From positions 5,932 to 69,931 of the forward strand of contig CAYVHS010000002.1 in assembly GCA_964451495.1 (NCBI GenBank): a stretch of DNA of 64,000 nucleotides, read 5' to 3'. The position numbers and the translations under genes were made by a program. A model generated the notes under the pieces. That model searched no databases and was not told the origin of the DNA. It worked only from the letters and a program-made list of their open reading frames with translations. Shown piece after piece: positions 1 through 64,000 of this stretch. Every line of letters starts with the position of its first letter. Position 1 is the stretch's first letter. This DNA is from an uncultured Bdellovibrionales bacterium. GTDB lineage: Bacteria; Patescibacteriota; Minisyncoccia; Moranbacterales; UBA1568.

Positions 1-219
1 CTCCCAGATGGTAATGCTGAATTCACCCGAAAAATGGGTATGCTCGTCAAGAAAGAAAACTTGGGCTTCGGCGACCGATCTTGGCGCTACAGTATGTATG
101 TCGAAAATGGCATTATCAAAAAACTCTTCGCTGAAAAAGGTTTTATGGACAACTGTCCAGATGATCCATTCGAAGTAAGCGACGTCGATACGATGCTCGA
201 GTTTCTCAAAAGTCTTTAA
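1..219 (+). CDS. peroxiredoxin (Prx5-like, AhpC/TSA family), C-terminal part; 5' end lies outside the window
   Basis: Reading frame is open from nt 1 ([15 protein letters not shown]...). The tail [36 protein letters not shown] matches the conserved C-terminus of Prx5-type peroxiredoxins. Confidence 0.6.
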
Positions 220-230
220 AGCACACAAAA

Positions 231-263
231 AACACCCTTCGATAGACTCAGGGTGTTTTTTTA
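231..263. terminator. bidirectional intrinsic terminator between convergent genes
   Basis: Hairpin AACACCCT-(11 nt loop)-AGGGTGTT flanked by an A-run upstream and a T-run downstream. It sits between the peroxiredoxin stop (219) and the stop of the minus-strand oxidoreductase (269). Confidence 0.6.
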
Positions 264-268
264 TCTAC

Positions 269-1519
269 CTATTCTTTCTTGGCCGCTTCTTCTCCTGCTA
301 CGTATCCGGTGGTCCAACACAACTGTAAACTATATCCGCCCGATGGACGATCGATATCGAGCATGTCCCCGATAATATACAGATTCGAGTAAAGCCGTGA
401 TTGCATCGTTTTACAATCAACCTCCGAAAGTTTCACGCCGCCGCTTGTCACGATAGCCTTGTCCACACCGAGAAAACCACTCACCACCATCGGTAGACGA
501 TGCATGAGCCGTCCGATAGCAAGACGCTCCTCACGACTCACCGTATTCACTGATTTCTCTGGATCAATACTCGAGAGCTTTAGAATAACCAAAGCGACTG
601 ATGGCCGCAAAAAATCCCCCAACGCATTTTTTAATCTTTTTTTCTGATGTTCCAGAAAAGTCTGCTGTATTTTTTTATCCAGCGCACCCGCATCCACTCC
701 TGGCGCAAAGTCAAACGCTATCTCCACCTCTCCATACTTGGCTAATTCTTTCACATCCCGACTCATATTGAGTACTGCCGGACCGCTCAATCCAAAATGC
801 GTAAAGAGAATTTTTCCTTTGCGCGTGAAATGCTTTTTCCCATTCTGGAAGACAGAAAGTTTCGCGTCATCAAAACTGAGTCCCGAAAGATCTCGCACCC
901 AGGTATCACGTATTTTGATGGGTACAAGCGATGGCTCCGATTGGCGCACTGTATGATTCATCTGTTTCAAAAATTGAAATCCATCCCCGGTCGAACCCGT
1001 TTCCGGATGCGACGTACCACCCGTCGCCAAGATATACGAACGAGCAGTCAGTACTTCATTGCCACTGACACGTATTCCAATGATACCTCCTTCCTTCCTC
1101 TCGAATCCCTTTGCAACTATACCAAAACGAATACGGACTTTCCCCTCCTCCATATACCGACCAAGTGCCGCCCATACGGTCTCCGCTTTATTATCAGATG
1201 GGAAAACCCGACCTTCCGCTTCAGTCTTGGTCGCTATTCCACGCTCACGAAAAAACCGGAGCGTCTCCTCAACTCCAAAACGAGAAAAAGGTGAAAAAAG
1301 AAACTTCTTATCCTCTTTAAATCTACCAAAAAAATCAACGCTCGCATTGGTCATATTGCAGCGACCACCGCCAGTAATCAGTAATTTTTTTCCGAGCGAA
1401 AGATTCTTTTCAAGCAAAAGAACTGACGCGCCGCACTCGGCCGCCCGCCCTGCTGCCATCATCCCTGCCGGACCGCCGCCGATAACAATGACATCGTATT
1501 GATTTTTTTTCGTGTCCAC
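269..1519 (-). CDS. NAD(P)/FAD-dependent oxidoreductase, HI0933/BaiN-like flavoprotein family
   Basis: N-terminal Rossmann motif DVIVIGGGPAGMMAAGRAAECG, overall length about 415 aa, and a C-terminal GD..D motif typical of this flavoprotein family. Its start is 16 nt downstream of the EhrL-like stop. Confidence 0.7.
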   Translation of the reverse strand: MDTKKNQYDVIVIGGGPAGMMAAGRAAECGASVLLLEKNLSLGKKLLITGGGRCNMTNASVDFFGRFKEDKKFLFSPFSRFGVEETLRFFRERGIATKTEAEGRVFPSDNKAETVWAALGRYMEEGKVRIRFGIVAKGFERKEGGIIGIRVSGNEVLTARSYILATGGTSHPETGSTGDGFQFLKQMNHTVRQSEPSLVPIKIRDTWVRDLSGLSFDDAKLSVFQNGKKHFTRKGKILFTHFGLSGPAVLNMSRDVKELAKYGEVEIAFDFAPGVDAGALDKKIQQTFLEHQKKRLKNALGDFLRPSVALVILKLSSIDPEKSVNTVSREERLAIGRLMHRLPMVVSGFLGVDKAIVTSGGVKLSEVDCKTMQSRLYSNLYIIGDMLDIDRPSGGYSLQLCWTTGYVAGEEAAKKE

Positions 1520-1535
1520 AAAGATGTGTACGGCA

Positions 1536-3125
1536 TTACAAATCGTTTCCCGTGTAAGAAAGATTGAAGCTTTTGTTGATAAGAGGAAAATCCGGAACGA
1601 CGTCGTGTGTCACTGTATACGGAACAACTTGCCAATTAAGAAAAGATGGGTCACGTACTTTGACCCGAGCAATAGCCCCCGTATTATCCGTAACGATGAA
1701 ATAGACAATATCGCCACGAAAACCCTCAGTAATACCCACCGCGTGAGCATCAGATGGCAACATAGGAAGCACAACAGAGATATCATCCTTACAGTGAGGC
1801 AAGAGCGTCAATGCCTGACTGAGTAGACGGAACGATTGATGAATCTCACGAATACGCACCCGGAAACGCGCATATACATCTCCTGTGTGTTCGGTAGAGA
1901 TGCTCCACTGCATCTCCTGATAGGCCGCGTACGGGAAATCCGAGCGAGCATCGATTTCTTGGCCGGTCGCGCGAGCAGGAACTCCTACAGCACCATGATC
2001 GTGGCCAACCTTGGCATCGAGCGTTCCTGTTCCTCTTAAGCGATTGAGCACTGAATCAGTTTCTTTGGCTATCTCTTCGACTTCCATGAAATCTTTTTCT
2101 AAAATCTCCAAATCATCTTGAAAAAGATGAGCAGTTTCATTATCAATATCCCGCGAAACTCCTCCGGGTACGATGACTCCACGCAGAAACCGGCTCCCTG
2201 TCAGTTTTTCATTCCACTGCATGATACGCTCACGCAAACGAGTACCATGACTCCCGCCGAAACTAAATCCGGTATCGAGCATGATGAACGCTATATCATT
2301 CAGATGATTCGCAAGTCGCTCCAGCTCTGCATACACGACACGGAGCAAAAGCGCTCGCCTTGGCACTTCTGTCTGGGTCATCGCTTCGAGCGCCTGTACA
2401 AATGCTAACGCGTGATGATACGAGCTATCACCAGAAATACGCTCAGAAAGTTCCAATTTCTTTTCAAAGGACAATGTCTCAAAAAGTTTTTCCGTCCCCT
2501 TGTGAACATATCCAAGTCGCGGCTCGAGACGAAGAATTTCTTCGCCCAGTACACTAAAACGGAAGTGTCCCGGTTCGATAATACCTGCATGTACTGGACC
2601 GACAGGAATTTCATAAACCCCCTCTCCTTCAAATTTCTGCATTTCTGGCATCTTTTTTCCGATGGGCGTCTCTACTTTGGTGTTCCATGCGAACTCCTTC
2701 AAAAGCGGATGGATATTCTCTGAAAAATTCTCTTCATGAAGAATGATACGATCCGCCTTAGGATGCCCCATCGGAAGTAAACCGAAAAACGTCTTCACTT
2801 CCTGCTCATAGACCGCAAATTCATGATCAAATGATGTGAGCGATGGGAACGCCTTGATATACTGGTCAACAACAATAAACGGAACAAGAAATATATTTTC
2901 CTTGGGGACACCAAAAACGTAGTGGATACGGAATACTCCGCGTGCTGCACGCTCGTCTGTCGCAGCCATGGTCTTGAGAGGCAATTGATGGTCGTGCTTG
3001 AGTATTTTCACGACATGAAGGAGTGTCTCATCTGGTACCTCAAAAAGAATAACATTCCCCTCCTGGAAGGCTTGAAATTTCTCGAGGCCAAAACGCGAAA
3101 GAATACTTGGTGTTGCTTCGGACAT
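1536..3125 (-). CDS. NuoC-NuoD/HycE-like fused large subunit of a complex-I / group-4 hydrogenase-like module, with the [NiFe]-ligating cysteines replaced (EhrL-like)
   Basis: The N-terminal ~150 aa are NuoC-like. The remainder shows group-4 large-subunit similarity (GPVHAGIIEPGHFRF, RLEPRLGYVHKGTEKL). The L1 motif is ERISGDSSYHH where [NiFe] enzymes carry RxCGxCxxxH. The C-terminus is SFNLSYTGNDL where they carry DPCxxCxxR. Confidence 0.75.
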   Translation of the reverse strand: MSEATPSILSRFGLEKFQAFQEGNVILFEVPDETLLHVVKILKHDHQLPLKTMAATDERAARGVFRIHYVFGVPKENIFLVPFIVVDQYIKAFPSLTSFDHEFAVYEQEVKTFFGLLPMGHPKADRIILHEENFSENIHPLLKEFAWNTKVETPIGKKMPEMQKFEGEGVYEIPVGPVHAGIIEPGHFRFSVLGEEILRLEPRLGYVHKGTEKLFETLSFEKKLELSERISGDSSYHHALAFVQALEAMTQTEVPRRALLLRVVYAELERLANHLNDIAFIMLDTGFSFGGSHGTRLRERIMQWNEKLTGSRFLRGVIVPGGVSRDIDNETAHLFQDDLEILEKDFMEVEEIAKETDSVLNRLRGTGTLDAKVGHDHGAVGVPARATGQEIDARSDFPYAAYQEMQWSISTEHTGDVYARFRVRIREIHQSFRLLSQALTLLPHCKDDISVVLPMLPSDAHAVGITEGFRGDIVYFIVTDNTGAIARVKVRDPSFLNWQVVPYTVTHDVVPDFPLINKSFNLSYTGNDL

Positions 3126-3141
3126 AGATATTATATATTTG

Positions 3142-4596
3142 CTAGAGATTGGGTGATATCACGACTGCAGCTGCATCAATCAGCGATCGTAGAGATTCTG
3201 GAAAATAAAAACTGAGGACAATAATAAGGGCAGCCAGAAGGAGGAGTGGTATCTGTGTCAAAAGGTTAGATTCACCACTCTCGACACCTTCGGGGATAGC
3301 ACCGAAAAGCATAGCAGAAACGTGTCGGAAAAAACCAAAGAAAACAACTGCCAACGCAAAGAGGGCCATTCCCACAACCCAAGCGTACGCCCCCATACCA
3401 GAAGAAAATATGAGCATTTTGGTCGCGAACGTACCAAAGGGTGGCATTCCAACAATGGCAAAGACTGCCCCGAAAAAAAGTGGTCCGGTCAATGGCAACG
3501 CTGACAGAACGCCAGAAATATTTTTCATTTTTGTCGAGCTATAGCGGAGAAAAATATTTCCTGCTGAAAAAAAGAGGAGTGTCTTCATCAATGAATGGTA
3601 CAACATGTGCATAATAGCCGCGACCGTCCCAAAACCACCAAAACCAATACCAAGTGCGATGACGCCCATATGTTCGATACTCGAATACGCGAGCAAGCGT
3701 TTATAGCTCCGCTGTACAAAAATAATCAGCGCAGCAAGAATAACTGAAGCAAGTCCGAAATATATAAGGAGCGCTGAAGCAAATGCGGGACCGACCGCAA
3801 TATCCACAACTCCCTTGAAGCGGAGTACGGCCACAAGCGCCACGTTGAGCAAGACTCCTGACAGAAGCGCCGAAATAGGAGACGGTGCCTTGCTATGGGC
3901 ATCGGGCAGCCATGTATGCATCGGAACGAAACCAACTTTTGTCCCATATCCTACCAAGATGAAAATGAATGCGATTTTTACTGCGATTGGATTCATTCCC
4001 GAGGCTGTCTCGTGCAACATACTCCATGTAAGTGACCCCGTCCGAGCTTCAGGCAAAGCGAGGAACAACAGCGTACCAAGGAGAGAGAGGAGTAGTCCTA
4101 GCGAATTGATAATCAAATATTTCCAAGCTGCTTCCGTCGCCGATGGCTTGTTATAAAAACTAATAAGAAATGCCGTAGAAAGTGTCGTCGCTTCGATAGA
4201 TATCCACATGACTATCGGGTTAATAGTCGACACAGCGAGTGACATAGCAAAAAGGAAAAACTCAAGCAACAAGAAAAATTGCCGGACACGACTCGGGCCG
4301 ATAATATCTTTCTTCACCTCGGCGCGCAGGTATCCAATCGCATAGAGACTGACAAAAAATCCCGAAAGCGTAATAAGGAGGAGCATAAACACCCCGAAGG
4401 CATCGACCGAAAAAAATGTCGAAGCTTTGAAGTATCCATCCGCTAGCACGCTTGGTATAAGCACCATAACGAGCGAAAGGGCAATGAGAGAAGAGAGAAG
4501 AGACGCTCCTTCGATAAACCGAGTCTGTTTGGCCCGCATAAACGCAATGAAACAAGCAGCGAGAAGTGGTGCAGAAATGAGGAAAATAAATATCAT
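3142..4596 (-). CDS. complex I antiporter-like membrane subunit (NuoM/NuoN/HyfF-like; EhrD-like)
   Basis: 484 aa polytopic membrane protein with the conserved Mrp/NuoLMN core (…WLPDAHSKAPSPISALL…). It lies in the operon between the HyfE-like and large-subunit genes. Confidence 0.7.
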   Translation of the reverse strand: MIFIFLISAPLLAACFIAFMRAKQTRFIEGASLLSSLIALSLVMVLIPSVLADGYFKASTFFSVDAFGVFMLLLITLSGFFVSLYAIGYLRAEVKKDIIGPSRVRQFFLLLEFFLFAMSLAVSTINPIVMWISIEATTLSTAFLISFYNKPSATEAAWKYLIINSLGLLLSLLGTLLFLALPEARTGSLTWSMLHETASGMNPIAVKIAFIFILVGYGTKVGFVPMHTWLPDAHSKAPSPISALLSGVLLNVALVAVLRFKGVVDIAVGPAFASALLIYFGLASVILAALIIFVQRSYKRLLAYSSIEHMGVIALGIGFGGFGTVAAIMHMLYHSLMKTLLFFSAGNIFLRYSSTKMKNISGVLSALPLTGPLFFGAVFAIVGMPPFGTFATKMLIFSSGMGAYAWVVGMALFALAVVFFGFFRHVSAMLFGAIPEGVESGESNLLTQIPLLLLAALIIVLSFYFPESLRSLIDAAAVVISPNL

Positions 4597-4600
4597 AAGG

Positions 4601-5263
4601 TTAGTTTTCTTCAGTAAGATGTCTTAACTCGCCCGTATCAAGTGATCCAAATTGGCGATGAATCATCCCAATAAAAGCACTCCCGATAGCAATCCAAACA
4701 ACAATATCAAAAATAATACCCATCTCAAGAGCGAGGGGTTGTTCGATACCAACGAAAGACGCCAGGAGAACAATGCCATTCTCAAGCGAAAGCACACCAA
4801 TCATCTGAGTAAAGGCTCCCTTGCGATTAATCATGAGAAAAATCGAGGTAAAGATAATGGCGAGATTCAAAGAAATTGAACCAAGTGCCTGTGGCCAAAG
4901 ACCCGTAAGAGGCAAAAAAACTCGCGAGTAAGAAAAAAATACCAGTCCCATAAGAACTATGAATGTGAATGGCATCGAAAGATAGCTACTAGCAGATCCT
5001 TGAGTACCGAAACGGCGTAGCAGCCGAGAAAAGAAAATCGGAACTGCTACTGCTTTGATAAAAAACGTCAGGAGACCGACCAACACAAGACTCTGCTCAT
5101 TCTCTGCAATACCCGCACCACAAAGCAGTAGCCCTACAGCGGCCGATTGCAAGGCATAAAATCGAATAAGGGCTTTGTTTCGCTTAGCGAGATGCATAAA
5201 AATCGCGGCGAGAAAAGCAATAAGGTCAAGAAAAAAGAAAATTTCTACGAAGTGCTCAAACAT
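4601..5263 (-). CDS. HyfE/NuoK-like small membrane subunit (EhrC-like)
   Basis: 220 aa, multiple TM helices; size and hydropathy are like hydrogenase-4 component E. Its position in the operon supports the call. Confidence 0.5.
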   Translation of the reverse strand: MFEHFVEIFFFLDLIAFLAAIFMHLAKRNKALIRFYALQSAAVGLLLCGAGIAENEQSLVLVGLLTFFIKAVAVPIFFSRLLRRFGTQGSASSYLSMPFTFIVLMGLVFFSYSRVFLPLTGLWPQALGSISLNLAIIFTSIFLMINRKGAFTQMIGVLSLENGIVLLASFVGIEQPLALEMGIIFDIVVWIAIGSAFIGMIHRQFGSLDTGELRHLTEEN

Positions 5264-5395
5264 ACCGGGTAGTGAAACTTCAAATGTGAATTATATCAGA
5301 CTGCCTCATACGACTATATATTCTATTTCTCTTGAGATACTTCATAAGTTTTTTCTTACATGATTTTTGAAGCTCTACTACCGGGCATAAAATCT

Positions 5396-6403
5396 TTAAA
5401 ATGTAATAATGACACCGAGAGCAATCACTCCAAGCACAAATGATGTAAACAAGAGATCGGGCACACGGAAAATGCGAAACTTCGCCATAGTCGATTCAAT
5501 AAACGAGATGCTCCATAAGAGCGTGAGTGCTTTCAAGATAAAAAGAGTCGCAGAAAAAAACAATACCCCAAAAGTAGCAGTATCAAGACGAGCAGCCAAA
5601 CCCCATGGAAAGAAAATATTCGCCCCAAGCGCGATAAAAATAAGTAGCTTGTTCGCAGCTGCCCACTCCATAAGAGCAAGGCGCTTACCAGAATATTCGA
5701 GAATCATTGCCTCATGAATCATCGTCAACTCGAGATGAGTCGACGGGTTATCTACAGGGAAACGTCCATTTTCTGCCAAAAGAGCAATGAAAAATCCAAA
5801 AAACGCAATAAAGAGGGGCATGTATGATTGAAAAGGAAGTATCGACAGACGCTCGGCTATCATCATGACATTGCCGTTTTCTGCTGCCATCGATGCGACC
5901 AAAAGAGCAAAGAAAAGTCCTCCTTCGGCCAGGGCTGCCATAGTCATTTCGCGACTCGAACCGAACCCTCCAAAACCACTTCCACTATCTATTCCCGCGA
6001 GAGCCAGGAAAAATGTAGAGAGAGCGAAAAGATATATTATAACAATAAAATCCCCTGTCGGAACGAATGAAAGCACGCTTCTATCACCTATAGAAAGTGA
6101 CGGTGCAACGGTTGTGATAACCGGAATACTCGCACCGACAACCAGCGTCACAGCAAATATAAGATAGGGTGAAAAACGAAATATCCATGAAGCATCAGCA
6201 GAAATCACTTCGTCTTTTCCAAAAAGTTTTCGGAGGTCAGCATACGGCTGAAAAATACTTGCGCCGACACGATTCTGCATACGAGCTTTTGCTTTCCGTA
6301 TAACACCGATACACAACGGTGAAAAAATCGGGACGAGAGCGAGTTGCAGAATAAAAATAAGTATACTCATCATATGAAAGTCATTAATGGGTCGCCCAAA
6401 CAA
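5396..6403 (-). CDS. NuoH/HycD-like membrane subunit (EhrB-like)
   Basis: 335 aa polytopic protein with NuoH/HycD-like features (…FQPYADLRKLFGKDE…). It overlaps the upstream antiporter gene by 20 nt. Confidence 0.7.
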   Translation of the reverse strand: MFGRPINDFHMMSILIFILQLALVPIFSPLCIGVIRKAKARMQNRVGASIFQPYADLRKLFGKDEVISADASWIFRFSPYLIFAVTLVVGASIPVITTVAPSLSIGDRSVLSFVPTGDFIVIIYLFALSTFFLALAGIDSGSGFGGFGSSREMTMAALAEGGLFFALLVASMAAENGNVMMIAERLSILPFQSYMPLFIAFFGFFIALLAENGRFPVDNPSTHLELTMIHEAMILEYSGKRLALMEWAAANKLLIFIALGANIFFPWGLAARLDTATFGVLFFSATLFILKALTLLWSISFIESTMAKFRIFRVPDLLFTSFVLGVIALGVIITF

Positions 6404-8432
6404 GAAGAACTATCAGAGTAACAAAAACATACAGAAGATATACATTGATATTTCCTCCCTGGATACGCCTCGCTCGCGAAGCAACAAATGTTAGAGCTAT
6501 ACTCATGGGCCGATATAACATCTTCTGATACGGATCATGAAATATCGTCTTCACCTCTTGCGACTTGATGAAATAACGCGTATTTTCATCACGGTATTCT
6601 ACTTCTGTCTGACGGGTCGAACGGAGAACCCCGCGGAATATAGTCATAAGCGACCGAGAAAAGCTCGTTGCGGTAATCTCCATACGTGGCCCAAGTGGGG
6701 TACCACAATCCCATGTCGAAGCAATAGATACCTTGCGGGAACGAGTAAAAAATATCACGAGTCCCGTAGCAAAAATGAATATCGCGGACAAAGCGATGGC
6801 GGCGACATCAAGCGACAACACATTGGCAAATTCGCTCCGCGCATCAATAAATTCCATAAAGGGAAACGCAAGCGTGAGCGGTTGTATCAGGCCAATGCTT
6901 GCGACCACGCCAACCAGTGCAGCAATAATGTACGTAGAAAAAATACCCAAAAGGAGAGTAAGTAAAGCCAACGTCCCCATAGCTATGAGCATGGGCCATG
7001 GAGACTCATGTCTACGTTCTGTCTCTTCAGTTCTCGGACGAGCAAGAAACGTCACCCCAAACGCTTTCACAAAACATGCAGCCGCTAACCCACCAGTAAA
7101 CACGAGACTAGCAATAGCAAAAATAAATACCGATTTCACTATGACACTGACGGAACCGATACCAACAAAAAGCGCCTGAAATGTAAGCCATTCACTCGCA
7201 AAGCCATTGAAGGGAGGGAAGGCAGAAATAGCCAGTGATCCGATAAGAAAAAAGAATGAAGTGAAAGGGAGTACCTTGATAAGCCCTCCGTATTCTTCCA
7301 TATTACGCGTCCCCGTCGCCGAAACTACTGAACCAGCAGCCAAAAAGAGGAGTGACTTGAAGATAGCATGATTCAATGTGTGATAAAGCGCCGCCGCCAG
7401 AGCAAAAAGAGCAAAATTCTGGAACCCAAGACTAAAAAATGTCAGTGCAGCACCAAACCCGAGCAAAATAATGCCAATATTCTCGACACTATGATAAGCG
7501 AGCAAGCGCTTCAGATCATGTTCGGAAAGCGCGTACAATACGCCGAGAATCGACGAAAGTCCTCCTAGAACTAAAAAGGCTAGTCCCCACTCAATCTGAG
7601 CGACAGGGAAAAAATCGAAAAAGAAACGGATAAACATAAATATAGCCGTCTTGATCATGACTCCTGACATAAGAGCCGATACATGAGAAGGCGCTGCTGG
7701 GTGAGCCTCTGGTAACCAGATATGCAAAGGAATCATACCGGCCTTAGTACCAAAACCAACCAGTACGGCGAAGAAAATAATCCCCTGCATCAGAGGCGCG
7801 ATGGCACCAGCTCCTGCTCGCCACTCATCAAAACTAAACGAGCCCGTTGCTTGGTACGCCAAGAAGAAAGCTAACATAATAAAGGCGGTCCCAAAATGAG
7901 TCATCAAGAGATAGAGGAATCCGGCTTTGATATTTTCAGCCTTACGATACTCAAAAACAACCAGGAAATACGATGCCAGTGACATGATTTCCCAAACAAG
8001 GAGAAAGAAAAGAGCCTGATTGGCAAGCGTCACCAATATGAGACTCCCTATAAACGCATTATAAAAAAATCCGAATACTCCCAACCGGTATTTTCCATAA
8101 AAATGTTTCTGGTACGAAAAGCCGTACAGAGACGCGACAGAAGCAACAAGCGAAATGATACCAAGAAAAAAAGCCGAAAGTGCATCCAGACGAAACTCAT
8201 ATACGAATCCTGAAAAGGTCGACGGCAGAATAAAGGCAATTCCTTGCCCAGAAAAAAGTACTCCCACTGATAGAGCGAGAGCGAGCAGCGACCCCAGAAG
8301 CGCCAAACCATGTGACCAAAAACCAGCCATCCGTCCACCAAAAAGACGATCAAGAAACAAAGCACCAACACCGCCCACTAAAAAAAGAGTGACGAGCAAA
8401 AGTATACTAGCTGGGGAAAGGAGAAAGTCCAT
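6384..8432 (-). CDS. NuoL/HyfB-like antiporter subunit (EhrA-like)
   Basis: 682 aa with the NuoL/HyfB signature (…HIWLPEAHPAAPSHVSALMSGVMIK…) and a long C-terminal extension as in NuoL/HyfB. Confidence 0.75.
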   Translation of the reverse strand: MDFLLSPASILLLVTLFLVGGVGALFLDRLFGGRMAGFWSHGLALLGSLLALALSVGVLFSGQGIAFILPSTFSGFVYEFRLDALSAFFLGIISLVASVASLYGFSYQKHFYGKYRLGVFGFFYNAFIGSLILVTLANQALFFLLVWEIMSLASYFLVVFEYRKAENIKAGFLYLLMTHFGTAFIMLAFFLAYQATGSFSFDEWRAGAGAIAPLMQGIIFFAVLVGFGTKAGMIPLHIWLPEAHPAAPSHVSALMSGVMIKTAIFMFIRFFFDFFPVAQIEWGLAFLVLGGLSSILGVLYALSEHDLKRLLAYHSVENIGIILLGFGAALTFFSLGFQNFALFALAAALYHTLNHAIFKSLLFLAAGSVVSATGTRNMEEYGGLIKVLPFTSFFFLIGSLAISAFPPFNGFASEWLTFQALFVGIGSVSVIVKSVFIFAIASLVFTGGLAAACFVKAFGVTFLARPRTEETERRHESPWPMLIAMGTLALLTLLLGIFSTYIIAALVGVVASIGLIQPLTLAFPFMEFIDARSEFANVLSLDVAAIALSAIFIFATGLVIFFTRSRKVSIASTWDCGTPLGPRMEITATSFSRSLMTIFRGVLRSTRQTEVEYRDENTRYFIKSQEVKTIFHDPYQKMLYRPMSIALTFVASRARRIQGGNINVYLLYVFVTLIVLLVWATH

Positions 8433-8438
8433 AGGTGA

Positions 8439-9035
8439 TTATTTTTCCGCTATAGTTTGTGATTCGATATCCCGAAGCATCTGAAACAATGCTGCAAGCA
8501 CTACTTTCGGTGACGGTGGATCCCCAGGAATCTTGAAATCAACAGGGATGACGTCTTCAACTCTATTGTAAATCGCGTATGAATCACGATACACTCCGCC
8601 ATGAATCGCACCGTCCCCCACTGCGACCACAATCTTGGGGGTCGGGGTGGCTTCATAGGTATGGCGTAACCCCTGAGCCATATTGCGCGATACGGGGCCA
8701 GTCACAAAGAGCATATCTGCATGCCGGGGAGACGCAACAAAATGAACACCAAAACGTTCAACATCATAGTATGCATTGGTAAGAGCGGTCAGTTCTTGCT
8801 CTTCAGCATTACTAGAACCGGCTGCTACCTGACGGATAGCGAGCGATCCACGGAAAAGCTTTCGTATAGATGCCTGTAGCTTTTCCCCTAATACCTCCGA
8901 ATCTAGTCCAAGAATCTCTTCTTCGGGGATAACCAACCTCGGAGTGGTGACAATTTTTCGGAGCAATGGATACATATGTAAAGCAAAACGAAAAAAAGAC
9001 CGCCGAGACTCTCGTATAGAATATGGCGGAAACAT
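8439..9035 (-). CDS. NuoB/hydrogenase-small-subunit-like protein lacking all four N2 Fe-S cysteines (EhrS-like)
   Basis: The NuoB-fold is recognisable (…FGVHFVASPRHADMLFVTGPVSRNM…KIVVAVGDGAIHGG…VDFKIPGDPPSP). However, the CCxxE motif is AAGSSNAEE, GxCxxxGG is GDGAIHGG and GCPP is GDPP. Confidence 0.7.
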   Translation of the reverse strand: MFPPYSIRESRRSFFRFALHMYPLLRKIVTTPRLVIPEEEILGLDSEVLGEKLQASIRKLFRGSLAIRQVAAGSSNAEEQELTALTNAYYDVERFGVHFVASPRHADMLFVTGPVSRNMAQGLRHTYEATPTPKIVVAVGDGAIHGGVYRDSYAIYNRVEDVIPVDFKIPGDPPSPKVVLAALFQMLRDIESQTIAEK

Positions 9036-9084
9036 TTCCTATCCTAGTACTTTTCACGCGCCTTGTCAAAACCCGAGTACTCCA

Positions 9085-9687
9085 TCAGACACTACGTCTT
9101 TTTTCCTTAATATACGAAAGGATTCCTGGCAAAAATGAAAGGAAAATAATCAAAAGCACGATAGGCAAAAGATACTTGTCCACATCTATAACACTGCCGA
9201 GCAAATACCCCAGCATCACCAGCGTGACCGTCCAAAGTAGCCCTCCTATCAAATTATAAAAAAAGAATACTCGGTACCGCATATTCCCGACGCCAGCTAC
9301 AATCGGCGCGAATGTACGGACTATTGGCATAAAGCGGGCAAGCACAATTGTTTTTGGCCCATGCTTTTCGTAAAAAGATTGTGCCCTGGTAGCGTGCGCC
9401 TTCTTAAAAATAAACGAGTCATCTTTGTTAAAAAGTTTTGGCCCGATTCGACGACCAAATTCATAACCAACCACATTACCCAGTACTGCCGAAATAAACA
9501 AACCAATAATCAGAATCGGCAAAGAAAAAAACTTCTGACCAGCCAACACACCCGCGACAAACAAAAGACTATCTCCTGGCAAAAAAAATCCCAAAAATAA
9601 ACCTGTTTCTGCGAATACGATAGAAAAAATCCCTGTATACCCGACCGTCTGAATCAGCGTCATCAAATCAATACCAAAAAAGCTCAT
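9085..9687 (-). CDS. DedA/SNARE-associated family membrane protein
   Basis: 200 aa with the DedA hallmark (…IFAETGLFLGFFLPGDSLLFVAGVLAG…). Confidence 0.75.
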   Translation of the reverse strand: MSFFGIDLMTLIQTVGYTGIFSIVFAETGLFLGFFLPGDSLLFVAGVLAGQKFFSLPILIIGLFISAVLGNVVGYEFGRRIGPKLFNKDDSFIFKKAHATRAQSFYEKHGPKTIVLARFMPIVRTFAPIVAGVGNMRYRVFFFYNLIGGLLWTVTLVMLGYLLGSVIDVDKYLLPIVLLIIFLSFLPGILSYIKEKRRSV

Positions 9688-9752
9688 ATATTCATCTTTA
9701 TAATGTAATCTTTACAAGTATAGCGGAAAAGTTGTAATTAAGAAAGAAAAAG

Positions 9753-9779
9753 CCGGCCTGTATAGGCCGGACATTTTTT
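9753..9779. terminator. intrinsic terminator downstream of rplL (hairpin with T-runs on both strands)
   Basis: CCGGCCT-GTAT-AGGCCGG stem-loop. The minus strand reads the hairpin followed by CTTTTTCTTTC. It lies 20 nt past the rplL stop. Confidence 0.65.
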
Positions 9780-9799
9780 CTTGGAACGTAGTCTCTTGC

Positions 9800-10204
9800 T
9801 TACTTGAGAACGACTGTGGCACCAGCCTCTTCGAGCTTCTTCTTGAAGTTCTCGGCATCAGCCTTAGAAACCTTTTCTTTAATCGCTTTCGGAGCAGCAT
9901 CCACGAGGTCTTTGGCTTCCTTGAGTCCAAGACCGGTGATTTCACGAACAGCCTTGATGACATTGATCTTCTGGGCACCAGTAGCGGTCAACTCGACATC
10001 AAATTCAGTCTTCTCTTCCACAACAGCAGCCTCGGCTGCAGGAGCAGCTCCCATCATCATCGGAGCAGCAGCTGAAACACCAAACTTATCCTCGAGCACT
10101 TTGACGAGTTCAGAGAGGTCGAGCACGCTCATCTTCTCGATTTCAGCTACGAGCTTTTCAAATTTCGCTGGCACCACTACTACTTCTTTCGTTTCTTCTG
10201 TCAT
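9800..10204 (-). CDS. rplL: 50S ribosomal protein L7/L12
   Basis: 134 aa. The N-terminal dimerisation helix, an Ala/Pro-rich hinge ([16 protein letters not shown]) and the C-terminal domain ([24 protein letters not shown]) are all present. Confidence 0.95.
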
Positions 10205-10247
10205 ATGTGTGACGTTAAAATAAATTACTTAATAAACGACAAATGAA

Positions 10248-10772
10248 TTATGCTTTCTTTTCTTCGATTGCCTTAATTACTTGCACTAACCCGCGGAGAT
10301 TACCACCGAGGACCCGGACAAAACTTGCAATCGGAGCCTGGAGGGTGCCCACAAGGATACCACGGAGTTCCTGCTGGCTCGGAAGCTTGGCAAGGGCCTT
10401 GATGTCCTCAATAGACAATTCTTTAGCCCCCAATGCACCACCCTCAATCGAAAGCGGCACATCCCTATTGGCTTTATTGAAACTTGTCAGGACTTTAGCC
10501 GCAGCCACTTCATCACTCGAAAAGGCGACACCAATCTGACCATCAAGTTTTCTCGCGTTCATCTCGATACCAGCATCCTTGAGAGCGATGTTGAGAAGCG
10601 TCTTCTTGAGCACCTGCCAGCTCGATCCGCTTTTCGCTAATTCTCTACGAATGGCGGTCAAATCTTTCACGGTCACTCCCTTGAAATTCGCGAAGACCAA
10701 TGCCTTGGAATTCTTCGCCTTTTCAGTGACTTCTGCGACGAGCGACTCTTTCTGTTGTTTCGTCTGCTGCAT
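10248..10772 (-). CDS. rplJ: 50S ribosomal protein L10 (start taken at the internal Met MQQTKQQKESLVAEV)
   Basis: Sequence is L10-like throughout (…LVFANFKGVTVKDLTAIRRELAKSG…). The ORF continues to 10862, but the L10 alignment begins at the Met at 10772. Confidence 0.85.
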   Translation of the reverse strand: MQQTKQQKESLVAEVTEKAKNSKALVFANFKGVTVKDLTAIRRELAKSGSSWQVLKKTLLNIALKDAGIEMNARKLDGQIGVAFSSDEVAAAKVLTSFNKANRDVPLSIEGGALGAKELSIEDIKALAKLPSQQELRGILVGTLQAPIASFVRVLGGNLRGLVQVIKAIEEKKA

Positions 10773-10811
10773 AAGCGTTTTGATTAATGTACTTGAATTT
10801 GATAGTAAAAA

Positions 10812-10846
10812 TAAAAAAATCTGCGGTATGAACCGCAGATATATCA
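10812..10846 (-). promoter_or_regulatory. rplJ leader hairpin with U-run (putative L10-leader attenuator)
   Basis: Perfect 8-bp stem ATCTGCGG-TATGAA-CCGCAGAT. On the minus strand it is followed by TTTTTTTATTTTT, about 40 nt upstream of the rplJ start. Confidence 0.45.
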
Positions 10847-11055
10847 CGTCGCTCACAAACAACGATGACGAGGGAAATCCCTGAAAACAAACCTCTTGAC
10901 GCTATCTTTTCTGACCATCGTCGAGAAATCTGTTCCTCGTGAGGAGCTTAGATATCCTATGATACGCCCTTAGGCCATACATAGGCGTGTGCCTCATGTC
11001 TACGGAGTATTCTATTGTATGTCTATTGTACTGGAAAAATCGCTCTTTGTCAATC

Positions 11056-11481
11056 CTACAAAGCGGGGGCGACTTCTTCTTTCTTCTCTTCGACCTTCAC
11101 TTCTGGAGTAACAGGGGCCACATCAGCTGGAGCAGCAGCGACAACTACTGGGGCTTCTTCAGTCTTTACTTCCTCAACAGGGACTTCTTTTACGACTGGA
11201 CGAGGCATTTTCTTGGCAATTTTCTTACCCGTAACAATACCTTCGCGCACCAGCGTATTAAATACGACATCAGAAGGCTGTGCTCCTTGGCCAATCCAAT
11301 AGAGAATACGATCTTTATTCAAAATAGTAGTTTTCTTGATCGGATCGACGCTGCCCAATACTTCCACGTGACGCTTGCCCGGAGCCTTGGTATGTTCCTG
11401 CAAAACGACGCGAAAATGCGCGCGATTTTTCTTCCCTGTGCGATTGAAACGAATAGTCAACATATCAGAAATAAACAGCAT
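11056..11481 (-). CDS. rpsP: 30S ribosomal protein S16 with Ala/Pro/Val/Glu/Lys-rich C-terminal extension (true start may be the Met at 11463)
   Basis: MLTIRFNRTGKKNRAHFRVVL matches the S16 N-terminus. The C-terminal extension (PRPVVKEVPVEEVKTEE…) is low-complexity. Confidence 0.85.
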   Translation of the reverse strand: MLFISDMLTIRFNRTGKKNRAHFRVVLQEHTKAPGKRHVEVLGSVDPIKKTTILNKDRILYWIGQGAQPSDVVFNTLVREGIVTGKKIAKKMPRPVVKEVPVEEVKTEEAPVVVAAAPADVAPVTPEVKVEEKKEEVAPAL

Positions 11482-11520
11482 TTAGATACACCCTACCACC
11501 TCTTGGAGGGTACGGACTCC

Positions 11521-11549
11521 ACTATAACCCCTTTTTTTAACCCTGTCAA
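11521..11549 (-). promoter_or_regulatory. sigma70-like promoter for rpsP
   Basis: On the minus strand: TTGACA, a 17-nt spacer, then TATAGT, about 35–55 nt upstream of the rpsP start codons. Confidence 0.5.
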
Positions 11550-11576
11550 CAAGAAAAACCAAGAAAAAAATAAGGG

Positions 11577-11606
11577 CCGCGCAATCTAGTTACATTGCGC
11601 GGCACC
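11577..11606 (-). terminator. intrinsic terminator after the hypothetical gene at 11617..12090
   Basis: Perfect 10-bp stem GCCGCGCAAT-CTAGTTAC-ATTGCGCGGC, followed on the minus strand by a T-rich tract. Confidence 0.55.
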
Positions 11607-11616
11607 AGCACTGCCA

Positions 11617-12090
11617 TTATCCCAATTCTGTCAGAGCAACCAGGCTTTCCGGATCAAATTCTTTTCCACCATAACTCCCGATAAGCATGTAGGAATAATC
11701 AAAGATATTCCCTATAGGTATCGAAAAAATGTCCCGACCACAACTGGCAATTTCCAACAAATGTTCCCTACCCCGAAAAAAGAACACGTGGTCTACAAAC
11801 GGTAACGTCGCGAGTCTTTCTGCTCGCTGTTTGACTACGTACGGCAAAACATTATCCGTGGCGATGTCCACCAGAACCCCGACCCACAAGGATGGCTCGT
11901 CATAGGAACGAATCCACGTTGCCTGATTTGGGAAAAATGCCTTGCCGATACTCGGGTTATCGAAAACGCCGGACACTAGTCGAGCTCGCCTGTTGTAGGC
12001 TCGATACAGCCCCAGAAGCGCCACCAAAATATTCTCCGGAATTATTTTTGGACTACAAAAACCGTCACCAATTCCTTGGCTGTCCACCAT
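11617..12090 (-). CDS. hypothetical protein (157 aa), no recognisable family
   Basis: Clean ORF with its own terminator; no motifs recognised. Confidence 0.4.
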   Translation of the reverse strand: MVDSQGIGDGFCSPKIIPENILVALLGLYRAYNRRARLVSGVFDNPSIGKAFFPNQATWIRSYDEPSLWVGVLVDIATDNVLPYVVKQRAERLATLPFVDHVFFFRGREHLLEIASCGRDIFSIPIGNIFDYSYMLIGSYGGKEFDPESLVALTELG

Positions 12091-12234
12091 GATTTACCCC
12101 CTTTCGAAACATTAAAGTACGAATTCGCATCATACAAATAACGGTACTCTTTGTCAAGAGCGCTTTGAAAATACGCCCTTTACCCTCCCTCTGGCCTATC
12201 TGCCCCCAGGGAACTCGCAGACATGCATCCCCTG

Positions 12235-14547
12235 TTATTTTTCTTTGATCACCTCTCCTCCTTGACCTACCTGGTCGAGACGGACAGAAAGCAGCTGAGA
12301 AACACCATCATCGCCCATCGTGACGCCATAGAGGAGTCCAGCCTGCGACATCGTCTCACGATTATGTGTGATAGCGACGAACTGCGTATGATTGGAAAGT
12401 TCACGAAGCATCTTTGAAAATCTACGAGAGTTTGCCTCATCAAGTGCTGCCTCTACTTCATCAAGCACCGCAAAGGGTGGCGGGTTATGCGAAATAATAG
12501 CAAACAAAAGTGCCAATGATGTAAGAGATCGTTCTCCGCCCGACAACATGGAAAGGTTGGTGATCTTTTTTCCCGGCGGGCAAGCAAAAATCTCAATACC
12601 GATCTCGGTTGGTTCATTTTCCTTTTCCTCTTCTGATTCACCTGCTGAGATTTCTCCTTCCGCACTGTCTTCCAGCTGCCGAGTACGCTTTCGAATTTTC
12701 ACAATTTGCAGCTCCGCTTTGCCTCCACCAAAAATGATCTTGAAGTATTCTTCGAATTTTCTACAGATTTCCTTGAAGGCATCCTGAAACGCATGATTGA
12801 TTTTCTGATCCATCTCTTGTATGACGGTCTGAAGCGATTCGATGGCAGCCTTGAGATCAGCTGATTCGTGGGTCAGAAAAGTAAAACGTTTTTCTGTTTC
12901 TTGGAATTCTTCTACAATAAGCGGGTCAATCGTTCCGATATGCTCAACTTCTACCTTAAGCCGGGCAATCTCTCGTTCGAGTCGTTCACGCTCAACGGAT
13001 GTGCCATCATACTTCAGATCATGTACGCTCAGCGCAAGTTCCTCGCGTACGAGGGACACGAGATCTTCCTCGCGCACTTCGACCCGTGCCAAGCGGACTT
13101 TCACCTCGTTTAATTGGTCTTTCAATTGGGTCAAAAGTCGTTCTTTTTCTCGCCACTCTTTTTCTTTAGCAAAAAATGTTTCCCTACTCTGGCGACTCGC
13201 TTCACGTAGAGCAGAGAGTGATTGTTCTTGTTCGGTCAGTGATTTTTGTAAAATTTCCAGTGTCTTATTGAGACTCTCTTTATCCCGACTCAGCACTGCC
13301 AAACGCTCATCACTCGCCCGCTTCTCGTCGTCAGGAAGAGCTATAATCCTCTTTTCTTGCACACTACCCCGTCCCGCCTTCTCATCAAGATCATAGAGCT
13401 TCTGTTTGATGACCTGGGCAAACTCACGAATATCCTGAAGATCTTCCAATTTTTCTACGTGCACGATACGTTCGATGAGTTCTTGCTGATGACCGCGGAT
13501 TTCTTCGAGAGCTTTGCGGACATAATTTAGGTCAACTGGAATAACTCGGATTACCTCTTGCTCTTTCTGCTTCTCTTTTTCAATCTCGATCTTACCATCA
13601 ATAATACTCCGATCGCGCAGATGGATATTCGCCTCATCACGAAGCGTACCGAGTGTACGCGCGATTTCTTCTTCTCGGCTCTGATCATCCATCGACTTGG
13701 CTACTTCAGCCACTTCACGCTCTAACGTATTAGTCTCTACCTCCAAGTCAAACACCCGCTTCTGTACCACATCACGTTCCTTGGCCAATGTCCCACGCTC
13801 ACCCTGAAAATTATCCCACAAAAAACTGTAGAGGAGCACTTGTTTATCCCGGAGCTTCGCTGCAATATCTTTGCCTTGCGACGCCTTTTCCGCCTGACGA
13901 CGAAGGTTCTTTAGATGTGGTTCAATCTCGATGGTCAGCACATCGACACGAGCGAGATTTTCTCGAGTACTATCGAGTTTGCGCAGCGCACGTTCTTTCT
14001 CGATCTGATACTGCTTCACGCCGGCAGCATCTTCGAAAATAGATCGCCGTTCCACCGGCGATGCATTCAGCGTCGCGTCACTCATCCCCTGCGTGATGAC
14101 GCAGTAGCTGTCTTTGCCGATACCAGCTTTGGCCAAAAGATCAACGATATCCATGAGTCGAACCTGTGATCCGTTGATGAGAAATTCGCTCTCCCCGCTC
14201 CGATAAATCTTTCGTGTAATAGAGACTTCGGCAAACTCGATCGGAATACGCTTGTCAGAATTATCGAAATACATAGTCACTGATGCGACACCGAGACGAG
14301 CTTTCTTATCCGTGCCAGCAAAAATCACGTCTTCTGATTTCTTGCCACGCAAATTCTTGAGTGATTGTTCGCCAATAGCCCAGCGTATGGCATCTGCCAC
14401 GTTGGACTTACCAGAACCGTTTGGTCCGACGATGGCTGTGATACCGCATTTCCCACCAGAAACTATGTCGCATTCAGGCAAAAAATCCAGCGCCATCTTG
14501 TTGGCGAAGGATTTGAATCCGCTGATTTCGAGTTTTTTGAGATACAT
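12235..14547 (-). CDS. smc: SMC-family ATPase, unusually short (770 aa) with no recognisable hinge domain
   Basis: N-terminal head FKSFANK…ITAIVGPNGSGKSNVADAIRWAIGEQSLKNLRG (Walker A). C-terminal head LSGGERSLTSLALLFAI…FAVLDEVEAALDEANSRRF (signature motif and Walker B). About 430 aa of coiled-coil-like Glu/Lys/Arg/Leu-rich sequence lie between them. Confidence 0.7.
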   Translation of the reverse strand: MYLKKLEISGFKSFANKMALDFLPECDIVSGGKCGITAIVGPNGSGKSNVADAIRWAIGEQSLKNLRGKKSEDVIFAGTDKKARLGVASVTMYFDNSDKRIPIEFAEVSITRKIYRSGESEFLINGSQVRLMDIVDLLAKAGIGKDSYCVITQGMSDATLNASPVERRSIFEDAAGVKQYQIEKERALRKLDSTRENLARVDVLTIEIEPHLKNLRRQAEKASQGKDIAAKLRDKQVLLYSFLWDNFQGERGTLAKERDVVQKRVFDLEVETNTLEREVAEVAKSMDDQSREEEIARTLGTLRDEANIHLRDRSIIDGKIEIEKEKQKEQEVIRVIPVDLNYVRKALEEIRGHQQELIERIVHVEKLEDLQDIREFAQVIKQKLYDLDEKAGRGSVQEKRIIALPDDEKRASDERLAVLSRDKESLNKTLEILQKSLTEQEQSLSALREASRQSRETFFAKEKEWREKERLLTQLKDQLNEVKVRLARVEVREEDLVSLVREELALSVHDLKYDGTSVERERLEREIARLKVEVEHIGTIDPLIVEEFQETEKRFTFLTHESADLKAAIESLQTVIQEMDQKINHAFQDAFKEICRKFEEYFKIIFGGGKAELQIVKIRKRTRQLEDSAEGEISAGESEEEKENEPTEIGIEIFACPPGKKITNLSMLSGGERSLTSLALLFAIISHNPPPFAVLDEVEAALDEANSRRFSKMLRELSNHTQFVAITHNRETMSQAGLLYGVTMGDDGVSQLLSVRLDQVGQGGEVIKEK

Positions 14548-14772
14548 CTTCTAAAATTTCAAAATCCAAATGAAAAATTTCATATTATAACCCAAGTATC
14601 AAAAACCAAAAAATAACTCTTAATTTTAGAATTTGGAATGTGAACTGGGACATTTGTTTCAAGTATACCCCATTCTGAGCCAAAAGAAAAAGAGGCTATG
14701 TATTCACACAACCTCCCGTAAAAAACAACAAGAAATGCTCGGCGCCCAGAGTGATCACCTCTTCGGGTAACC

Positions 14773-15456
14773 CTAATTCTTCACGGCGCCGCTAGCATGA
14801 TGCGGGACAGCAAAGGGACTCGAATAAACACCGCCAAGCTGACTCATCACTGTCTCATACAGTCCTTCACTCATCTTGCGATATGTTTCGACGGTCTCAC
14901 TGTGATCAAAGGAGATGAGTCGTATCTCCTCATCAGTGAAAGCACCGTATGCTATCGCATAACCCAAAGCTTGAGGGGAACGAGAACAATCAACGTCATT
15001 GTGTGGAGAACGACGATGCCACTCAAATATCTCCTTTCCGTTCCGACATATGGCCTCATGCACGGCCTCGGCGATAGCGTTGTGTTCGATATAGTTGTAC
15101 TGGATAATCCATTGGATTAATACAGCATCCTGCTTATCACCAAATACATTCTGTGTATCGCCTATGAGTACCGCCCTTTCCCCATACAGCCTTAAGCTCG
15201 TCCGAATATGAACAAGCATTGACTCCTTAAGTGCAGACCCAGACGACTTAGTGCTTTGTTTTACGTGCCCCTTCTTCCAAAGCCATTCGCAGAGTAATCC
15301 GACTACACTACCAGTGAGTCCTATGACAATCAACACAGACCACCGAGTACTCAAAAGACTGTCGGGAGATGGATACTTACTCCCAATAATGCGTGCCACT
15401 ACCAGCCCCAGAGCGATGACACAAAGAATACCCCATATTCGACCTATCTTATTCAT
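14773..15456 (-). CDS. hypothetical membrane-anchored protein (two N-terminal TM helices)
   Basis: 227 aa; TM segments at the N-terminus. No family recognised. Confidence 0.4.
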   Translation of the reverse strand: MNKIGRIWGILCVIALGLVVARIIGSKYPSPDSLLSTRWSVLIVIGLTGSVVGLLCEWLWKKGHVKQSTKSSGSALKESMLVHIRTSLRLYGERAVLIGDTQNVFGDKQDAVLIQWIIQYNYIEHNAIAEAVHEAICRNGKEIFEWHRRSPHNDVDCSRSPQALGYAIAYGAFTDEEIRLISFDHSETVETYRKMSEGLYETVMSQLGGVYSSPFAVPHHASGAVKN

Positions 15457-15584
15457 TTCCTATTCCTCCAGATTGTTAAAGAAAACACCAGCAGTATAGG
15501 ATAACGATCAAGATCTTGTCAAAAGAAAAAGGTGCGCCAAAGCATGAGCGCACCCCTGTCCAGTATTCTGGCACCTATTCACTT

Positions 15585-15719
15585 CCCCACCCTTTTCGAC
15601 TTATTTTGCCACTCCTCCCAGAGATCACATACAAATGGGACCAAAAACGTCGCAACAAGCAACGCTCCAATGACAATCTTGACAGCGATATCCGCAAAAC
15701 CTCTTTCAGCATCCATTTC
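15585..15719 (-). CDS. possible small (44 aa) membrane protein, below the ORF-track cutoff
   Basis: ATG preceded by a strong Shine-Dalgarno (AAGGAGAG, 5-nt spacing). Product MDAERGFADIAVKIVIGALLVATFLVPFVCDLWEEWQNKSKRVG has one clear TM helix. Confidence 0.3.
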
Positions 15720-15771
15720 ACTCTCCTTGCAAGGTATAAGAATTTTCAAAAAGAACCTGCGTCACATGACT

Positions 15772-16467
15772 CTACCACCCTTTTTTGAGCAACCCCTTCT
15801 TCGCGGCTTCACGCTGAGCCTCTTGTTTAGATGCTCCCTCCCCCTCTGCGACCAATTCATCACCGAGATACACTCCTGCAATAAAATGACGGTCATGATC
15901 TGGTCCCCATTCCCTAAGCACACGATAGCTCGGTGTGATACCCACTTTATCCTGTGAAAACTCTTGGAAAAGGCTCTTGGGGTCTGTATGGAGTCCCTGC
16001 TCGAGCACTTCTTGCAGATGACTCATGACATTTTTTTGTATAAAAGCTTCCGCTGCATCATATCCTTGATCGAGATAAAGCGCCCCGATGATTGCCTCGA
16101 CAGCATTGGCTACGAGGTATCCACGAGCACGCCCTGTATCCTTGGCCTCTCCTCGACTCATGAGCAAAAAATCCTGGATACCCAAGCTCTGCCCAATAAC
16201 GCCGAGCATATCGCCGTTCACCAACGCGGCGCGAAAACTCGTCAGGTCGCCCTCTGGATTTTCAAAGGTATTGAAAAGATGTTTTGTTACAGCGAGTTCA
16301 AGCACTGCATCTCCCAAAAACTCGAGGCGTTCATTGTGTGGATGCCCGTACTCCTTGTGCTCATTAAGATAGGACCGATGCGTCAGTGCTTCCTGAAACA
16401 AATCAGCATTCCTGATCTCAATCCCGAGCTTTTCCTTCAATTGTGCTACATCCACCGTGCCTTCCAT
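15772..16467 (-). CDS. rnc: ribonuclease III (start taken at MEGTVDVAQLK; the longer ORF to 16611 overlaps nusB)
   Basis: RNase III signature ERLEFLGDAVLELAV, catalytic-domain layout and a C-terminal dsRBD with a KK-rich tail. Confidence 0.85.
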   Translation of the reverse strand: MEGTVDVAQLKEKLGIEIRNADLFQEALTHRSYLNEHKEYGHPHNERLEFLGDAVLELAVTKHLFNTFENPEGDLTSFRAALVNGDMLGVIGQSLGIQDFLLMSRGEAKDTGRARGYLVANAVEAIIGALYLDQGYDAAEAFIQKNVMSHLQEVLEQGLHTDPKSLFQEFSQDKVGITPSYRVLREWGPDHDRHFIAGVYLGDELVAEGEGASKQEAQREAAKKGLLKKGW

Positions 16468-16507
16468 AGAATCATTTTTATACAAAAAAGCGCTCTTCCG
16501 CGCTCTT

Positions 16508-17044
16508 TTATGTTGTCTTCTTGGGGGAAACTTTCGTGATTTTTTTCTCTTTTTCTGCTTTTTCTTTCTGTTCCTGCTTCTCGAGATTACGCGTATGATT
16601 CTCTGATACATCGTCTTTCATAGGCTCCCCCATTTCGCGGTAAATCGTTCCCAGTACACCGTTTACAAATCGTGGACTCGCGTCACTACCGAACGTCTTG
16701 GCTAATTCAATAGCCTCATTGATAGCTACTTTTGGTGGCACTTCATCATAATCCCCAAACATGAGTTCATAAATGCCCAATCGCAAAACATTACGATCCA
16801 CGACGGTCACTTGTTCTAGCGGCCACTCAGGAGCACATTTTTCAATCAATGTGTCGATTGTTTTTCGTTCACGCAAAGTCCCCTCCATCAGATGTTCGGC
16901 AAATATCGAGTCTTCCAGTCCAGGAGCGAATTCGGTGATATTTCGTTTCAGAACATCGCGAGATTCATCATCTTTCTGGCCACGAAAATCCCACTCGAAG
17001 AGTGACTGCATTGCTACTGATCTTTGAAGATGCCTGTTTGCCAT
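16508..17044 (-). CDS. nusB: transcription antitermination factor NusB (with Lys/Glu-rich C-terminal tail)
   Basis: …[49 protein letters not shown]… is a canonical NusB core. Confidence 0.85.
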
Positions 17045-17113
17045 TTTGTTTTGAGCCCAAAGAACGTCTGTTCACGAGTTCTCCCTGTGGTAGAAATAGC
17101 GTGAATAGAGGAT

Positions 17114-17323
17114 TTATTTAGCTACCTTTTTCTCAGTTTTGAGCTTGGGGGCAGTATTTTTCATTTCTTTCCCTTTGTAGGTACCACATTCAGGACAAGC
17201 ATGGTGAGCCAGTACACGCGCTTTGCATTTCGGGCAAGCTTGGGTGTTTACAAGTGTTAATTCGAGCTCTTTGCGGGCGCGATCACGGCGCTGACGGGTA
17301 TGTCTTTGCTTAGGCAATGCCAT
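17114..17323 (-). CDS. rpmF: 50S ribosomal protein L32
   Basis: 69 aa. MALPKQRHTRQRRDRAR is followed by the zinc-ribbon CPKC…CPEC. Confidence 0.85.
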   Translation of the reverse strand: MALPKQRHTRQRRDRARKELELTLVNTQACPKCKARVLAHHACPECGTYKGKEMKNTAPKLKTEKKVAK

Positions 17324-17539
17324 AACAGTAAAAAATCACGGAAATTAATATCGAGTACACGATAACATCATTTTGTCCCCTTGGCAAGAGGAAACAAAAA
17401 AACACATAGCTCAAAGCCCAAAATCCAAACGAAGCCCAAAATCCAATTTCCAAAGCAGAAATCCTATTTTATACTGTTTGGATTTCATATTTATAAAGTT
17501 GTGTTTTGTCTGGTTTTTGTATTTTGAAAATTGTGCTGC

Positions 17540-18247
17540 TTATCCTTTTTTCGGCTTCAGAATATTCGCGAAACGCTTATTTACGTTTTCAGGAAGTGCG
17601 AGCTGGACCGGACGGAATGACTTTCGATGAATAGGACACGGTCCCTTGTGGCGCAGGGCATCCATATGCACTTTTGTCCCATAGCCTTTATGCTCGACAA
17701 ATCCATATCCGGGATATTCCTTTTCATACTCCACCATCATCCGGTCACGTATCACTTTGGCAATAATTGAAGCGGCGGCGATAGACTTCACACTGCCATC
17801 CCCGCCGATAATAGGCTCCTCCAGATGCGAGCAATTGGGAATCTCCTGGTTGCCATCAATGAGTAAATAACATTGCGTGGCTGCTTCTCTCGGCAATTTC
17901 TTGAGTAACTGCGAGAGAGCAGATTTCATCGCGAGAAATGTCGCCTCGAGAATATTTATCCGATCAATCGTTTCGGGAGAAACAATTCCAATACCAGTCT
18001 CGAAATATTCCGAGATAATATCGAATATTTTCTCTCGCTGTTTTTCTGAGAGCTTCTTCGAATCACGAATCAGAGCAAACTCCTTTTCTAGCGTTGCGGG
18101 AATAGTGAACTTCGGGTCCTTGTACCAGACCGCTGCCGCCACTACCGGCCCCGCGAGCGGCCCCCGGCCTACTTCGTCGATACCGATAATAAAGCGATGC
18201 CCCAAAAGCATCCGCTCCTTTTCTTTTTCAAATGTCGTGGTTTGCAT
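17540..18247 (-). CDS. rnhB: ribonuclease HII (start approximate; an upstream Met at 18307 is also possible)
   Basis: FIIGIDEVGRGPLAGPVVAAAV is the RNase HII catalytic motif; length is about 235 aa. Confidence 0.85.
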   Translation of the reverse strand: MQTTTFEKEKERMLLGHRFIIGIDEVGRGPLAGPVVAAAVWYKDPKFTIPATLEKEFALIRDSKKLSEKQREKIFDIISEYFETGIGIVSPETIDRINILEATFLAMKSALSQLLKKLPREAATQCYLLIDGNQEIPNCSHLEEPIIGGDGSVKSIAAASIIAKVIRDRMMVEYEKEYPGYGFVEHKGYGTKVHMDALRHKGPCPIHRKSFRPVQLALPENVNKRFANILKPKKG

Positions 18248-18454
18248 ACCCGGTAGTGAAACTTTGAACAAGTGATTAAAAACGTCACCCAGTTTGTAGA
18301 AAGACACTCTGCAAATGAATCTTCAAAGTTCTACTACCGAGCATATTTTCAGTATACACGAGGATAGCAAAATTGACTTTTTAGCCTCATTTGACATAAT
18401 AACGTGTATTCTTTAACAACTTCCATCAACCTACCCACTCAAAGGAGACCTAGC

Positions 18455-19165
18455 ATGTGTATCCGCACAGCAATCCTCAACGCGCTCTTCCTGCCAACTT
18501 CATTTTGGAGAGCTGATCGCAGTTATCCCTATCTGACTGATTACATTTGTGCTCTAGCCTTCGGCCGGAATACTTTTCCCAACAAAGATATTGGTACAGT
18601 GTACGCATTGCACAGGGCATACAGCACTAACATCGCCATGTTCCGATATCTCGATTCAAGAAATTTCGACCCCGGCCATCCAAATACACTGCTCGCACAA
18701 CGGTGCATAAGACTGGTTGAGAATGACTATACATGCATCGATATAGTCGGTTCAGGAAAAAACTTTATCATCGCGCGGCCCATCATCGGATCATGGGAAA
18801 TACTCTTTGCCATGTACCGAGAGCGACCTGATTGGTATCAAAAGTATCAAAAATTCCTCTTCCCTATCTGGCCTATAAATGAGAGAAATCCTACCACCCG
18901 AGATGCACTGGAAATCACAAAAAAAATTGCCAATCAATATAAAGTACACAGTCCGCTTATCATCGCGCACCCCGAACATGTCCAACGCTGCTTCTTCGTT
19001 GCTCGGAAAATATACGGGAAATCCATTGCTATCGACCATGACTGGAATACAGGTCAGGAATGGTTTGACAAGCAATCTGTCCAGCCACGGACACGGACGC
19101 CAAAAGCTTGGTTCATTTATGAGCTGTGTGCTCGCATCCATCATCGTCTCCGCGGCTGGATGTGA
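18455..19165 (+). CDS. hypothetical protein (possibly DUF218/YdcF-like); start set at the Met preceded by an AAGGAGA Shine-Dalgarno
   Basis: Lone plus-strand gene in a minus-strand region. The SD AAGGAGA lies 7 nt before the ATG at 18455. No confident family match. Confidence 0.45.
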   Translation: MCIRTAILNALFLPTSFWRADRSYPYLTDYICALAFGRNTFPNKDIGTVYALHRAYSTNIAMFRYLDSRNFDPGHPNTLLAQRCIRLVENDYTCIDIVGSGKNFIIARPIIGSWEILFAMYRERPDWYQKYQKFLFPIWPINERNPTTRDALEITKKIANQYKVHSPLIIAHPEHVQRCFFVARKIYGKSIAIDHDWNTGQEWFDKQSVQPRTRTPKAWFIYELCARIHHRLRGWM

Positions 19166-19189
19166 ATCATACCACCTCTTCACCCATCT

Positions 19190-19230
19190 TCCCCGCTCGC
19201 GCACTGCGCCACAGCGGGATTTTTTTTATT
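19190..19230 (+). terminator. intrinsic terminator after 18455..19165
   Basis: CCCGCTCGCGCACTGCGCCACAGCGGG stem followed by ATTTTTTTTATT. Confidence 0.55.
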
Positions 19231-19335
19231 ACCAAACCCGACATACGGAGAGAAAAGAAAAAAAGACCCTGAAAACTACGGTATAGTTCCAGGGGTCTGA
19301 TGTCGAATAGACTAAAGATTGAAAACTTCACGAGG

Positions 19336-19893
19336 TCACTCTGCCGGGGAGAGAACTTGATGACCAGCAAAATAGTAGCCAGCCTCCTCGAGTGTTTGAG
19401 AGGAGAGGCACCACCCCTTGCGGAATCCGTGGTAGTCAGGATTATCGCGAGAGATAACCACAGTATAGATTCTTCTGTTTTTTCCTAAAACATAGCAGAG
19501 GGTCGCGCGACTGTTCGTGAGTAGCAAACCAAGCCTCCAGAAGGGTTGTGCTGTGATAAGCGCTGCGATGCCTTCAAGACTAGACAAGCGTATAGTTTTA
19601 GGCAGCTCTTGCTTCAGTGCCTGAGCGCTGGCGTTCTCTTTGATGAGCCAGGCCACGTAGCGACGCTCCGGAGCAAAATACACCATCGATCTACCCCTCA
19701 AGTCGAGATTGTCTGCAAAGGCCTTGTCAATATAGAGCCCTTTGCGAGTCTGATAGAACGCTTCCGTATTAAAAGGTCTAGTCCTAGCCTGAACAATTGC
19801 TTGGGCAACAGGTTTAAGAAGCCTCGTTTCGGCGGGCACCGGGTCAACCAATGCTAACTTTTCCCGCGCTGCTTTGCTAAACCGAATCATCAC
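19336..19893 (-). CDS. hypothetical protein (185 aa)
   Basis: Clean ORF; no motifs recognised. Confidence 0.4.
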   Translation of the reverse strand: MMIRFSKAAREKLALVDPVPAETRLLKPVAQAIVQARTRPFNTEAFYQTRKGLYIDKAFADNLDLRGRSMVYFAPERRYVAWLIKENASAQALKQELPKTIRLSSLEGIAALITAQPFWRLGLLLTNSRATLCYVLGKNRRIYTVVISRDNPDYHGFRKGWCLSSQTLEEAGYYFAGHQVLSPAE

Positions 19894-20069
19894 CGTCTCC
19901 TTTCAATGAACTTTTCCCTTGAACACCAGGAAATGAGGCGTTTCGCAGTTTTTCCTACGAATTACTATTATTGTGCTTTTTTACGATTGTGTCAAAAAAA
20001 TGACTATGTTGAGGGATTCTCTGCGCACTGTCGGTAGTGCTTTTTTATCATTTCTCCTATTTTTTCATG

Positions 20070-20103
20070 CACACTATAATATCCGACCGGATATTATAGT
20101 GTG
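20070..20103. repeat. 34-bp perfect palindrome (16-bp arms, 2-nt centre) in the dnaE upstream intergenic region
   Basis: CACACTATAATATCCG-AC-CGGATATTATAGTGTG. It is not followed by a U-run on either strand. Confidence 0.8.
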
Positions 20104-20319
20104 CAGACTAAAAAATAATAATACGATTTAGACAAACACCCCCGGCCACCGCCACCCAGGGTTTTCGTTTTTTCAAAGAAAGATGTAGAATAGAGATACA
20201 GTAATCTTCCCTGCAAAACCCGAAGGTTAATCCTGGGCTATGAGGGAACATACACTCTATGAAAAATGTCTTTATATTATCATGTTACTCCAGATTTTCT
20301 CAGTCTGGTTTTTATTTTT

Positions 20320-20440
20320 AAAAATTTTAAATTTACAATTCTTAATTTTCAAACAATTTTCAATGTTTAAAGTCTTTAATTGAAGAATTAAGAAATTGAG
20401 AATTGTTTGAAAATTAAAAATTGAGAATTAAAAAAATTAA
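20320..20440. repeat. AT-rich inverted-repeat element (core TTTTCAAACAAT in both orientations), copy 1, immediately upstream of dnaE
   Basis: AATTCTTAATTTTCAAACAATTTTCAATG … GAATTGTTTGAAAATTAA. A related copy lies at 35766..35882. Confidence 0.6.
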
Positions 20441-20446
20441 ATTGCT

Positions 20447-23400
20447 ATGCAATTTACACATCTCCATGTCCATTCCCACTATTCTCTCCTCACTGCCCTC
20501 CCCAAGGTCGATGATCTGCTGAAACGCGCGCAAGAGCTCGGTATGACAGCGCTCGCGCTCACGGATACCTCGGCTATGTATGGCTCAGTCGAATTTTACA
20601 TGCATGCCAAGGACTACGGTATCAAACCGATTATCGGCGCCGAAATTTTCGTCTGCAAAGACCTCCATAGCAAAAACAATACCGCCGAAGACCGACGACG
20701 TCATCAGCTCGTACTCTTGGCCAAAAACAACATCGGCTACAAGAATCTCATGAAGATTATTTCCATAGCCCAGCTCGATGGTTTTTATTACAAAGCTCGT
20801 GCCGACAAAAAACTTCTGAGGCAATACGGCGAGGGAATCATCGCGCTCTCTGGGTCTATGCAGGGCGAGGTGCCATCCGAAATCATCTACGGTAATTATG
20901 AGCGGGCCAAGGCAGCTGCTCTCGAATACCAAGACATCTTTGGGAAAGACAATTTCTATCTCGAGCTCGGTCCGCACATGAACTACGAAAACCAAGTGGC
21001 CGCCAACCAAGGACTCGTCCAGATTAGTCGTGAAACAGGCATACCAGTAGTCGCCGCCGTCGATGTCCATTATGTAAAAAAAGAAGACGCTGCCATCCAG
21101 GACGTTCTCCTCTGCATCCGTGACAACAAAAAGGTGACTGATACGGAACGGTTCAGCATGATGGCACTCGATCTCTCCCTCCGCTCTGCCGAAGATATGG
21201 CAGAAATATTCAAAAATGCTCCAGATGCTATCGAAAATACACAGAAAATCGCCGACGCCTGCAACGTCACCATCAAACTTGGAGAAAATCAACTCCCCTC
21301 ATTCCCCTTGCCAGCAGGGCAAACCGCTGAAGAAATGCTTCGAGAACTCTGCGAGGCTGGTCTCGCCAAACGCTTCCCCGGACAGACAATCACTGAGGAG
21401 CAGCGCACCCGTCTCGATTATGAACTCTCCATCATCGAGAAAACTGGTTTCGCCTCCTACTTCTTGATCGTGCAAGATTTCACCAACTGGGCCAAAAATA
21501 ACGGTGTTGTCGTCGGCCCTGGCCGTGGTTCAGCTGCTGGATCGTTCGTCGCGTATCTGACTGCTATCACTGATCTCGATCCAATCAAGTATGATCTCCT
21601 CTTCGAACGTTTCCTCAATCCTGAACGTATCTCGATGCCGGACGTCGATATGGACTTCGCCGACGATCGCCGCGAAGCGGTGCTCGACTATGTGAAGCAG
21701 AGATACGGCAACGATCATGTCGCTCAGATCATCACATTTGGGACCATGGCAGCTCGTGGCTCTATCCGTGACGTTGGTCGCGCGCTCGGTATACCGCTTG
21801 CGCTCTGCGACCAGACGGCCAAGATGATTCCTATGTTTACCTCGATCAAAAAAGCACTCGAAGAGGTACACGAATTCAAACAACACTACGAAAGCAACCC
21901 CGATGCCAAGCGTCTCATCGATGCAGCGCAAAATATCGAGGGGCTCGCTCGCCACACGTCGATGCATGCCTGTGGTGTCGTCATCACCAAAGATCCGGTC
22001 ACCGAATACACCCCGCTCCAGCGCATCTCTGGATCACGCGAAGGAGTCGTTACTCAATATGCCTCCTCGACCAAAGCCAACGCTGTAGAAAAGATTGGCC
22101 TCCTCAAGATGGACTTCCTCGGTCTCAAGAACCTCACGATCATCCAGAACACCCTCCGCATCGTACGAGCCCTGGGCAAACTCAAACCGCTCGCAGAAAA
22201 ACTCGGTCTCGATGCCGAAACTGCTTCTGTATCCGATATCATGAGCCGCCTGCCCCAAGATGACGAAGCGACTTTCAAGCTTCTCCAAGACGCACATACA
22301 ACCGGCGTGTTCCAGCTCGAAAGCTCTGGCATGAAACGCTATCTGAAACAGCTCAAGCCATCCGTCTTCGAGGACATCATCGCGATGGTCGCCCTCTATC
22401 GCCCCGGACCGATGGACTACATACCCGACTTCATCAATGGCAAACACGGTACTATCCAAGTCAAATACCTCCATCCGAAACTCGAACCGATTCTCAAGAA
22501 CACCTACGGTGTCGCCGTCTACCAGGAACAACTCATGCAAATCGCCCGAGACCTAGCTGGATTTTCTCTCGGCGAAGCAGACGTACTCCGCAAAGCTGTC
22601 GGCAAAAAAATCGTCGAACTTGTTGCCGAACAGCGCGAAAAATTTATCGACGGCTGTATCAAGACGGGTGTCGGAAAATCCATCGGAGAAAAAGTTTTCG
22701 CCTTCATCGAGCCATTCGCGGGTTACGGATTCAATCGTTCCCATGCCGCGTGCTATGCACTCATCGGGTATCAGACTGCCTACCTCAAAGCGCATTACCC
22801 AGCAGAATTCATGGCCGCCCTCCTCACGAGCGATCAAAATGATACTGATCGTGTCGCTATTGAAGTGCGCGAAGCTCGCGAAATCGGACTCGACGTCCTC
22901 CCCCCATCTATCAATGAAAGCTTCGAGGATTTTGCCGTTATCGTAGGAGACGATGGTATAGAACGTGTCCGCTTCGGTCTCAATGCTATCAAAAATGTCG
23001 GGTCCGTCTGTGCCGAAGAGATCGTAAAAGTTCGTAAAACCCACGGGAAGTTCAAGACCCTCGAAAGCTTCATCGAATACGTCCAGACAAAAGACCTCAA
23101 CAAACGCTCTCTCGAAGCCCTGGCCAAAGTAGGGGCACTGGAAGACTTCGGCGAACGCAATCAGCTGCTCGAAAGTATCGATGACATCTTGCGTCATGGC
23201 AAGAATCTGAAGACTATCGCTGATACGCATGCCGACAGCCTCTTTGGCGACATGGCTATGCCGATCAGCGAGATTCAGCTTTCCCCTGCTATCCCCGCTA
23301 CAAAAAAAATGCGTCTCGGATGGGAGAAAGAGCTCCTCGGCCTCTATGTCAGCGACCACCCGACCAGCGAATACCAAGAATATTTCAACAAGACGATTAC

Positions 23401-23965
23401 TCCACTCCGTGATATCGAGAAAAAACCCGATGGCAGCCGGATCGATATTGGTGGCGTCATCACAGCTGTCCGCAAAGTCCTCACCAAAAATGGCAGTACC
23501 ATGTTTTTCATCGGCCTCGAAGACATGACAGGCCGAACAGAAATCCTCGTCTTTGGCAAAGCCGCCGAACGCACGGCTGATTCTTGGATCGAGGACGAAG
23601 TCGTCATCGTCGATGTACGCATCTCACACAAAGATGGACAGGTCCGTGCCATCGCTGAGGGCGTCAAGCGCATCTCACAGACCGACGTGCACCAATTCGC
23701 CCGCGTCGAAGCAACTCGAGCAAAAATAGAAAAAGATGCGACTCCGGCTACTCCGGATAATCGCATCGTTATTGCCGTCAGAAATGACGCCCCAGCCAAG
23801 ATCATCGAGGTTCTCTCGCATCTCCTCAAGACGATCCCTGTAGGCAATAAAAAAGTAGCTGTCAAAATCCAAGGCGCTACCATTGAAACCACCTTCTCTA
23901 TCGAGCCCCTAGAAACCCATCTCGCCCAGATACGTTCTATCGAAGGAATTGCCTCTGTCGAGTAA
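20447..23965 (+). CDS. dnaE: DNA polymerase III alpha subunit
   Basis: 1172 aa. N-terminal PHP domain (HLHVHSHYSLL), a polymerase core and an OB-fold region are present. Confidence 0.95.
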   Translation: MQFTHLHVHSHYSLLTALPKVDDLLKRAQELGMTALALTDTSAMYGSVEFYMHAKDYGIKPIIGAEIFVCKDLHSKNNTAEDRRRHQLVLLAKNNIGYKNLMKIISIAQLDGFYYKARADKKLLRQYGEGIIALSGSMQGEVPSEIIYGNYERAKAAALEYQDIFGKDNFYLELGPHMNYENQVAANQGLVQISRETGIPVVAAVDVHYVKKEDAAIQDVLLCIRDNKKVTDTERFSMMALDLSLRSAEDMAEIFKNAPDAIENTQKIADACNVTIKLGENQLPSFPLPAGQTAEEMLRELCEAGLAKRFPGQTITEEQRTRLDYELSIIEKTGFASYFLIVQDFTNWAKNNGVVVGPGRGSAAGSFVAYLTAITDLDPIKYDLLFERFLNPERISMPDVDMDFADDRREAVLDYVKQRYGNDHVAQIITFGTMAARGSIRDVGRALGIPLALCDQTAKMIPMFTSIKKALEEVHEFKQHYESNPDAKRLIDAAQNIEGLARHTSMHACGVVITKDPVTEYTPLQRISGSREGVVTQYASSTKANAVEKIGLLKMDFLGLKNLTIIQNTLRIVRALGKLKPLAEKLGLDAETASVSDIMSRLPQDDEATFKLLQDAHTTGVFQLESSGMKRYLKQLKPSVFEDIIAMVALYRPGPMDYIPDFINGKHGTIQVKYLHPKLEPILKNTYGVAVYQEQLMQIARDLAGFSLGEADVLRKAVGKKIVELVAEQREKFIDGCIKTGVGKSIGEKVFAFIEPFAGYGFNRSHAACYALIGYQTAYLKAHYPAEFMAALLTSDQNDTDRVAIEVREAREIGLDVLPPSINESFEDFAVIVGDDGIERVRFGLNAIKNVGSVCAEEIVKVRKTHGKFKTLESFIEYVQTKDLNKRSLEALAKVGALEDFGERNQLLESIDDILRHGKNLKTIADTHADSLFGDMAMPISEIQLSPAIPATKKMRLGWEKELLGLYVSDHPTSEYQEYFNKTITPLRDIEKKPDGSRIDIGGVITAVRKVLTKNGSTMFFIGLEDMTGRTEILVFGKAAERTADSWIEDEVVIVDVRISHKDGQVRAIAEGVKRISQTDVHQFARVEATRAKIEKDATPATPDNRIVIAVRNDAPAKIIEVLSHLLKTIPVGNKKVAVKIQGATIETTFSIEPLETHLAQIRSIEGIASVE

Positions 23966-24116
23966 AACACAATCTTCAAAACACAAATCTGCTCGCTAGC
24001 AACCAAACAAAACACACCTCCATACATAGTTTGTGTTTTAAAGATTTTTCTGTGTTTTTTTTTGGTTTTTGTGTACTGTGTTTTGTGTTTTTTCAACTTT
24101 ATGCCATACTAGCGCG

Positions 24117-25019
24117 ATGAAAAACACTACCATGAAAACTATCGTCATCATCGGACCGACGGCCTCTGGCAAGTCGGATTTGGCAATTCTCCTTTCTCGA
24201 AAATATAACGGTGAGATTATTTCGACAGATAGCCGCCAGGTCTACCGCGGCATGGACATCGGCACCGGCAAAGTGACCAAAGCTGAGCAAAAACTCGCCC
24301 CCCATCACCTGATCGATGTAGCGTCACCCAGACGAAGCTACAACATTTCCCACTTTATTCGCGACGCTAAAAAAACGATGGCTGACATCCAAAAACGCGG
24401 CCGAGTGCCGATCATCTGCGGGGGTACGCATTTCTGGATACAAGCGCTCATCACGGGCGACATACTTCCCCCAGTCAAACCCGATCTCGCACTCCGAAAA
24501 AAGCTCGACCAACTCTCAGCAGACAAGCTCTTCTCTCTCCTCAAAAAGAAAGATCCCAAGCGCGCCAAAGATATCGACCAAAAAAATAAAGTGCGTCTCA
24601 TTCGCTCCCTCGAAATCTGCGCGACACTCGGCACTGTGCCCAAAACGATAAGCAAAAAACAGCTGACAAAAAATGCGAGCGAATACATCATCATCTGCAC
24701 CGACCCAGATATCGAGACACTCCGTAAAAATATTCATCTCCGCCTCAAAAAACGTTTCCGCAAAGGTATGATTGCCGAAGTGAAGCACCTCCACGGTGAG
24801 GGTGTCAGCTTCAAAAAGCTAGAAAGTTTTGGGTTGGAATATCGTTACATCGCCCTATTCCTCCAGGGTAAACTCTCACGTGCACAGATGGAAACCAAGC
24901 TCGAGACAGAAATATGGCACTACGCCAAACGCCAATATACCTTCATCAGGCGAATGGAAAAATCTGGCTTACAAATCCACCGAATTGCCGACCCGAAAGA
25001 AGTATTCCTACTTGTATAA
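24117..25019 (+). CDS. miaA: tRNA dimethylallyltransferase (start at MKNTTMKTIVIIGPTASGKS)
   Basis: P-loop GPTASGKS plus DSRQVYRGMDIGTGK, both hallmarks of MiaA. Confidence 0.9.
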   Translation: MKNTTMKTIVIIGPTASGKSDLAILLSRKYNGEIISTDSRQVYRGMDIGTGKVTKAEQKLAPHHLIDVASPRRSYNISHFIRDAKKTMADIQKRGRVPIICGGTHFWIQALITGDILPPVKPDLALRKKLDQLSADKLFSLLKKKDPKRAKDIDQKNKVRLIRSLEICATLGTVPKTISKKQLTKNASEYIIICTDPDIETLRKNIHLRLKKRFRKGMIAEVKHLHGEGVSFKKLESFGLEYRYIALFLQGKLSRAQMETKLETEIWHYAKRQYTFIRRMEKSGLQIHRIADPKEVFLLV

Positions 25020-25024
25020 AAATG

Positions 25025-25044
25025 TACGTAACCGATTACGTACG
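25025..25044. repeat. hairpin GTACGTAA-CCGA-TTACGTAC just after the miaA stop (copy 1 of a repeated palindromic motif)
   Basis: Shares the 19-mer TACGTAAC[C/T]GATTACGTA with the hairpin at 52123..52144. Confidence 0.6.
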
Positions 25045-25342
25045 TTAATAAAGACCTCCACGAAAAAATGTCCTTGTATTGTTCAACAAAAAAACGAAAA
25101 CCGGGGATCTTCGCTGAAGATACACCCGGATTTATTGCTACTAGCGAATTATAGCCGAAACTTTGCTACAAATTCTTTGACTTCTTCTGTGTCGCCCGCC
25201 AGATACAGATCACTGGAGCAATCACTCCGCCCCCCAAGAGAGCAATAGTAATAACTATCGGTAAGATGTTTCCCACGACTTTCCCCTTCCTCGAAAGAAC
25301 CACATTAAAAAGACTTCTCTCAATACAAATACTATTATAGCA

Positions 25343-25376
25343 CAAAAAAAGAATCCTGGCAAGAGCCGAGGATTCT
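25343..25376 (-). terminator. intrinsic terminator for gatB
   Basis: On the minus strand: GAATCCTCGG-CTCTTG-CCAGGATTC followed by TTTTTTTGTG. Confidence 0.6.
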
Positions 25377-25379
25377 TTG

Positions 25380-25480
25380 ATGTTCGGGATGCTTAGGCGA
25401 GCTTTTTCTTCAGAAGTTCCATCACCTCCGCCAGCTGGCGGAGGTGGGTTAGCTTTTCCCTTGGCCTCTTTTCCGCCCAA
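25380..25480 (-). pseudogene. degenerate duplicate of the gatB 3' end, interrupted by a 24-bp GC-rich palindrome (25422..25445)
   Basis: On the minus strand the fragment encodes KGKANPP… then …ELLKKKLA-stop, echoing the genuine GatB C-terminus MKGKANPPLVLELLRKKLNS. The corresponding DNA is about 80% identical over the first 21 nt. CACCTCCGCCAG|CTGGCGGAGGTG is a perfect palindrome. Confidence 0.4.
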
Positions 25481-25495
25481 GGCGGATCTGGTATC

Positions 25496-26980
25496 TCAAC
25501 TATTCAATTTCTTCCTCAATAATTCTAATACAAGCGGCGGGTTCGCTTTTCCTTTCATCTCCTTCATCACCTGTCCCATGAGGAATTGCAAGGCATTCTG
25601 CTTACCAGCCTGGAAATCTACGACAGATTGCGCGTTTGCAGCAAGCACCGTATCGACAACCTTCTCTAATTCACTCGAATCACTCACCTGCAAGAGATTG
25701 AGTCGTTCGACGATGTGCGACGGATCATTATCGCCACCCCGATACATCTCTGCCAAGACCGTCTGCGCAGCACTTGAATTGATTTTCCCATCCGCGACCA
25801 GACCGATAAATTCAGCATAATTTTCTGGCGTAATCGGCATATCAGCAATGGACTGATTATTCTCAGTCAGGTGCTTGCGCAGTTCTGTGAGCATATAATT
25901 ATTCGCCAATTTCACAGCCCGCTCGAGCGGAGCAGTAATTTCTTTCGACTGTATCTTTTCGATCAATTCACTCACGACCGTTTCAAAATACGCAGCAAAT
26001 TCCCTTTCGCTGGTCAAGATAACGGCATCGGCCTCTGGTAAAGCATACTCTTCCACAAAACGCTTCATTTTAACATCAGGCATTTCTGGTAATGTTTGCC
26101 GTAGATTCTCGACATAAGCCTGGTCAAATTCGAACGGCGGGATATCCGGTTCTGGGAAATAACGATAATCATGAGCGGATTCTTTCTTGCGTTGTGATAC
26201 CGTCGCCTGCTTAACCTCATCCCAACCTCTCGTCTCCTGTACTACCTTCTCGCCAGCTTCGAGTAGAGCTGTCTGACGTTTGATCTCGTACTCGACCGCA
26301 CGCTCGACCGTCTTGAAAGAGTTGAGATTCTTGATTTCTGCCTTGGTCCCGGAAAGGCGATCTTTCCCTTCTTCATAAAGAGAAATATTGACTTCGCAGC
26401 GCATCTGACCCTTCTCCATATCAGCATCCGACACATCTAGGTAGCGAAGTGTCTGCTGTAATTTCTGACAGAATGCCCGAGCTTCTTTGCCAGTCGTGAT
26501 ATCCGGTTCCGTCACGAGCTCCATAAGCGGCACACCAGCCCTATTGAAATCTACCAATGTATAGTTGGCGCCAGCAGGATGGAGCGATTTGCCAGTGTCT
26601 TCTTCCATATGAATACGCGTGATGCGGAATGTCTTCGTTTCGCCACCCTCATCCACCTTCATCTCGCCCTTCTCACAGAACGGCTCATCAAACTGAGAAA
26701 TCTGATAGCCCTTGGGAATATCGGGATAAAAATAATTCTTGCGATCAAATTTTGACTTCAGGCGAAGCGTGCAGTCGAGTGCTAGTCCCACTCGCTGGAC
26801 GGACTCGATAGCCTGACGATTGGGCACTGGGAGCGTCCCTGGCTGTCCCGTACACACTGGGCAGATATGAATATTTGGCTCTGTTTCCAGTCCGAGACCA
26901 TTTTTGCAACGGCAAAACATCTTGGATGCCGTCTTCAGTTCCGCATGGACTTCCATGCCAATCGTTACATGGTATTTCAT
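25496..26980 (-). CDS. gatB: Asp-tRNA(Asn)/Glu-tRNA(Gln) amidotransferase subunit B
   Basis: MKYHVTIGMEVHAELKTASKMFCRCKNG…ICPVCTGQPGTLPV is the canonical GatB N-terminus; length is 494 aa. Confidence 0.95.
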   Translation of the reverse strand: MKYHVTIGMEVHAELKTASKMFCRCKNGLGLETEPNIHICPVCTGQPGTLPVPNRQAIESVQRVGLALDCTLRLKSKFDRKNYFYPDIPKGYQISQFDEPFCEKGEMKVDEGGETKTFRITRIHMEEDTGKSLHPAGANYTLVDFNRAGVPLMELVTEPDITTGKEARAFCQKLQQTLRYLDVSDADMEKGQMRCEVNISLYEEGKDRLSGTKAEIKNLNSFKTVERAVEYEIKRQTALLEAGEKVVQETRGWDEVKQATVSQRKKESAHDYRYFPEPDIPPFEFDQAYVENLRQTLPEMPDVKMKRFVEEYALPEADAVILTSEREFAAYFETVVSELIEKIQSKEITAPLERAVKLANNYMLTELRKHLTENNQSIADMPITPENYAEFIGLVADGKINSSAAQTVLAEMYRGGDNDPSHIVERLNLLQVSDSSELEKVVDTVLAANAQSVVDFQAGKQNALQFLMGQVMKEMKGKANPPLVLELLRKKLNS

Positions 26981-27001
26981 AGTGCACTACTTTCCAGGAT
27001 A

Positions 27002-27424
27002 TTACCCTCGCAAATGTTTAAAAAAATATTTGATGTATTTTTCGATATCGAGTTGGCTCGCATACTGCCTCACGACCAGATTGTCATTACCAGCGATGAG
27101 AGGGGAAAGAGTATTGTGATCACGTTTGCGAAAAAAACACAACACCGGTTTGCCCAAAGACTCTGCTAGTCCAATCTCATAACCTACCTCGAGCGATGGC
27201 GTCGTCACCTCGGCTATCATAACATCGGCCTCTTTCAGCCATTCCGTATTCCGCTCATACACAAGTATACTTTTCTTTTTTTCCCCTAGTTGTGGCGACT
27301 CTCTGTGAGCAAGATTTTCAGTCAACACTTCCCCACCATAACGATTCAAAAATCTTATAATCTGAAAACACCATTCTTCATCTTCGAAACTCGCATACAT
27401 CGAAGCAGCGAAATAGATTTTCAT
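27002..27424 (-). CDS. nucleoside 2-deoxyribosyltransferase-like (Rcl/NDT-fold) protein
   Basis: 140 aa. MKIYFAASMY…VGYEIGLAESLGKPVLCF matches the NDT/Rcl fold signature. Confidence 0.5.
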   Translation of the reverse strand: MKIYFAASMYASFEDEEWCFQIIRFLNRYGGEVLTENLAHRESPQLGEKKKSILVYERNTEWLKEADVMIAEVTTPSLEVGYEIGLAESLGKPVLCFFRKRDHNTLSPLIAGNDNLVVRQYASQLDIEKYIKYFFKHLRG

Positions 27425-27447
27425 ATGTTTGACGTCTCAAACGGATT

Positions 27448-27873
27448 CTATACCAGTCCCGTGCTGCCGAATCCCGCTTCTCCTCGTATCGTAGCATCTA
27501 ACTCGGCTACTTCGCAAACTTCCGCCAGCTCAACTTTTTGTATCAATATCTGGCTTATTTTGGCTCCTTTTTCAATACTATACGGCTCCGCCGAAAGATT
27601 CACGAGAATCACTTGGACTTCTCCGCGATAAGACGCGTCAATCACGCCTCCCATAGCCTTAAGTCCTCCCTTGGCTGCCACGCCCGATTTATCCCATATC
27701 AGCCCCACATACCCAGTTGGTATCGCTATGGCAATACCTGTTTTGATTGCTCGTCGATCACCAGATTGAAGCACATGCTCTTCGACAGAATACAAATCCA
27801 GCCCAGCATCATCAATATGAGCGCGCACTGGCATTTTCGCCTCTGGTACTAATTTTTTTACTTCAAGCTTCAT
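27448..27873 (-). CDS. dut: dUTP diphosphatase
   Basis: Dut motifs are present (AGLDLYS, GLIWDKSG, RGEAGFGSTG). Confidence 0.9.
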   Translation of the reverse strand: MKLEVKKLVPEAKMPVRAHIDDAGLDLYSVEEHVLQSGDRRAIKTGIAIAIPTGYVGLIWDKSGVAAKGGLKAMGGVIDASYRGEVQVILVNLSAEPYSIEKGAKISQILIQKVELAEVCEVAELDATIRGEAGFGSTGLV

Positions 27874-27876
27874 AAA

Positions 27877-28482
27877 CTATAATTCTTTATCAAAAGCTTT
27901 TCTTATAATAGCAGCTATCTCCCCCGATACTGCCTCGATACTCTGATTAGCACATACCTGTTTCCAGCCATACCGTTCTCCGAGAAGGAGATGAAAATTC
28001 TTGCATATCCTGATCCTCTCATCCGCCATCTCATTGCGATGCCCTTTCTCTATCGCCGTGTCGAAACGTTCTCCATGCATCAAAATGCAAAGATCTGGCT
28101 GATACAAATCCTGATTGATTTTCTCAAGGTATTCGAGATCGGCGCCCCATGTCAGGCCCCATGCTATCCCAGTACCGGTATAATCCTCTGCGACGATCCA
28201 TTCTCCGGCCTCAAGTCGCTTTTTGAGTTCCTCTTCATACTCCTTCCGATTTTCGGCATACTTCATTTGGAGCGCCTCGGTCGAAAGCTCGTTCTTTTCC
28301 CGAAACTCTGTATCCCGCAAATACTTATAGATGAAGGGGCCCGTTGGTTCGAGATCGTATACGGGGTATTTGAGACGACTCGCTTGTTTCCCTTGTGACT
28401 TCAGCCATGTCACCAAGAGCTCGACTTGTGTCGTCTTACCAATACCATTGATACCGTAGAGCGTGATGAGTTTACCTATCAT
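27877..28482 (-). CDS. tmk: P-loop (d)NMP kinase, thymidylate-kinase-like
   Basis: ITLYGINGIGKTTQ P-loop, about 200 aa, inside a dTTP-synthesis module. The family assignment is tentative. Confidence 0.5.
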   Translation of the reverse strand: MIGKLITLYGINGIGKTTQVELLVTWLKSQGKQASRLKYPVYDLEPTGPFIYKYLRDTEFREKNELSTEALQMKYAENRKEYEEELKKRLEAGEWIVAEDYTGTGIAWGLTWGADLEYLEKINQDLYQPDLCILMHGERFDTAIEKGHRNEMADERIRICKNFHLLLGERYGWKQVCANQSIEAVSGEIAAIIRKAFDKEL

Positions 28483-28487
28483 AAGCC

Positions 28488-29048
28488 TTATGCTGCTTTC
28501 AGCTCCTCAATTACCCGATCAACCTGAGCCTTCAATTCATCAAGCGAACCATCGTTGTTGATAATATATTTCGCATCGACACGCAAAGGCGGGATAGAAA
28601 TTTCTGTTTCCAAGAGATGATCTTGTTTGAATTCATCATATGTCTTGGTCGGATCATCAGCATTCTGGCGACGAGCGGTGAGACGTTCATACCGGCGAGC
28701 CATATCCGCCTCCACATAGATGAGCGTGAATTCCGGCAACTTCTTCACAAGATCAATATCTGACACACGACGAATCCCATCTATAACCACCAAAGCATGA
28801 TCATCATTTTGAGCATCATTTTCGATGACGTGGGCTAAAATATCCTCACCGAACGTGTTACGCAGAGCGTGCGAAATGCCGGCGAGGTTTTTTCGTATCT
28901 GAGGCAAATGCAAACAATCCAAAATATCGCGGAGTGGATCAGAAAAACGAAATTGCTTGGCACTATACCGCTCTACCAGATACTTCGTCACCGTATCCTT
29001 GCCCGATGCCATCTCGCCCGTTATCCCCAAAATGATTTTCTGTGCCAT
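28488..29048 (-). CDS. P-loop nucleotide/deoxynucleotide monophosphate kinase-like protein
   Basis: GITGEMASGKDT Walker A. The size and context resemble dNMP or dephospho-CoA kinase-like enzymes. Confidence 0.45.
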   Translation of the reverse strand: MAQKIILGITGEMASGKDTVTKYLVERYSAKQFRFSDPLRDILDCLHLPQIRKNLAGISHALRNTFGEDILAHVIENDAQNDDHALVVIDGIRRVSDIDLVKKLPEFTLIYVEADMARRYERLTARRQNADDPTKTYDEFKQDHLLETEISIPPLRVDAKYIINNDGSLDELKAQVDRVIEELKAA

Positions 29049-29052
29049 TATG

Positions 29053-29541
29053 TTATTTCTCCAGTGTTACGAATGAGAATTGATGCATGCCATTATTCAA
29101 CTTTTCTTCACTCACAACCCGAGTAAAGAGAGAGTATTCCGGGAAAAACGTATCTGCTTCATACTCACCCTCTACCAGCGTCAGATACAATCGATCAGCC
29201 AGAGGAATGAACTGCTTGTAGATACTAGCACCACCGATGATGAATATTTCTTCTTGCTCTACTTCTTTGGCTTTCGCCAGTGCCGCATCAATCGATGTCA
29301 CAACTACGCAGCCTTCAGGGACGAAATCTGGTGTCAGTGATAATACAATGTTTGTCCGATTAGGGAGCGGTCTCCCGATAGACTTGAAAGTATTCTCCCC
29401 CATGATAATTGCATGTCCGCTCGTCAGATCTTTAAAATGTTTAAAATCTTCTGGGATATGCCAAAGCAACGCGTTATTTTTCCCGATAGCGCGATCCTTA
29501 CTGGCGATGGCTGAAATGATGCTTATTCTCGGTATTTTCAT
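29053..29541 (-). CDS. folA: dihydrofolate reductase (start at MKIPRISIISAIA)
   Basis: ISIISAIASKDRAIGKNNALLWHIPEDFKHFKDLTSGHAIIMGENTF is the canonical DHFR N-terminal region. Confidence 0.85.
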   Translation of the reverse strand: MKIPRISIISAIASKDRAIGKNNALLWHIPEDFKHFKDLTSGHAIIMGENTFKSIGRPLPNRTNIVLSLTPDFVPEGCVVVTSIDAALAKAKEVEQEEIFIIGGASIYKQFIPLADRLYLTLVEGEYEADTFFPEYSLFTRVVSEEKLNNGMHQFSFVTLEK

Positions 29542-29623
29542 ACTCTTTATAGTACCGCATTTTATGATTTTTTCCAAAAAAATCCCCACCTCGTGAAAAG
29601 CGGGAATCTAACAATCTTCAAGG

Positions 29624-30541
29624 CTAGACAGCGATGGGTGCCTTGATACTTTCATGCGACTGATAGCCTTCGAGTGTGAAATCCTCAATTTTGAAATCAA
29701 AGATATTTTCCACATTCGGATTGAGTATCATCTTCGACAAAGGCAGCGGCTCGCGCGAGAGCTGTAGCGCTACCTGATCGAAATGATTGCTATAGATATG
29801 CACATCTCCACCCGTCCAGACGAATTCTCCTGGTTCGAGATCACACACCTGCGCTATCATCATTGTCAAAAGCGCATATGACGCGATATTGAACGGTACA
29901 CCGAGGAGGGTGTCACAACTGCGCTGATACAGCTGACACGACAATTTTCCATCCGCCACATAGAACTGGAACAAGCAGTGGCACGGTGGCAGTCCCGACT
30001 TGGCCATTTCCTCGATATCCGCCACATTCCAAGCTGAAACAATCATACGGCGCGAATCCGGAGATTTCTTAATCTGCTCAATGACTTGAGTAATCTGATC
30101 GATGTGCTTTCCATCCGGTGTAGGCCAGCTCCGCCACTGATAACCATAGATCGGTCCCAATCCTCCATACTCATGAGCAAAATCAGCATCCGTCTTGATC
30201 TTCTCGAGAAAAACTGTCATGCCAGTATTCCAAGCTTCGGACCCGCTCTCCGGTACTGTCTGTCCAGTCTGTTCCAGATATGCCTTGTACGGCCATGAAT
30301 CCCAAATATGCACATCCCTATCAGCCAGATATTTCAGATTAGAATCACCATTCAGAAACCAGATGAGCTCCTCGATGATACCACGCGTGAACATTTTCTT
30401 GGTCGTCATGAGCGGAAAGCCTGCCGACAAATCAAAACGCATCTGATAACCAAAAACGCTCTTGGTTCCCGTTCCTGTCCGATCGGTCTTCACCTTACCC
30501 GTTTCCATGATGTGTTGCAAAAGATCCAGATACTGTCTCAT
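29624..30541 (-). CDS. thyA: thymidylate synthase
   Basis: [26 protein letters not shown]…[11 protein letters not shown] contains the ThyA active-site region. Confidence 0.95.
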
Positions 30542-30640
30542 GATATTTTCTTTTATGAATAAAAGATGCTAAAAACAGCTCACCTATAAAACAATTCTAA
30601 CATGCTCGAAAAAAAGCCTCAAATATACTCTGAAAAATAA

Positions 30641-30667
30641 AAAACCTCTTAACGAGAGGTTTTTTTG
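30641..30667. terminator. bidirectional intrinsic terminator overlapping the dcd stop codon
   Basis: AAAACCTCT-TAACG-AGAGGTTTT, a 9-bp stem with T/A runs on both sides. Confidence 0.6.
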
Positions 30668-31227
30668 TTAAAATTGAGGTGCATTTTCGATGCTTCCGGC
30701 TTCATGTCTCCAAGATACTTACTATTAAGCCCCTTGGCGCCATACGGTTTGTCGCAAGGTGATGAGAGATACTCAAATGCCATCTGACCGATTGGCATCT
30801 TATAATATAGCTTTATAGGCAACTTACCAGCGTTATAAAGCTCAAGTGTCATTTTGAGAGAATTACCCGGATCGAGATAGCCAGCTGTCGTATGAATGAT
30901 AAGGCCAAGGCGACCAAGCGAGCTCTTGCCCTCGAGGCGACCGACGAGCTTGGCCGACACGCCCGTCTCTTCGAAAATGAGACCGAGTGCAAACTCGTTC
31001 GGGTGAAGAATAAATGCTTCCTCGCCTTTGATCTCTACCGGCTTCATAAGATTGTTGGACGGACATTTTGGATCAATGACAAAGTGTTTGGATGTATCAA
31101 ATACAAGAAAATGACGATCCAGATGTAAATCCACACTGGCCGGCTGTACGCATTCACGCTTAAACGGTTTGAGAGTAATCTCCCCTGCTTTGATTTCTTT
31201 GATGATATCACGATCTGAAAGTATCAT
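30649..31227 (-). CDS. dcd: dCTP deaminase
   Basis: MILSDRDIIKEI…LKPF…VQPASVDLHLD is the Dcd N-terminus; length is 192 aa. Confidence 0.9.
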   Translation of the reverse strand: MILSDRDIIKEIKAGEITLKPFKRECVQPASVDLHLDRHFLVFDTSKHFVIDPKCPSNNLMKPVEIKGEEAFILHPNEFALGLIFEETGVSAKLVGRLEGKSSLGRLGLIIHTTAGYLDPGNSLKMTLELYNAGKLPIKLYYKMPIGQMAFEYLSSPCDKPYGAKGLNSKYLGDMKPEASKMHLNFNKKTSR

Positions 31228-31253
31228 ACGCGTACATGAAATTTTATAGCAAA

Positions 31254-31274
31254 GCGGACCCGAAAAGGGTCCGC
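31254..31274 (-). terminator. hairpin between rplA and dcd (terminator/attenuator candidate)
   Basis: GCGGACCC-GAAAA-GGGTCCGC, a perfect 8-bp stem. A moderately T-rich tract follows on the minus strand. Confidence 0.45.
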
Positions 31275-31281
31275 AGCAACA

Positions 31282-31971
31282 TTATATCTTTATCGCCAGG
31301 CTTGGGCCCATCGTTGAGCAGAACGCGACTGATTTTACCAGTCGTCCTTTCATATTTTCTGACTTCGCTTTATTGAGCGTATCGCGAAAGGTCGCGTAGT
31401 TTTCGAGAAGCGCTTCGGGCGTAAACGACAGCTTGCCGATTACCTGATGTACATTAGCTGAATCATCATTTTTGAAACTCACTTTCTTTCCTTTTTTGAG
31501 CATTTCGACGGCTTCTTTAATCTTCGGTGTGACAGTCTCGGTCTTCGGTGATGGCATCATACCCTTGGGTCCGAGGATCTTGGCGATGACAGCAAGTTTA
31601 GGCATCATTTCTGGCGTAGCGAGTAGTACATCAAATGCTTGACCAGGAACCACTTTGCCACTCTTGATATCAGCGATCAATTCTTCGCCGCCGATAAGAT
31701 CAGCCTGTGCTTCCTCGGCCTCTTTTTCTTTGGTGCTCGTAACGACAGCAACTTTCTGGGCACGCCCAGTGCCATGAGGCAATATGACCGTCGCACGGAT
31801 CATTTCGTCCGACTTCTTCGGATTGATGCCCAAGCGAACGTGTACTTCGACAGACTCATCAAACTTGGCCATCTTATTCTCCTTGATAAAGGCAATCGCC
31901 TCTTCCGGAGTATATTCTTTCTTCGCTTCGAGCTTGAGAGCTACGCTACGATAGTTCTTACCGTGTTTCAT
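31282..31971 (-). CDS. rplA: 50S ribosomal protein L1
   Basis: 229 aa with typical L1 sequence (…KFDESVEVHVRLGINPKKSDEMIRATVILPHGTG…). Confidence 0.95.
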   Translation of the reverse strand: MKHGKNYRSVALKLEAKKEYTPEEAIAFIKENKMAKFDESVEVHVRLGINPKKSDEMIRATVILPHGTGRAQKVAVVTSTKEKEAEEAQADLIGGEELIADIKSGKVVPGQAFDVLLATPEMMPKLAVIAKILGPKGMMPSPKTETVTPKIKEAVEMLKKGKKVSFKNDDSANVHQVIGKLSFTPEALLENYATFRDTLNKAKSENMKGRLVKSVAFCSTMGPSLAIKI

Positions 31972-32028
31972 ATACTTGTTTTCGTGGTATTAGCATCCGC
32001 CAGTTGGCGGACTCCCACAAATAAAAAA

Positions 32029-32454
32029 TTAATCAACAACTTTGATACCCATAGAACGAGCGGAACCGGCGATGATCTTGGCTGCGGCATCCACATCATT
32101 GGCATTGAGATCAACCATTTTCTTTTCAGCGATTTCGCGCACCTGTGCCATCGTCACCTGCCCTGCTTTGTCCTTGAGAGGATTGGCAGCGGCCTTTTCA
32201 ATACCAGCGGCTTTCTTCAAAAGATCAGAAGCTGGGGAAGTTTTGAGTACAAACGTAAATGTACGGTCCTCATACACCGTGATTTCTGCTGGAACGATAT
32301 CACCCATACGATCCTTAGATGCCTCGTTGAATTTTCCACAGAAATCCTGGATGTTCAGGCCGTGCTGTCCGAGAGCTGGTCCAACTGGAGGAGCTGGGTT
32401 CGCCTTGCCTGCGGCGATCTGGAGCTTGATAACTGTCTTTATTGCCTTTGCCAT
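32029..32454 (-). CDS. rplK: 50S ribosomal protein L11
   Basis: [35 protein letters not shown] is canonical L11. Confidence 0.95.
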
Positions 32455-32521
32455 ATATTCATTGTGACAGACTGGGTAAGAAGCTTAGTGTACCCTGCCT
32501 ATATTAGTTACTTGCGTATAT

Positions 32522-33067
32522 TTATGCCTTCTTTACCTGGAGAAAGTCCAGCTCTACCGGAGTCTCACGACCGAAGATAGATACGAGCACTTTGACTTTG
32601 CCTTTTTCTTCATCAATTTCTTGGATCTTGCCTTCGAAATCCTTGAACGGACCATCAGCGATCTTCACGGCATCATTCACATGCACATCGATTTTGTATT
32701 TCGGCTCTGCGACACCCATACGCTTCTTGAGTGAGTCGATCTCTTTGGGGTCAACCGGTGTCGGTGTCGTGCCGAGACCGATGAAACCAGTCACGTTCGG
32801 CGTATTGCGCACCACATACCACGAGGCATCGGTCACCATCATATCGACGAGGACATACCCTGGATAAATACGCTCTTCTACCACGATACGCTTACCGGCT
32901 CTGATCTTGATCTTTTTCTCTTTCGGCACCAGGACATCAAAAATGAATTCCTGCATGTCCATAGAATCGATACGCTGTTTCAAATTGCGAGCGACGTTAT
33001 CCTCATAACCAGAATAAGTATGAAGGACATACCAGGCACGTCCGTGATGTTGGGTCTGCTTTGCCAT
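32522..33067 (-). CDS. nusG: transcription termination/antitermination factor NusG
   Basis: WYVLHTYSGYEDNV…(NGN domain) and a C-terminal KOW (VKIADGPFKDFEGKIQEID). Confidence 0.9.
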   Translation of the reverse strand: MAKQTQHHGRAWYVLHTYSGYEDNVARNLKQRIDSMDMQEFIFDVLVPKEKKIKIRAGKRIVVEERIYPGYVLVDMMVTDASWYVVRNTPNVTGFIGLGTTPTPVDPKEIDSLKKRMGVAEPKYKIDVHVNDAVKIADGPFKDFEGKIQEIDEEKGKVKVLVSIFGRETPVELDFLQVKKA

Positions 33068-33091
33068 AGATTGAGATTGATTAGTTGAAAA

Positions 33092-33286
33092 TTATTTGAT
33101 CAAATAGCGTTCGACCAGAAAACTGAAGAAAAAGTCCAGTCCTCCGAGAAAAACTGCCATTCCAAGACTAATGGCAATCACCAAAAGCGTGTATTGGATA
33201 ATCTGCTTCTGCGATGGCCAGTTCACACGCGAAAGTTCCGCTTTGGCCTCGATCAGAAACGTGAGAATTGTTTGCATATTTTTCAC
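33092..33286 (-). CDS. secE: preprotein translocase subunit SecE
   Basis: 64 aa single-TM protein directly upstream of nusG (…ELSRVNWPSQKQIIQYTLLVIAISL…). Confidence 0.8.
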   Translation of the reverse strand: MKNMQTILTFLIEAKAELSRVNWPSQKQIIQYTLLVIAISLGMAVFLGGLDFFFSFLVERYLIK

Positions 33287-33444
33287 CTCTTTAAAAAAGC
33301 CCGGGAGGGCTTTGTAGACTGATAGTACCAGAAAAGGTCGTGACTGTCAATTTACCCGGTGAAATTCCACTGGAAAGGTAGGTGATACAAAGTATCGTAT
33401 TTCACAGTGTGAACCCTGAAATTCTGGCGAGAGCGAAACAAAGC

Positions 33445-33975
33445 CTAAAAAAGCTCTACTTCATCAAAAAATTTCTTATATTGATCGAGTTCTTCGTTAG
33501 CATCTTCCCGCGAAATACTGAAGTCCGCTTCATGGATAATACGATTGCGTATCGCATGCGCTTCGATGAGCATGTCTCTGGTTTCGAGCTGTCCCGCATG
33601 GATGCCTTCCATTTTCTCCCCCATAGTCGCCCCCTTGAAACCCATCCCAGCTAATATCTCATCAGCCATCGCGTCCGCTTCGAGAAGAGCTACTTTGAAT
33701 TGCGATGGATTATCACTTGCCAATCGACTTAAAATATTTTCCCAGCGTTTAATCGCCGATGAACGAGCCATAAGGGGCCGATTGGTTCCAAAAAGGGCCG
33801 ATTTCACATCCGAAGAAAATCCCCGGAGTAGAAAGAGGAGCACGATATCAGCAAACAACACGGAAACGTACACGAACAGGAAAAACTTGAGGGCCGCGAT
33901 AAAGAAAGAAGCCTCCAAAAATTGAGAGGTAGTCGTGATTATACCAGATAACACTCCTATGATATCGACATCCAT
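33445..33975 (-). CDS. hypothetical membrane-anchored protein
   Basis: 176 aa with N-terminal TM helices. The soluble C-terminal part contains IRNRIIHE (Rx4H). Confidence 0.4.
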   Translation of the reverse strand: MDVDIIGVLSGIITTTSQFLEASFFIAALKFFLFVYVSVLFADIVLLFLLRGFSSDVKSALFGTNRPLMARSSAIKRWENILSRLASDNPSQFKVALLEADAMADEILAGMGFKGATMGEKMEGIHAGQLETRDMLIEAHAIRNRIIHEADFSISREDANEELDQYKKFFDEVELF

Positions 33976-33990
33976 ACTGAGTATTGTTTA

Positions 33991-35439
33991 CTATATTTGT
34001 TTCTCAAAGGCGTCTGCCACACAAAGAAGCGTTTCTTCATCAAACCATTTTCCCATCAATTGTCCACCGATCGGCAGCGCTTTGCCATTTTCTTCTATCG
34101 TACCTATCGGGAAAGAAATCCCAGGAACACCGGCGAGGTTGGCTGTTACCGTGTAAATATCCGACAGATACATCTTGAGCGGATCATCGGTTTTCTCGCC
34201 CATACGAAATGCTGGCTCGGGAGTAGTCGGTGAAAATATCATATCCACATCTTTGAATGCCTCTTCGAAGTCCTGCTTGATAAGCGCCCGGACCTTCTGC
34301 GCTTTATTGTAATACGCATCGTAGTATCCTGCCGAGAGCGTATAGGTGCCGAGCATAATACGTCGCTTGACCTCCGGCCCAAATCCATGTCGCCTCGTAT
34401 CAAGATACGTCTCCAAAAGAGCGCTCGTCTCGCCTTGTGAATCTTTCTGATCATTTATAGAAAGGCCGTACTTGATACCATCGAAACGAGCGAGATTAGA
34501 ACTCACCTCTGAGGGCATAAGGATATAATACACCGGCAAAGCATACGCACTATGCGGGAGCGAGATCTCTTTCACGGTCATCCCGAGCCTTGTGAAACGA
34601 TCGATGGCGTCATCAGCAACTTGGCGCACCCGAGGGTCGAGACTCTCTCCGAAATATTCTTTCGGTATGCCTATCGTAACCCCAGCGACATCACCGGTCA
34701 GATACGCTTCAAATGGTTTCTGATTATCAACTGGTGCTGTTGTAGCATCATACACATCCGATCCGGCAATACGAGAGAAAACGATGGCAACATCTTCGAC
34801 GCTTTTGCCAAATACTCCGATCTGATCCAGACTCGATGCCATAGCCAGCAATCCATACCGAGATACACGACCATACGTCGGCTTGAGACCGACAACACCA
34901 CAAAAAGAAGCCGGTTGACGGATTGATCCACCCGTATCGCTTCCCAGAGCCCAGACGGCCTCATCCGCTGCCACAGCAGCTGCCGATCCGCCGGAAGAAC
35001 CACCGGGAACACGCTCGGTATCTACTGGATTTTTTGTTTTTTGATAAGCACTTGATTCTGTCGATGAACCCATGGCAAATTCATCCATATTGGTCTTGCC
35101 GAGCATGAGAGCGTTCACATTCCGGAGTTTCGTTATTACCGTCGCATCGTAGGGAGCGATATAATTGTCGAGAATCTTCGATCCGGCGGTCGTACGGACA
35201 CCTTCGATACAAATATTATCTTTGATAGCTCCTGGGATACCCGCGAGCATATCGATCTCTTCTCCGCGTTTCAGACGATCATCCACAAACGCCGCTTCTT
35301 TCATCACTTCATCACGGAGCACCGTCAAATAGGCCCCGATGTGTGGATCCCTCTCTTCAATAGCCTGGAGATATTTTTCTGCCAACCCAGTAGCGGTTTC
35401 TTCGCCAGCGACAAGTTTTTCGTGTAATGCTCGAATCAT
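33991..35439 (-). CDS. gatA: Glu-tRNA(Gln) amidotransferase subunit A (start at MIRALHEKL)
   Basis: Amidase signature GGSSGGSAAAVAA…GSDTGGSIRQPASFCGVVGLKPTYG. Confidence 0.95.
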   Translation of the reverse strand: MIRALHEKLVAGEETATGLAEKYLQAIEERDPHIGAYLTVLRDEVMKEAAFVDDRLKRGEEIDMLAGIPGAIKDNICIEGVRTTAGSKILDNYIAPYDATVITKLRNVNALMLGKTNMDEFAMGSSTESSAYQKTKNPVDTERVPGGSSGGSAAAVAADEAVWALGSDTGGSIRQPASFCGVVGLKPTYGRVSRYGLLAMASSLDQIGVFGKSVEDVAIVFSRIAGSDVYDATTAPVDNQKPFEAYLTGDVAGVTIGIPKEYFGESLDPRVRQVADDAIDRFTRLGMTVKEISLPHSAYALPVYYILMPSEVSSNLARFDGIKYGLSINDQKDSQGETSALLETYLDTRRHGFGPEVKRRIMLGTYTLSAGYYDAYYNKAQKVRALIKQDFEEAFKDVDMIFSPTTPEPAFRMGEKTDDPLKMYLSDIYTVTANLAGVPGISFPIGTIEENGKALPIGGQLMGKWFDEETLLCVADAFEKQI

Positions 35440-35477
35440 ACGTCTATCAAAACACAATTATCACTTCCGTTCTTATC

Positions 35478-35765
35478 CTAAAACACCGACTTCACTTTCA
35501 AAAATCCATCCTTCGCGTCTGGGAAATTTTTTTTCAATGCTTCCTTCCCAAGACTACCAAAATCCTCTGTCCGATCTTCACGTGCCTCTCCTGTCCGTCC
35601 GGTAATATGGCCAATCATTTCTACCTTATCCGTATCCGCCTCCTCTAACTCACGGAAAAAATCCAAAACAGCGGAAAGATCTTTTTGATACTTTTCCACC
35701 TCTTCCTCTTTCAGTCCGATGCGGGCCAAATGAGCTATATGCTTTACTTCATCCTGAGTTAACAT
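35478..35765 (-). CDS. gatC: Glu-tRNA(Gln) amidotransferase subunit C (start at MLTQDEVKHIAHLAR)
   Basis: DEVKHIAHLARIGL…LSAVLDF is the GatC motif; about 95 aa. Confidence 0.85.
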   Translation of the reverse strand: MLTQDEVKHIAHLARIGLKEEEVEKYQKDLSAVLDFFRELEEADTDKVEMIGHITGRTGEAREDRTEDFGSLGKEALKKNFPDAKDGFLKVKSVF

Positions 35766-35882
35766 AATATGAAATAATTTTAAATTTCTAAGTTTCAATT
35801 TTCAAACAATGAACTAATTTTTAAATTTCAAAATTAAATTATTGAAAATTGTTTAGAAATTATAAATTGATAATTGAAAATT
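35766..35882. repeat. AT-rich inverted-repeat element, copy 2 (ligA–gatC intergenic)
   Basis: AATTTCTAAGTTTCAATTTTCAAACAATGAA … TTGAAAATTGTTTAGAAATT. It shares the TTTTCAAACAAT core and overall architecture with 20320..20440. Confidence 0.55.
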
Positions 35883-38694
<2,812 letters not shown>

Positions 38695-38695
38695 A

Positions 38696-39274
38696 TTATT
38701 TCCAACTCATCAGATTTAATTCGGTAAACACACAATCATTGTCGGAATGACAATCAGCCGAACTTCCACTAGAAGGCGGGGTATAGGTTCCCCAATATAC
38801 AAAACTCTTCACAATCGCCGAAACACTTGCATTATTATAATTTACAAAAATATACCTCGAAAACTTTTCATCCGCAGTATTGTTATACTGATAGAATCCA
38901 CCACTATACTGGAGTGTATAACGTGAAGCTGCGCCCTGAGACGCCTGGCAATTCAGACTGGTTATCGGATCATTATAATCGATACGGCAGTGTTTATTCG
39001 CATTCGAAAATGAAGTAAATCCTGTACCGCCTATTGCAAAATCATTATCGCGCACATTGCGCACGAGTTCGATACCCTCCTGTGCCAACTCCGTCGCGAT
39101 GATAGAATCACGACTCGCGAACGAACTCCCCATGCTCGTTGTAACAAGACCCGAAACCGCGAGCAATCCCGCCGTCAACACGAAAGCAGAAAGAACCGTT
39201 TCTCCTATAGAGAAACCCCTGAGAAAACCCTTCTTTGAAGAACATTGAGACATAAAAAACATTACAATGGACAA
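38696..39274 (-). CDS. pilin-like protein (prepilin-type leader RG|FSIGETVLSAFVL; start may be an internal Met)
   Basis: N-terminal KKGFLRGFSIGE with Glu at +5 followed by a hydrophobic helix. Confidence 0.5.
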   Translation of the reverse strand: MSIVMFFMSQCSSKKGFLRGFSIGETVLSAFVLTAGLLAVSGLVTTSMGSSFASRDSIIATELAQEGIELVRNVRDNDFAIGGTGFTSFSNANKHCRIDYNDPITSLNCQASQGAASRYTLQYSGGFYQYNNTADEKFSRYIFVNYNNASVSAIVKSFVYWGTYTPPSSGSSADCHSDNDCVFTELNLMSWK

Positions 39275-39774
39275 GTAGAGCCAGCTTGATCAAGCATACG
39301 ACCGTTGAAATACACACATGCGACATGCGTAACGCCAGATTTCGTGAATACCACCGCTCTACTACCACTCGCAAGCCCCACTATCACACCATGCGGCAAA
39401 CCAAACTCTAGAGACCCCGTGGCAGAAAAACTGGCTCCGCCCTTCAGTGAATACGTAGTAACAATAGAACTTTGACTACATGCTCCGCCAGCGTTCTTGT
39501 ACTTGTACGTCATGGTATAGCTCGCACCACTCCAATCAACGACATAACCGCAGGGGTCCGTCCCTGCGATCAACTGTTTCCCCGTCAAAGCATAATTCTG
39601 AGCTTCGCGTACGATTCCCACAAACTCACGTGCGTTTGTCTCGACGGCTTTGGCCGACCTCCCACTACTGAAACCACTGAAAAGAAGACTGGAAAGAATG
39701 CCAATAATAGCTACTACCACCGCTATTTCAATCAGAGTAAACGCCCGTAGTGTATTTTGTATTTGTTTTTTCAT
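39262..39774 (-). CDS. type IV pilin (start at MKKQIQNTLRAFTLIEIAVV; the ORF-track N-terminal extension is rejected)
   Basis: Class III leader (…RA|FTLIEIAVVVAIIGIL); 170 aa. Confidence 0.7.
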   Translation of the reverse strand: MKKQIQNTLRAFTLIEIAVVVAIIGILSSLLFSGFSSGRSAKAVETNAREFVGIVREAQNYALTGKQLIAGTDPCGYVVDWSGASYTMTYKYKNAGGACSQSSIVTTYSLKGGASFSATGSLEFGLPHGVIVGLASGSRAVVFTKSGVTHVACVYFNGRMLDQAGSTCPL

Positions 39775-39836
39775 ACATTCATTGTAACAGAAAATCATAA
39801 AGCAGTCGAAATTTTCCACATCCGCAAAAACTCGTT

Positions 39837-40652
39837 CTATAACAATGAGTACAAGACAAAAAATCTTGTATATCCTGGGAAGATCTCTGGGAGGAAAAGA
39901 GCGAGGAGCGTCCCCAAAACGAGAAACGGTGCAAACGGAATCTGGCTTTTCAAATTCTTGCCCCCGAGATACATGCTCGCAATACCAATAGAGGCACCCG
40001 ATGCAAACGAAAGTGTGAGCATAAACAAAGCGACTGGAAGCCCGACCGCCATGCCACACACGAGACCGAGCCACACATCACCCCAACCCATCCATGTCTC
40101 ACGAGAAATAAACACGAGTGCAAAAAAGAAGAGAGAAACAGCCGCGCCGCCCAGCAAAGCCAACCCTAATCGACTTAACCAAAAAATTTGTCCGAACTCA
40201 AAATCAGAAAACAGAAAAAGGAGCGTCATGCAAGCGCTCACTACGAGAAGGATAATAGGGATTTCCATATACTTGAGATCATACGCAGCGATGACTACGA
40301 AACAACTGACGATACCCAAGAGCCACAGTGTCTCGGCCCAGGTAGATGGATTGATGGGAGAAAAAAAATAATACCCCACCAAGGCGAATAATACACCCGT
40401 CAAGACCTCAAGTATGGGGTATTGCCAAGAAATTTTTTCGCTACAATCGCGACACTCGCCCCGGAGTAGGATGAAACTAAGAAGCGGGATATTATCATAC
40501 CAGCGAATCTGATGTTGACAGCTACGACAAAACGAACGCCCAAAAATCGTTTCAGCGTCCCTCAATCGGCAAACAACCACATTGAGGAAGCTACCGATAA
40601 TAAGACCAAATATGAAAAAAAAGAGAATAGAAAACATACTTACAGTATACAC
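39837..40652 (-). CDS. pilD: prepilin peptidase (A24 family)
   Basis: GLIIGSFLNVVVCRL…CRSCQHQIRWYDNIPLLS…CRDC is the tetra-Cys N-terminal domain, followed by a polytopic peptidase core. Confidence 0.9.
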   Translation of the reverse strand: MYTVSMFSILFFFIFGLIIGSFLNVVVCRLRDAETIFGRSFCRSCQHQIRWYDNIPLLSFILLRGECRDCSEKISWQYPILEVLTGVLFALVGYYFFSPINPSTWAETLWLLGIVSCFVVIAAYDLKYMEIPIILLVVSACMTLLFLFSDFEFGQIFWLSRLGLALLGGAAVSLFFFALVFISRETWMGWGDVWLGLVCGMAVGLPVALFMLTLSFASGASIGIASMYLGGKNLKSQIPFAPFLVLGTLLALFLPEIFPGYTRFFVLYSLL

Positions 40653-40833
40653 ATGTATACATAAAAAATAAAGGGGACACTACCACCTTCTACATTATCA
40701 TTATTACGTTGGATTTTATCAAAGAATACATCTACTCTGCGTATAATCGAAGTATATATCCCAAAAGAAAAAAGTAGGCATTCGCCTACTTTTTTCAAAA
40801 AAGCAACTAGCTATACAAAAATGTTTTATGAAC

Positions 40834-41217
40834 CTAACAACCAGCTGGGAATGTCGCACCATTCTGTGTAACCGTTGTCGAGTCACATGCTACTGGAACC
40901 GATGTTACGTCCGAAGAAATAGTCACCGAAAATGTGCCCGCGCCTGTTGGTCCACAATCAGCACTACCCGCAGTAAACGTTGTTTTAGCACTAGATGCTG
41001 AAGCAGTAGCAATAGCAGTAGTGAGTGCGGCAGCGCTCGTATCACAAGCAATCAAAAACGCTGATGTCGCAGCAGATGCTTCTGATTTAAATGATGCAAT
41101 TTCTGCCTTAGCTCTAGCACCAGAAAGACTCACTAACACAATAGACGCCAAAATACCAATGATGGCAATAACAATCAGCAGTTCGATGAGTGTAAAGCCC
41201 TTTAATGACTGTTTCAT
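40834..41217 (-). CDS. type IV pilin (G|[17 protein letters not shown])
   Basis: [16 protein letters not shown]… is a canonical prepilin. The C-terminus is Ser/Thr/Ala-rich and carries Cys pairs. Confidence 0.85.
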
Positions 41218-41259
41218 ATATTTTTACTTCCTTTTTAATCAATAATCTCTTTGAAAATT

Positions 41260-41661
41260 TTATGGACAATTTGTGAAGTCTGCCCCAGTACTACTCGTAG
41301 TATTCACGTTAAGATCTGCCGAAACACACCCGCTAGCAGAAAGATCTGCTGTCGGTGTGATGCCCGTAATTGAAAACATTCCCGAGCCAGTTGCTCCACA
41401 ATCTTCGGATGCCACAGTGGCTGCCGCCCAATTAGTCGCATTTGTATTAGCAGGCAAGGCCCCGAGAGCTGTACTTAATGAACCATCACATTGAGAAGCC
41501 ATTGCGGCGACAGCACCGGATACTTCAGATTTGAATGCTGCTTTCTGGGATTTAGCCCTAGCACCAGAAAGACTCACTAACACAATAGACGCCAAAATAC
41601 CAATGATGGCAATAACAATCAGCAATTCGATGAGCGTAAAGCCCTTCAGCGTTTTTTTCAT
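41260..41661 (-). CDS. type IV pilin, tandem paralogue of 40834..41217
   Basis: [16 protein letters not shown]… The first ~110 nt are nearly identical at nucleotide level to the neighbouring pilin. Confidence 0.85.
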   Translation of the reverse strand: MKKTLKGFTLIELLIVIAIIGILASIVLVSLSGARAKSQKAAFKSEVSGAVAAMASQCDGSLSTALGALPANTNATNWAAATVASEDCGATGSGMFSITGITPTADLSASGCVSADLNVNTTSSTGADFTNCP

Positions 41662-41823
41662 AATTTACACCTCCTTCTTGTTTTTATTTTTATTCCTACT
41701 CCAAAAATCGTGAAGTAAAAGTCTGCTTTCACATCCGAACAAAGGATAGGATTAAAGGGTCTTATGTATCGCCCTTTATTTTTAAAAATTTAGAGATTAA
41801 AGTCTCCAAACCTCATCTCTATT

Positions 41824-43035
41824 CTACATCTGACCCGCAATATTGTAAATAGGCAAAAGCACTCCCACTGTCAATACTCCGACACCAATACCGAGGAAAA
41901 CTATAAGAGCCGGCTCCAAGAGAGTCGTCAGTGTTCTCGTCATATTGTCTACCTCTTGACTATAAAATTTAGCCACGCTATTTAATACTTTCGAGAGCGT
42001 TCCTGTTTCTTCACCGATACGGATCATCTGAGAAACAATGGGCGGAATCTGCTCCTCGGTATGGACAAACACAGCACTCATAGCTCCTCCAGCCTTCACC
42101 TCTTCAGCCGCTTTCATGATGATTTTTTCAAATACCTGGTTGCCAACTACTTCACTTACGATGATGAGTGCTCGCACTACTGGGATACCACCATTCAAGA
42201 GCACGCTCAAGTTTTCTGCAAACCGTGTGATGTAAATATCCTGCGCCAATGTACCGATAACTGGTATTTTGAGCACGATTATCTCCCATTCGCGCCTGCC
42301 TGATTCCGACCGGATATAATACACAAATGCACCAATACCAGCAAAAATAACCAGTAAGACCGACATCCAGTTCTGGTTCATGAAATCACCAATATTCACC
42401 AAGACGGTCGTATACCATGGCACGGCTACTTTGATATCCTTAATCAAAACCGTGATCTTCGGAAGAATGAACGTCACCACAAGAAATCCGACTATACCCG
42501 CGACAGACATAACAAACATCGGGTAATACAGCGCTCCTCTGATTTTTGCTGTCAATTGATAGTCTTTCTCGATATGATCGGCCACGAAAGTAATCGATTT
42601 TTGGAGACTACCAGACACTTCTCCTGCGCGGATCATATTGACGGTCAGTGGAGAAAAAACATCGACGTGCTGCTCCATGGCCTCAGAAAGTGGCATCCCA
42701 TCCTCGATATCATCACTCATCTCTTTTACAATCAATCGCAAATACTTATTGCCGAATTGCTCGCTGATCGTGGTGAGCGATGAGACGATCGGAACGCGCG
42801 CCTCAATCAGTGTTGCTAATTGCTGAAAAAACGTCACGAGTTCTTTTTGACTCACGCCTTCCCAGATCTTCTCAATACTTTTCATGAAATCTGCCGAGCG
42901 TTCTTCTTCTTTGATAGAGATAGGCGTAAGACCATTTTTCTCCAAAATCTGCGCGGCGGCTTCTTGACTCAACGCTTCGACAGCTCCCTCACGGATTTGT
43001 CCGGCGTCATTTTTAGCTTTGAAATTAAACTTCAT
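41824..43035 (-). CDS. pilC: type IV pilus assembly platform protein PilC/GspF family
   Basis: 403 aa with two GspF repeats and three TM segments. Confidence 0.9.
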   Translation of the reverse strand: MKFNFKAKNDAGQIREGAVEALSQEAAAQILEKNGLTPISIKEEERSADFMKSIEKIWEGVSQKELVTFFQQLATLIEARVPIVSSLTTISEQFGNKYLRLIVKEMSDDIEDGMPLSEAMEQHVDVFSPLTVNMIRAGEVSGSLQKSITFVADHIEKDYQLTAKIRGALYYPMFVMSVAGIVGFLVVTFILPKITVLIKDIKVAVPWYTTVLVNIGDFMNQNWMSVLLVIFAGIGAFVYYIRSESGRREWEIIVLKIPVIGTLAQDIYITRFAENLSVLLNGGIPVVRALIIVSEVVGNQVFEKIIMKAAEEVKAGGAMSAVFVHTEEQIPPIVSQMIRIGEETGTLSKVLNSVAKFYSQEVDNMTRTLTTLLEPALIVFLGIGVGVLTVGVLLPIYNIAGQM

Positions 43036-43088
43036 ACTCTTTATAACTTGAACGGGTTATTATTTTTATGACGAAAACGAGAAAAAAA

Positions 43089-44180
43089 TTATGATAACTT
43101 CTCTTTGTTTCCTATAAGCATTTGGACATAATCACGATTCTTGGAATAGGTGAGTGCATCATTGATCGATATGAGTCCCCGCCTGACGAGGTCCGCAAGC
43201 GATCGGTCAAGAGATATCATACCATCTTTCAGGCTTGTTTCTATGACCGAATCCAACTGATGCACTTTATTCTCTCGAATGAGGTTTTCGACCGCATGGT
43301 TCTTGAACATAATCTCTACGACCGGAATACGACCACCACCTGACTGTGGGAGGAGTCGCTGGGAAATAACCCCCAAGAGTACGCTCGCGAGCTGTGATCT
43401 GATCTGATTCTGCTGGTGTGCCGGGAAAACATCGATGACACGATCGATAGTCTGGGCGCTATCATTGGTATGGAGTGTCGCAAAAATGAGATGACCTGTC
43501 TCCGCTGCCGTCATGGCCGTACTAATCGTTTCCAAATCACGAAGCTCGCCGAGGAGTACTACATTGGCATCTTCACGGAATACTGCACGCAAAGCATCGG
43601 GGAATGTCTTGGCATCCCGACCGACTTCACGCTGATTGATGATGCAACGGTCCTGGTTGTACACAAATTCAATCGGGTCTTCGATCGTCACAATATGTTT
43701 CTCTTGGTTATGATTGATATAGTCGATAATCGCCGCGAGTGTCGTCGATTTCCCGTGACCGACGGGCCCAGTGACCAACACTAATCCCTGTGAATAATTT
43801 GTAAATTCATACAAACTCGAAGGAATATTCAATTCCTCCAGGCTGCGCAAACGATCCATGACAAAACGCATCGTCACACTCACATAACCCTTCTGGAAAA
43901 AAACGTTCGTACGAAAACGCACCCGATCCTCGAAGTTATATGAAAAGTCTGTCTGTCCCAGAGAAAGCAGCTCTTGCTTCTTATCCTCCGTCAACATCAC
44001 GTCAGAAAGAGCCTTGGTATCAGCTGGCGTGAGAATCTTTTCCTGAGTAATCGGATGCAATTTCCCATCGATACGAAGCGTGGGATATCTCCCCACTACC
44101 AAATGAAGATCCGAAGCCCCTTGCTGACCAACCAAGAGAAGAAGATTCTTCAAATGCTGTTCGACATGTAGTGTTTCCAT
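43089..44180 (-). CDS. pilT: twitching-motility/retraction ATPase PilT
   Basis: 363 aa with Walker A GPVGHGKSTT; PilT-type core. Confidence 0.85.
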   Translation of the reverse strand: METLHVEQHLKNLLLLVGQQGASDLHLVVGRYPTLRIDGKLHPITQEKILTPADTKALSDVMLTEDKKQELLSLGQTDFSYNFEDRVRFRTNVFFQKGYVSVTMRFVMDRLRSLEELNIPSSLYEFTNYSQGLVLVTGPVGHGKSTTLAAIIDYINHNQEKHIVTIEDPIEFVYNQDRCIINQREVGRDAKTFPDALRAVFREDANVVLLGELRDLETISTAMTAAETGHLIFATLHTNDSAQTIDRVIDVFPAHQQNQIRSQLASVLLGVISQRLLPQSGGGRIPVVEIMFKNHAVENLIRENKVHQLDSVIETSLKDGMISLDRSLADLVRRGLISINDALTYSKNRDYVQMLIGNKEKLS

Positions 44181-44236
44181 AGATTAAGGTAGGTTTGATA
44201 TTACTCACTATAACAAATTATCATCGCACAAAATAG

Positions 44237-45919
44237 TTATTCCTCATCGATAAGCATCTTCCCTTCCGTTACACGTTCAATCTCAGCAAGCGTTGTTATT
44301 CCCTGCAAAGCCTTGAGCAGACCATCTTGTTTCATCGTCAACATCCCCTGCCTCAGGGCTTCATTGTGTATTTCGACATCGTTTCCGTGTTTTTCAGTGA
44401 TGATATTCTGCATCTCATTGCCAATACCGATAACTTCATAGATAGCGATACGTCCCTTATACCCAGACTGACCGCATTGTTCGCAGCCCTTTCCGTAATA
44501 AAAAACACATTTTTGCTTGGAATCAAGCTTATACGCTGTCACTTCTTCCGGAGCAATAGTATGGAAAATATCCGTCACGCGTTTACGTTGAAATTCAGTC
44601 AAAACAAACTCTTCTTTGCAGTGCTCACAAATACGTCTGACCAGACGCTGGGCAGCAACTGCTTGTAATGCCGAAGCAAGCAAAAAAGGTTCTATACCCA
44701 TGTCGATAAGCCGAGGAACCGATCCTGCTGCATCGTTTGTATGGAGTGTCGAAAATACAAGATGGCCCGTAAGAGCTGCATGGATAGCCAATTCTGCTGT
44801 CTCACCATCACGAATTTCTCCCACCATGATAACGTTGGGGTCCTGACGGAGAATAGAGCGCAGTCCAGCAGCAAACGTATACCCGATTTCTGGCCTGATC
44901 TGACTCTGGTTTATGCCTTCGACGAAATATTCCACAGGGTCTTCGAGAGTAATAATATTACGCTCTTCCTGGTTCAAAATTTGCAGAAATGCGTACAATG
45001 TTGTCGACTTCCCTGACCCAGTAGGCCCTGTGATGAGAACAATCCCAAATGGCTCACGAATCTTTGTTTCCAGCACAGAACGATTCTTGCCCCATAATCC
45101 GAGCTTCTCGAGATCGCTCACGTTGGAACTCTTGTCGAGAACACGCATAACGATTTTTTCCCCATCCATAACCGGCAGACTCGAAACACGCAAATCGATC
45201 GAAATCTTTTCACCATCGAAACGGAAGCGACCGTCTTGCGGTTTACGTTTCTCATCAATTTTCATATTGGCCAAAATCTTGATACGCGAAATCACAGCTC
45301 GTCCTACTTCTGAAGGAAACACAAGCTGCGAACGAAGCAATCCGTCCACGCGAAAACGCACTCGGTAGCTCCCATCAATGGGTTCGATATGGATATCACT
45401 TGCGCGATTTTCCATAGCATGTTTCACGACCACCTCCACGAGCTTGGCGATCGGCGCATCCTGAAACACTTCTGCATTCTTATCTTTCTTGTCAGCTGCC
45501 TTGACAGTAGTAATTTCTTCGGCGTCTTTCTTTAATGAAAGAATAGCTTCTTTCAGGGCGGTATCTGTTCCCGAATACAGTTTTACAACGTCCTGAAAAA
45601 TCCTCTCTGTTGTGAGATAAATCTCTATGCTTAGCCGCTCTTTTTCGGCAAGAAACCGGAGCACATTGAGTGCCTCAAAATCCTCAGGGTTGAGCATGAC
45701 CACATGCAGAATATTCTCTTCTTCCCGAAAAGCGGCCATTTTATACCTCCTGGCCGTTTCTTCGGGTATGATAGCCAATACGTTTTTGTCTATGTTCTGG
45801 GGCGCAGCCTCAAGAAAGGGTATCTTGAGAGCCTGTGCCTGAGCAGAAACAACCGACACTTCGTCGGTTGCTATCACTGGTTGGTCTTGTGTTTGATTCG
45901 AAGTGGTTTCTGCTGGCAT
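44237..45919 (-). CDS. pilB: type IV pilus assembly ATPase PilB/GspE
   Basis: 560 aa with Walker A GPTGSGKSTT, a tetra-Cys motif (CEHCKEE…CEQCGQSG) and an N-terminal GSPII domain. Confidence 0.9.
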   Translation of the reverse strand: MPAETTSNQTQDQPVIATDEVSVVSAQAQALKIPFLEAAPQNIDKNVLAIIPEETARRYKMAAFREEENILHVVMLNPEDFEALNVLRFLAEKERLSIEIYLTTERIFQDVVKLYSGTDTALKEAILSLKKDAEEITTVKAADKKDKNAEVFQDAPIAKLVEVVVKHAMENRASDIHIEPIDGSYRVRFRVDGLLRSQLVFPSEVGRAVISRIKILANMKIDEKRKPQDGRFRFDGEKISIDLRVSSLPVMDGEKIVMRVLDKSSNVSDLEKLGLWGKNRSVLETKIREPFGIVLITGPTGSGKSTTLYAFLQILNQEERNIITLEDPVEYFVEGINQSQIRPEIGYTFAAGLRSILRQDPNVIMVGEIRDGETAELAIHAALTGHLVFSTLHTNDAAGSVPRLIDMGIEPFLLASALQAVAAQRLVRRICEHCKEEFVLTEFQRKRVTDIFHTIAPEEVTAYKLDSKQKCVFYYGKGCEQCGQSGYKGRIAIYEVIGIGNEMQNIITEKHGNDVEIHNEALRQGMLTMKQDGLLKALQGITTLAEIERVTEGKMLIDEE

Positions 45920-45933
45920 ACCAGACGAGTCTA

Positions 45934-46722
45934 TTACTGGAAAGGATTAGGTTTTCCTGCGGTGGTATACTCAAGATCAGCGATGGGACTCGTGATTCTA
46001 TCCAACGCTTTCTTGGGAACCGAAAAATCAAATTCAGATTTACTGAAAATAGGTGTAGCCATAGCTGTCTTGACTGCTCTCCCAGGAAAATAATCAAATC
46101 TCGCTTTAAATGTCCCCATGAGGTTTCCCGTTGTCTTAGGAGCAGATGGTTTTGCATCTGTTGTTGCCTCAGTTTCTTTGGATGTTTCGATAGCGAAATC
46201 ATTTACTATATGGAATCGATCCATATGAGAAATACGATCGAAAAAAGCTTTTATATTTTCATATGATCCTCGTACTTCTACAGAAGCGATATAGCTCTCC
46301 GCTACAGGGTCTTTGAAGACGGGCTCAGAAAGAACCTCTCCGGTCGCGGGATTGATAACTGGTTCTACCACAGCAGTCACTTTCAGAGGCTCTTCCATTG
46401 CCATATCAGTAATTGAAAGCCCTGTCTGTGTCGTCAGAAAATTGAAAGCATCGATCACTCGGCCCTGATCCATCTGTTTCGGGAGATAGCGCTCCATAAA
46501 TTGTGTCAACTCTTTTTTGCTATCTAGTGACTGACTGAGTGCATCGACGTTATTCACTACGGACTCAATATTAGCCACTTGATTTGATTTTTTTGCCAAC
46601 TCTACCTTTTGTGTTTCGAGAACCTCGAGCCCCGGCTGTATATAGCCGATAGAAAGAACAAGAACCATGACAATAAAGAAGGGAACAATGAGTACTTTTA
46701 ATCGCATAAAATAGTAATTCAA
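45934..46722 (-). CDS. pilO: PilO-like pilus assembly protein
   Basis: Bitopic protein with a coiled-coil and periplasmic domain; position between pilN and pilB supports the call. Confidence 0.55.
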   Translation of the reverse strand: MNYYFMRLKVLIVPFFIVMVLVLSIGYIQPGLEVLETQKVELAKKSNQVANIESVVNNVDALSQSLDSKKELTQFMERYLPKQMDQGRVIDAFNFLTTQTGLSITDMAMEEPLKVTAVVEPVINPATGEVLSEPVFKDPVAESYIASVEVRGSYENIKAFFDRISHMDRFHIVNDFAIETSKETEATTDAKPSAPKTTGNLMGTFKARFDYFPGRAVKTAMATPIFSKSEFDFSVPKKALDRITSPIADLEYTTAGKPNPFQ

Positions 46723-46734
46723 ATAATGGTAAAT

Positions 46735-47274
46735 TTATTTCGCAATACTAGGAAGAGGCGTTTCCAATTCAAACGCAATTTTCCCTTCTTTCGATCGATC
46801 GATAGTGGCCACCCGAATATCGGAAAAAGTACTTTTTTTCTTGAGCGCCAATATCTGCTGGGCAAGAAATTTGAAATTATCCGTGGTTCCTGCCACAATA
46901 ATTTTCCCATCTTCTCTGTTATAGTCATACTTAGTCAAGATAATCTCGGGTACCATACTGCCCTCTAATTCCGTCAAAAGAGCCTGAGAATCAACCATAA
47001 CTGCATCCTGAGAAATAAGGATGGTCCGATCAGCAAAATCAGCCACTCTGTCGAAGTTTTTCCCAGCGAGCCTCGTGGCGCTATCGGCAATGGCCGCATC
47101 CATCGTAGCGATTTGATTGTTGATATCCCGGGTCTGCCACTCTAGCCAGCCCCAAAAACCAGTAACAACCAAAAAAATAACAAAACTTCCAACAAGCCCT
47201 TTATCAAACAAGGATCCTTTCTTGCTCCCCTGTCTGCCCTCCTGCATCGATTGTGAAAGATTAATCCCAGCCAT
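46735..47274 (-). CDS. pilN: PilN-like pilus assembly protein
   Basis: 179 aa bitopic protein immediately downstream of pilM. Confidence 0.6.
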   Translation of the reverse strand: MAGINLSQSMQEGRQGSKKGSLFDKGLVGSFVIFLVVTGFWGWLEWQTRDINNQIATMDAAIADSATRLAGKNFDRVADFADRTILISQDAVMVDSQALLTELEGSMVPEIILTKYDYNREDGKIIVAGTTDNFKFLAQQILALKKKSTFSDIRVATIDRSKEGKIAFELETPLPSIAK

Positions 47275-47320
47275 TTTATTTTTATCTTAATAATTATGCC
47301 CTACTGGGCTTGATATATTT

Positions 47321-48400
47321 TCAGAGTAATTTTTTCTCTTTTTTCTTCTCCAGTGCATCCACTCCACTAAATGCCAAACCCAGAGCTACAGAAAATGAAG
47401 CGCCTAATTTTTCAATAACCGGAGCCAGACTCGGATCATACATCACACGCTCCCATGGATTGCCGATACTGATGGGCAGATTGAATAATTGTGAATAATA
47501 CCGCACCAAACCAGCTAGTTGTGCCGTCCCACCAGAGAGGACTACCTCTTGGCATTGTATCTCCGGATACTTCGTAGCATACGACACAAGCATTCGTTCA
47601 CCTTCGCTCGCTATCATTTGGAGCGCGGGAAACACGAGTGCCGACTCTGGATTATTCAGAAAATCTTTCCCACTTTTTTTCAGTGTTTCAGCTCTCTCCT
47701 GCGTGATACTGAAACCATCCATAATCGTATGCGTAATATCACGGCCTCCCACGTCGAGGTTGCGACTCACGCGGACGATTCCATCTTCGACCAAGATGAG
47801 GTTGGTTGCTCGTGAGCCGATATCAATAAGCATCGAGAGGCCTGGTCGGTTGCCTATGATCGAACGTACAAGAGAAAACGTTTCCAACTCAAGAAAATCC
47901 AATCCGATATGCGTGGACCTCATATAGCCTTCATATCGCTCCACTTCTTTGTTGAGAGCTGCGACCAAAAGTACCTCCATTTTCGGCTTGCCATCATTCC
48001 TCGGAGGGCGCGTACCGATTACATCCCAACTGAGCGCTACTTCATCAAGAGAAGACGGGACGTATTTGTGTGCTTCAAACCGAATCGCTTCTTGCAGCTC
48101 ACTCTCAGCCATTTCTGGAAATTCAATAAGCGAGATGAGACCGATGAACGCGGGCATGGCTATATACGCCCCACGGCTCTTCGGATGAAAACGTTCCAAA
48201 AGCGCCCGCAAATACAAAACAACTTCTTCATCGTACGACCGATCAGAAGGAGACGCTCCTCTTTTTTCGAGAGCCGACAAATCAACCTGGCCATAATTAA
48301 CCAGAACCGGTTTGCCATCTTCCATCGTCAGCTCGACAGCCTTGATGAGAGACGTCCCAAAATCAATGCCTAAAAAGTAAGGTTTACCGAAGCCAAACAT
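47321..48400 (-). CDS. pilM: type IV pilus assembly protein PilM (actin-like ATPase fold)
   Basis: FLGIDFGTSLIKAVEL… N-terminus; the remainder has a FtsA/actin-like architecture. Confidence 0.85.
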   Translation of the reverse strand: MFGFGKPYFLGIDFGTSLIKAVELTMEDGKPVLVNYGQVDLSALEKRGASPSDRSYDEEVVLYLRALLERFHPKSRGAYIAMPAFIGLISLIEFPEMAESELQEAIRFEAHKYVPSSLDEVALSWDVIGTRPPRNDGKPKMEVLLVAALNKEVERYEGYMRSTHIGLDFLELETFSLVRSIIGNRPGLSMLIDIGSRATNLILVEDGIVRVSRNLDVGGRDITHTIMDGFSITQERAETLKKSGKDFLNNPESALVFPALQMIASEGERMLVSYATKYPEIQCQEVVLSGGTAQLAGLVRYYSQLFNLPISIGNPWERVMYDPSLAPVIEKLGASFSVALGLAFSGVDALEKKKEKKLL

Positions 48401-48622
48401 GTCTTTGTATTTGTCTTACACCATATTCATCCTAACGTATCCACTATACCATATTCTTTTCATTTGCAAAAGAGCATCTCTTCCCAAAACGCTCCTTCTA
48501 GCCAGGTTGACCCTGTCTCATATTTTGGTACAAAAAGAAGTGTCATATCATACTCAAGCCGAAGACACCTATCGGCTTTATCTGCCGCCTTACTAACCAG
48601 ACTTACCCAATATCAGACAGAG

Positions 48623-48651
48623 TTGACATTCCTCTCTAAAAAAAATAGAAT
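48623..48651 (+). promoter_or_regulatory. near-consensus sigma70 promoter upstream of the clpC-like gene
   Basis: TTGACA, a 17-nt spacer, then TAGAAT. Immediately downstream are two short palindromes, AGAGTACTCT and AGAGCTCT. Confidence 0.5.
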
Positions 48652-48818
48652 GTAGAGTACTCTTTCAACTAGAGCTCTGGCTCCATGACCGATAGTAAAA
48701 CTTCGACTTCATAGAAGAAAACGATGAATATTGTAGTTATAAAAGAAAGAAAATTAGTATTAATTTGAAATCTCATACAGCTCATACAAAAAAGCTGTCA
48801 AAGTTTCACTGACCGGGT

Positions 48819-51305
48819 ATGCTCGAAACAGCTTTCAACCAAAAACTCTCCCTCCATGCAAGACATAGCTTCAAAGAAGCTCGAGATATCACGCGCTATA
48901 CTCGTCATGAAACGATAGAGCCGGAACACCTCCTCTTGGCTATTTTCCTCGAAAACGGCAGTCTCGGGAGCATCCTCCTCGAAAACATCGGCTTTGAGAA
49001 AGAACGTCTCGCCAAACTGTGTCTCAAAAAGAAAAGCAAAGGAAAAATATTGCCATCCACCCGTACCTTACCACTCTCGCCATCGCTCAAAAACATTCTT
49101 CGTCGCGCATATCTTTTGGCGAGTGAATTCAACTATCCCTACGTCGGCACCGAACACCTCGTCTACGCCCTCATGGAATCAGAGCACGCAGCCATAGAAG
49201 ATATCCTTCTTTCTCTCGAAATAGAGGAGAAAAAGATTTACTCGACCCTTGAAGCACACCTCAATTTTGATCATTTCCCTCAACTCGGGAAAATGCTCGA
49301 CCTCCCCGAAGGCACCTCTTCTACCAAGCACAAGGCCCTGGGTTCTCAAGCAGCATCATTCCTCAGTCAGTTCACTATCGACATGGGAGAGAAATCAGAG
49401 GAGCAACAGGAAGTTTTTGTCGGTCGCGAAAAAGAGCTCGCTCGCATGATCCAGGTCCTCACTCGAAAAAATAAGAACAATCCTCTCCTCATCGGAGACC
49501 CTGGCGTCGGCAAGACCGCACTCGTCTCTGCACTCGAACAAAAAATACGGAGAGGTGAAGTCCCTCATGCACTTATCGGCAAGCGTATCCTCTCTCTCGA
49601 TCTCACACTTATCGTCGCGGGTACCAATTTCCGTGGCGAATTCGAAGCGCGCCTCAAAGAAATCATTCAGGAAGCTTCGCGAGATAAAAATATCGTCCTT
49701 TTCATCGACGAAATCCATACGATTGTCGGTGCGGGCAACACGAGCGGCGGGCTCGATGCAGCCAATATCCTGAAACCAGCTCTTTCTCGGGGTGAAATAC
49801 GCGTCATCGGCGCTACGACTCTGACCGAATACAAACGCCATATCGAAAAAGACCCCGCGCTCGAACGCCGCTTCCAATCCATCATGGTCGCCGAACCAAC
49901 CCCGGACGAAGCAAAACATATCCTCCTCGATATCAAATCAGGCTACGAAACATTCCATCATATCAGTCTCACGCCGGCTATCATCGATAGGGCCGTCGAT
50001 CTTTCTGTCCGCTATATCTCCGACCGATTCCTCCCCGACAAAGCTCTCGATATCATTGACGAGGCCTCCGCACTCGCCAAGCACGGCCAAGATCATTCCT
50101 CATCTATCCAAGAACTTTTCCGTCTCGAAAAAATGAAACAGACCGTGACACTTACCAAAGAATCGCTCATAAAAAATGAACGGTACGATGAAGCTGCCAA
50201 GCAACGTGCAGAAGAGAAAATCATCACAGAACAAATTGCCAACCTCAAAAAGAAACATCATGAAGAATCGACTCGTAAGCGCACTCTGGTAACCGACGAA
50301 CACCTGCTCCAAACCATTTCGCAGATGACCAACATCCCCTTCGCGAAACTTTCCGAAGAAAAGCCACGCGAAAAACTCATTCATCTGCGAACCGTCCTCG
50401 AAGAACGACTTATCGGACAAAAGGAAATCATAGAGTCCCTCGAACAAACACTCGCTCGATCGCTTTCGAACATAAGCGACCCCGATCGTCCGCTCGGATC
50501 ATTCCTCTTCCTCGGACCAACCGGCGTCGGAAAAACACTCATCAGCAAAATCCTCGCAGAGGAATTCTTTGGCGACAAAAGCGCTCTCATTCGCCTCGAT
50601 ATGAGCGAATTCATGGAGCGCCATAGTGTCGCGCAGATACTCGGATCTCCTGCTGGCTACATCGGCTATGGCGATGGTGGCAAACTCACCGAAACGATAC
50701 GGCGCAAGCCCTACTCCGTCGTCCTCTTCGACGAAATCGAAAAGGCTCACCCTGACGTATTCAATATCCTCCTCCAGATCCTCGATGAAGGCACTCTAAC
50801 TGACGCAGAGGGCCGCAAAGTGAGCTTCAAAAACGCCCTGATTATCCTCACATCCAATATCGGTACTACTGCCTTTACTCAGACTGCTAAAATCGGTTTT
50901 GACAAGCATATCGATGAGCAGGGTATTCATGAACAATTCAATGCCATCAAACGAGAAGTCCTTCTCGAGCTCAAGAAAGAAATGCGACCAGAACTCCTCG
51001 CCCGTCTCGACCACACCCTCGTATTCAATGCTCTCACCAAAGCCTCCATCCTCGACATCACCAAGCTCGAAATGGCTCGATTCACCACACGACTAAAGGG
51101 TCGAGGAGTCACGCTCCGCTATCCTGCCGCTGTCACCAATTTCATCGCAAAAAAAAGCTTCTCTCCAGAACAAGGTGCTCGCCTCATCAGAAAGAACATC
51201 CAAGAATTCGTCGAAAAAGTCGTGGCCGAAAAACTCATCCATACCCCCGAAACCAAAGCGCTCAGGCTAACAGTAAAAAATGATACGCTCGGCTGTTTAC
51301 CCTAA
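48819..51305 (+). CDS. clpC: Clp/Hsp100 AAA+ chaperone, ClpC-like (two NBDs, Clp_N repeats, short middle domain)
   Basis: Walker A motifs GDPGVGKTA and GPTGVGKTL; an N-terminal double Clp_N repeat; about 60-aa linker between the NBDs. Confidence 0.8.
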
Positions 51306-51341
51306 ACTACTACTCAGTCCCGAGGTACCTATTGCTACGCT

Positions 51342-52082
51342 ATGGCGTTCTCACAAAAACTGGCCAACCTCTTACGATCTGGCACAAAACATCTTCTCGA
51401 TATCGTATTCCCCATTTTTTGTCTGGGCTGTGAACAGCCTGAGGAGTGGCTCTGCGCCAATTGTCGATCCAGAATCCCTCTACTCGAAGAGCACCGTTGC
51501 CCCCGCTGCTACCACCATATCACCCCGTTTGGCTGCACCTGTATCGCCTGTTCGGAGCACTCTTCCCTCGATGGCGTCTTTGTAGCGAGTCACTACAAAA
51601 TCCCCGTTCTGGCACGAGCTATTCACAGCTATAAATATCGTTTCGTATCAGATCTAGCCGAGCCCCTCGGTCTTTTCCTCGCAGACGCTCTCCGCCGCAC
51701 CGATCTCCCCCTGCCGGATTTCATCATCCCCGTACCGCTTCATCCCAGACGTCTCCGCTTCCGCGGCTTCAATCAGTCCGAACTCCTTGCAAGGGTCCTC
51801 GCACAGCATATCGCTCCCGGCATAGATATTTCCGTGCTCGGACATACACTCATGCGCACCCGCTATACGAGACCACAAATGAAGGCGCATTCACGCAAAG
51901 AACGTCTCGGTAATCTGAAAGGGGCATTCGCTCTCGACAAAAAAACAAGAAAAATACTCCAGGGAACTACGCTCTGGCTCGTCGATGATGTCGCTACTAC
52001 TGGTACCACACTCGAAGAATGCGCCAAAATCCTCAAAAAGGCTGGGGCTCGCCACGTATTTGGCATCGTCCTGGCTCGCTAA
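51342..52082 (+). CDS. comFC: ComF family protein (ComFC; phosphoribosyltransferase domain with N-terminal Zn ribbon)
   Basis: CLGCEQ…CANC…CPRC…CTCIAC N-terminus and the PRT motif LVDDVATTGTT. Confidence 0.8.
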   Translation: MAFSQKLANLLRSGTKHLLDIVFPIFCLGCEQPEEWLCANCRSRIPLLEEHRCPRCYHHITPFGCTCIACSEHSSLDGVFVASHYKIPVLARAIHSYKYRFVSDLAEPLGLFLADALRRTDLPLPDFIIPVPLHPRRLRFRGFNQSELLARVLAQHIAPGIDISVLGHTLMRTRYTRPQMKAHSRKERLGNLKGAFALDKKTRKILQGTTLWLVDDVATTGTTLEECAKILKKAGARHVFGIVLAR

Positions 52083-52122
52083 AGCCACACCCAAAGCAAC
52101 TCGCTAGTCTGCTCAAAAAAGG

Positions 52123-52144
52123 ATTACGTAACTGATTACGTAAT
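52123..52144. repeat. hairpin ATTACGTAA-CTGA-TTACGTAAT between convergent comFC and DUF1295 genes (copy 2 of repeated palindromic motif)
   Basis: 9-bp perfect stem. Shares the core TACGTAAC[C/T]GATTACGTA with 25025..25044. Confidence 0.6.
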
Positions 52145-52170
52145 TCTTTTCTTAACATGTATTGCCAAAC

Positions 52171-52938
52171 TTATTTTCTCGGTGGTAACGGGAAAAACAT
52201 ACTGACCCTTCTTTGATATTCTGCAAATTGAGGATTTTCTGCCATCTTCTTTTCTAGGAGCGGGACTCCAGATACTTTCAAAATGAGAAAAGTTATCGTT
52301 AACGGGCCGATAATCCCATACAGACCATTGGGCACAGACAAAGCGACCAGAGAAAGCCCCCACCACTGCGTGACCTCTCCGAAATAATTGGGGTGGCGAC
52401 TATAGGCCCACAGTCCGCTTTGCATCAACTTTCCTTTGTTCTGTGGGTTTGCCATAAACCGTGCCAGTTGGGCATCTCCCACTGCTTCGAAATAAAACCC
52501 ACAGAGCCACACCATGATGCCGATTGCGTCACCGATACCCAGTACTATCCCCCGACTCGCATTAATCACCACCACCGGTAGCACCACGAGATAGAGCAGT
52601 GCCCCCTGGAGCAGATACACCTGTACATAGGAACGAGGATAAAACCACGCGCCCCACTCCTTACGCCACGCCAAATACCGATAATCCTCCGTCCTGCCCT
52701 TATTACGAGCATGGATATGCGCTGCCAAGCGCATGCCCCAGATACTCACCAGGATACAAACGACTAAGCCTCGCGTACCAGCATCCCCCCACAAGAAAAA
52801 GGATGTCCATGCCATCAGAACAAATCCGAGTCCCCACGCCACATCGGCCACATCATTTCTCTTTTTCATCCAAGAAACCACGAACCACAGACTCATGTAT
52901 ACAAACAATACCGCACCAAGGGTGACGTAATGATTCAT
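52171..52938 (-). CDS. DUF1295 / steroid-5-alpha-reductase–ICMT-like membrane protein
   Basis: C-terminal LWAYSRHPNYFGE motif; about 6 TM helices. Confidence 0.7.
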   Translation of the reverse strand: MNHYVTLGAVLFVYMSLWFVVSWMKKRNDVADVAWGLGFVLMAWTSFFLWGDAGTRGLVVCILVSIWGMRLAAHIHARNKGRTEDYRYLAWRKEWGAWFYPRSYVQVYLLQGALLYLVVLPVVVINASRGIVLGIGDAIGIMVWLCGFYFEAVGDAQLARFMANPQNKGKLMQSGLWAYSRHPNYFGEVTQWWGLSLVALSVPNGLYGIIGPLTITFLILKVSGVPLLEKKMAENPQFAEYQRRVSMFFPLPPRK

Positions 52939-53333
52939 AGACTGATTTTAGTGGCGATGAAGTACGTCACGACCGAAACAGTGGCCCCGAGTATACTCCC
53001 CCATGCCATATCGACCAAGGTGACGAGGATTGGCCAATCCTTAAGCGTCGCCAAATTCGTCAGGTCATACGTGGCATACGTGATAAGCCCAAAGAACGCC
53101 CCGATACCAAGCGCGTACACCCATGAACCTTTTTCCACCGCCGGAGCAATGACGAAAAATACGAGCCCAACAAGAAATAAGAGATAAAACGCAATCGCAG
53201 CGACCCAGCTGATGTCACTCTTCATCAAAGAGCCTATTTGCCCTCGATAGAAATTTTTGGCCACGAGACCCAACCAGATCATATCGATAGCAAAGAAAAC
53301 CGGAAGTGCAATAGCGTACAATTTTATAAACAT
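52935..53333 (-). CDS. DUF2177 family membrane protein (start at MFIKLYAIALP; the ORF extends to 53390)
   Basis: …VAKNFYR…ITYATYDLTNLATLKDWP… is characteristic of DUF2177. Confidence 0.6.
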   Translation of the reverse strand: MFIKLYAIALPVFFAIDMIWLGLVAKNFYRGQIGSLMKSDISWVAAIAFYLLFLVGLVFFVIAPAVEKGSWVYALGIGAFFGLITYATYDLTNLATLKDWPILVTLVDMAWGSILGATVSVVTYFIATKISL

Positions 53334-53404
53334 ACAAATTTTGATTACATAATTCACATACCATCCTGCTTCAATAGAATACCACGACATGCTATCCTTA
53401 GCAT

Positions 53405-53974
53405 ATGCTGAACAAAAAACTCTTAATCAATACACTGTGTGAATTTGGACCCATCATTGGCTTTCTGGTTGCTTTTGAGCTGAGAGACTTCATGACCGGA
53501 GTAATCGTCATGATGATAGCAACACTTCTCTCATTGGCTATCTTACGGCATCTAGAGGGGCATACACCCATTTTTGCACTTCTTTCGTCTAGCTCAGTGC
53601 TCTTTTTCGGTGGTATTTCACTCTTTATCCACATTCCGAGTATATTCATTCTGAGAGACACGCTATTTGATGGTATTTTCGGATTAGCCCTCATCATTTC
53701 TGTCTGGATCGGGAAACCACTCTTTAAATACATATTTAGTGGAGTATTCGCCATTACCGATACCGGCTGGAGTACTCTCAGTCTACGCTGGGGTATTTTC
53801 TTCATTATCCTCGCCCTCATCAATGAATGGGTACGCCTCACACTTTCCCCCGAAGATTGGGTGGTCGCGAAAATCCTGATAATAATCGTCTCGGCAGTAT
53901 TTGGCACCTATCAACTCAAGCTGACTCGCGCAGAGCGACTGCCTCATGCGACCTCTTGGGGCATCGTCACGTAA
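53405..53974 (+). CDS. intracellular septation protein A family (YciB/IspZ-like) membrane protein
   Basis: Aligns with the YciB core (…ISLFIHIPSIFILRDTLFDGIFGLALIISVWIGKPL…LSLRWGIFFIILALINEW…). Chosen over the antisense ORF 53398..53907. Confidence 0.65.
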   Translation: MLNKKLLINTLCEFGPIIGFLVAFELRDFMTGVIVMMIATLLSLAILRHLEGHTPIFALLSSSSVLFFGGISLFIHIPSIFILRDTLFDGIFGLALIISVWIGKPLFKYIFSGVFAITDTGWSTLSLRWGIFFIILALINEWVRLTLSPEDWVVAKILIIIVSAVFGTYQLKLTRAERLPHATSWGIVT

Positions 53975-54021
53975 AGCCTCTGTAGAACAGGTAATATCTT
54001 TTCGGGGCGTACCTGAGCAAC

Positions 54022-54432
54022 CTATTGTGTTAAATCTTCGAGAGATTTCAGTGGTTTCAATTCATACAGGTAGTACACCCCTACAACGACCGCAAAAGCG
54101 ATAGCGCAATAAATCATCTCGAGCGCCAAGATATCAGGGTATAGCATTTTTCGCGCAATAATAAGGAGCATGAGCTCCATGACTACGACAATACTATGCA
54201 CCAGGATGAGACGCGCCACTTCAAGCCCTAAAAGAACGAGGAGGACAGTCGTAATAAAATCGTACATAGTGGTGACACTCGACCAGTCTCTCTCTAAAAA
54301 ATCACCCAGCGCCACTACACTGAAATACACAACCCCGCAAAATACCAGTATCGTCAAAACTATCTCGGCCACATGCAAAAGAACATCTTCTCCTCGCACT
54401 ATATTTGCGATGAGTTTTCGTAGAGTTTGCAT
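54022..54432 (-). CDS. psiE: phosphate-starvation-inducible PsiE family membrane protein
   Basis: 136 aa, 4 TM helices, PsiE-like sequence pattern. Confidence 0.6.
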   Translation of the reverse strand: MQTLRKLIANIVRGEDVLLHVAEIVLTILVFCGVVYFSVVALGDFLERDWSSVTTMYDFITTVLLVLLGLEVARLILVHSIVVVMELMLLIIARKMLYPDILALEMIYCAIAFAVVVGVYYLYELKPLKSLEDLTQ

Positions 54433-54438
54433 AGCTGA

Positions 54439-54843
54439 TTATCGATTTAAGTAAGTTATCGTCAGCTGCAAACCAGTGGCAAAAGTACCCCAGAGAAGAT
54501 ACGGGGTATTGGCATAGACCACCCAGCGTAAATCTGGTGACGCATACCAAATAGCGTACAGCGCCCACACGAGAGTACCGACGACCAGGAGAATATCAAT
54601 GGAAGCGAGCAGGTTATTCTTCAGCCCAAATTGTATCGGCGTGAAGGCAAAATTGAAAAGCAGGTTGAGAGCAAATGGCAATGCCACAATCCATGCGATT
54701 CTACCCGTGAATGCCCTATAAAACACGGTACCGAAAGAGACCGCGATAATCATGTACAGCACTGTCCACACCGGACCAAAGAGCCAGCTCGGTGGCGCCC
54801 AGAAGGGTTTGATAAATTCTGTATACTGCGTTGGCTCGTTCAT
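54439..54843 (-). CDS. tspO: TspO/MBR (tryptophan-rich sensory protein) family
   Basis: …WLFGPVWTVLY…, five TM helices; Trp/aromatic-rich. Confidence 0.75.
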   Translation of the reverse strand: MNEPTQYTEFIKPFWAPPSWLFGPVWTVLYMIIAVSFGTVFYRAFTGRIAWIVALPFALNLLFNFAFTPIQFGLKNNLLASIDILLVVGTLVWALYAIWYASPDLRWVVYANTPYLLWGTFATGLQLTITYLNR

Positions 54844-54930
54844 AATAGCTACTCATGTTTTATATACTTAACACCTCTCTGTATTGCCAAACAATATACG
54901 CTTCGAGACCCGACCACATCAAAAGTGAGA

Positions 54931-55305
54931 TTATTTTTTCGTCTGTTCTTCCTTCACTCGGAACCGCACTATTTTCCGAATCAATCCCCAAGGCAGATCC
55001 TTGCCCAGCGGAAACTGAATAGTGCCCTTGGAGGTCCGATAGGCTGATAATTCTTTCTCAAACACTCGAATCCCCGATGCGCCAGGATACAAACCAATAT
55101 GTTTCTGATATGCTGCAAAATGCACCACATTTCGCCCACCTAGACGCAGAGTCGGGATGCCATACCGGATAGCTTCTTCGGCCCCAGGAACCACAGCATG
55201 AATCGTCTGCCTGAGTCTTTCCAGTATCTTTCTCGTCTCTTCTGGAAAGGTATCGATATATTCGTCGATGTCTTTGTAGGTTTTCATACCCTCACTATCA
55301 ATCAA
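54931..55305 (-). CDS. DUF1801 (YdhG-like) domain protein
   Basis: 124 aa (…YKDIDEYIDTFPEETRKILERLRQTIHAVVPGAEEAIRYGIPT…). Confidence 0.65.
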   Translation of the reverse strand: MIDSEGMKTYKDIDEYIDTFPEETRKILERLRQTIHAVVPGAEEAIRYGIPTLRLGGRNVVHFAAYQKHIGLYPGASGIRVFEKELSAYRTSKGTIQFPLGKDLPWGLIRKIVRFRVKEEQTKK

Positions 55306-55327
55306 AAGTCTCCAGCGTGCCCTCTCT

Positions 55328-55789
55328 TTATTGAGTCAATAATGCTGCTATATCAATTTTCTTCATATTGAGTAACTTGCTCCATGCCCCTGGCGTTTTC
55401 ATTATCTCTTCGATATTTTCAGGATTGATCTGCCACGACAAGCCATATTTATCTTTGCACCAGCCACACACGCTTTCAGCACCTCCATCTATCGTCAGCT
55501 TTTCCCAATAGTAATCAATCTCCGATTGATCTTTGCAAGCAATATTAAACGACACAGCCTCATTAAACGTAAATTCATTCCCAGCATTAATAGCCACAAA
55601 TTCCTGACCCATCAGCTCAAAGGAGATGGCAAGTACTTTACCAGCAAACGGCTCTTGAAAATCGAGCAATCCTTCTGTTGGATAATATGAGGTGGTAATA
55701 ATTTTTCCGTCCCTAAAAACAGATAGATAAAAATTAACCGCTTCTTCCGCGTTCCCTTTAAACCACAAATTTGGTGTTATTTTTTGCAT
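55328..55789 (-). CDS. VOC/glyoxalase-fold protein (PhnB-like)
   Basis: MQKITPNLWFKGNAEEAVNFY… is the typical start of the PhnB/3-demethylubiquinone-methyltransferase-like VOC family. Confidence 0.7.
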   Translation of the reverse strand: MQKITPNLWFKGNAEEAVNFYLSVFRDGKIITTSYYPTEGLLDFQEPFAGKVLAISFELMGQEFVAINAGNEFTFNEAVSFNIACKDQSEIDYYWEKLTIDGGAESVCGWCKDKYGLSWQINPENIEEIMKTPGAWSKLLNMKKIDIAALLTQ

Positions 55790-55842
55790 AGGTAGATGAT
55801 GAATGAACTAATAAATCGAACGTCACAATAGTTTCTATCCTC

Positions 55843-55920
55843 ACTATAAACCAAAAATCCCCCAGATACAATCTGGAGGATTTTTCACTGCGGAGTACCT
55901 GGAACGAAGTTAGAGCTTAC
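55843..55920. repeat. att-like repeat B: degenerate copy of the tRNA-Ser 3' end plus its downstream terminator hairpin
   Basis: ACTATAAACCAAAAATCCCCCAGATACAATCTGGAGGATTTTTCAC+TGCGGAGTACCTGGAACGAAGTTAGAGCTTAC. It aligns with 63021..63100 (copy A) and, for the second half, with 57533..57577 (copy C). Confidence 0.6.
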
Positions 55921-56481
55921 TTATATTTTTATCTTGCTCAATTGAAGTAATTTTGTTGTGGTATTCCAATTACGGATGGTCATAGATTTATAAAGAGGCG
56001 AAGTCATAATTTTATTTAATCTACTTTTGGTACGTTCGGAACTAAGACGCTGAGAATAAATCACTCCATCGCCTTGCCAGACTTTGTCGACCCCATCTTT
56101 AGGGCTAAATTCAGACATTGCCATGCTCGAACTAATACCCATCAGAAAAATAACATCGCTGTGGTATTTTTCTGGATGCATACCAAAACCTTTTGGCTTA
56201 TTACCAATAACTGCTTTGAGTTGATCATGAGTCAATACTAAAACTTTAATAACTTCACTATCAAGTTTGAAATCCTTAGGAAGAATCTTTTCAATCCGTT
56301 CTCTTATTTTATCAGGACTCATAGTAGACTTCACAATCACATTGCCACTAGCAATATATGTTGAAACATCGGAAAACCCATGCTTTTCCAAGCATTTCCT
56401 TAATTCGGTCATCGGGACTTTGTTTTTTCCACCAACATTTATTCCACGCAATAATATGACAAAAGTTTCCATAATTTTCAT
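55921..56481 (-). CDS. DUF1697 family protein
   Basis: VILLRGINVGGKNKVPM… is the DUF1697 signature N-terminus. Confidence 0.75.
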   Translation of the reverse strand: MKIMETFVILLRGINVGGKNKVPMTELRKCLEKHGFSDVSTYIASGNVIVKSTMSPDKIRERIEKILPKDFKLDSEVIKVLVLTHDQLKAVIGNKPKGFGMHPEKYHSDVIFLMGISSSMAMSEFSPKDGVDKVWQGDGVIYSQRLSSERTKSRLNKIMTSPLYKSMTIRNWNTTTKLLQLSKIKI

Positions 56482-56662
56482 TATACCTTACTAAGAATCG
56501 TTAGCGGGCTACCTCGGTCTAGAACCCATAATTTATCAATCCGTTGGGGAATGTCTCAGGAGTTCAGAGCGCAAGAGGAATTGAGGTGTCTCAATCGTAA
56601 TCTTAAAAAAGGATAGTGAGACAATTGATCAGCGAAACGGGCACCGTCTTATTTTTAAGCTA

Positions 56663-57466
56663 CTACTGATGAATGGGCACGAGTTTGAGGCGCCGGTTCC
56701 CTCCATCCGCTAGAAAAAGAGTTTGCAATATAGCATGTACATCCTTTATTGCCTGTCCCGAGCAGGCCTCAGTCTTGAGTTTAAAAATTCGCTGGCCAGT
56801 AAAGAAAACTGTATTTTCGACTTCGCAAGAAGCATTGGTATAGTAACGAACCGCGGAATACCAATTCACTTTTGTGTTCTGAACTCCAGCTTGAGTGATG
56901 TTCACACCTTCTCGTGCTTCCACCCACGCAGTAAGATTTGTTACCTCTTGAGCTTGTGGGATAATTTCCATGGTAATTGTTGAAGTTATGGCAGATGTCT
57001 CTTTTTCAGTCAGTACCAGCGTGGCATTGTTTCGATCAAAAATACTTTCCTTGAGATTGTAAGCTTTGGGATAACTGAAATCAAGATCCAGGAGCTGGTT
57101 CTCATACTTTTCACCAAATTGACTTAAACCCTGGCTGCGATCTGTAGGCAGGATTGGGTGTTCTTCGAGAGCGAAAAATGGAGGATGAAAGACAAGACTG
57201 TAGAGAAAGAATCCCGCAAGATTCACAGTTAAAAATCCAAAGAGGATGATATAACCCTTCCGGATTTTTCTGATAACCAGATTTCCAGAAGGAGCTTTGA
57301 TTAATAGAGCTAAGAGGCTCAAAAGAAGAGTACCGCCAAGGAGAAGGACGAGGCACCAGGAGAGAAAACGAAAGGTTATATCATAGATGCTGACAGAGGG
57401 AAGCGTAGCCTGAACAGAAAATGGAACAAGCAGCAAAAAAATTACGAAAATTAGTATTCTCCTCAT
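56663..57466 (-). CDS. hypothetical membrane protein (signal peptide plus 2–3 TM helices, extracytoplasmic C-terminal domain)
   Basis: 267 aa; no family recognised; AT-rich. Confidence 0.4.
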   Translation of the reverse strand: MRRILIFVIFLLLVPFSVQATLPSVSIYDITFRFLSWCLVLLLGGTLLLSLLALLIKAPSGNLVIRKIRKGYIILFGFLTVNLAGFFLYSLVFHPPFFALEEHPILPTDRSQGLSQFGEKYENQLLDLDFSYPKAYNLKESIFDRNNATLVLTEKETSAITSTITMEIIPQAQEVTNLTAWVEAREGVNITQAGVQNTKVNWYSAVRYYTNASCEVENTVFFTGQRIFKLKTEACSGQAIKDVHAILQTLFLADGGNRRLKLVPIHQ

Positions 57467-57532
57467 ATTTGTAATTTAACACAAAAAACCACAAAGTTTA
57501 ACACCTTTTTAAGGTCTCAGGTCATCCTCGAT

Positions 57533-57577
57533 ACTATGAGCTTAATGCGGAGAGCCTGGGACGAAGTTAGAACTTAT
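57533..57577. repeat. att-like repeat C (tRNA-3'-end-like fragment without hairpin)
   Basis: ACTATGAGCTTAATGCGGAGAGCCTGGGACGAAGTTAGAACTTAT. Its core differs at only 3 positions from the corresponding part of repeat B. Confidence 0.5.
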
Positions 57578-57734
57578 ATGGTAAGCCTAGTATAGCCCAT
57601 TCGTGATTCAAACCCTACTTATCTCTAGTCCCGATTTAGCTTGTTCCAAACCAAGAAATATGGATTGCGTTAGAGCGAAAGCAAATCTATGTATACTTGT
57701 CCCGCCCACCCAGTGTGTGCACAAGCGGACCCCC

Positions 57735-58823
57735 CTATATTTTTTTTCCTACATATCTTTCAATTCCATCAATCTTCAAATCCTCATCACAGACAATCCC
57801 AACACTATAACTCGCTCTTGTTATTGCGACATAAAATTTTGATCGACTTGTAGGTGCCAGCTCTGAGTTATTATTTTTTATCCATGAAATAAATTGCGGT
57901 GTCGGGTACATAAGAGTTCTTTCAAATTCTAGTCCTTTTGATAAACCAAATGTTAAAACTCTATAATTCTCGTTGATTACCGTCCTTGAATCCCAACGCA
58001 ATTGTATCGGTTTATATTCAGAAAGATAATTTGCAATATCTTGTGTATTTACAAAAAACACTCCGTCATGTCCCGTGCTGTTTGTATTCCCAGAGGTTGT
58101 TTTTTTCAAATCTGGGTACAGTTTATTTGATAAATCGCAGATAGGTGAACAACTACGATAATTAGTTGTTAGGGAATTATCATCCTTTTCAATCGTGATT
58201 GAGGCATCCTCAAAAAAATTGATGATTTTTGTTTTCTTAAATTTTTTATTTTTTGATGAATTATTTGTTGAATATGTACCTTGTCGCGGATCGCCAACTA
58301 ACAAAATATTTGTTTTGCAATCAAAAAGAAGTTTTAAAAAATCTAGATCATACCCTGCCAAATCCTGTATTTCATCTATGAATATATCCGTGTAAATTCT
58401 TGATAGCCTATCAACCACAGAACCATTGCTTTGTTCGTTACATTTAACAACAAATTTTGAAAGTTTATCAGAGTAGATTTTTTGATTTTTTGTAAAATAA
58501 TGATTCTGTGTATCTATTTCTGCTACACCTTTTGCAGATATCCCATTGATTAGAACTAAACCATTTATATCATCATTAAATTTACACCCCTGAAATGGTC
58601 GCGCGCCATGCTGTAATAAAAAAGAAAACCATGTTTGAATAGTTACATTTTCTGGAACACATCTATTGATTTTTATAAACTTCCTTCTAATTTCTTCCTC
58701 GTTTGCCTGTGTGTATGTAGTAATAAGTATTCTCCCATTTTTCTTCTTTAACGCCTCATTTACAAGAAAAGTGGTTTTTCCCGATCCTGCGGCGGCGATG
58801 ATCAATTTATTATTACCGCACAT
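57735..58823 (-). CDS. compact UvrD/PcrA-like SF1 helicase (GajB-like partner of OLD-family nuclease)
   Basis: Walker A AAGSGKTT, DEIQD (motif II), GDPRQ (III), YRS (IV), YVAITRA (VI). The start codon is 1 nt after the GajA-like stop (TAAtATG). Confidence 0.7.
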   Translation of the reverse strand: MCGNNKLIIAAAGSGKTTFLVNEALKKKNGRILITTYTQANEEEIRRKFIKINRCVPENVTIQTWFSFLLQHGARPFQGCKFNDDINGLVLINGISAKGVAEIDTQNHYFTKNQKIYSDKLSKFVVKCNEQSNGSVVDRLSRIYTDIFIDEIQDLAGYDLDFLKLLFDCKTNILLVGDPRQGTYSTNNSSKNKKFKKTKIINFFEDASITIEKDDNSLTTNYRSCSPICDLSNKLYPDLKKTTSGNTNSTGHDGVFFVNTQDIANYLSEYKPIQLRWDSRTVINENYRVLTFGLSKGLEFERTLMYPTPQFISWIKNNNSELAPTSRSKFYVAITRASYSVGIVCDEDLKIDGIERYVGKKI

Positions 58824-58824
58824 A

Positions 58825-60474
58825 TTATTTTATGGCATCCAAAATATATTGCGGAAAGTTAACTGTTTCTGCTGTATCAAAAATTTTCAATGCACAATCT
58901 GTTTTATTTACTTTCATGTATTTATGCAAATCGTCTACGTTGGTGTAAGTTGTACCGAAGATTTTATTGAAAGATTCAAGACTGTTCATTTTTAATAACT
59001 TTGGTTCAAGCGTATTGTAGTTAAATTTTTTCCCGTCAACCTCAAGAGTCCCCGTATCAACAGTCTCGTCAAAGCAAATTTTTATAAAATCCTTGGCATT
59101 TTCTCCTAAATAATCATCATACTTACTCTTTACAGCTTCGGGGCTCCCATCATTGTCAGTTGCTACAATAAGGGGCTTCTTGATTTTCTTGGCAATCTCT
59201 AAAAATCTTAAAAATGATGTTCCAACCGAAATAACATCTACACCATTTTCAATCGGCAATTTGTCACTGTTATTCACCATAAATGCTTTTTGGATAATTA
59301 GTTCATCCGAATCGCCCTCAACTAAAATTGCTTTCTGGCAAAGAATAAGGCGCAAAGTGTCATATCCTGGTAATCTTTCAAAAAAACTTCTAGTACCCTC
59401 TTGTAAGTCATCGAGCTTTACTGTTTCGTTATTGTTTAGCAAGATTAAACTTTTCAATCCAAGTTTATTTGCGACAAAACTACTATGTGTAGAAATAATT
59501 ATCTGCTTGTTATTATCTTCGCTCTTTATCCCATGAATGAGTTGATTGAGTTTTGTGTGCGATAGATGATTTTCTGGTTCTTCAAGAAGTAGAATATTAG
59601 CCTCTCGAGATTTACTATGACTCAAAGCTAAATTTGTTTTTACGATACACTGTTCTCCTTTTCCTATGTGATGAAAAGGGACATTGTCAAAATAAGTCAT
59701 TAAGCTGCTTTCCCACGCATTTTTTGATGATAGATCAACGGACAACTTAACATCCTTATTTGAAATTTTTGTTGCAGTTTTTATTTTAGAATTTATATTC
59801 TGTATTGCTTTATCATCCATGAAAAAATCTCTCATCTTTCTATGAGCCTGCGAAATACTAACAACATCTTCTGGTTCTAAAAAGTCTTTAACGATCCTTG
59901 AAATATAAATATCGGATCCGTTTTGATAACGATTACTTGAAGAATCAATCAGGGCAGATTTGATTGGGATACTTCGTGCGGTAATATTCTCGCGTGCACA
60001 AGAAGCCCAAAATACATCATAATATTCAATGGGAATAGTTTTAATATTTCCGCCTTTTATAAATTCTTCATATTCTCCTTGATATTTTTCATCAAAGGCA
60101 ATCTTTAAGGATATTCCGCATTCTTTTTTGCCATCGCTATTACTGTCGCCTTCAAATTTTGCCAAGTCATCACCGACTACAAAAATCTCAATCAAAATAT
60201 GTGGCAATGTAGCAGGTTCGCCTTTATCTAACTTTTCGACATATTCAGCAACAATCTCGTTGTTAAATAAATATTGCGTTAATTCATTTTTTAAGTACCG
60301 ACCATTGAACAAACCCGACAAAACCAGATGTATTGATTCAAGTATCGTAGATTTTCCCGCTTCGTTATTGCCAACCAAAATATTAAGCCCCTCATTTAAT
60401 TTCAGGTTAAACTTGCCCTTAAAGCATTTAAAATTTTCAATATTTATTTCCTTGATATACATTTTGCTTGCCAT
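58825..60474 (-). CDS. OLD-family ATP-dependent endonuclease (ABC-type ATPase + TOPRIM), GajA-like
   Basis: Walker A GNNEAGKST; ABC signature/Walker B (ILLLEEPENHL…STHS); C-terminal TOPRIM with ILVEGDSDE and VATDNDG. Confidence 0.75.
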   Translation of the reverse strand: MASKMYIKEINIENFKCFKGKFNLKLNEGLNILVGNNEAGKSTILESIHLVLSGLFNGRYLKNELTQYLFNNEIVAEYVEKLDKGEPATLPHILIEIFVVGDDLAKFEGDSNSDGKKECGISLKIAFDEKYQGEYEEFIKGGNIKTIPIEYYDVFWASCARENITARSIPIKSALIDSSSNRYQNGSDIYISRIVKDFLEPEDVVSISQAHRKMRDFFMDDKAIQNINSKIKTATKISNKDVKLSVDLSSKNAWESSLMTYFDNVPFHHIGKGEQCIVKTNLALSHSKSREANILLLEEPENHLSHTKLNQLIHGIKSEDNNKQIIISTHSSFVANKLGLKSLILLNNNETVKLDDLQEGTRSFFERLPGYDTLRLILCQKAILVEGDSDELIIQKAFMVNNSDKLPIENGVDVISVGTSFLRFLEIAKKIKKPLIVATDNDGSPEAVKSKYDDYLGENAKDFIKICFDETVDTGTLEVDGKKFNYNTLEPKLLKMNSLESFNKIFGTTYTNVDDLHKYMKVNKTDCALKIFDTAETVNFPQYILDAIK

Positions 60475-60477
60475 ATT

Positions 60478-61581
60478 TTATTTCCCAGACTTAGTCCGGT
60501 TATCTTGTTTGCAAAGCATTTGGCAGTTGTCCGCAATTGTCTTGCCGCCTTCATGCCAAGGGGTGATGTGATCGGCTTCCATTTCTTCTATTGCAAAACG
60601 CTCTCCGCATTTTGTGCAGATTCCTTTCTGTCTTTCGTACGCCTCGCGCTTCATCTTTTCATTGAAAGCGCGTATTGAGAGATGCCTTTCTTGTCCTGTG
60701 AGCAAAAATGGATAGATGCCGGATTTCTTCGTTACATCATCATCCTGCATCAACTTCGAAACTTCGGCTTCTAGCTTCTTAGCGTCTAGTTTTTTGTCTT
60801 TGAATTGATTATATAGTTCGCCCCAATTCACATTCGCCATTTCTTTGCGGTGATCAGGAAACGCGTTGCGCACCCACACTATAACATTTTGGAAATACTC
60901 CCACAATTCGTTAGCATTTTTGTCGTGCTGATGCTTCGCCATGTAGTCTGCCACTTCGCCGTTATTTATCCATGAAAGCGCAGTTTCCAAGTATTCTTGC
61001 CGGATCGGCGAGCCGGTGAGCAATGCGCCGCCATCATTTGCCAAAAGGTATGCAGCGCAATTTGATTTACTGAATTTAAGTTTCGCGTCTGAAAGCCATG
61101 GTCCGGTATAAACGGCATTACGCAATTCTTGATCCGTTAGTTTTTCACCTGCGATGTTGATAATCTTAAACCAGTCCAGCTTTTCCTTGTCTGTTCCTTC
61201 GCAGAAATAAACCATCAGCTCATAATCGAGGATCTTATCCTGTTCTTCTTTGGTAAGATTATGAAACATTGCCAGACGACCATTGAAATCTACTGAAAAG
61301 TCACCATTTACATACTGGCCAATACTAATCGTTCTTTGTTGTCCATCGAGTACCTCGAAATTATCTTGGTCTGTTTTTACCCAGTACATCACGTTAAGCG
61401 GGAAACTTTTCTTCACCGTATCAATAACCGCATCACGCTGCTTTTCCTTGTAGACGAATTCGCGCTGATACTTCGGACGAACATCAAGCCTGCCTCCATA
61501 AGCCACAACGCCTTCTTCAGCACTGTCTTTGTAGCCGTCTATCACTTCGCGTACTTTGATTTTATGCAGGTCGATTTTCAT
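60478..61581 (-). CDS. DUF262 (ParB-like nuclease/NTPase domain) + C-terminal HNH endonuclease, GmrSD/BrxU-like type IV restriction-type protein
   Basis: DUF262 DGQQR motif (VLDGQQRTISI). C-terminal HNH (CTKCGER…EADHITPWHEGGKTIADNCQMLCKQDN). Confidence 0.7.
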   Translation of the reverse strand: MKIDLHKIKVREVIDGYKDSAEEGVVAYGGRLDVRPKYQREFVYKEKQRDAVIDTVKKSFPLNVMYWVKTDQDNFEVLDGQQRTISIGQYVNGDFSVDFNGRLAMFHNLTKEEQDKILDYELMVYFCEGTDKEKLDWFKIINIAGEKLTDQELRNAVYTGPWLSDAKLKFSKSNCAAYLLANDGGALLTGSPIRQEYLETALSWINNGEVADYMAKHQHDKNANELWEYFQNVIVWVRNAFPDHRKEMANVNWGELYNQFKDKKLDAKKLEAEVSKLMQDDDVTKKSGIYPFLLTGQERHLSIRAFNEKMKREAYERQKGICTKCGERFAIEEMEADHITPWHEGGKTIADNCQMLCKQDNRTKSGK

Positions 61582-61582
61582 A

Positions 61583-62680
61583 TTATTTCTTTAAGCTTTT
61601 GTTTTTAATAAGAACTCGTGCGTAAGTTTCTTTATTATTAATTGTGAATCGTCTACCGTAATTGGGGTTACCTTCTACGTACCTATCAATACCAATAATT
61701 TCAAATTGACTTGGACTATATTTATCCAAAAATGTGATTGGGACTCCCATCACCCCAGGATAATCCATAGGAATATCGCTCACTTTATTAACATTTATTG
61801 CGTTGTATGTATCGTAATTTGGATATTCTTCTTTAGAATATTTTTTATATAACGTAATTTCTTGGTGTCGTTTGGTTGTGTCTAAATTTGTAAACCAAAC
61901 AATTCTGCCCATACTAAAATACTGGATTCCATTTTCAATTTTTTTCCTTGATTCTGTAGGAATATCATAATCATCAGGAACCTGAAACCATTTTGTCCCC
62001 CCATTATCGTAACCGAGCCACAATTTATCTTCCTTTATCAATTTAAAAGTTTCTTTATAGGTTATTGCATTTTGATCACCGAGAATTAAGAATTTTTTAC
62101 CGTATTCAACAAGCTGAGCAACATACTCACGAAATAACGAAAAGGGTGGATTTGTTACAACTATATCAGCTTGCTTTAGTAACTCTATGCTTTCCTCGTT
62201 TCTAAAGTCTCCTTCACCTTTAAGTGGTAGCCATTCGTTGTTTTTGTTAGCCTTGAGCTGTTCAGCTATATCACGCAGATCAAATGCACCGTCACCGTCT
62301 ATATCATCAACCTCGTTGATGATGAATTTGTTAGCCGTTATTTTTGGGCGACCTTTTGGTTCTGCTGACCGTCTCACAACCTTATCTTCATAACCAAGAA
62401 GAAGGGACGGCTGCAATACAAGTTCTGTATTGGCAATAGGAGACGGTTTGTAGCTAGTGGCAATAAGCTTCTTTAATCCAAGTTCTTTAAAGTTGCTAGC
62501 AAAGTATTTAAAAAAGTTGCTTTCAAACGGATCATCGCAATTGCAATACACAACTTTGCCGCGAAACTGACTTTTATAGTGTTTCAGCTCCTTTTCAATA
62601 TCAACAAGCTGAGTATAAAACTCATCTTTTTTTGCTTTGTTGGCTTTGTGTAGATTGCTATTTAATGATTCCTTTCCCAT
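61583..62680 (-). CDS. N6-adenine DNA methyltransferase (EcoRI-methylase-like family)
   Basis: N-terminal KDEFYTQ, catalytic motif IV VVTNPPFS, about 365 aa. The family assignment is from motif memory. Confidence 0.65.
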   Translation of the reverse strand: MGKESLNSNLHKANKAKKDEFYTQLVDIEKELKHYKSQFRGKVVYCNCDDPFESNFFKYFASNFKELGLKKLIATSYKPSPIANTELVLQPSLLLGYEDKVVRRSAEPKGRPKITANKFIINEVDDIDGDGAFDLRDIAEQLKANKNNEWLPLKGEGDFRNEESIELLKQADIVVTNPPFSLFREYVAQLVEYGKKFLILGDQNAITYKETFKLIKEDKLWLGYDNGGTKWFQVPDDYDIPTESRKKIENGIQYFSMGRIVWFTNLDTTKRHQEITLYKKYSKEEYPNYDTYNAINVNKVSDIPMDYPGVMGVPITFLDKYSPSQFEIIGIDRYVEGNPNYGRRFTINNKETYARVLIKNKSLKK

Positions 62681-62846
62681 AATTTTTTCTATTCAAACCA
62701 TCAGTAAGAGCTGAGACAAAATCAACCCAGCTATCCAACCAAAGATCAGTTTCTTCAAGGCTTACTTTACATTTACAAAGCTTTTCAAAATATTGCTGAC
62801 CTCTCTTCAGCAACTCTTCAGAAAACATGTACTTTTGACGCTCCAT
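62658..62846 (-). CDS. small hypothetical ORF (62 aa) overlapping the methyltransferase start by 23 nt
   Basis: ATG is 3 nt after the stop of the upstream HTH-fragment ORF. No family recognised. Confidence 0.25.
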   Translation of the reverse strand: MERQKYMFSEELLKRGQQYFEKLCKCKVSLEETDLWLDSWVDFVSALTDGLNRKNYGKGIIK

Positions 62847-62848
62847 AC

Positions 62849-62968
62849 TTACTTCACAAAGTATTCGATACTTTTACCGTAGAGCTGAGCAAATCTTTTC
62901 ACTTCTAGAATATCTAGTCGATATTCTCCTGATTCAACTCGTGAAATATAAGATTGCGGTCGCTTCAT
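62849..62968 (-). pseudogene. XRE-type helix-turn-helix fragment (helices 2–3 and tail only), probably a truncated regulator
   Basis: …(GLESELRQIDVAEK)MKRPQSYISRVESGEYRLDILEVKRFAQLYGKSIEYFVK*. The in-frame sequence continues upstream into the tRNA terminator to a TAG at 63029..63031, with no upstream ATG other than the one at 62968. Confidence 0.35.
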
Positions 62969-63028
62969 CTTTTCGGCAACATCAATCTGCCTGAGCTCTG
63001 ATTCTAGCCCATACCCCCCTACTATAGA

Positions 63029-63060
63029 CTAAAAATCCCCCAGGTACAATCTGAGGGATT
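63029..63060 (-). terminator. intrinsic terminator of tRNA-Ser (also forms the att-like repeat A)
   Basis: On the minus strand: AAUCCCUCAG-AUUGUAC-CUGGGGGAUU followed by UUUUUAG, beginning 7 nt after the tRNA 3' end. Confidence 0.65.
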
Positions 63061-63067
63061 CAATTTG

Positions 63068-63154
63068 CGGAAAGGGAGAGATTCGAACTCTCGGAGGTTT
63101 TTACGCCTCGGCACGTTAGCAGTGTGCTGGTTTAAGCCGCTCACCCACCTTTCC
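63068..63154 (-). tRNA. tRNA-Ser (anticodon GCU), class II with long variable arm; CCA not encoded
   Basis: Manual fold: acceptor GGAAAGG/CCTTTCC, T-arm GAGAG-TTCGAAT-CTCTC, anticodon loop CUGCUAA, a 3-bp D-stem and a long variable arm. Total 87 nt. Confidence 0.8.
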
Positions 63155-63168
63155 AAATTTTGCTTTAT

Positions 63169-64000
63169 TTAAGCCATTTTATATCTTTTCTCGTGCTTCG
63201 GATTATGAGTTCCAACCACTTGAAAATATTTCTCTACATCTTTTTTGGCTTCAATCCGTATATCCCAACCATTTTTCATTATGCGATGCTTTATACCTAA
63301 AATCAAGAGGGTCCCGCTTGCTGACTTTATAAGCGGGTATGATCGGCTTGTAATGCCGACCTTCTTGTATTGGTATCTTTTCCCATTCGAAAGATACTGA
63401 TGAAGTATAATACAGCCGTCAGTATCAATCAAGCCGCGCAAACAAGCGATAGAATAAGATCTATCTTCTTTCACCCACATTGGGAAATCGACTTGTTGCT
63501 TCACCTTATTCCCCGATTTCATTCCTACAACATTTATCAGATAAGAAACCAGTCCTATCCTAGAAACCACAATCCGTTTAGCTAGAGATCTTTTATCACG
63601 ATAAACACCTACGGGAGCATCAAAAAGCTTTCTAGTTAGTTTTTCGACAAATTTCAAATATTCTTTATCAGTCTCACTGTTAAGTGTCACAGTAAACTGA
63701 CGTTCGCTCATTCCTCCATCGCCAAGCATAATTCCGACAAACTCAGCCAGGTCTTTTGAAAATTTAGGCTTCTTAAACGGAAGCGCTTGAATCATTTTTG
63801 ATGGTTTGAATTTCCCTTCTCTCTCCCACCACTCGTGCCACTTCTTTTTCCGATACTCCGGATCGCCGCCGACACTGCCATATTTCTCGACAGTCGCCCT
63901 ACCACCTGCACGAGCACCTTTCGAGACATACCAATAAGCATCTCTGGTACCGATATCTGTCGGTACAGGAATGTTTCTTTTTTCGCAAATTCGTTCGACA
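63169..64000 (-). CDS. LAGLIDADG homing-endonuclease-domain protein; N-terminus beyond window end
   Basis: Two LAGLIDADG motifs (GIMLGDGGM and LRGLIDTDGCI). The reading frame stays open upstream of the annotated Met through position 64000 (…YGSVGGDPEYRKKKWHEWWEREGKFKPSKMIQ…). Confidence 0.6.
   Translation of the reverse strand, partial: VERICEKRNIPVPTDIGTRDAYWYVSKGARAGGRATVEKYGSVGGDPEYRKKKWHEWWEREGKFKPSKMIQALPFKKPKFSKDLAEFVGIMLGDGGMSERQFTVTLNSETDKEYLKFVEKLTRKLFDAPVGVYRDKRSLAKRIVVSRIGLVSYLINVVGMKSGNKVKQQVDFPMWVKEDRSYSIACLRGLIDTDGCIILHQYLSNGKRYQYKKVGITSRSYPLIKSASGTLLILGIKHRIMKNGWDIRIEAKKDVEKYFQVVGTHNPKHEKRYKMA

Follow-up and report, generated by a model that had tools for sequence, protein, structure and literature searches.

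Leaving Mrp aside, the complex I superfamily has complex I, NDH-1, Fpo, MBH, MBS and FHL as its characterised members, and we know of none among them in which ion translocation is not driven by a redox reaction near the proximal Fe-S cluster. To our knowledge, the structures of complex I, MBH and FHL also indicate that in every characterised member electrons must enter through this cluster to reach the buried site. How the effect of the redox reaction is passed on to the membrane arm is still debated. An Ehr complex of this general type, EhrA-B-C-D-L-S, was reportedly described in Geobacter sulfurreducens, in work attributed to Coppi (in 2005) and Marreiros (in 2013). The function of Ehr is given as unknown in PMC6349859, PMC4378227, PMC10284858 and PMC7894505. 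In Margulisbacteria, Firmicutes and others, the small subunit bears the proximal cysteines and is fused to a NuoI-like 2x[4Fe-4S] domain (PMC6349859, Suppl. Note 4). Ehr of CPR bacteria, in which the NiFe cysteines of the large subunit are missing, has already been published (Jaffe 2020, PMC7304191), and there the CPR sequences lie inside the Ehr subclade and are monophyletic within Ehr. That study analysed the large subunit only (Fig. S6b); the small subunit, Fe-S loss, operon structure and selective constraint are absent from it. The operon described here very probably encodes a complex of the same clade and likewise lacks the large-subunit L1/L2 cysteines. Of the additional loss, that of the small-subunit Fe-S ligands, we found no published account.

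The operon and its assignment to the Ehr family

The analysed window, a stretch of DNA of 64,000 nucleotides (64 kb), contained six contiguous ORFs on the minus strand at 1536-9035, in the order S-A-B-C-D-L (Table 1). The host of the operon is a Candidatus Moranbacteria (CPR) bacterium with a tiny genome. A first-pass annotation had claimed a six-gene module of the Ehr type for this region, and the ORFs were indeed found at these coordinates, with a strong family match for all six. The proteins were assigned by profile matches to Pfam and NCBIfam, the best NCBIfam matches being HyfB, HyfE and HyfF. The six types were all present, namely NuoL-like (A), NuoH-like (B), HyfE-like (C), NuoM/N-like (D), large (L) and small (S) subunits, and PF01058, PF00361, PF00146, PF00329 with PF00346, and HyfB/HyfE/HyfF all matched. 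These matches, together with alignments to solved structures, upheld the Ehr assignment, and every peptide string that had been quoted was present in the sequence. The complex is the CPR form of the Ehr family and is related both to Hyf-type membrane hydrogenases and to complex I. A neighbor-joining tree of the large subunit, built without a hydrogenase outgroup or support values, grouped the CPR sequences with other Ehr-type sequences.

Table 1. Subunits and sequence features of the operon, with positions in the window
Feature	Position	Strand	Description
EhrS, NuoB/HycG/MbhJ-like small subunit	8439..9035	-	198 aa; PF01058, 82 bits, 3.9e-23
EhrS first cluster motif AAGSSNAEE	8799..8825	-	S75, E78 at two Cys positions of GSCNGCE
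EhrS motif GDGAIHGG	8595..8618	-	G142 in place of third cluster Cys
EhrS motif PGDPP	8514..8528	-	D172 in place of fourth cluster Cys (GCPP)
EhrA, HyfB/HycC/NuoL-like antiporter-type subunit	6384..8432	-	682 aa; PF00361 5.7e-56; NF005086 (HyfB) 662 bits
EhrB, HycD/NuoH-like subunit	5396..6403	-	PF00146 1.1e-42
EhrB TM5-6 loop AENGRFPVDNPSTHLELTMIHEAMILEYSG	5687..5776	-	coupling loop of NuoH/HycD; alignment to HycD
EhrC, HyfE-like, NuoK-like C-terminal part	4601..5263	-	220 aa; NF008556 (HyfE) 1.7e-14; PF00420 0.0029
EhrD, HyfF/MbhH/NuoM/N-like antiporter-type subunit	3142..4596	-	484 aa; PF00361 2.3e-51; NF005044 (HyfF) 422 bits
EhrL, fused NuoC + NuoD/HycE-like large subunit	1536..3125	-	529 aa; PF00329 4.6e-12, PF00346 6.5e-48
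EhrL beta1-beta2 loop GPVHAGIIEPGHFRF	2556..2600	-	hydrogenase-like; I183 = quinone-site His38 of Nqo4
EhrL L1 motif ERISGDSSYHH	2412..2444	-	S231, S234 at two N-terminal NiFe Cys positions
EhrL L2 motif NLSYTGNDL, then stop codon	1539..1565	-	S523, G526 at C-terminal NiFe Cys positions

The order S-A-B-C-D-L was seen in all CPR loci, being identical in each of the approximately 25 that cover the whole operon, whereas the Acidobacteriota, Verrucomicrobia and Bacteroidota loci had the order A(-A)-B-C-D-L-S. The subunit letter names imply that A-B-C-D-L-S is the order originally described for Ehr. The layout claimed at first holds for the subunit types but not for the gene order of those operons, in which S comes last instead of first. 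Absence of a NuoI/HycF ferredoxin was likewise confirmed for this operon but not as a general trait of Ehr.

Redox ligands of the large and small subunits

PF00329 (the NuoC part) spanned residues 29-149 of EhrL, and with the match to PF00346 this gave the NuoC-NuoD fusion of Ehr. E. coli Hyf/Hyc (FHL, PDB 7Z0S) was the best solved-structure match for the HycE-, HycG-, HycD- and HycC-like subunits, and EhrL matched HycE (7z0s_E) at 6e-59. An AF2 monomer model of EhrL had a pLDDT of 83, with 7z0s_E as the best Foldseek match (TM 0.85). In the alignment with HycE, RISGDSSYHH stood opposite RVCGICGFAH and NLSYTG opposite DPCYSC, which bore out the claim that all four [NiFe] cysteines are replaced (C,C by S231,S234 and C,C by S523,G526). 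EhrL has a lone cysteine, C445, which belongs to neither of the ligand motifs L1 and L2. EhrL ends at the exact end point of mature hydrogenase large subunits. The same L1/L2 motifs were present in the 85 relatives examined, with L2 almost unchanged, and over 44 sequences the C-terminal tail varied little or not at all. Known Ehr complexes share with this one the six subunit types, the fused large subunit and the signatures E.[IV]SGD[ST].. and terminal ..NLSY[ST]GND[LR] that replace the NiFe cysteines. In comparison with group 4 [NiFe]-hydrogenases (Hyf/Hyc/Mbh/Ech), L1 RxCGxCxxxH, L2 DPCxxCxx[HR] and the four-Cys proximal cluster are all missing. In comparison with complex I (Nuo/Nqo), the N2 cysteines are missing and so are the quinone-site residues, T. 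thermophilus Nqo4 Tyr87 being G232 and His38 being I183 in the alignment to 2fug_4. Within the beta1-beta2 loop, G176, P177 and H179-F190 were invariant and V178 nearly so (44 sequences); the pLDDT of this loop was low in the monomer model.

EhrS matched MbhJ (6cfw_J, 8.6e-26) and HycG (7z0s_G, 6.9e-25) and contained no cysteine, and PF01058 was the only domain recognised in it; a possible start at M21 (base 8975) would give a protein of 178 aa. In both alignments GSSNAE corresponded to GSCNGC, GDG to GAC and PGDPP to PGCPP. The four N2-cluster cysteines had been reported as replaced, and their loss stands. In the first motif the register against CCxxE was one residue off, the ligand positions being S75/E78; this slip leaves the conclusion on ligand loss unchanged. 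An alignment of 30 sequences with Cys-bearing relatives showed the same substitutions. The first motif had S/A/E in 28-31 of 31 CPR loci, in comparison with C/G/C in 28 of 28 Cys-bearing relatives, and the fourth-ligand Asp (D172) was present in 31 of 31 CPR loci. Only 11 positions were fixed differently between the CPR small subunits and the Cys-bearing relatives, four of them cluster ligands and two more within the first cluster motif. Cys-less small subunits of other lineages (10 clusters) carried Asp/Glu at 17 of 40 ligand positions.

The small subunits of non-CPR Ehr kept the four-Cys pattern CCCC, whether or not a 2x[4Fe-4S] domain was fused to them, and Fer4 together with Oxidored_q6 was matched in the non-CPR relatives. 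The NuoI-like domain usually accompanies the proximal cysteines in known Ehr, and both are gone here. Since the non-CPR small subunits keep the Fe-S cysteines, the Fe-S-free state is a derived trait of the CPR clade and not of Ehr. Two loci of Pyrinomonadaceae-like Acidobacteriota (L082 and L083) have the same S-A-B-C-D-L order, an Ehr-type large subunit and a short small subunit of equal length (172-175 aa), also without a ferredoxin domain; however, GSCNGCE, GDC and PGCPP are retained there, so that they presumably hold one [4Fe-4S] cluster. The operon of a Chloroflexi MAG had lost the Fe-S ligands too, and its nearest relatives retained the cysteines. This loss was probably independent of that in CPR, and replacement of redox ligands has probably occurred more than once.

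Membrane subunits, selection and gene neighbourhood

EhrA matched HycC (7z0s_C) at 3.3e-67, EhrB matched HycD (7z0s_D) at 1.1e-42, and EhrD matched MbhH (6cfw_H) at 3.5e-37. The HycD alignment begins at residue 12 of EhrB, and translation of EhrB probably starts at M11/M12 (6373 or 6370) rather than at the TTG at 6403. Residue conservation in the membrane arm was scored over 30-37 CPR and 37-48 non-CPR homologues, and every canonical charged residue examined (in A, B, the NuoK-like part of C, and D) was invariant or nearly so. EhrA residues E148, K230, H237, K261, H355, K359 and E414 were invariant across CPR loci, as were E135, K220, H227 and K338 of EhrD, in which position 393 was K or E. 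E161 of EhrC was invariant, and E180 and D186 nearly so. The charged residues of EhrB were invariant or nearly so in CPR loci; in its TM5-6 loop E211, R214, D218, E225 and E231 were invariant, and at position 236, 23 of 31 CPR loci had E and the other 8 had D. Both coupling loops (EhrL beta1-beta2 and EhrB TM5-6), which in complex I link the peripheral site with the membrane arm, were conserved. EhrA and EhrD are homologous to the antiporter-like subunits of Mrp (PDB 6Z16, 7QRU; MrpA 3.9e-43, MrpD 1.9e-31), which is redox-independent, and the TM5 Glu, TM7 Lys and TM12 Lys/Glu are present as EhrA E148/K230/E414 and EhrD E135/K220/K393. MrpB/E/F/G are absent from this operon, and Mrp for its part lacks a NuoH/NuoB/NuoD-like module.

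Purifying selection is strong, and about equally so, on each of the six genes (median dN/dS: S 0.046, A 0.045, B 0.041, C 0.030, D 0.042, L 0.054). Dozens of species have an intact operon, with identities as low as 53%.

All reading frames of the window were free of NuoI-type ferredoxin and Fe-S motifs, and the approximately 50 larger predicted genes scanned in it included neither a hyp gene nor an Fe-S gene; a nearby NuoI-like subunit or hydrogenase maturation genes, which had been named as evidence against the initial reading, were both missing from the window as scanned. Across 620 kb of sequence from related CPR loci, the pattern CxxCxxCxxxC occurred only 6 times, a chance-like number. In comparison with E. 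coli Hyf/Hyc, the complex lacks the NiFe ligands, the proximal cluster, HycF/HyfH, the HycB/HyfA ferredoxins and formate dehydrogenase; in comparison with complex I, the operon lacks NuoA, NuoI and NuoJ, as well as NuoE, F and G of the 14-subunit form. Because the NiFe ligands, the cluster ligands, the NuoI domain and the quinone Tyr/His are all absent, the complex has no electron-transfer route known in the superfamily.

Candidate mechanism and alternatives

The reading that we prefer, and to which the sequence data would lead us to give a little less than an even chance, is that the complex may be a redox-independent cation/proton translocator in which the peripheral stub is kept as a gate. 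Since the redox ligands are all lost and the ion-moving membrane part is seemingly intact, ions probably move without electron transfer. The complex would act as an Mrp-style cation/proton antiporter or as a gated proton conduit, using or interconverting existing ion gradients, and the stub (S + L) would plug and gate the NuoH-like channel. The residues that replace the cysteines (S, E, D in EhrS; S, D, S, S, H in EhrL) may form a polar/acidic switch, protonatable or cation-binding, instead of a redox switch. The peripheral subunits have kept their sequence family and, for EhrL, also the predicted fold. The Na+ path proposed for Mrp and MBH consists of MrpB/E/F/G, and because no homologues of these occur in the operon, antiport is without a demonstrated structural basis here.

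Two further observations bear on the stub and speak against a gate. Fe-S-bearing Ehr and Fe-S-free Ehr share the same L-pocket motifs (SGD[ST]S and NLSY[ST]GND), which could mean substrate binding rather than a gate. The peripheral module of approximately 700 residues is also conserved more strongly than a simple plug seems to need.

An alternative, unlikely in our estimate and drawn wholly from analogy, is that a small substrate binds in what was once the NiFe/N2 pocket and that the ion gradient is coupled, in either direction, to a non-redox hydration, protonation or exchange. Complex-I-type (PF00361) antiporter subunits are coupled to non-redox catalysis in DabAB and in the CupA/NDH-1 vectorial carbonic anhydrases. 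The near invariance of the L-pocket motifs and of the polar or acidic residues that replace the EhrS cysteines, the identity of the L pocket with and without Fe-S, and the conserved coupling loops on either side of the interface would all suit such chemistry, but Pfam and NCBIfam profiles revealed neither a catalytic motif nor a metal site or extra domain, and no conserved accessory gene accompanied the operon in the loci compared. Loss of every cofactor ligand, and genes that appear split in a few related MAGs (L002, L015, L023, L034, L036, L039), might instead suggest a decaying hydrogenase or complex I relic heading for loss. However, dN/dS of 0.03-0.05 in all six genes effectively refutes this reading, and the intact operons in dozens of species and the invariant or nearly invariant functional residues make it most improbable.

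It is also rather improbable that the complex is still a redox enzyme into whose L pocket an unlinked partner or diffusible cofactor feeds electrons directly, bypassing the Fe-S relay, with ferredoxin, a flavin, NAD(P)H or a downstream flavoprotein as the candidate donor. The L pocket is conserved with Fe-S-bearing Ehr, and a TIGR00275/HI0933-like FAD protein is encoded on the same strand after a 16-bp gap downstream of EhrL. In L002 and L009, too, an HI0933-like flavoprotein is the next gene after EhrL, and 12 other Moranbacteria loci have one no more than 6 kb away. Yet in most loci opposite-strand genes separate it from EhrL, no such gene was found beside the operon in Magasanikbacteria, other CPR lineages or the Chloroflexi locus, and the quinone ligands are missing.

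In this operon strong selection has preserved the whole transmission apparatus (the NuoB/NuoD folds, both loops and the charged residues of the antiporter-like subunits), while every redox ligand has been replaced. There is some chance, though a fairly low one, that the Fe-S-free Ehr of CPR and Chloroflexi represents the first complex-I-type coupling between peripheral and membrane parts without electron transfer, in which the acidic pocket would be a protonation, cation or ligand switch that gates or drives ions, or in which the gradient would drive non-redox chemistry. If so, the complex would offer a minimal natural model of how complex I is coupled. CPR bacteria lack respiratory chains and the maintenance of their ion gradients is an open question, and the complex would be a candidate for management of the membrane potential in them. 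The natural states form a graded series with three clusters, one and none, and comparing them structurally and biochemically could separate a mechanical from a redox role of the stub. Should the stub prove to do no more than plug a secondary antiporter, the finding would be a modest one; even then, it would correct the annotation of these proteins as subunits of NADH-quinone oxidoreductase or Ni,Fe-hydrogenase III.

The six-gene operon and its family assignment

Six adjacent ORFs, all minus-strand, were found in the region 1536-9035. The first-pass annotation had described a six-gene module running from a NuoB-like to a NuoC+HycE-like subunit, and this was borne out by the Pfam and NCBIfam matches. 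EhrA also scored 662 bits against NF005086 'hydrogenase 4 subunit B', slightly under the cut-off of 667. EhrC gave no match in the phmmer search of PDB sequences, and its identity was taken from NF008556 (HyfE) and a weak match to PF00420. Its large-subunit motifs and subunit inventory place the predicted complex in the Ehr family. The Ehr six-subunit layout claimed earlier stood for the inventory but not for the gene order, since the small-subunit gene comes first here, whereas it was last in the other Ehr operons examined. In those operons an Fe-S-bearing small subunit was also fused to a NuoI-like domain, a feature missing here.

A [NiFe] hydrogenase was ruled out by its cysteine motifs, which were tested and were not present. 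Complex I was ruled out by the lack of the N2 ligands, the quinone ligands and NuoA, I, J, E, F and G, and Mrp by the lack of MrpB, E, F and G and the presence of a NuoH/B/D module. Because a terminator-like hairpin lies ahead of the DedA gene, DedA and the Ehr genes might be transcribed together; the promoter and terminator scan of positions 1-11000 found 14 sites against 16.8 expected from shuffled sequence, and no transcription unit is claimed from it.

Table. Features of the window, with the matches or remarks belonging to each.
Feature	Position	Strand	Size	Match or remark
HI0933-like / TIGR00275 'aminoacetone oxidase family' FAD protein	269-1519	-		begins 16 bp past EhrL stop
EhrL, NuoC+NuoD fusion	1536-3125	-	529 aa	PF00329 plus PF00346
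EhrD, HyfF/NuoM-like	3142-4596	-	484 aa	NF005044, 422 bits
EhrC, HyfE-like	4601-5263	-	220 aa	NF008556, 1.7e-14
EhrB, NuoH-like	5396-6403	-	335 aa	PF00146, 1.1e-42
EhrA, HyfB/NuoL-like	6384-8432	-	682 aa	PF00361, 5.7e-56
EhrS, NuoB-like	8439-9035	-	198 aa	PF01058, 3.9e-23
TTGACA-17-TAGGAT site	9069-9041			within scan whose counts stayed under shuffled expectation
DedA-family membrane protein	9085-9687	-		directly upstream of EhrS
Terminator-like hairpin	9770-9753			same scan, counts not above shuffled sequence
SMC homologue	12235-14547	-	770 aa	TIGR02168, 656 bits, two stretches of 1181-position model
dNTP/thymidylate cluster	27002-31227	-		compact
Type IV pilus gene set	39837-48400	-		typical of CPR genomes
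Low-GC island	57735-63795			33-40% GC vs ~46%
GajB (Gabija)	57735-58823			452 bits
GajA (Gabija)	58825-60474			736 bits
Type II restriction enzyme (GmrSD-N/HNH)	60478-61581
EcoRI-type methylase	61583-62680
tRNA-Ser(GCT)	63067-63154			adjoined by low-GC island
LAGLIDADG-like ORF	63169-63795

Replacement of the NiFe and Fe-S ligands

The best phmmer matches among PDB sequences were subunits of E. coli FHL and P. furiosus MBH. In the alignment of EhrL with HycE (7z0s_E, 6e-59), RVCGICGFAH corresponded to RISGDSSYHH and DPCYSC to NLSYTG, and EhrL ended at the exact site of the mature hydrogenase C-terminus. The four NiFe ligand positions were occupied by S231, S234, S523 and G526. EhrL has a single cysteine, C445, which is part of neither the L1 nor the L2 ligand motif. 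When EhrS was aligned with MbhJ (6cfw_J) and HycG (7z0s_G), GSCNGC corresponded to GSSNAE, G-A-C to G-D-G, and PGCPP to PGDPP. The same register was kept without gaps in a 30-sequence alignment that included close Cys-bearing relatives. The four proximal-cluster positions of EhrS were S75, E78, G142 and D172, and the protein had no cysteine at all. All peptide strings quoted in the first-pass annotation were found in the window ORFs, and its claim that the four NiFe and four proximal-cluster cysteines are replaced agreed with these PDB-sequence alignments, which showed no offset cysteine. The quinone ligands of complex I were also missing from EhrL, with Tyr87 and His38 of T. thermophilus Nqo4 aligned to G232 and I183.

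The motif CxxCxxCxxxC of NuoI-like and other ferredoxins was absent from the 64-kb window in all six reading frames; 620 kb of CPR loci contained six chance-like matches. Among the ~50 larger predicted window genes scanned, which were housekeeping, pilus or defence genes, there were no hyp or ferredoxin genes. A NuoI-like Fe-S subunit or hydrogenase maturation genes nearby would have counted against the first-pass annotation; neither turned up in these scans. This Ehr-family complex is very probably unable to bind NiFe or an Fe-S cluster.

The AF2 model of EhrL was largely confident (pLDDT 83, pTM 0.86); its best structural match was HycE (TM 0.85), with E. coli NuoCD next. Its low-confidence parts were the first three residues, G176-F190, the short adjoining stretch 204-207, and P511-D528. 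The EhrS model, built from the 30-sequence alignment, was set aside because its mean pLDDT was 61.6, its best Foldseek E-value was 0.15 and its matches were meaningless. Conclusions on EhrS were therefore drawn from the sequence alignments.

Distribution and states of the small subunit

Thousands of EhrL homologues were found, and the closest named ones (53-99% identity) were from Candidatus Moranbacteria/Moraniibacteriota, Uhrbacteria, Howlettbacteria or 'Patescibacteria group'. The survey of related loci, which the first-pass annotation had suggested, took one genome per species and returned 80 loci. The order S-A-B-C-D-L was seen in CPR loci wherever the operon was covered, including the Magasanikbacteria locus L033. 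In Acidobacteriota, Verrucomicrobia and one Bacteroidota MAG (~42% identity) the order was A(-A)-B-C-D-L-S, as the Ehr subunit names imply. The EhrL motifs E.[IV]SGD[ST].. and terminal ..SFNLSY[ST]GND[LR] were common to the CPR loci and to these three phyla, which indicates that the NiFe loss was ancestral to the family. Papers on the Ehr family give its function as unknown (PMC6349859, PMC4378227, PMC10284858, PMC4758237), and in Geobacter the Ehr subunits are known to be expressed (PMC7894505). Jaffe et al. 2020 (PMC7304191) described CPR large subunits without metal-binding cysteines as a monophyletic subclade within Ehr, so CPR Ehr with a Cys-less large subunit is already reported and is not new. 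In the literature searched, which did not include Marreiros 2013 (doi 10.1016/j.bbabio.2012.09.012), no description of an Fe-S-free EhrS was found, and an earlier notice is possible. A wholly cofactor-free yet strongly conserved 'Q-module' would be surprising and experimentally useful to specialists, within the limits that the family and its CPR occurrence are known and its function is inferential.

Non-CPR EhrS proteins had 10-16 cysteines and kept all four of the proximal cluster. An N-terminal 2x[4Fe-4S] Fer4 domain was fused to their NuoB-like domain in 3/3 scanned, which agrees with the fusion of NuoB and NuoI known from other Ehr complexes (PMC6349859 Suppl. Note 4). CPR EhrS consisted of the NuoB-like domain alone, with S/T/N, E, G/D and D at the four ligand positions; nearly all Moranbacteria had the S-E-G-D pattern, and one Magasanikbacteria EhrS retained Cys at position 2. 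Searched with EhrS, a set of 1.8 billion cluster representatives yielded 5171 relatives. Among the best 150 clusters, ~13 lacked all four cysteines (SEGD, NEGD, NEGN, SVGN, DAAD, SAES, DADN, DVDD, DVES, TDES) and ~8 more lacked some of them. In ten Cys-less clusters, with 40 ligand positions between them, 17 positions held an acidic residue. Two Cys-deficient clusters were named Chloroflexota/Dehalococcoidia, and the other look-ups gave mostly unnamed metagenome proteins.

The Chloroflexi contig also had its operon in the order S-A-B-C-D-L, and its large subunit was of the Ehr type. The closest relatives of its EhrS (~60% identity) were short (172-175 aa), kept GSCNGCE/GDC/PGCPP and belonged to the same S-first operon on Pyrinomonadaceae-like contigs. 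There are thus three predicted states, with three clusters (S-last, fused ferredoxin), one (S-first, short S) or none (S-first; CPR and the Chloroflexi MAG). In a neighbor-joining tree of EhrL that had no support values or outgroup, CPR was monophyletic and the Chloroflexi sequence grouped with the one-cluster operons, which suggests at least two independent losses of the Fe-S ligands. Just 11 positions were fixed differently between CPR EhrS and its one-cluster relatives; four of these were the ligands and two more lay in the first cluster motif, which points to a change targeted at the cluster site.

Partial replacement (patterns such as CEGD, ECED, TCGN and DCAA) was seen in eight cluster representatives (P0127, P0146, P0165, P0179, P0246, P0248, P0253, P0261), and a Magasanikbacteria small subunit (L033:4297-4878) kept a single cysteine. 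Such partly replaced subunits suggest that the proximal cluster site has decayed step by step and more than once. Seven Verrucomicrobia loci (L052, L058, L062, L063, L064, L067, L075) had two tandem Ehr operons (~1-4700 and 4700-12300); the large subunit of the upstream copy was divergent (E.[VL]AGDTT..; ..NLSYCG[FH]DL) and had a cysteine within the L2 region. Two consecutive EhrA genes (~2400-6800) were found in the operons of Acidobacteriota (Vicinamibacteria) loci L040-L044, L048-L051, L054, L057, L065, L066, L072 and L076, so their membrane arm would have three antiporter-like subunits rather than two. Many operon-bearing MAG records (L001, L003, L005, L006, L010, L013-L016, L018-L020, L022, L024-L026, L028, L030, L035, L036) were titled 'uncultured Bdellovibrionales bacterium' despite full Moranbacteria synteny (L10, L7/L12, DedA, Ehr); these titles in TPA assemblies are probably taxonomic mislabels.

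Constraint, possible mechanisms and neighbouring genes

Residue conservation was scored in 30-37 CPR and 37-48 non-CPR homologues, with alignments to HycD, MbhH and HycC. Invariant or nearly invariant residues were E148, K230, H237, K261, H355, K359 and E414 in EhrA; R45, D56, D139, R151, E152, E160, E211, R214, D218, E225, E231, E246, E303 and R310 in EhrB; E161, E180 and D186 in EhrC; and E135, K220, H227, K338 and K/E393 in EhrD. The beta1-beta2 loop (G176-F190) and C-terminal tail (P511-D528) of EhrL were almost wholly invariant in 44 sequences. Median dN/dS (Nei-Gojobori, 12 closely related locus pairs) was 0.046 (S), 0.045 (A), 0.041 (B), 0.030 (C), 0.042 (D) and 0.054 (L), showing that the cofactor-less subunits S and L were under as much constraint as the membrane subunits. 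That the operon is a decaying relic is contradicted by these medians (0.030-0.054) and is highly improbable.

The electron routes known in the superfamily are unavailable here, because the NiFe site, proximal cluster, ferredoxin domain and quinone ligands are all gone. Direct electron supply from an unlinked partner, for example the downstream HI0933-like flavoprotein, to a redox reaction seems doubtful; that protein is not a conserved operon member. The conserved pocket might host gradient-coupled non-redox chemistry, which we regard as unlikely. The membrane arm has every appearance of being able to translocate ions, and the coupling loops are conserved on both interface sides. The best-supported reading, held tentatively, is a redox-independent cation/proton translocator that would work in an Mrp-like way, with the peripheral stub kept as cap and gate over the NuoH-like channel. 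By our own inference, the Ser/Asp/Glu-dominated replacements are compatible with a protonatable or cation-binding site in place of the negatively charged cluster.

The flavoprotein gene also adjoined EhrL in L002 and L009; in other Moranbacteria the two were 0.4-6 kb apart with opposite-strand genes between. It was rejected as a dedicated electron-input partner, not being an operon member: most Moranbacteria loci have opposite-strand genes between it and EhrL, and it was absent beside the operon in other CPR lineages and Chloroflexi. DedA adjoined EhrS in 27 Moranbacteria loci and was absent in Magasanikbacteria and other CPR lineages. It was rejected as a functional partner because L7/L12, L10 and SMC were equally kept upstream, and the adjacency was treated as clade synteny. 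The SMC homologue, syntenic in several Moranbacteria loci, appears to have much shortened coiled-coil arms.

Elsewhere in the window, the dNTP/thymidylate cluster encodes nucleoside 2-deoxyribosyltransferase, dUTPase, thymidylate kinase, a dNMP-kinase-like P-loop protein, DHFR, ThyA and a dCTP deaminase-like protein. The pilus set comprises prepilin peptidase, two small ORFs, PilC-like T2SSF, PilT- and PilB-like ATPases, PilO-like and PilM. The low-GC island, with its Gabija and restriction-modification genes, is probably an integrated defence island.

Follow-up and report, generated by a model that had tools for sequence, protein, structure and literature searches.

Probable remnants of small integrative elements stacked at a tRNA-Ser gene of Moranbacteria

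tRNA-anchored elements and the present locus

Several described classes of mobile DNA resemble the locus reported here. CIMEs are non-autonomous, att-flanked elements formed by accretion with ICEs or IMEs, and the P2/P4 hotspots are defence-cargo hotspots inside mobile elements. Pipolins are likewise mobile elements with a defence-cargo hotspot (PMC11551731). In the tycheposons of Prochlorococcus, later arrivals at one tRNA push older elements inward and leave behind degenerate elements and partial-tRNA scars; of 937 integrase-carrying elements, 910 have a tyrosine recombinase and the remainder a large serine recombinase (10.1101/2020.12.28.424599).

Like Islander/TIGER tRNA-gene islands (PMC4383910), the region adjoining tRNA-Ser(GCU) in the window (the whole 64-kb stretch of DNA that was analysed) has an intact tRNA at one end, a 3'-end repeat at the other, foreign composition and accessory or defence cargo. 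Unlike those islands, its intact relatives encode a large serine rather than a tyrosine recombinase, the copies in the window are without any recombinase, and the repeat takes in only 7-9 nt of the tRNA, because the crossover lies at the last bases of the gene and in its trailer. With tycheposons it shares small integrative elements that combine a replication gene with cargo and are stacked at one tRNA, but the host is one of the Patescibacteria, the elements have a rolling-circle replication gene, and anti-phage systems predominate in their cargo slot. Serine-integrase prophages and elements such as A118/LI, Bxb1 and phiC31 (PMC3783163) likewise have a recombinase in which Resolvase, Recombinase and zinc-ribbon domains are combined, and their att half-sites too are short and lack arm sites. 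A possible further likeness is an outer motif 5 bp farther from the crossover in the element site than in the host site, for which the motif similarity here has p about 0.1. In contrast to them, the target is a tRNA 3' end, and the recombinase ORF runs on through the att core, antisense to the tRNA; no gene was identified as a recombination directionality factor. As in CIMEs, the units have kept both ends without the modules for recombination and replication and stand in tandem with others at the same site, whereas conjugation functions occur nowhere in the family and mobilisation in trans is putative. A fixed backbone with one slot swapping anti-phage systems (restriction-modification, RM, plus Gabija; CBASS; PDC-M68) also recalls the P2/P4 and pipolin hotspots, but the backbone is another one, with an XRE gene on one side of the slot and a minimal att half-site on the other.

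The region is most probably a stack of decayed, recombinase-less small integrative elements of Moranbacteria, site-specific at the extreme 3' end of tRNA-Ser. An initial annotation had pointed in this direction; its observation is confirmed and its interpretation supported, with the corrections given below.

Anatomy of the tRNA-Ser(GCU) region

The part next to the tRNA is made up of the following features, in which psiT denotes the distal half-site of the element. L-numbers (L009, L010, L124, L131, L132, L134/L135, L137, L138-140) are comparison contigs or genomes.

63067..63154, minus strand: intact tRNA-Ser(GCU), the target gene (ARAGORN; Rfam RF00005, tRNA, 48.3 bits)
63015..63073, minus strand: junction J_B, attL-like, with the tRNA 3' end, core CCGCA, a bidirectional terminator hairpin (stem 63033-63061) and GTCTATAGT (repeat alignment, folding, relatives)
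62850..63019, minus strand: XRE regulator remnant of a 73-aa gene (Pfam HTH_3, 3.7e-8)
62658..62846, minus strand: 62-aa ORF, first cargo gene (ORF list)
61583..62680, minus strand: type II adenine methyltransferase of the EcoRI-methylase family, cargo (PF13651, 1.9e-136; PADLOC MTase_II, 7.9e-122)
60478..61581, minus strand: type II restriction enzyme with GmrSD_N/DUF262 and HNH domains, cargo (PF03235, PF01844; PADLOC REase_II, 2.5e-145)
58825..60474, minus strand: GajA, an ATPase with OLD-type TOPRIM nuclease, Gabija cargo (PADLOC GajA, 5.5e-222; PF13175, PF20469)
57735..58823, minus strand: GajB, a short UvrD-like helicase, Gabija cargo (PADLOC GajB, 3.6e-136)
57504..57576, minus strand: junction J_C, attR-like, with psiT (57546-57576) ending in core CCGCA (57546-57550), then flank TTAAGCTCATAGTATCGAGGATGACC (repeat alignment, relatives)

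The AT-richness first proposed for the region is borne out by its GC content of 0.363 (57546-63066) and 0.349 (DUF1697 unit) against 0.460 in the rest of the window; the lowest value for any 5.5-kb window elsewhere in the 64 kb is 0.435.

The crossover core CCGCA lies at the 3' end of tRNA-Ser and consists of the discriminator base and the start of the trailer. A module of 53-59 nt, comprising the last 7-9 nt of tRNA-Ser, the terminator hairpin and TATAGT, is present twice in the window (63015-63073 and 55837-55895), and the tRNA 3' end is thereby directly repeated at the distal boundary as CTCCGCA plus 46 nt downstream. A repeated hairpin had been reported at 55843..55920, and the alignment agrees: 55843-55882 and 63021-63060 form a hairpin-plus-flank repeat with 88% identity over 40 nt, and both copies fold, the tRNA-proximal one at -15.6 kcal/mol (stem 63033-63061) and the distal one at -20.5 kcal/mol (minimum free energy; centroid stem 55853-55885). 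The hairpin core pattern matches twice in the 64 kb, with 0 matches expected. J_B is 94.6% identical to its counterpart in L009 over 37 nt and 90% to that in L137 over 30 nt, while the distal copy, within junction J_A, is 96% identical to the tRNA-proximal junction of L009 over 53 nt (55843-55895, including TGCGGAG from the tRNA 3' end) and 90% to L137 over 60 nt. Overall, the window's hairpin module is 90-96% identical to those of L009 and L137, whereas the tRNAs there are only 85% identical, and in L137 the J_B-type arm is part of the inserted DNA that the empty site of L124 lacks. The hairpin was originally assigned to the tRNA as its terminator; it does have a terminator's shape, but it belongs to the element, as part of the element-borne proximal arm J_B, and is not simply the native terminator of the tRNA.

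The second repeat, psiT (AAGTTCTAACTTCGTCCCAGGCTCTCCGC, ~31 nt), occurs at 57546-57576 and 55889-55919 with 87% identity, and its pattern likewise gives 2 matches against 0 expected in the 64-kb window. The copy at J_C had been described as a third, hairpin-less tRNA-like stretch at 57533..57577. The repeat is real, but a tRNA-derived part can be demonstrated for the terminal 7-9 nt only (CTCCGCA / CTCTCCGCA, the latter at 57546-57554). What had been taken for a decayed tRNA 3' end is instead the element's own half-site: psiT minus the tRNA core has no significant similarity to the T-arm (shuffle p about 0.1), and psiT is a conserved element-end motif present in at least six other genomes. J_C is 93.5% identical to the attR of L131 over 46 nt and 97% to L137 over 33 nt, is matched also in L132, L134/L135 and L138-140, and has at its core the precise point at which homology between the window and L010 begins. 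Beyond ~31 nt from the core the distal end is no longer conserved and variable cargo abuts, the arrangement of compact att sites (about 40-50 bp) with no arm-type sites. In serine integrases the zinc-ribbon motif lies 5 bp farther out in attP than in attB (PMC3783163); AGTTCNAAYYTC begins 19 nt ahead of CCGCA in the tRNA and 24 nt ahead in psiT, which may be the same 5-bp outward shift, the T-loop-like similarity of the motif alone being non-significant (p about 0.1).

The initially proposed insertion of about 5.5 kb with a defence operon corresponds to a unit at 57546-63066, which is bracketed by the hairpin arm (63015-63066) and psiT (57546-57576) and has, like L137 and L009, kept both att ends and lost the recombinase. 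Its XRE remnant retains residues 22-73, with the 5' end and promoter gone; there is an in-frame TAG at 63029-63031, and the remaining ORF has 39 codons from the ATG at 62964-62966. The remnant is 92% identical in amino acids to residues 22-73 of the L131 XRE protein, belongs to a family of 73-aa proteins that are 80-96% identical across hundreds of Patescibacteria contigs, and is fused to the hairpin arm at the same point as in L137. The methyltransferase and endonuclease genes are adjacent, as a type II RM system requires, and GajA and GajB, with 1 nt between them, form a Gabija system; the 62-aa ORF (62658..62846) has no Pfam or PADLOC match. Taken together, the unit appears to be a recombinase-less derivative of a tRNA-Ser element, consisting of hairpin arm, truncated XRE gene, type II RM pair, Gabija and psiT. 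The reported absence of an integrase also holds: tblastn with the relatives' proteins, serine recombinase and tyrosine integrase included, detected no recombinase in the 64-kb window, the XRE remnant being the sole true match. A further match, antisense to the tRNA, was an artefact.

Beyond J_C, the interval as far as comF contains:

56663..57466, minus strand: membrane protein, 267 aa (ORF list)
56503..56526, minus strand: junction J_D, a weaker scar of a second type, GGTTCTAGACCGAGGTAGCCCGC, resembling L010 site 1 (nhmmer E=0.018, with a profile built without J_D)
55921..56481, minus strand: DUF1697 gene (PF08002, 9.8e-37)
55837..55919, minus strand: junction J_A, with psiT (55889-55919) and core CCGCA, then a second hairpin arm (hairpin 55853-55885, TATAGTGAGGATAGA) (alignments, folding)
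55328..55789, minus strand: VOC / PF06983 gene, GC 0.387 (Pfam; GC computed)
52100..52145, no strand: TTACGTAA repeats, adjoining the 3' end of comF (51342-52082) (same motif beside comF in L137)

The DUF1697 and membrane-protein genes had been grouped in a single 1.7-kb insertion. Both are there, but they make up a composite unit: between the two genes is a third scar (J_D), weaker than the others, which aligns locally with L010 site 1 at p=0.0015. The two scars first recognised are thus real and are joined by at least one more; a simple two-insertion history is not established, because the distal scar joins an element end to an element beginning. At that scar, J_A, psiT and core are followed by the second hairpin arm, an attP-like arrangement that is spanned by an independent Logan contig at 100% identity. 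The ends of the membrane-protein and DUF1697 units are of a different type from those of the psiT element, an observation that counts against the explanation preferred here. The VOC / PF06983 gene may be cargo of an older element. The TTACGTAA repeats form the conserved far boundary of a variable interval from comF to tRNA-Ser, and PilM-ClpB-ComF synteny is common to the window, L137 and L124.

Intact elements and an empty site in relatives

The proposal that integrative elements had targeted the tRNA 3' end is strengthened by recombinase-bearing relatives with the same 31-nt end at the same tRNA. Intact elements of 6-7 kb are present at the 3' end of tRNA-Ser in related Moranbacteria contigs (L131, L132, L134/L135), with the gene order large serine recombinase, rolling-circle Rep, DUF2726, 73-aa XRE, variable defence cargo and, at the distal end, psiT. 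The recombinase, Rep, an extra gene without assigned function and DUF2726 are on one strand, XRE and cargo on the other; XRE lies 4-4.5 kb from tRNA-Ser, separated from it by the large serine recombinase, REP_ORF2-G2P and DUF2726. An integrase does therefore exist in related islands, and it is not of the usual tyrosine type: it has Resolvase, Recombinase and Zn-ribbon domains (in L134, PF00239 at 4.5e-19, PF07508 at 8e-18 and PF13408 at 2.6e-4), is intact though uncalled in L132, and its ORF extends past the core, reading antisense to the tRNA. L131, L132 and L134 have a conserved proximal arm in common. psiT is at the cargo end in every case, with flanks on either side that vary among genomes, and the cargo slot holds recognised defence systems in four of six elements (RM plus Gabija, CBASS twice, PDC-M68).

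Truncated elements also have counterparts, as L137 and L009 carry the same fusion of hairpin to truncated XRE adjoining tRNA-Ser, with different cargo. An empty tRNA-Ser site was found in L124, the tRNA of which is 99% identical to that of the occupied L137. In L124, AAAATTGAAAATCGGAATTGG directly follows the core; in L137, matching sequence directly follows psiT plus core. Judged from sequence, this pair, which represents relatives and not the window's own lineage, shows a precise insertion at the core.

Formation of the array and competing readings

An insertion at the core CCGCA would place psiT and core against the former downstream flank, and the tRNA would be left intact because the crossover falls after the acceptor stem. 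The 5.5-kb unit would then have lost the recombinase-Rep-DUF2726 module together with the first ~20 codons of XRE, and a short proximal arm, doubling as a bidirectional terminator hairpin, would have become fused straight to the XRE remnant. Older material would follow beyond this unit, namely the membrane-protein and DUF1697 genes, each succeeded by a scar, the last of these scars adjoining the second hairpin arm. Direct observation covers the anatomy of the region, its homology with intact elements, its foreign base composition and, among relatives, a single pair of occupied and empty sites. The serine recombinase is the putative enzyme acting on these sites; we infer that the truncated units could move only if a recombinase were provided in trans, and the sequence of events given here is a putative one. 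Canonical serine integrases recombine attP with attB only. Tandem stacking, and J_A especially, therefore needs an extra step, which could be recombination outside the usual rules, the integration of a multimer or a homologous, Campbell-type insertion via the 59-nt module.

A duplication of the hairpin module by homologous or illegitimate recombination (as a local duplication or the replacement of the island from a relative), and not by site-specific integration into this genome, is unlikely. The end-to-beginning joint at J_A is not made by canonical attP x attB recombination and would be made by Campbell-type insertion via the 59-nt module, while the conserved flanks, comF and the tRNA, could support allelic replacement. 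However, only the stacking would be explained in this way: the two ends of a site-specific element are present in the units themselves, and the L137/L124 insertion is precise at the core.

Slightly less probable again is that the small units are cassettes and not wrecks, single genes moved singly at tRNA-Ser by a recombinase acting in trans, in an integron-like, tRNA-anchored array with a second conserved pair of ends (GGTTCTARAC..CGAG..GCCCGC, core, TYAAGCNCATNGTATCRAG). The membrane-protein gene is indeed bracketed by such ends in both the window and L010, where its neighbours differ; in L010 the homologue lies between two copies of the same flank motif. Moreover, the units hold one gene each and hardly any further DNA (1 nt separates psiT from the stop codon of DUF1697), every gene of the region is co-oriented with the tRNA, and VOC homologues with 80-91% identity occur in unrelated contexts. 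Yet the pattern is confined to two genomes, and L010 may be the same locus by vertical inheritance (92% nucleotide identity; a contig with no tRNA gene); J_D is a weak match (E=0.018), the second end type has no recombinase linked to it, and no circular or empty forms were seen. Nor does the array read as an integron, since there is no integrase in the window and the predicted junctions end in the tRNA core CCGCA and not in an inverted-repeat attC.

A classical tyrosine-integrase island, in which the repeats are a displaced tRNA 3' fragment, the integrase gene has been lost and the relatives' serine recombinase is irrelevant, seems improbable. In its favour, integration at tRNA genes is ordinarily the work of tyrosine integrases (PMC4383910). 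One is encoded 460 nt past psiT in L132, and both L132 and L134 carry true 18-nt tRNA 3' fragments distal to psiT, which indicates that a second element type uses the same tRNA. Against such an origin for the window's repeats, psiT shares only 7-9 nt with the tRNA yet is conserved across genomes, and it ends units that start with a serine recombinase gene, the ORF of which spans the core; the conserved end of ~31 nt with abutting cargo is also unlike an arm-type attP.

That the hairpin belongs to a generic terminator or intergenic repeat family unrelated to mobility, a way of failing that the initial annotation had itself named, is scarcely credible: its shape, flanked on either side by runs of A and T, would suit an intrinsic terminator well, but it has 2 copies in 64 kb, both at junctions, is always fused to an XRE remnant or psiT, and was matched in one of 185,579 species genomes, again adjoining tRNA-Ser(GCU), and in none of the metagenome and viral collections.

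As a probable stack of decayed integrative elements, the region is of a kind already known, a tRNA-anchored defence island with stacked att scars, in a host group that has been little studied.

Repeats, composition and gene order beside tRNA-Ser

The only tRNA gene found in the window by ARAGORN and Rfam is tRNA-Ser(GCU) at 63067-63154 on the minus strand, and two pairs of repeats accompany it. A 40-nt repeat that includes a hairpin plus ACTATARAC has copies at 63021-63060 and 55843-55882 with 88% identity, and a 31-nt motif, here called psiT, occurs at 55889-55919 and 57546-57576 with 87% identity. Each pattern matches exactly twice in the 64 kb and never in shuffled sequence. Both hairpin copies are stable on folding (-15.6 and -20.5 kcal/mol), and the distal copy was scored as terminator-like on both strands in a terminator scan; a candidate promoter within the hairpin module (TTGTAT-17-TATAGT) fails the criteria of the scan. 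The GC content is 0.363 across 57546-63066 and 0.349 in the DUF1697 unit, against 0.460 in the rest of the window, where the lowest value of any other 5.5-kb stretch is at least 0.435. The repeats and the AT-richness from which the initial annotation deduced an acquired region are therefore both present. All genes listed for the island lie on the minus strand, in the direction of the tRNA.

Features beside tRNA-Ser(GCU), from upstream of the tRNA into the island
63169-64000, minus strand: LAGLIDADG-type homing-endonuclease-like ORF (PF14528, 1.1e-8), running off the window
63067-63154, minus strand: tRNA-Ser(GCU), with the core CCGCA at its 3' end
63015-63066 to 57546-57576, minus strand: unit 1, about 5.5 kb, from the first hairpin arm to the first psiT, with the six genes that follow
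62850-63019, minus strand: 5'-truncated XRE gene, first gene after the tRNA
next, minus strand: 62-aa ORF
next, minus strand: EcoRI-family methyltransferase, then DUF262/HNH type II endonuclease
next, minus strand: GajA and GajB (Gabija), then 160 nt of non-coding DNA
57546-57576: first psiT, closing unit 1
next, minus strand: core, TTAAGCTCATAGTATCGAGG flank and a membrane-protein gene of no family
56503-56526: weaker scar of another type
next, minus strand: DUF1697 gene
55889-55919: second psiT, then core
55837-55888: second hairpin arm, stopping after GAGGATAGA
55328-55789, minus strand: VOC/PF06983 gene

The distal junction is covered at 100% identity by an independent Logan contig from the source population (SRR12487046). 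Contigs from this sample break at psiT and hold no alternative junctions; for instance, the Logan contig L141 from the same run ends at about 57548 of the window, exactly at psiT. Such a break is consistent with psiT being repeated in the source genome, and it implies that these islands will usually be in pieces in public assemblies of short reads.

Two genes at the margins deserve mention. The LAGLIDADG-type ORF sits directly upstream of tRNA-Ser and has a GC content of 0.41. The VOC/PF06983 gene has very many homologues at 80-91% identity on Patescibacteria-like contigs (among them loci L002-L008), in gene neighbourhoods that have nothing in common, and was for this reason dropped as a synteny anchor for an empty site. 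These homologues are often found beside OmdA/DUF1801 or NUDIX genes, and in one case beside an IS3 transposase; the gene behaves like a mobile accessory gene.

An intact element family and its recombinase-less derivative

A common intact architecture is found at three related loci, namely L131 (Logan DRR350540), L134/L135 and the complete Moraniibacteriota genome CP065011.1 (L132). The element begins right after tRNA-Ser, on the opposite strand, with a large serine recombinase (Resolvase and Recombinase domains and a weak zinc-ribbon match), followed by a REP_ORF2-G2P rolling-circle initiator, an unknown gene and DUF2726, the last not called in L134/L135. Its second half lies on the tRNA strand and comprises an XRE gene and a variable block, then psiT. 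Across the family this cargo slot holds restriction-modification with Gabija, CBASS (twice) and PDC-M68, and in two cases proteins not assigned to any defence system. The sequence right after the tRNA (TCTGTRMAAAATCAG...) is conserved in L131, L132 and L134, and the only bases common to both element ends are TCCGC(A), at the tRNA discriminator and trailer; the crossover must therefore lie there, leaving the tRNA intact. The recombinase ORF itself spans this core (L131 3813-5492, L134 253-1836 and L132 5359-6894, all on the minus strand at their locus; the L132 gene is intact but uncalled). Its last ~35-70 codons are antisense to tRNA-Ser, with the integrated-state tail ...KADFLQM/RKGRDSNPRG..., so the C-terminal tail is not the same in the integrated form as in the reconstructed circular one. 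A search of IMG/VR gave no relatives of the recombinase, and a literature search returned no description of this element family.

The window retains part of this architecture. Its XRE remnant is a member of a 73-aa family with 80-96% identity across hundreds of Patescibacteria contigs, many of them named Moranbacteria, and keeps residues 22-73 with 92% identity to the L131 protein. In the Moranbacteria MAG L137, the hairpin loop contains the start of an ORF for a 66-aa chimeric XRE (P0149); in the same frame of the window, a TAG at 63029-63031 leaves an ORF of at most 39 codons. The protein family and the L137 alignment show that the gene lost its 5' end and was joined there to the hairpin arm, ruling out both a frameshift and an internal deletion between TAGAA repeats. 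An XRE 5' remnant beyond the distal junction J_A appeared in one MAFFT alignment only and found no support in the L137 alignment. Homology between the hairpin and an inverted repeat upstream of XRE in the intact elements was likewise rejected, the identity being too low in AT-rich sequence.

The initial annotation had allowed that the hairpin might be a generic terminator occurring at unrelated loci. Its pattern matches a single record among 185,579 species genomes, the Candidatus Moraniibacteriota MAG L009, and has no match in IMG/VR or JGI metagenomes, so the hairpin is not a generic terminator family. The psiT pattern has no match in these two collections either. L009 carries tRNA-Ser(GCU), the hairpin, a truncated XRE and then a different gene, a CBASS-type cyclase. 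Over 53 nt, among them TGCGGAG from the tRNA 3' end, its junction next to the tRNA matches the distal copy of the window at 96% identity.

L137 has the order tRNA-Ser, core, the same hairpin, XRE, whose fusion codon is that of the window, a gene for a 519-aa ATPase, psiT, core and AAAATGGGAAATCGGAATGG. In L124 the core is followed immediately by AAAATTGAAAATCGGAATTGG, without hairpin, XRE or psiT; the L124 tRNA shares 99% identity with the L137 and L009 tRNAs. L137 and L124 are an occupied/empty pair among the relatives, the empty-site comparison that had been proposed for this region, and the 1.83-kb L137 unit is an insertion with the hairpin as its left arm. L124 was one of four relevant loci (with L038, L083 and L092) in a metagenome scan with a tRNA T-arm/acceptor pattern that returned mostly unrelated tRNA-Ser genes. 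The native downstream motif of L124 and L137 is absent from the window.

As the window, L009 and L137 all have the hairpin and a truncated XRE, they represent one recombinase-less derivative, each time with another cargo. Identity among the three is 90-96% in the hairpin arm, although the tRNA of the window is only 85% identical to the other two. The arm belongs to the element, and the high identity suggests that the truncated form has spread horizontally or, alternatively, that the arm is under strong constraint. Elsewhere, L138 (8296-10330; also L139 and L140) has a 57-aa truncated XRE copy with psiT within 130 nt, following a RhuM gene and a cluster of tRNA genes (Met/Met/Asp), in a locus where no tRNA-Ser was detected. 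It is a cargo-less remnant whose target tRNA has possibly been lost.

Probable half-sites and the array of units

The psiT consensus AAGTTCTAACTTCGTCCCAGGCTCTCCGC is found in both window copies, L131, L132, L134/L135, L137 and L138-140, and the DNA flanking it on either side differs between genomes. The initial annotation took it for a decayed tRNA 3' end, a reading that the comparison does not bear out. Only the last 7-9 nt match the tRNA, the remainder showing no significant similarity to the T-arm (p about 0.1), and both window copies carry identical extra bases, which excludes that each decayed separately from a functional tRNA end. A half-site of the element itself is the better reading of psiT. 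CCGCA is preceded by a T-loop-like motif, AGTTCNAAYYTC, whose first base lies 19 nt upstream in the tRNA and 24 nt upstream in psiT. In serine integrases, the zinc-ribbon motif is shifted 5 bp outward in attP relative to attB (PMC3783163). The two spacings match this shift, which is suggestive only. Furthermore, conservation ends ~31 nt from the core and cargo abuts it, the DUF1697 stop codon lying 1 nt from psiT. Tyrosine-integrase attP sites have long arms whereas serine-integrase sites are compact, and the short conserved end fits the latter. The proposed attP would be psiT-CCGCA-TCTGTAAAAAATCAG..., and attB the tRNA-Ser 3' end.

Beyond unit 1, the array proves more complex than the two nested scars and two insertions first proposed. 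The membrane protein has just two homologues among 5.8 billion proteins, one of them on contig L010, which is 92% identical to the window at the nucleotide level, starting exactly at the core. On L010 the gene lies between two copies of the flank motif, each after a GGTTCTAAC...GCCCGC-like sequence. The window sequence at 56503-56526 resembles the first of these copies (p=0.0015) and is the best new match (E=0.018) of a profile from which it had been left out, bringing the scars to at least three. Upstream of the first junction motif, L010 1241-5674 encodes an S24-peptidase (LexA/CI-like) repressor and then five unknown genes, a block that may represent another element family, one with the second type of end at this site.

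PilM, ClpB and ComF are syntenic among the window, L137 and L124. A conserved palindrome, TTACGTAA, is present in 2-3 copies beside the comF 3' end (window 52100-52145, L137 4120-4165) and may serve as a terminator or bind a protein. The synteny and the shared repeats indicate that the whole comF-to-tRNA interval is variable; its length is 10.9 kb in the window and 2.4 kb in L137. Between 52171 and 55305 the genes resemble the host in GC, and no scars are recognisable in that part of the window.

Origin of the island and its significance

Homology, boundaries, one empty site and foreign composition are observed directly. What the initial annotation observed is confirmed, and its overall interpretation holds with refinements. 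In the best-supported account, elements of a serine-recombinase family would have inserted site-specifically at the tRNA-Ser 3' end, later lost the recombinase-Rep module, and accumulated as several stacked units. A serine recombinase presumably acts on these sites, and the truncated units would depend on one supplied in trans. Excision of the 5.5-kb unit would leave tRNA-core-TTAAGCTCATAG.

At the distal scar, an element end is joined to an element beginning in an attP-like arrangement. Serine integrases normally recombine attP with attB only (PMC3783163). The junction would be explained more naturally than by attP x attB recombination through a Campbell-type homologous insertion via the 59-nt module, through insertion of a multimer, which the rolling-circle Rep in the family makes plausible, or through transfer of everything between the hairpin arms (7.2 kb) in one piece, as a composite. 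It is doubtful that the single-gene units (membrane protein and DUF1697 in the window; membrane protein and HAD-like on L010) are cassettes inserted and excised singly at the tRNA-Ser 3' end by a serine recombinase in trans. If true, this would be an array for gene capture in ultra-small Patescibacteria, integron-like but based on a tRNA gene and on a serine instead of a tyrosine recombinase.

In the relatives, a second kind of element also uses tRNA-Ser. True 18-nt tRNA-Ser 3' fragments (e.g. AATCCCACTCTCTCCGCA) lie 100-200 nt past psiT in L132 (11840-11870) and L134 (6700-6735), and are its scars. L132 has a tyrosine integrase beyond psiT (12137-12949) and, downstream in the same variable region, four regularly spaced paralogous 82-aa ORFs (13093-16669). 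The T-arm/acceptor scan also recovered marine loci (L050, L051, L096, L109, L112 and others) with several partial tRNA-Ser 3' ends, each followed by the same terminator, CTTTAATAGACGATAAACCCTGCATAAGCGGGG, and some joined upstream to sequence of no relation; they resemble att scars left by integrative elements, here in a marine lineage that is unrelated.

The locus follows the same logic as known tRNA-anchored islands (PMC4383910). It is especially close to the islands built by tycheposons, in which new arrivals displace older elements inward and partial-tRNA scars remain (10.1101/2020.12.28.424599). The family differs from known tRNA islands in its recombinase class, crossover at the trailer, host phylum and single XRE-proximal cargo slot.

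Taken alone, the window shows an island of an ordinary kind in its final, decayed state, and the interest lies mostly in the Patescibacteria element family to which it points, together with the less probable cassette reading. Patescibacteria (CPR group) have tiny genomes, and almost no mobile elements have been described in them. The locus and its relatives define a compact family with a serine recombinase, a rolling-circle Rep, an XRE and one cargo slot, by which one tRNA gene receives Gabija, restriction-modification, CBASS and further anti-phage systems and stripped-down derivatives are left behind. It offers candidate natural short att sites with a matching recombinase, which are directly testable, and a concrete way into the circulation of defence genes in Patescibacteria.

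What the first reader, a model, noticed from the sequence alone, without database searches (positions are those of the whole stretch)
57735..62968. Tightly overlapping four-gene defence operon: N6A-methyltransferase → DUF262-HNH nuclease → OLD-family ATPase-TOPRIM → short UvrD-like helicase
Four minus-strand genes are separated by 1–3 nt (stop/start TAAtATG junctions), implying translational coupling. The last two genes are the Gabija architecture: a GajA-like OLD-family ATPase+TOPRIM followed by a GajB-like SF1 helicase. Here the helicase is unusually compact (362 aa) but retains motifs I, II, III, IV and VI. These are fused in one operon with a GmrSD/BrxU-like DUF262+HNH protein, a modification-dependent type IV-like nuclease, and an EcoRI-methylase-family N6-adenine MTase. 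I do not recognise a methyltransferase plus a modification-sensing-type nuclease plus Gabija in a single translationally coupled unit as a described system. It could be a composite defence module, for example Gabija whose self/non-self discrimination is set by the MTase, or a type II-like R-M pair recruited in front of Gabija. A small ORF and a truncated XRE-HTH fragment lie just upstream. The whole block is visibly more AT-rich than the flanking core genes.
Basis: partly seen in the sequence, partly recalled or inferred. Interest (0 to 1): 0.85.

Follow-up and report, generated by a model that had tools for sequence, protein, structure and literature searches.

The report
Restriction-modification pair joined to compact Gabija
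The four genes are two separate, already-known anti-phage systems (a type II restriction-modification pair and a compact Gabija pair) joined head to tail. The one unusual point is that this Gabija lineage is nearly always attached to the end of some restriction-modification operon, of whatever type.

Summary
Four minus-strand genes sit 1, 3 and 1 nt apart: an EcoRI-family N6A methyltransferase, a DUF262+HNH nuclease, an OLD-family ATPase-TOPRIM (GajA) and a 362-aa UvrD-like helicase (GajB), in an AT-rich block next to tRNA-Ser.

The reading as one four-component system does not hold. The MTase+nuclease pair is a stand-alone type II R-M module. In 80 species carrying the nuclease, 77 have the MTase directly upstream and none has this Gabija. 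Relatives of this Gabija always keep the GajA+short GajB pair, and all but one other lineage lack this R-M. DNA homology to the two modules breaks exactly at window 60475-60478.

There is one unexpected pattern. In 14 of 22 distinct contexts of this Gabija clade, and 13 of 15 at 75% GajA identity or more, the pair sits directly after, and co-oriented with, an R-M operon. Spacing is -4 to 110 nt. The R-M types include I, II, IIS, III and IIG-like. A complete R-M never sits directly downstream (0/17).

Most likely this is layered defence in which Gabija uses the R-M operon's transcription and possibly its activity. The link is to R-M in general, not to this methyltransferase.

Interest is moderate: two known systems in a new, recurrent arrangement.

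The parts
63067..63154 (-). tRNA-Ser (GCU). It flanks the AT-rich block and is a plausible integration hotspot. It is not part of the defence genes.
   Evidence: ARAGORN; Rfam tRNA, 48.3 bits. No tRNA-derived direct repeat was found at the other end of the block.
62852..63028 (-). Remnant of an XRE-type HTH gene. It lacks its N-terminus and has no usable start codon.
   Evidence: Translation; Pfam HTH_3 E=4.4e-8, profile positions 10-55 of 55. Found next to the R-M or Gabija module in none of the related loci searched; the only hit, in L021, lies about 3 kb away on the opposite strand.
62658..62846 (-). 62-aa ORF that overlaps the MTase start by 23 nt. Coding status is uncertain.
   Evidence: Listed. 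No meaningful Pfam, PADLOC or NCBIfam match. No tblastn homologue in any related locus searched. R-M-module DNA homology starts only at about 62703.
61583..62680 (-). Type II N6-adenine DNA methyltransferase of the EcoRI-methylase family, with an NPPF motif.
   Evidence: PF13651 E=1.9e-136, full length. PADLOC MTase_II PDLC03297 E=7.9e-122. Present directly upstream of the nuclease in 77/80 species.
60478..61581 (-). Restriction endonuclease: N-terminal DUF262/ParB-like NTPase domain (DGQQR) plus C-terminal HNH nuclease.
   Evidence: GmrSD_N 2e-17 and HNH 2e-12. PADLOC REase_II PDLC03418 E=2.5e-145, positions 1-372 of 372. 75-92% identical homologues, named by their sources mostly in Patescibacteria.
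60475..60477 (.). Junction between the two modules (3-nt spacer between the REase stop and the GajA start).
   Evidence: blastn. R-M-module homology runs from window 62703 down to 60471-60478. Gabija-module homology runs from 60478-60483 down to about 57750. No related locus spans both modules except the independent L102/L103.
58825..60474 (-). GajA: OLD-family ABC ATPase plus TOPRIM nuclease.
   Evidence: PADLOC GajA PDLC00102 E=5.5e-222. Pfam AAA_15 and OLD-like_TOPRIM. AF2 model has B. cereus GajA 8sm3_A as best PDB fold match, E=1.9e-17, TM 0.53. Catalytic residues are invariant.
57735..58823 (-). GajB: compact UvrD-like SF1 helicase/NTPase.
   Evidence: PADLOC GajB PDLC00148 E=3.6e-136, positions 2-366 of 369. 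The profile of 17 relatives hits UvrD and B. cereus GajB (residues 5-248, E about 1e-9) in the PDB. Motifs I-VI are invariant.
57467..57734 (.). 268-nt non-coding spacer after GajB, marking the end of the block.
   Evidence: No ORF. No canonical terminator. No Rfam match. Homology to Gabija relatives stops at about 57750.

Best explanation
The block is a mosaic of two self-sufficient defence cassettes joined head to tail and probably read as one transcript.

**Cassette 1: a type II R-M pair.** The EcoRI-family N6-adenine methyltransferase marks host DNA. The DUF262(ParB-like NTPase)-HNH endonuclease cuts unmarked incoming DNA.

**Cassette 2: a compact Gabija.** GajA (ABC ATPase + TOPRIM nuclease) and a short GajB (UvrD-like NTPase) act as a second layer and do not depend on this methyltransferase.

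**The wider pattern.** The Gabija cassette belongs to a subclade, apparently mostly in Patescibacteria, that carries almost no upstream DNA of its own. It is habitually appended, co-oriented, to the 3' end of whatever R-M operon is present. The coupling is therefore to R-M in general.

**Most likely mechanism.** Gabija relies on the R-M operon's transcription. It may also gain function from it in one of two ways. Restriction may create the free DNA ends that Gabija acts on. Alternatively, Gabija may fire when a phage disables restriction.

**What is shown:** module identities, their independent distributions, the exact junction, and the polar and recurrent docking.

**What is inferred:** co-transcription, and any functional synergy.
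For: **The R-M pair stands alone**
- 77/80 species carrying the nuclease have the MTase directly upstream, and 0/80 have this Gabija.
- Genes downstream of the R-M module are heterogeneous: other ATPases, KAP NTPases, recombinases and housekeeping genes.

**Gabija stands alone**
- All relatives with sequence available keep GajA followed by a short GajB.
- Plasmid relatives (54-64% identity) and viral-contig relatives (30-65%) are lone two-gene units.

**Mosaic junction**
- DNA homology to the two modules meets at 60475-60478.
- The two modules differ in base composition.

**Recurrent polar docking**
- An R-M or methylase-containing operon lies directly upstream and co-oriented in 14 of 22 distinct contexts:
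  - type I: L082, L106, probably L112
  - type II: window, L102, L085
  - AlwI-like IIS: L081
  - type III: L099, L088
  - PLD-SNF2 helicase + IIG-like methylase: L101, L104, L086, L108
  - DUF1156/DUF499: L115
- A complete R-M lies directly downstream in 0 of 17 contexts. Fisher p=2.5e-5.
- R-M types are interleaved on the GajA tree, and the outgroups are not docked.
- The second EcoRI-MTase/DUF262-HNH + Gabija locus (L102/L103) carries an R-M from a different sublineage. Its REase is 96% identical to Gabija-less L068 and 77% identical to the window's.

**Spacing**
- Docked loci have -4 to 110 nt before GajA.
- Undocked relatives have 74-557 nt.

**Literature context**
- Defence systems nested in R-M/BREX/Hma operons are co-oriented in 96.7% of cases, and Ocr-type anti-restriction proteins are reported to trigger Gabija (preprint 10.1101/2024.01.29.577857).
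- Gabija is proposed to attack linear DNA ends that lack RecBCD (PMC12407980).
Against: - No transcript data. The sigma-70 and terminator scans gave nothing above shuffled controls, so neither co-transcription nor an internal promoter is shown.
- Contexts were sampled by similarity and contig length, not at random. Some docked loci may share ancestry, for example the four SNF2+IIG loci, so the number of independent events is nearer 10 than 14.
- R-M systems are the commonest defence genes in these small genomes, and tight co-oriented spacing is common there: 21% of same-strand gaps in the window are 5 nt or less. Part of the pattern could therefore be background.
- No experiment on this compact Gabija subtype turned up in the papers searched here.
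- The prototype enzyme behind the REase_II profile was not identified.
Confidence: 0.7

Rival explanations
1. A single obligate four-component system. The methyltransferase marks self DNA, and both the DUF262-HNH nuclease and Gabija read that mark.
For: Stop/start spacing of 1-3 nt across all four genes. A second locus with the same four gene families exists (L102/L103).
Against: - 0/80 R-M loci carry this Gabija.
- The closest Gabija relatives (83-91% identity) sit behind type I, IIS, III and IIG-like systems, or behind none.
- The homology break lies exactly between the two pairs.
- The R-M modules of the window and of L102 are not each other's closest relatives.
Confidence: 0.05
2. Plain defence-island adjacency in a compact genome. 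The two cassettes landed side by side with no selective or functional link, and the small gaps reflect genome streamlining.
For: - Both modules function as separate units elsewhere.
- Short same-strand gaps are frequent in the window.
- R-M is the dominant defence type in candidate-phyla-radiation genomes (PMC12259885).
- Genes of many kinds follow the R-M module elsewhere.
Against: - Strong polarity: 14/22 upstream against 0/17 downstream, p=2.5e-5.
- At least about 10 independent juxtapositions with different R-M types within one narrow Gabija subclade.
- Gabija-module DNA homology begins only 4-9 nt before the gajA start codon.
- Outgroup relatives are not docked.
Confidence: 0.2
3. The DUF262-HNH protein is a modification-dependent (type IV, GmrSD/BrxU-like) nuclease, and the adjacent methyltransferase is not its cognate protector.
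For: N-terminal GmrSD_N/DUF262 domain with DGQQR. Weak hits to PADLOC NsnA, PD-T4-2_A and a type IV profile.
Against: - No DUF1524 domain. The C-terminus is a classical HNH (PF01844).
- End-to-end match to a type II REase profile, E=2.5e-145, against 0.0018 for the type IV profile.
- 77/80 species keep the MTase directly upstream on the same strand. This is the signature of a cognate R-M pair.
Confidence: 0.05

Closest known systems
Gabija (GajA/GajB; Class 2 OLD nuclease + UvrD-like helicase), prototype Bacillus cereus VD045
   Same: Same two-gene architecture and order. GajA has an ABC ATPase and a TOPRIM domain with intact metal-binding acidic residues. GajB has all SF1 helicase motifs. PADLOC GajA and GajB profiles match end to end. 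The best structural match of the GajA model is BcGajA.
   Different: - Very distant in sequence: about 16% identity in the fold alignment. A sequence profile finds Thermus Class 1 OLD (6p74) in the PDB but not BcGajA.
- GajA is 549 aa, and GajB 362 aa against about 494 aa for the solved B. cereus GajB chains. Only residues 5-248 align to BcGajB, and most of the accessory C-terminal region is missing.
- This subclade is appended to R-M operons rather than standing alone.
Type II restriction-modification systems with EcoRI-family methyltransferases
   Same: A full-length EcoRI_methylase-family N6A MTase (NPPF) sits immediately upstream of a nuclease that matches a PADLOC type II REase profile. 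The pair is conserved as a unit in 77/80 species.
   Different: - The nuclease is not an EcoRI-like PD-(D/E)XK enzyme. It is a DUF262/ParB-like NTPase fused to HNH, so it may be NTP-dependent.
- Specificity is unknown.
- The nuclease is more conserved (75-91%) than the MTase (50-84%) across the loci compared.
Defence systems 'embedded' in R-M/BREX/DISARM/Hma operons (Payne et al. preprint 10.1101/2024.01.29.577857) and the PrrC-EcoprrI pairing
   Same: A second-line ABC-ATPase-based defence is co-oriented and tightly packed with a methylation-based first-line system. That preprint itself suggests Gabija or PARIS as a backup triggered by anti-restriction proteins.
   Different: - Here Gabija is appended after the last R-M gene rather than nested between R-M genes.
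- The hosts include type II, IIS and III systems.
- The habit characterises one Gabija subclade.
- No physical or regulatory interaction, as known for PrrC-EcoprrI, has been shown.
GmrSD / BrxU / SspE (DUF262 + DUF1524 type IV nucleases)
   Same: N-terminal DUF262 domain with the DGQQR motif.
   Different: The C-terminal domain is a classical HNH, not DUF1524. The protein is strictly paired with a methyltransferase and matches a type II REase profile.

Membership tests
Gabija | [quoted passage not shown] | tested here: met
   Pfam AAA_15/SMC_N/AAA_21 plus OLD-like_TOPRIM. PADLOC GajA PDLC00102 E=5.5e-222, positions 1-530 of 532. Foldseek top hit BcGajA 8sm3_A, E=1.9e-17, TM 0.53.
Gabija | [quoted passage not shown] This is the definition of Class 2 OLD (PMC6755086, PMC10568477). 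| tested here: met
   GajB starts 1 nt after the GajA stop. PADLOC GajB PDLC00148 E=3.6e-136. The pair is kept in every relative with sequence available.
Gabija | Intact catalytic residues: Walker A/B, TOPRIM acidic residues, helicase motifs I-VI | tested here: met
   Invariant columns in GajA: G35, K41, E298-E301, E386, D388, D390, D440, D442. Invariant columns in GajB: G13/G15/K16/T18, D150/E151/Q153/D154, D178-Q181, R223, G293/K296/G297, T335/R336.
Gabija | Helical insert in the TOPRIM domain, typical of Class 2 OLD proteins (PMC10568477) | tested here: inconclusive
   The protein is 549 aa, nearer to Class 1 TsOLD than to BcGajA. A sequence profile finds TsOLD 6p74 (E=2.3e-10) but not BcGajA. 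The fold search ranks BcGajA first and TsOLD fifth. The insert itself was not mapped.
Gabija | GajA:GajB supramolecular complex and anti-phage activity | not testable with these tools
   Needs biochemistry and plaque assays. No experiment on this compact subtype was found in the papers searched.
Type II restriction-modification system | DNA methyltransferase with the N6-adenine catalytic motif | tested here: met
   PF13651 EcoRI_methylase E=1.9e-136, full length. NPPF read in the sequence. PADLOC MTase_II.
Type II restriction-modification system | A separate endonuclease gene genetically linked to the methyltransferase across genomes | tested here: met
   77/80 species have the MTase directly upstream on the same strand. 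PADLOC REase_II PDLC03418 E=2.5e-145, end to end.
Type II restriction-modification system | Cleavage at a defined unmethylated site, blocked by the cognate methylation | not testable with these tools
   Needs methylome data and in vitro cleavage. The enzyme behind the PADLOC profile was not identified here.
GmrSD/BrxU-type type IV restriction enzymes | DUF262 N-terminal domain | tested here: met
   GmrSD_N E=2e-17, residues 34-158.
GmrSD/BrxU-type type IV restriction enzymes | DUF1524 C-terminal His-Me nuclease domain (PMC12707154) | tested here: not met
   Only PF01844 HNH and HNH_5 match the C-terminus. No DUF1524 hit at E<=0.01.
GmrSD/BrxU-type type IV restriction enzymes | Acts alone on modified DNA, with no cognate methyltransferase | tested here: not met
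   Linked to an upstream MTase in 77/80 species. The PADLOC type IV profile scores only E=0.0018.
Embedded defence systems (sensu Payne et al. 2024 preprint) | Cargo genes nested between the genes of a host defence system, in the same orientation | tested here: not met
   Gabija is co-oriented but lies after the last R-M gene, not between R-M genes. True nesting does occur in this R-M family for other cargo, in about 21/80 loci.

The most novel reading that the evidence does not exclude
This Gabija subclade may have become an R-M-dependent accessory module. It would be promoter-less and appended to any R-M operon, and it would work in one of two ways. It could use the DNA ends made by restriction as its substrate or trigger. 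Or it could fire when a phage anti-restriction protein disables the upstream R-M. That would be a general 'restriction-coupled Gabija' class, which could help explain how Gabija tells foreign DNA from its own.
Probability: 0.25. Interest if true: 0.65.

Novelty: new variant of a known kind. Interest (0 to 1): 0.4.

Why it matters
How Gabija distinguishes foreign from host DNA is still debated. Current proposals include nucleotide depletion, DNA-end sensing, and DNA ends lacking RecBCD.

A lineage of Gabija that evolution has repeatedly placed at the 3' end of R-M operons of every type is a natural experiment. It suggests that Gabija profits from restriction activity, from its failure, or at least from its expression. 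This gives a simple testable design: the same Gabija with and without its upstream R-M, and with and without an anti-restriction protein.

It also shows that tight, translationally coupled-looking operons in compact genomes can be mosaics of independent defence cassettes. That is a caution against naming new multi-gene systems from a single locus.

Tried and rejected
- **Island borders.** I looked for a tRNA-Ser-derived direct repeat or other att-like repeats flanking the block and found none.
- **Promoters and terminators.** 21 promoter-like sites against 20.1 +/- 5.2 in shuffles, and 3 terminator-like sites against 3.7. None is informative on the minus strand.
- **RNA features.** Rfam found only the tRNA.
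- **Small ORF 62658-62846.** No meaningful family hit and no homologue in any related locus. It is not treated as part of the system.
- **A controller (C) protein for the R-M.** The XRE fragment is truncated and is not found next to the R-M in any other locus. Rejected.
- **PDB by sequence.** For the nuclease only the HNH motif matched. For the MTase nothing matched.
- **Prototype restriction enzyme.** I could not identify the enzyme behind PADLOC PDLC03418 from the literature library.
- **Source organism.** Patescibacteria is inferred only from the named relatives.
- **Synteny with an island-free relative.** No related locus shares the window's flanking genes.
- **Enterobacterial plasmid Gabija.** It is only about 27% identical. 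The published Gabija-tmn results therefore cannot be transferred to this subtype.

Full report
**1. The observation**

The window carries four minus-strand ORFs at exactly the coordinates given:
- MTase, 61583-62680
- DUF262-HNH nuclease, 60478-61581
- OLD-type ATPase-TOPRIM, 58825-60474
- UvrD-like helicase, 57735-58823

The stop/start junctions are TAAtATG, TAAaatATG and TAAtATG.

Profile matches leave no doubt about the domains:
- EcoRI_methylase, E=1.9e-136.
- GmrSD_N plus HNH.
- AAA_15 plus OLD-like_TOPRIM.
- UvrD-helicase.
- PADLOC places the last two genes end to end on GajA (PDLC00102, E=5.5e-222) and GajB (PDLC00148, E=3.6e-136; 369-position profile).
- PADLOC places the first two on MTase_II (E=7.9e-122) and REase_II (PDLC03418, E=2.5e-145, positions 1-372 of 372).

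Catalytic motifs are present and invariant among relatives.

The block is AT-rich. The MTase has 35% GC, GajA 33% and GajB 32%, against 47.3 +/- 1.6% for flanking long genes. The nuclease gene stands out at 43.7%.

Directly upstream lie three features:
- A tRNA-Ser gene at 63067-63154.
- A truncated XRE HTH remnant at 62852-63028 (HTH_3 positions 10-55 of 55).
- A 62-aa ORF with no detectable relatives.

**2. Are the four genes one system? The R-M side**

A scan of one genome per species found more than 580 loci encoding relatives of the nuclease. The best 80 (75-91% identical, mostly Patescibacteria) were fetched.

- In 77 of these 80 the EcoRI-family MTase lies directly upstream on the same strand.
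- None has a relative of the window's GajA or GajB.
- A profile search found only distant ABC-ATPase genes in four loci and a distant SF1 helicase in one.

The large co-oriented genes that follow the R-M module elsewhere are a mixed set: OLD/AriA/AbiL-type ATPases, KAP NTPases, PDC-S06, recombinases and plain housekeeping genes.

In about 21 of the 80 loci another co-oriented gene sits between M and R. These include RhuM, Fic, DUF2130, a second EcoRI-type MTase, T5orf172 and an OLD-like ATPase.

The MTase+DUF262-HNH pair is therefore a stand-alone, mobile type II R-M module that often carries variable cargo.

It is not GmrSD-like in the defining sense. It has no DUF1524 domain and is strictly linked to a methyltransferase.

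**3. The Gabija side**

Seventeen metagenome loci encode GajA relatives at 66-91% identity. In every locus with sequence available, a short GajB follows. None carries the window's MTase or nuclease.

DNA-level comparison shows a sharp break:
- Gabija-module homology runs from window 60478-60483 to about 57750.
- R-M-module homology runs from about 62703 to 60471-60478.

The two cassettes abut at 60475-60478, and neither brings flanking DNA.

More distant relatives are lone two-gene units with their own upstream spacers:
- On plasmids of cultured bacteria: Bacillus methanolicus pBM69, Agrobacterium and Enterobacter, at 54-64% identity.
- On viral contigs, at 30-65% identity.

The 'unusually compact' helicase is the norm for this subtype, at 344-403 aa.

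**4. The unexpected pattern**

I annotated the genes upstream of gajA in the closest relatives. An R-M system of some kind was almost always there, co-oriented and tightly spaced:

| Locus | Upstream system | Gap to gajA |
|---|---|---|
| L081 | two D12 MTases + AlwI-family REase | 2 nt |
| L082 | type I HsdR + HsdM/S | 2 nt |
| L085 | type II REase + beta-class MTase | 1 nt |
| L099/L100 | type III Mod + Res | 15 nt |
| L088/089/091 | type III Res + Mod | 4 nt |
| L101 | PLD/HKD-SNF2 helicase + type IIG-like Eco57I-family methylase | -4 nt |
| L104 | same pairing | 66 nt |
| L086 | same pairing | 53 nt |
| L108 | same pairing | 39 nt |
| L106/107 | type I HsdMSR + YgjP | 24 nt |
| L112 | YgjP plus a partial upstream gene | 13 nt |
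| L115 | DUF1156 methylase-DUF499-PDDEXK-DUF2130 | 110 nt |
| L102/L103 | EcoRI-MTase + DUF262-HNH | 30 nt |

The L102/L103 R-M belongs to a different sublineage from the window's. Its nuclease is 96% identical to that of Gabija-less L068 and 77% identical to the window's. The window's nuclease is 91% identical to those of Gabija-less L001 and L005.

The tally:
- 14 of 22 distinct contexts are docked.
- 13 of 15 are docked at 75% GajA identity or more.
- The exceptions carry recombinases, a reverse transcriptase plus a PD-(D/E)XK protein, or unrelated divergent genes.

The gene directly downstream of gajB is never part of a complete R-M (0/17). Neighbours there include Fur, FadL, a relaxase, a sigma factor, RelA, YceG, DUF2779, PDDEXK_1, DUF559 and one Mrr. 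The upstream/downstream asymmetry gives Fisher p=2.5e-5.

On a GajA tree the docked loci form one subclade in which R-M types are interleaved. The outgroups are undocked.

**5. Controls and limits**

- Tight spacing is common in this genome: 9 of 42 same-strand gaps are 5 nt or less. The 1-3 nt gaps alone do not prove translational coupling or a functional unit.
- Consensus promoter and terminator scans gave nothing above shuffled controls. Co-transcription is inferred only from spacing: docked loci have -4 to 110 nt before gajA, undocked relatives 74-557 nt.
- Contexts were chosen by similarity and contig length, and some docked loci may share ancestry. I estimate about 10 independent juxtapositions.
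- The custom R-M database used for the viral loci has limited sensitivity.
- R-M systems are the dominant defence type in candidate-phyla-radiation genomes (PMC12259885). Part of the enrichment is therefore background, although that does not explain the polarity.

**6. Membership and anatomy**

- *GajA.* The AlphaFold model (pLDDT 71.5; TOPRIM part above 86) matches B. cereus GajA best (8sm3_A, E=1.9e-17, TM 0.53), ahead of Class 1 Thermus OLD. By sequence profile, however, only Thermus OLD is found in the PDB. The protein is Gabija by gene-pair definition and by PADLOC profile. Whether it has the Class 2 TOPRIM insert was not settled.
- *GajB.* It aligns to B. cereus GajB over residues 5-248 and to UvrD motifs V-VI at its C-terminus. 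Most of the accessory C-terminal region is lacking.

**7. How it most likely works**

*Shown:* there are two intact, independently distributed cassettes, and this Gabija subclade is polarly attached to R-M operons of any type.

*Inferred:* the R-M pair is the first line, with the MTase protecting host DNA from the DUF262-HNH nuclease. Gabija is co-expressed from the R-M promoter as a second line.

Two published ideas make a functional link plausible:
- Gabija is proposed to act on linear DNA ends not occupied by RecBCD (PMC12407980). Restriction would generate such ends.
- Anti-restriction proteins such as Ocr are reported to trigger Gabija and PARIS. This has been proposed as the reason ABC-ATPase systems are embedded in methylation-based systems, by analogy with PrrC-EcoprrI (preprint 10.1101/2024.01.29.577857).

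Because the partner R-M varies across types, this particular methyltransferase cannot be what sets Gabija's self/non-self discrimination.

**8. Novelty and verdict**

Each cassette is a new member of a known family. Co-oriented packing of defence systems with R-M operons is a described phenomenon.

One thing was not found in the searched literature: a whole Gabija subclade habitually appended to the 3' end of R-M systems of types I, II, IIS, III and IIG-like.

That makes this a new variant in genomic organisation, not a new kind of system. Interest is moderate (0.4).

Noticed in passing
window 63169-63795 (-): A free-standing LAGLIDADG_3 homing-endonuclease-like ORF (208 aa, E=4e-9) lies immediately upstream of the tRNA-Ser gene. 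A 49-aa ORF overlaps its start. Its only relative among the fetched loci is a 23%-identical hit in L060.
   Followed up: partly
L001-L080 compared with window 60478-62680: In this R-M family the nuclease is more conserved (75-91% identity) than the methyltransferase (50-84%). In the window their GC3 values differ sharply: 0.47 for the nuclease and 0.31 for the MTase. This hints at recombination within the pair, or at unusual constraint on the nuclease.
   Followed up: partly
L012, L016, L018, L020, L022, L023, L025, L034, L044, L055, L063, L066-L068, L071, L080 and others (between the MTase and REase genes): About 21 of 80 loci carry an extra co-oriented gene nested between M and R: RhuM (four loci), Fic/DOC, DUF2130, a second EcoRI-family MTase, T5orf172, an OLD-like ATPase (L034) and several unknowns. 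This type II R-M acts as a scaffold for embedded cargo.
   Followed up: partly
L099 8725-10218; L108 8810-9562; L087 2585-3352; L115 3860-4627: PD-(D/E)XK-type genes (PDDEXK_1, and possibly DUF2779, whose fold was not checked here) recur directly next to this Gabija clade. In L099 the gene overlaps the gajB stop by 4 nt. This may be an occasional third component.
   Followed up: no
L101 1-6004; L104 1-5934; L086 52-6947; L108 1-5961: Four Gabija loci follow a PLD/HKD-SNF2 helicase plus a 1033-1241-aa Eco57I-family methylase. These give weak PADLOC hits to HmaA, DrmD and DrmMI and a strong hit to REase_MTase_IIG. They may be Hma- or DISARM-like systems rather than classical R-M.
   Followed up: partly
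window 55000-57500: The low-GC region (0.36-0.42) extends beyond the four genes into small accessory-looking ORFs at 55328-55789, 55921-56481 and 56663-57466. The last is a 267-aa predicted membrane protein with no Pfam match. The variable region may therefore span about 55-63.2 kb.
   Followed up: no
alignment A2 (GajB), columns 112-122, 240-243 and 279-284: GajB proteins of undocked relatives (L113, L114, L116, L117; L118 only in the first stretch) carry short insertions that are absent from all R-M-docked GajB proteins. The docked ones are the most compact.
   Followed up: no
L086 10186-13186; L108 12817-13659; L083 5558-6886; L113 2674-4395; L121, L123, L127, L132: Many Gabija loci of this family lie next to relaxase, coupling-protein or TraC-like genes, or next to large serine recombinases. 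They appear to ride on conjugative or integrative elements. No such gene is visible within the window's block.
   Followed up: no
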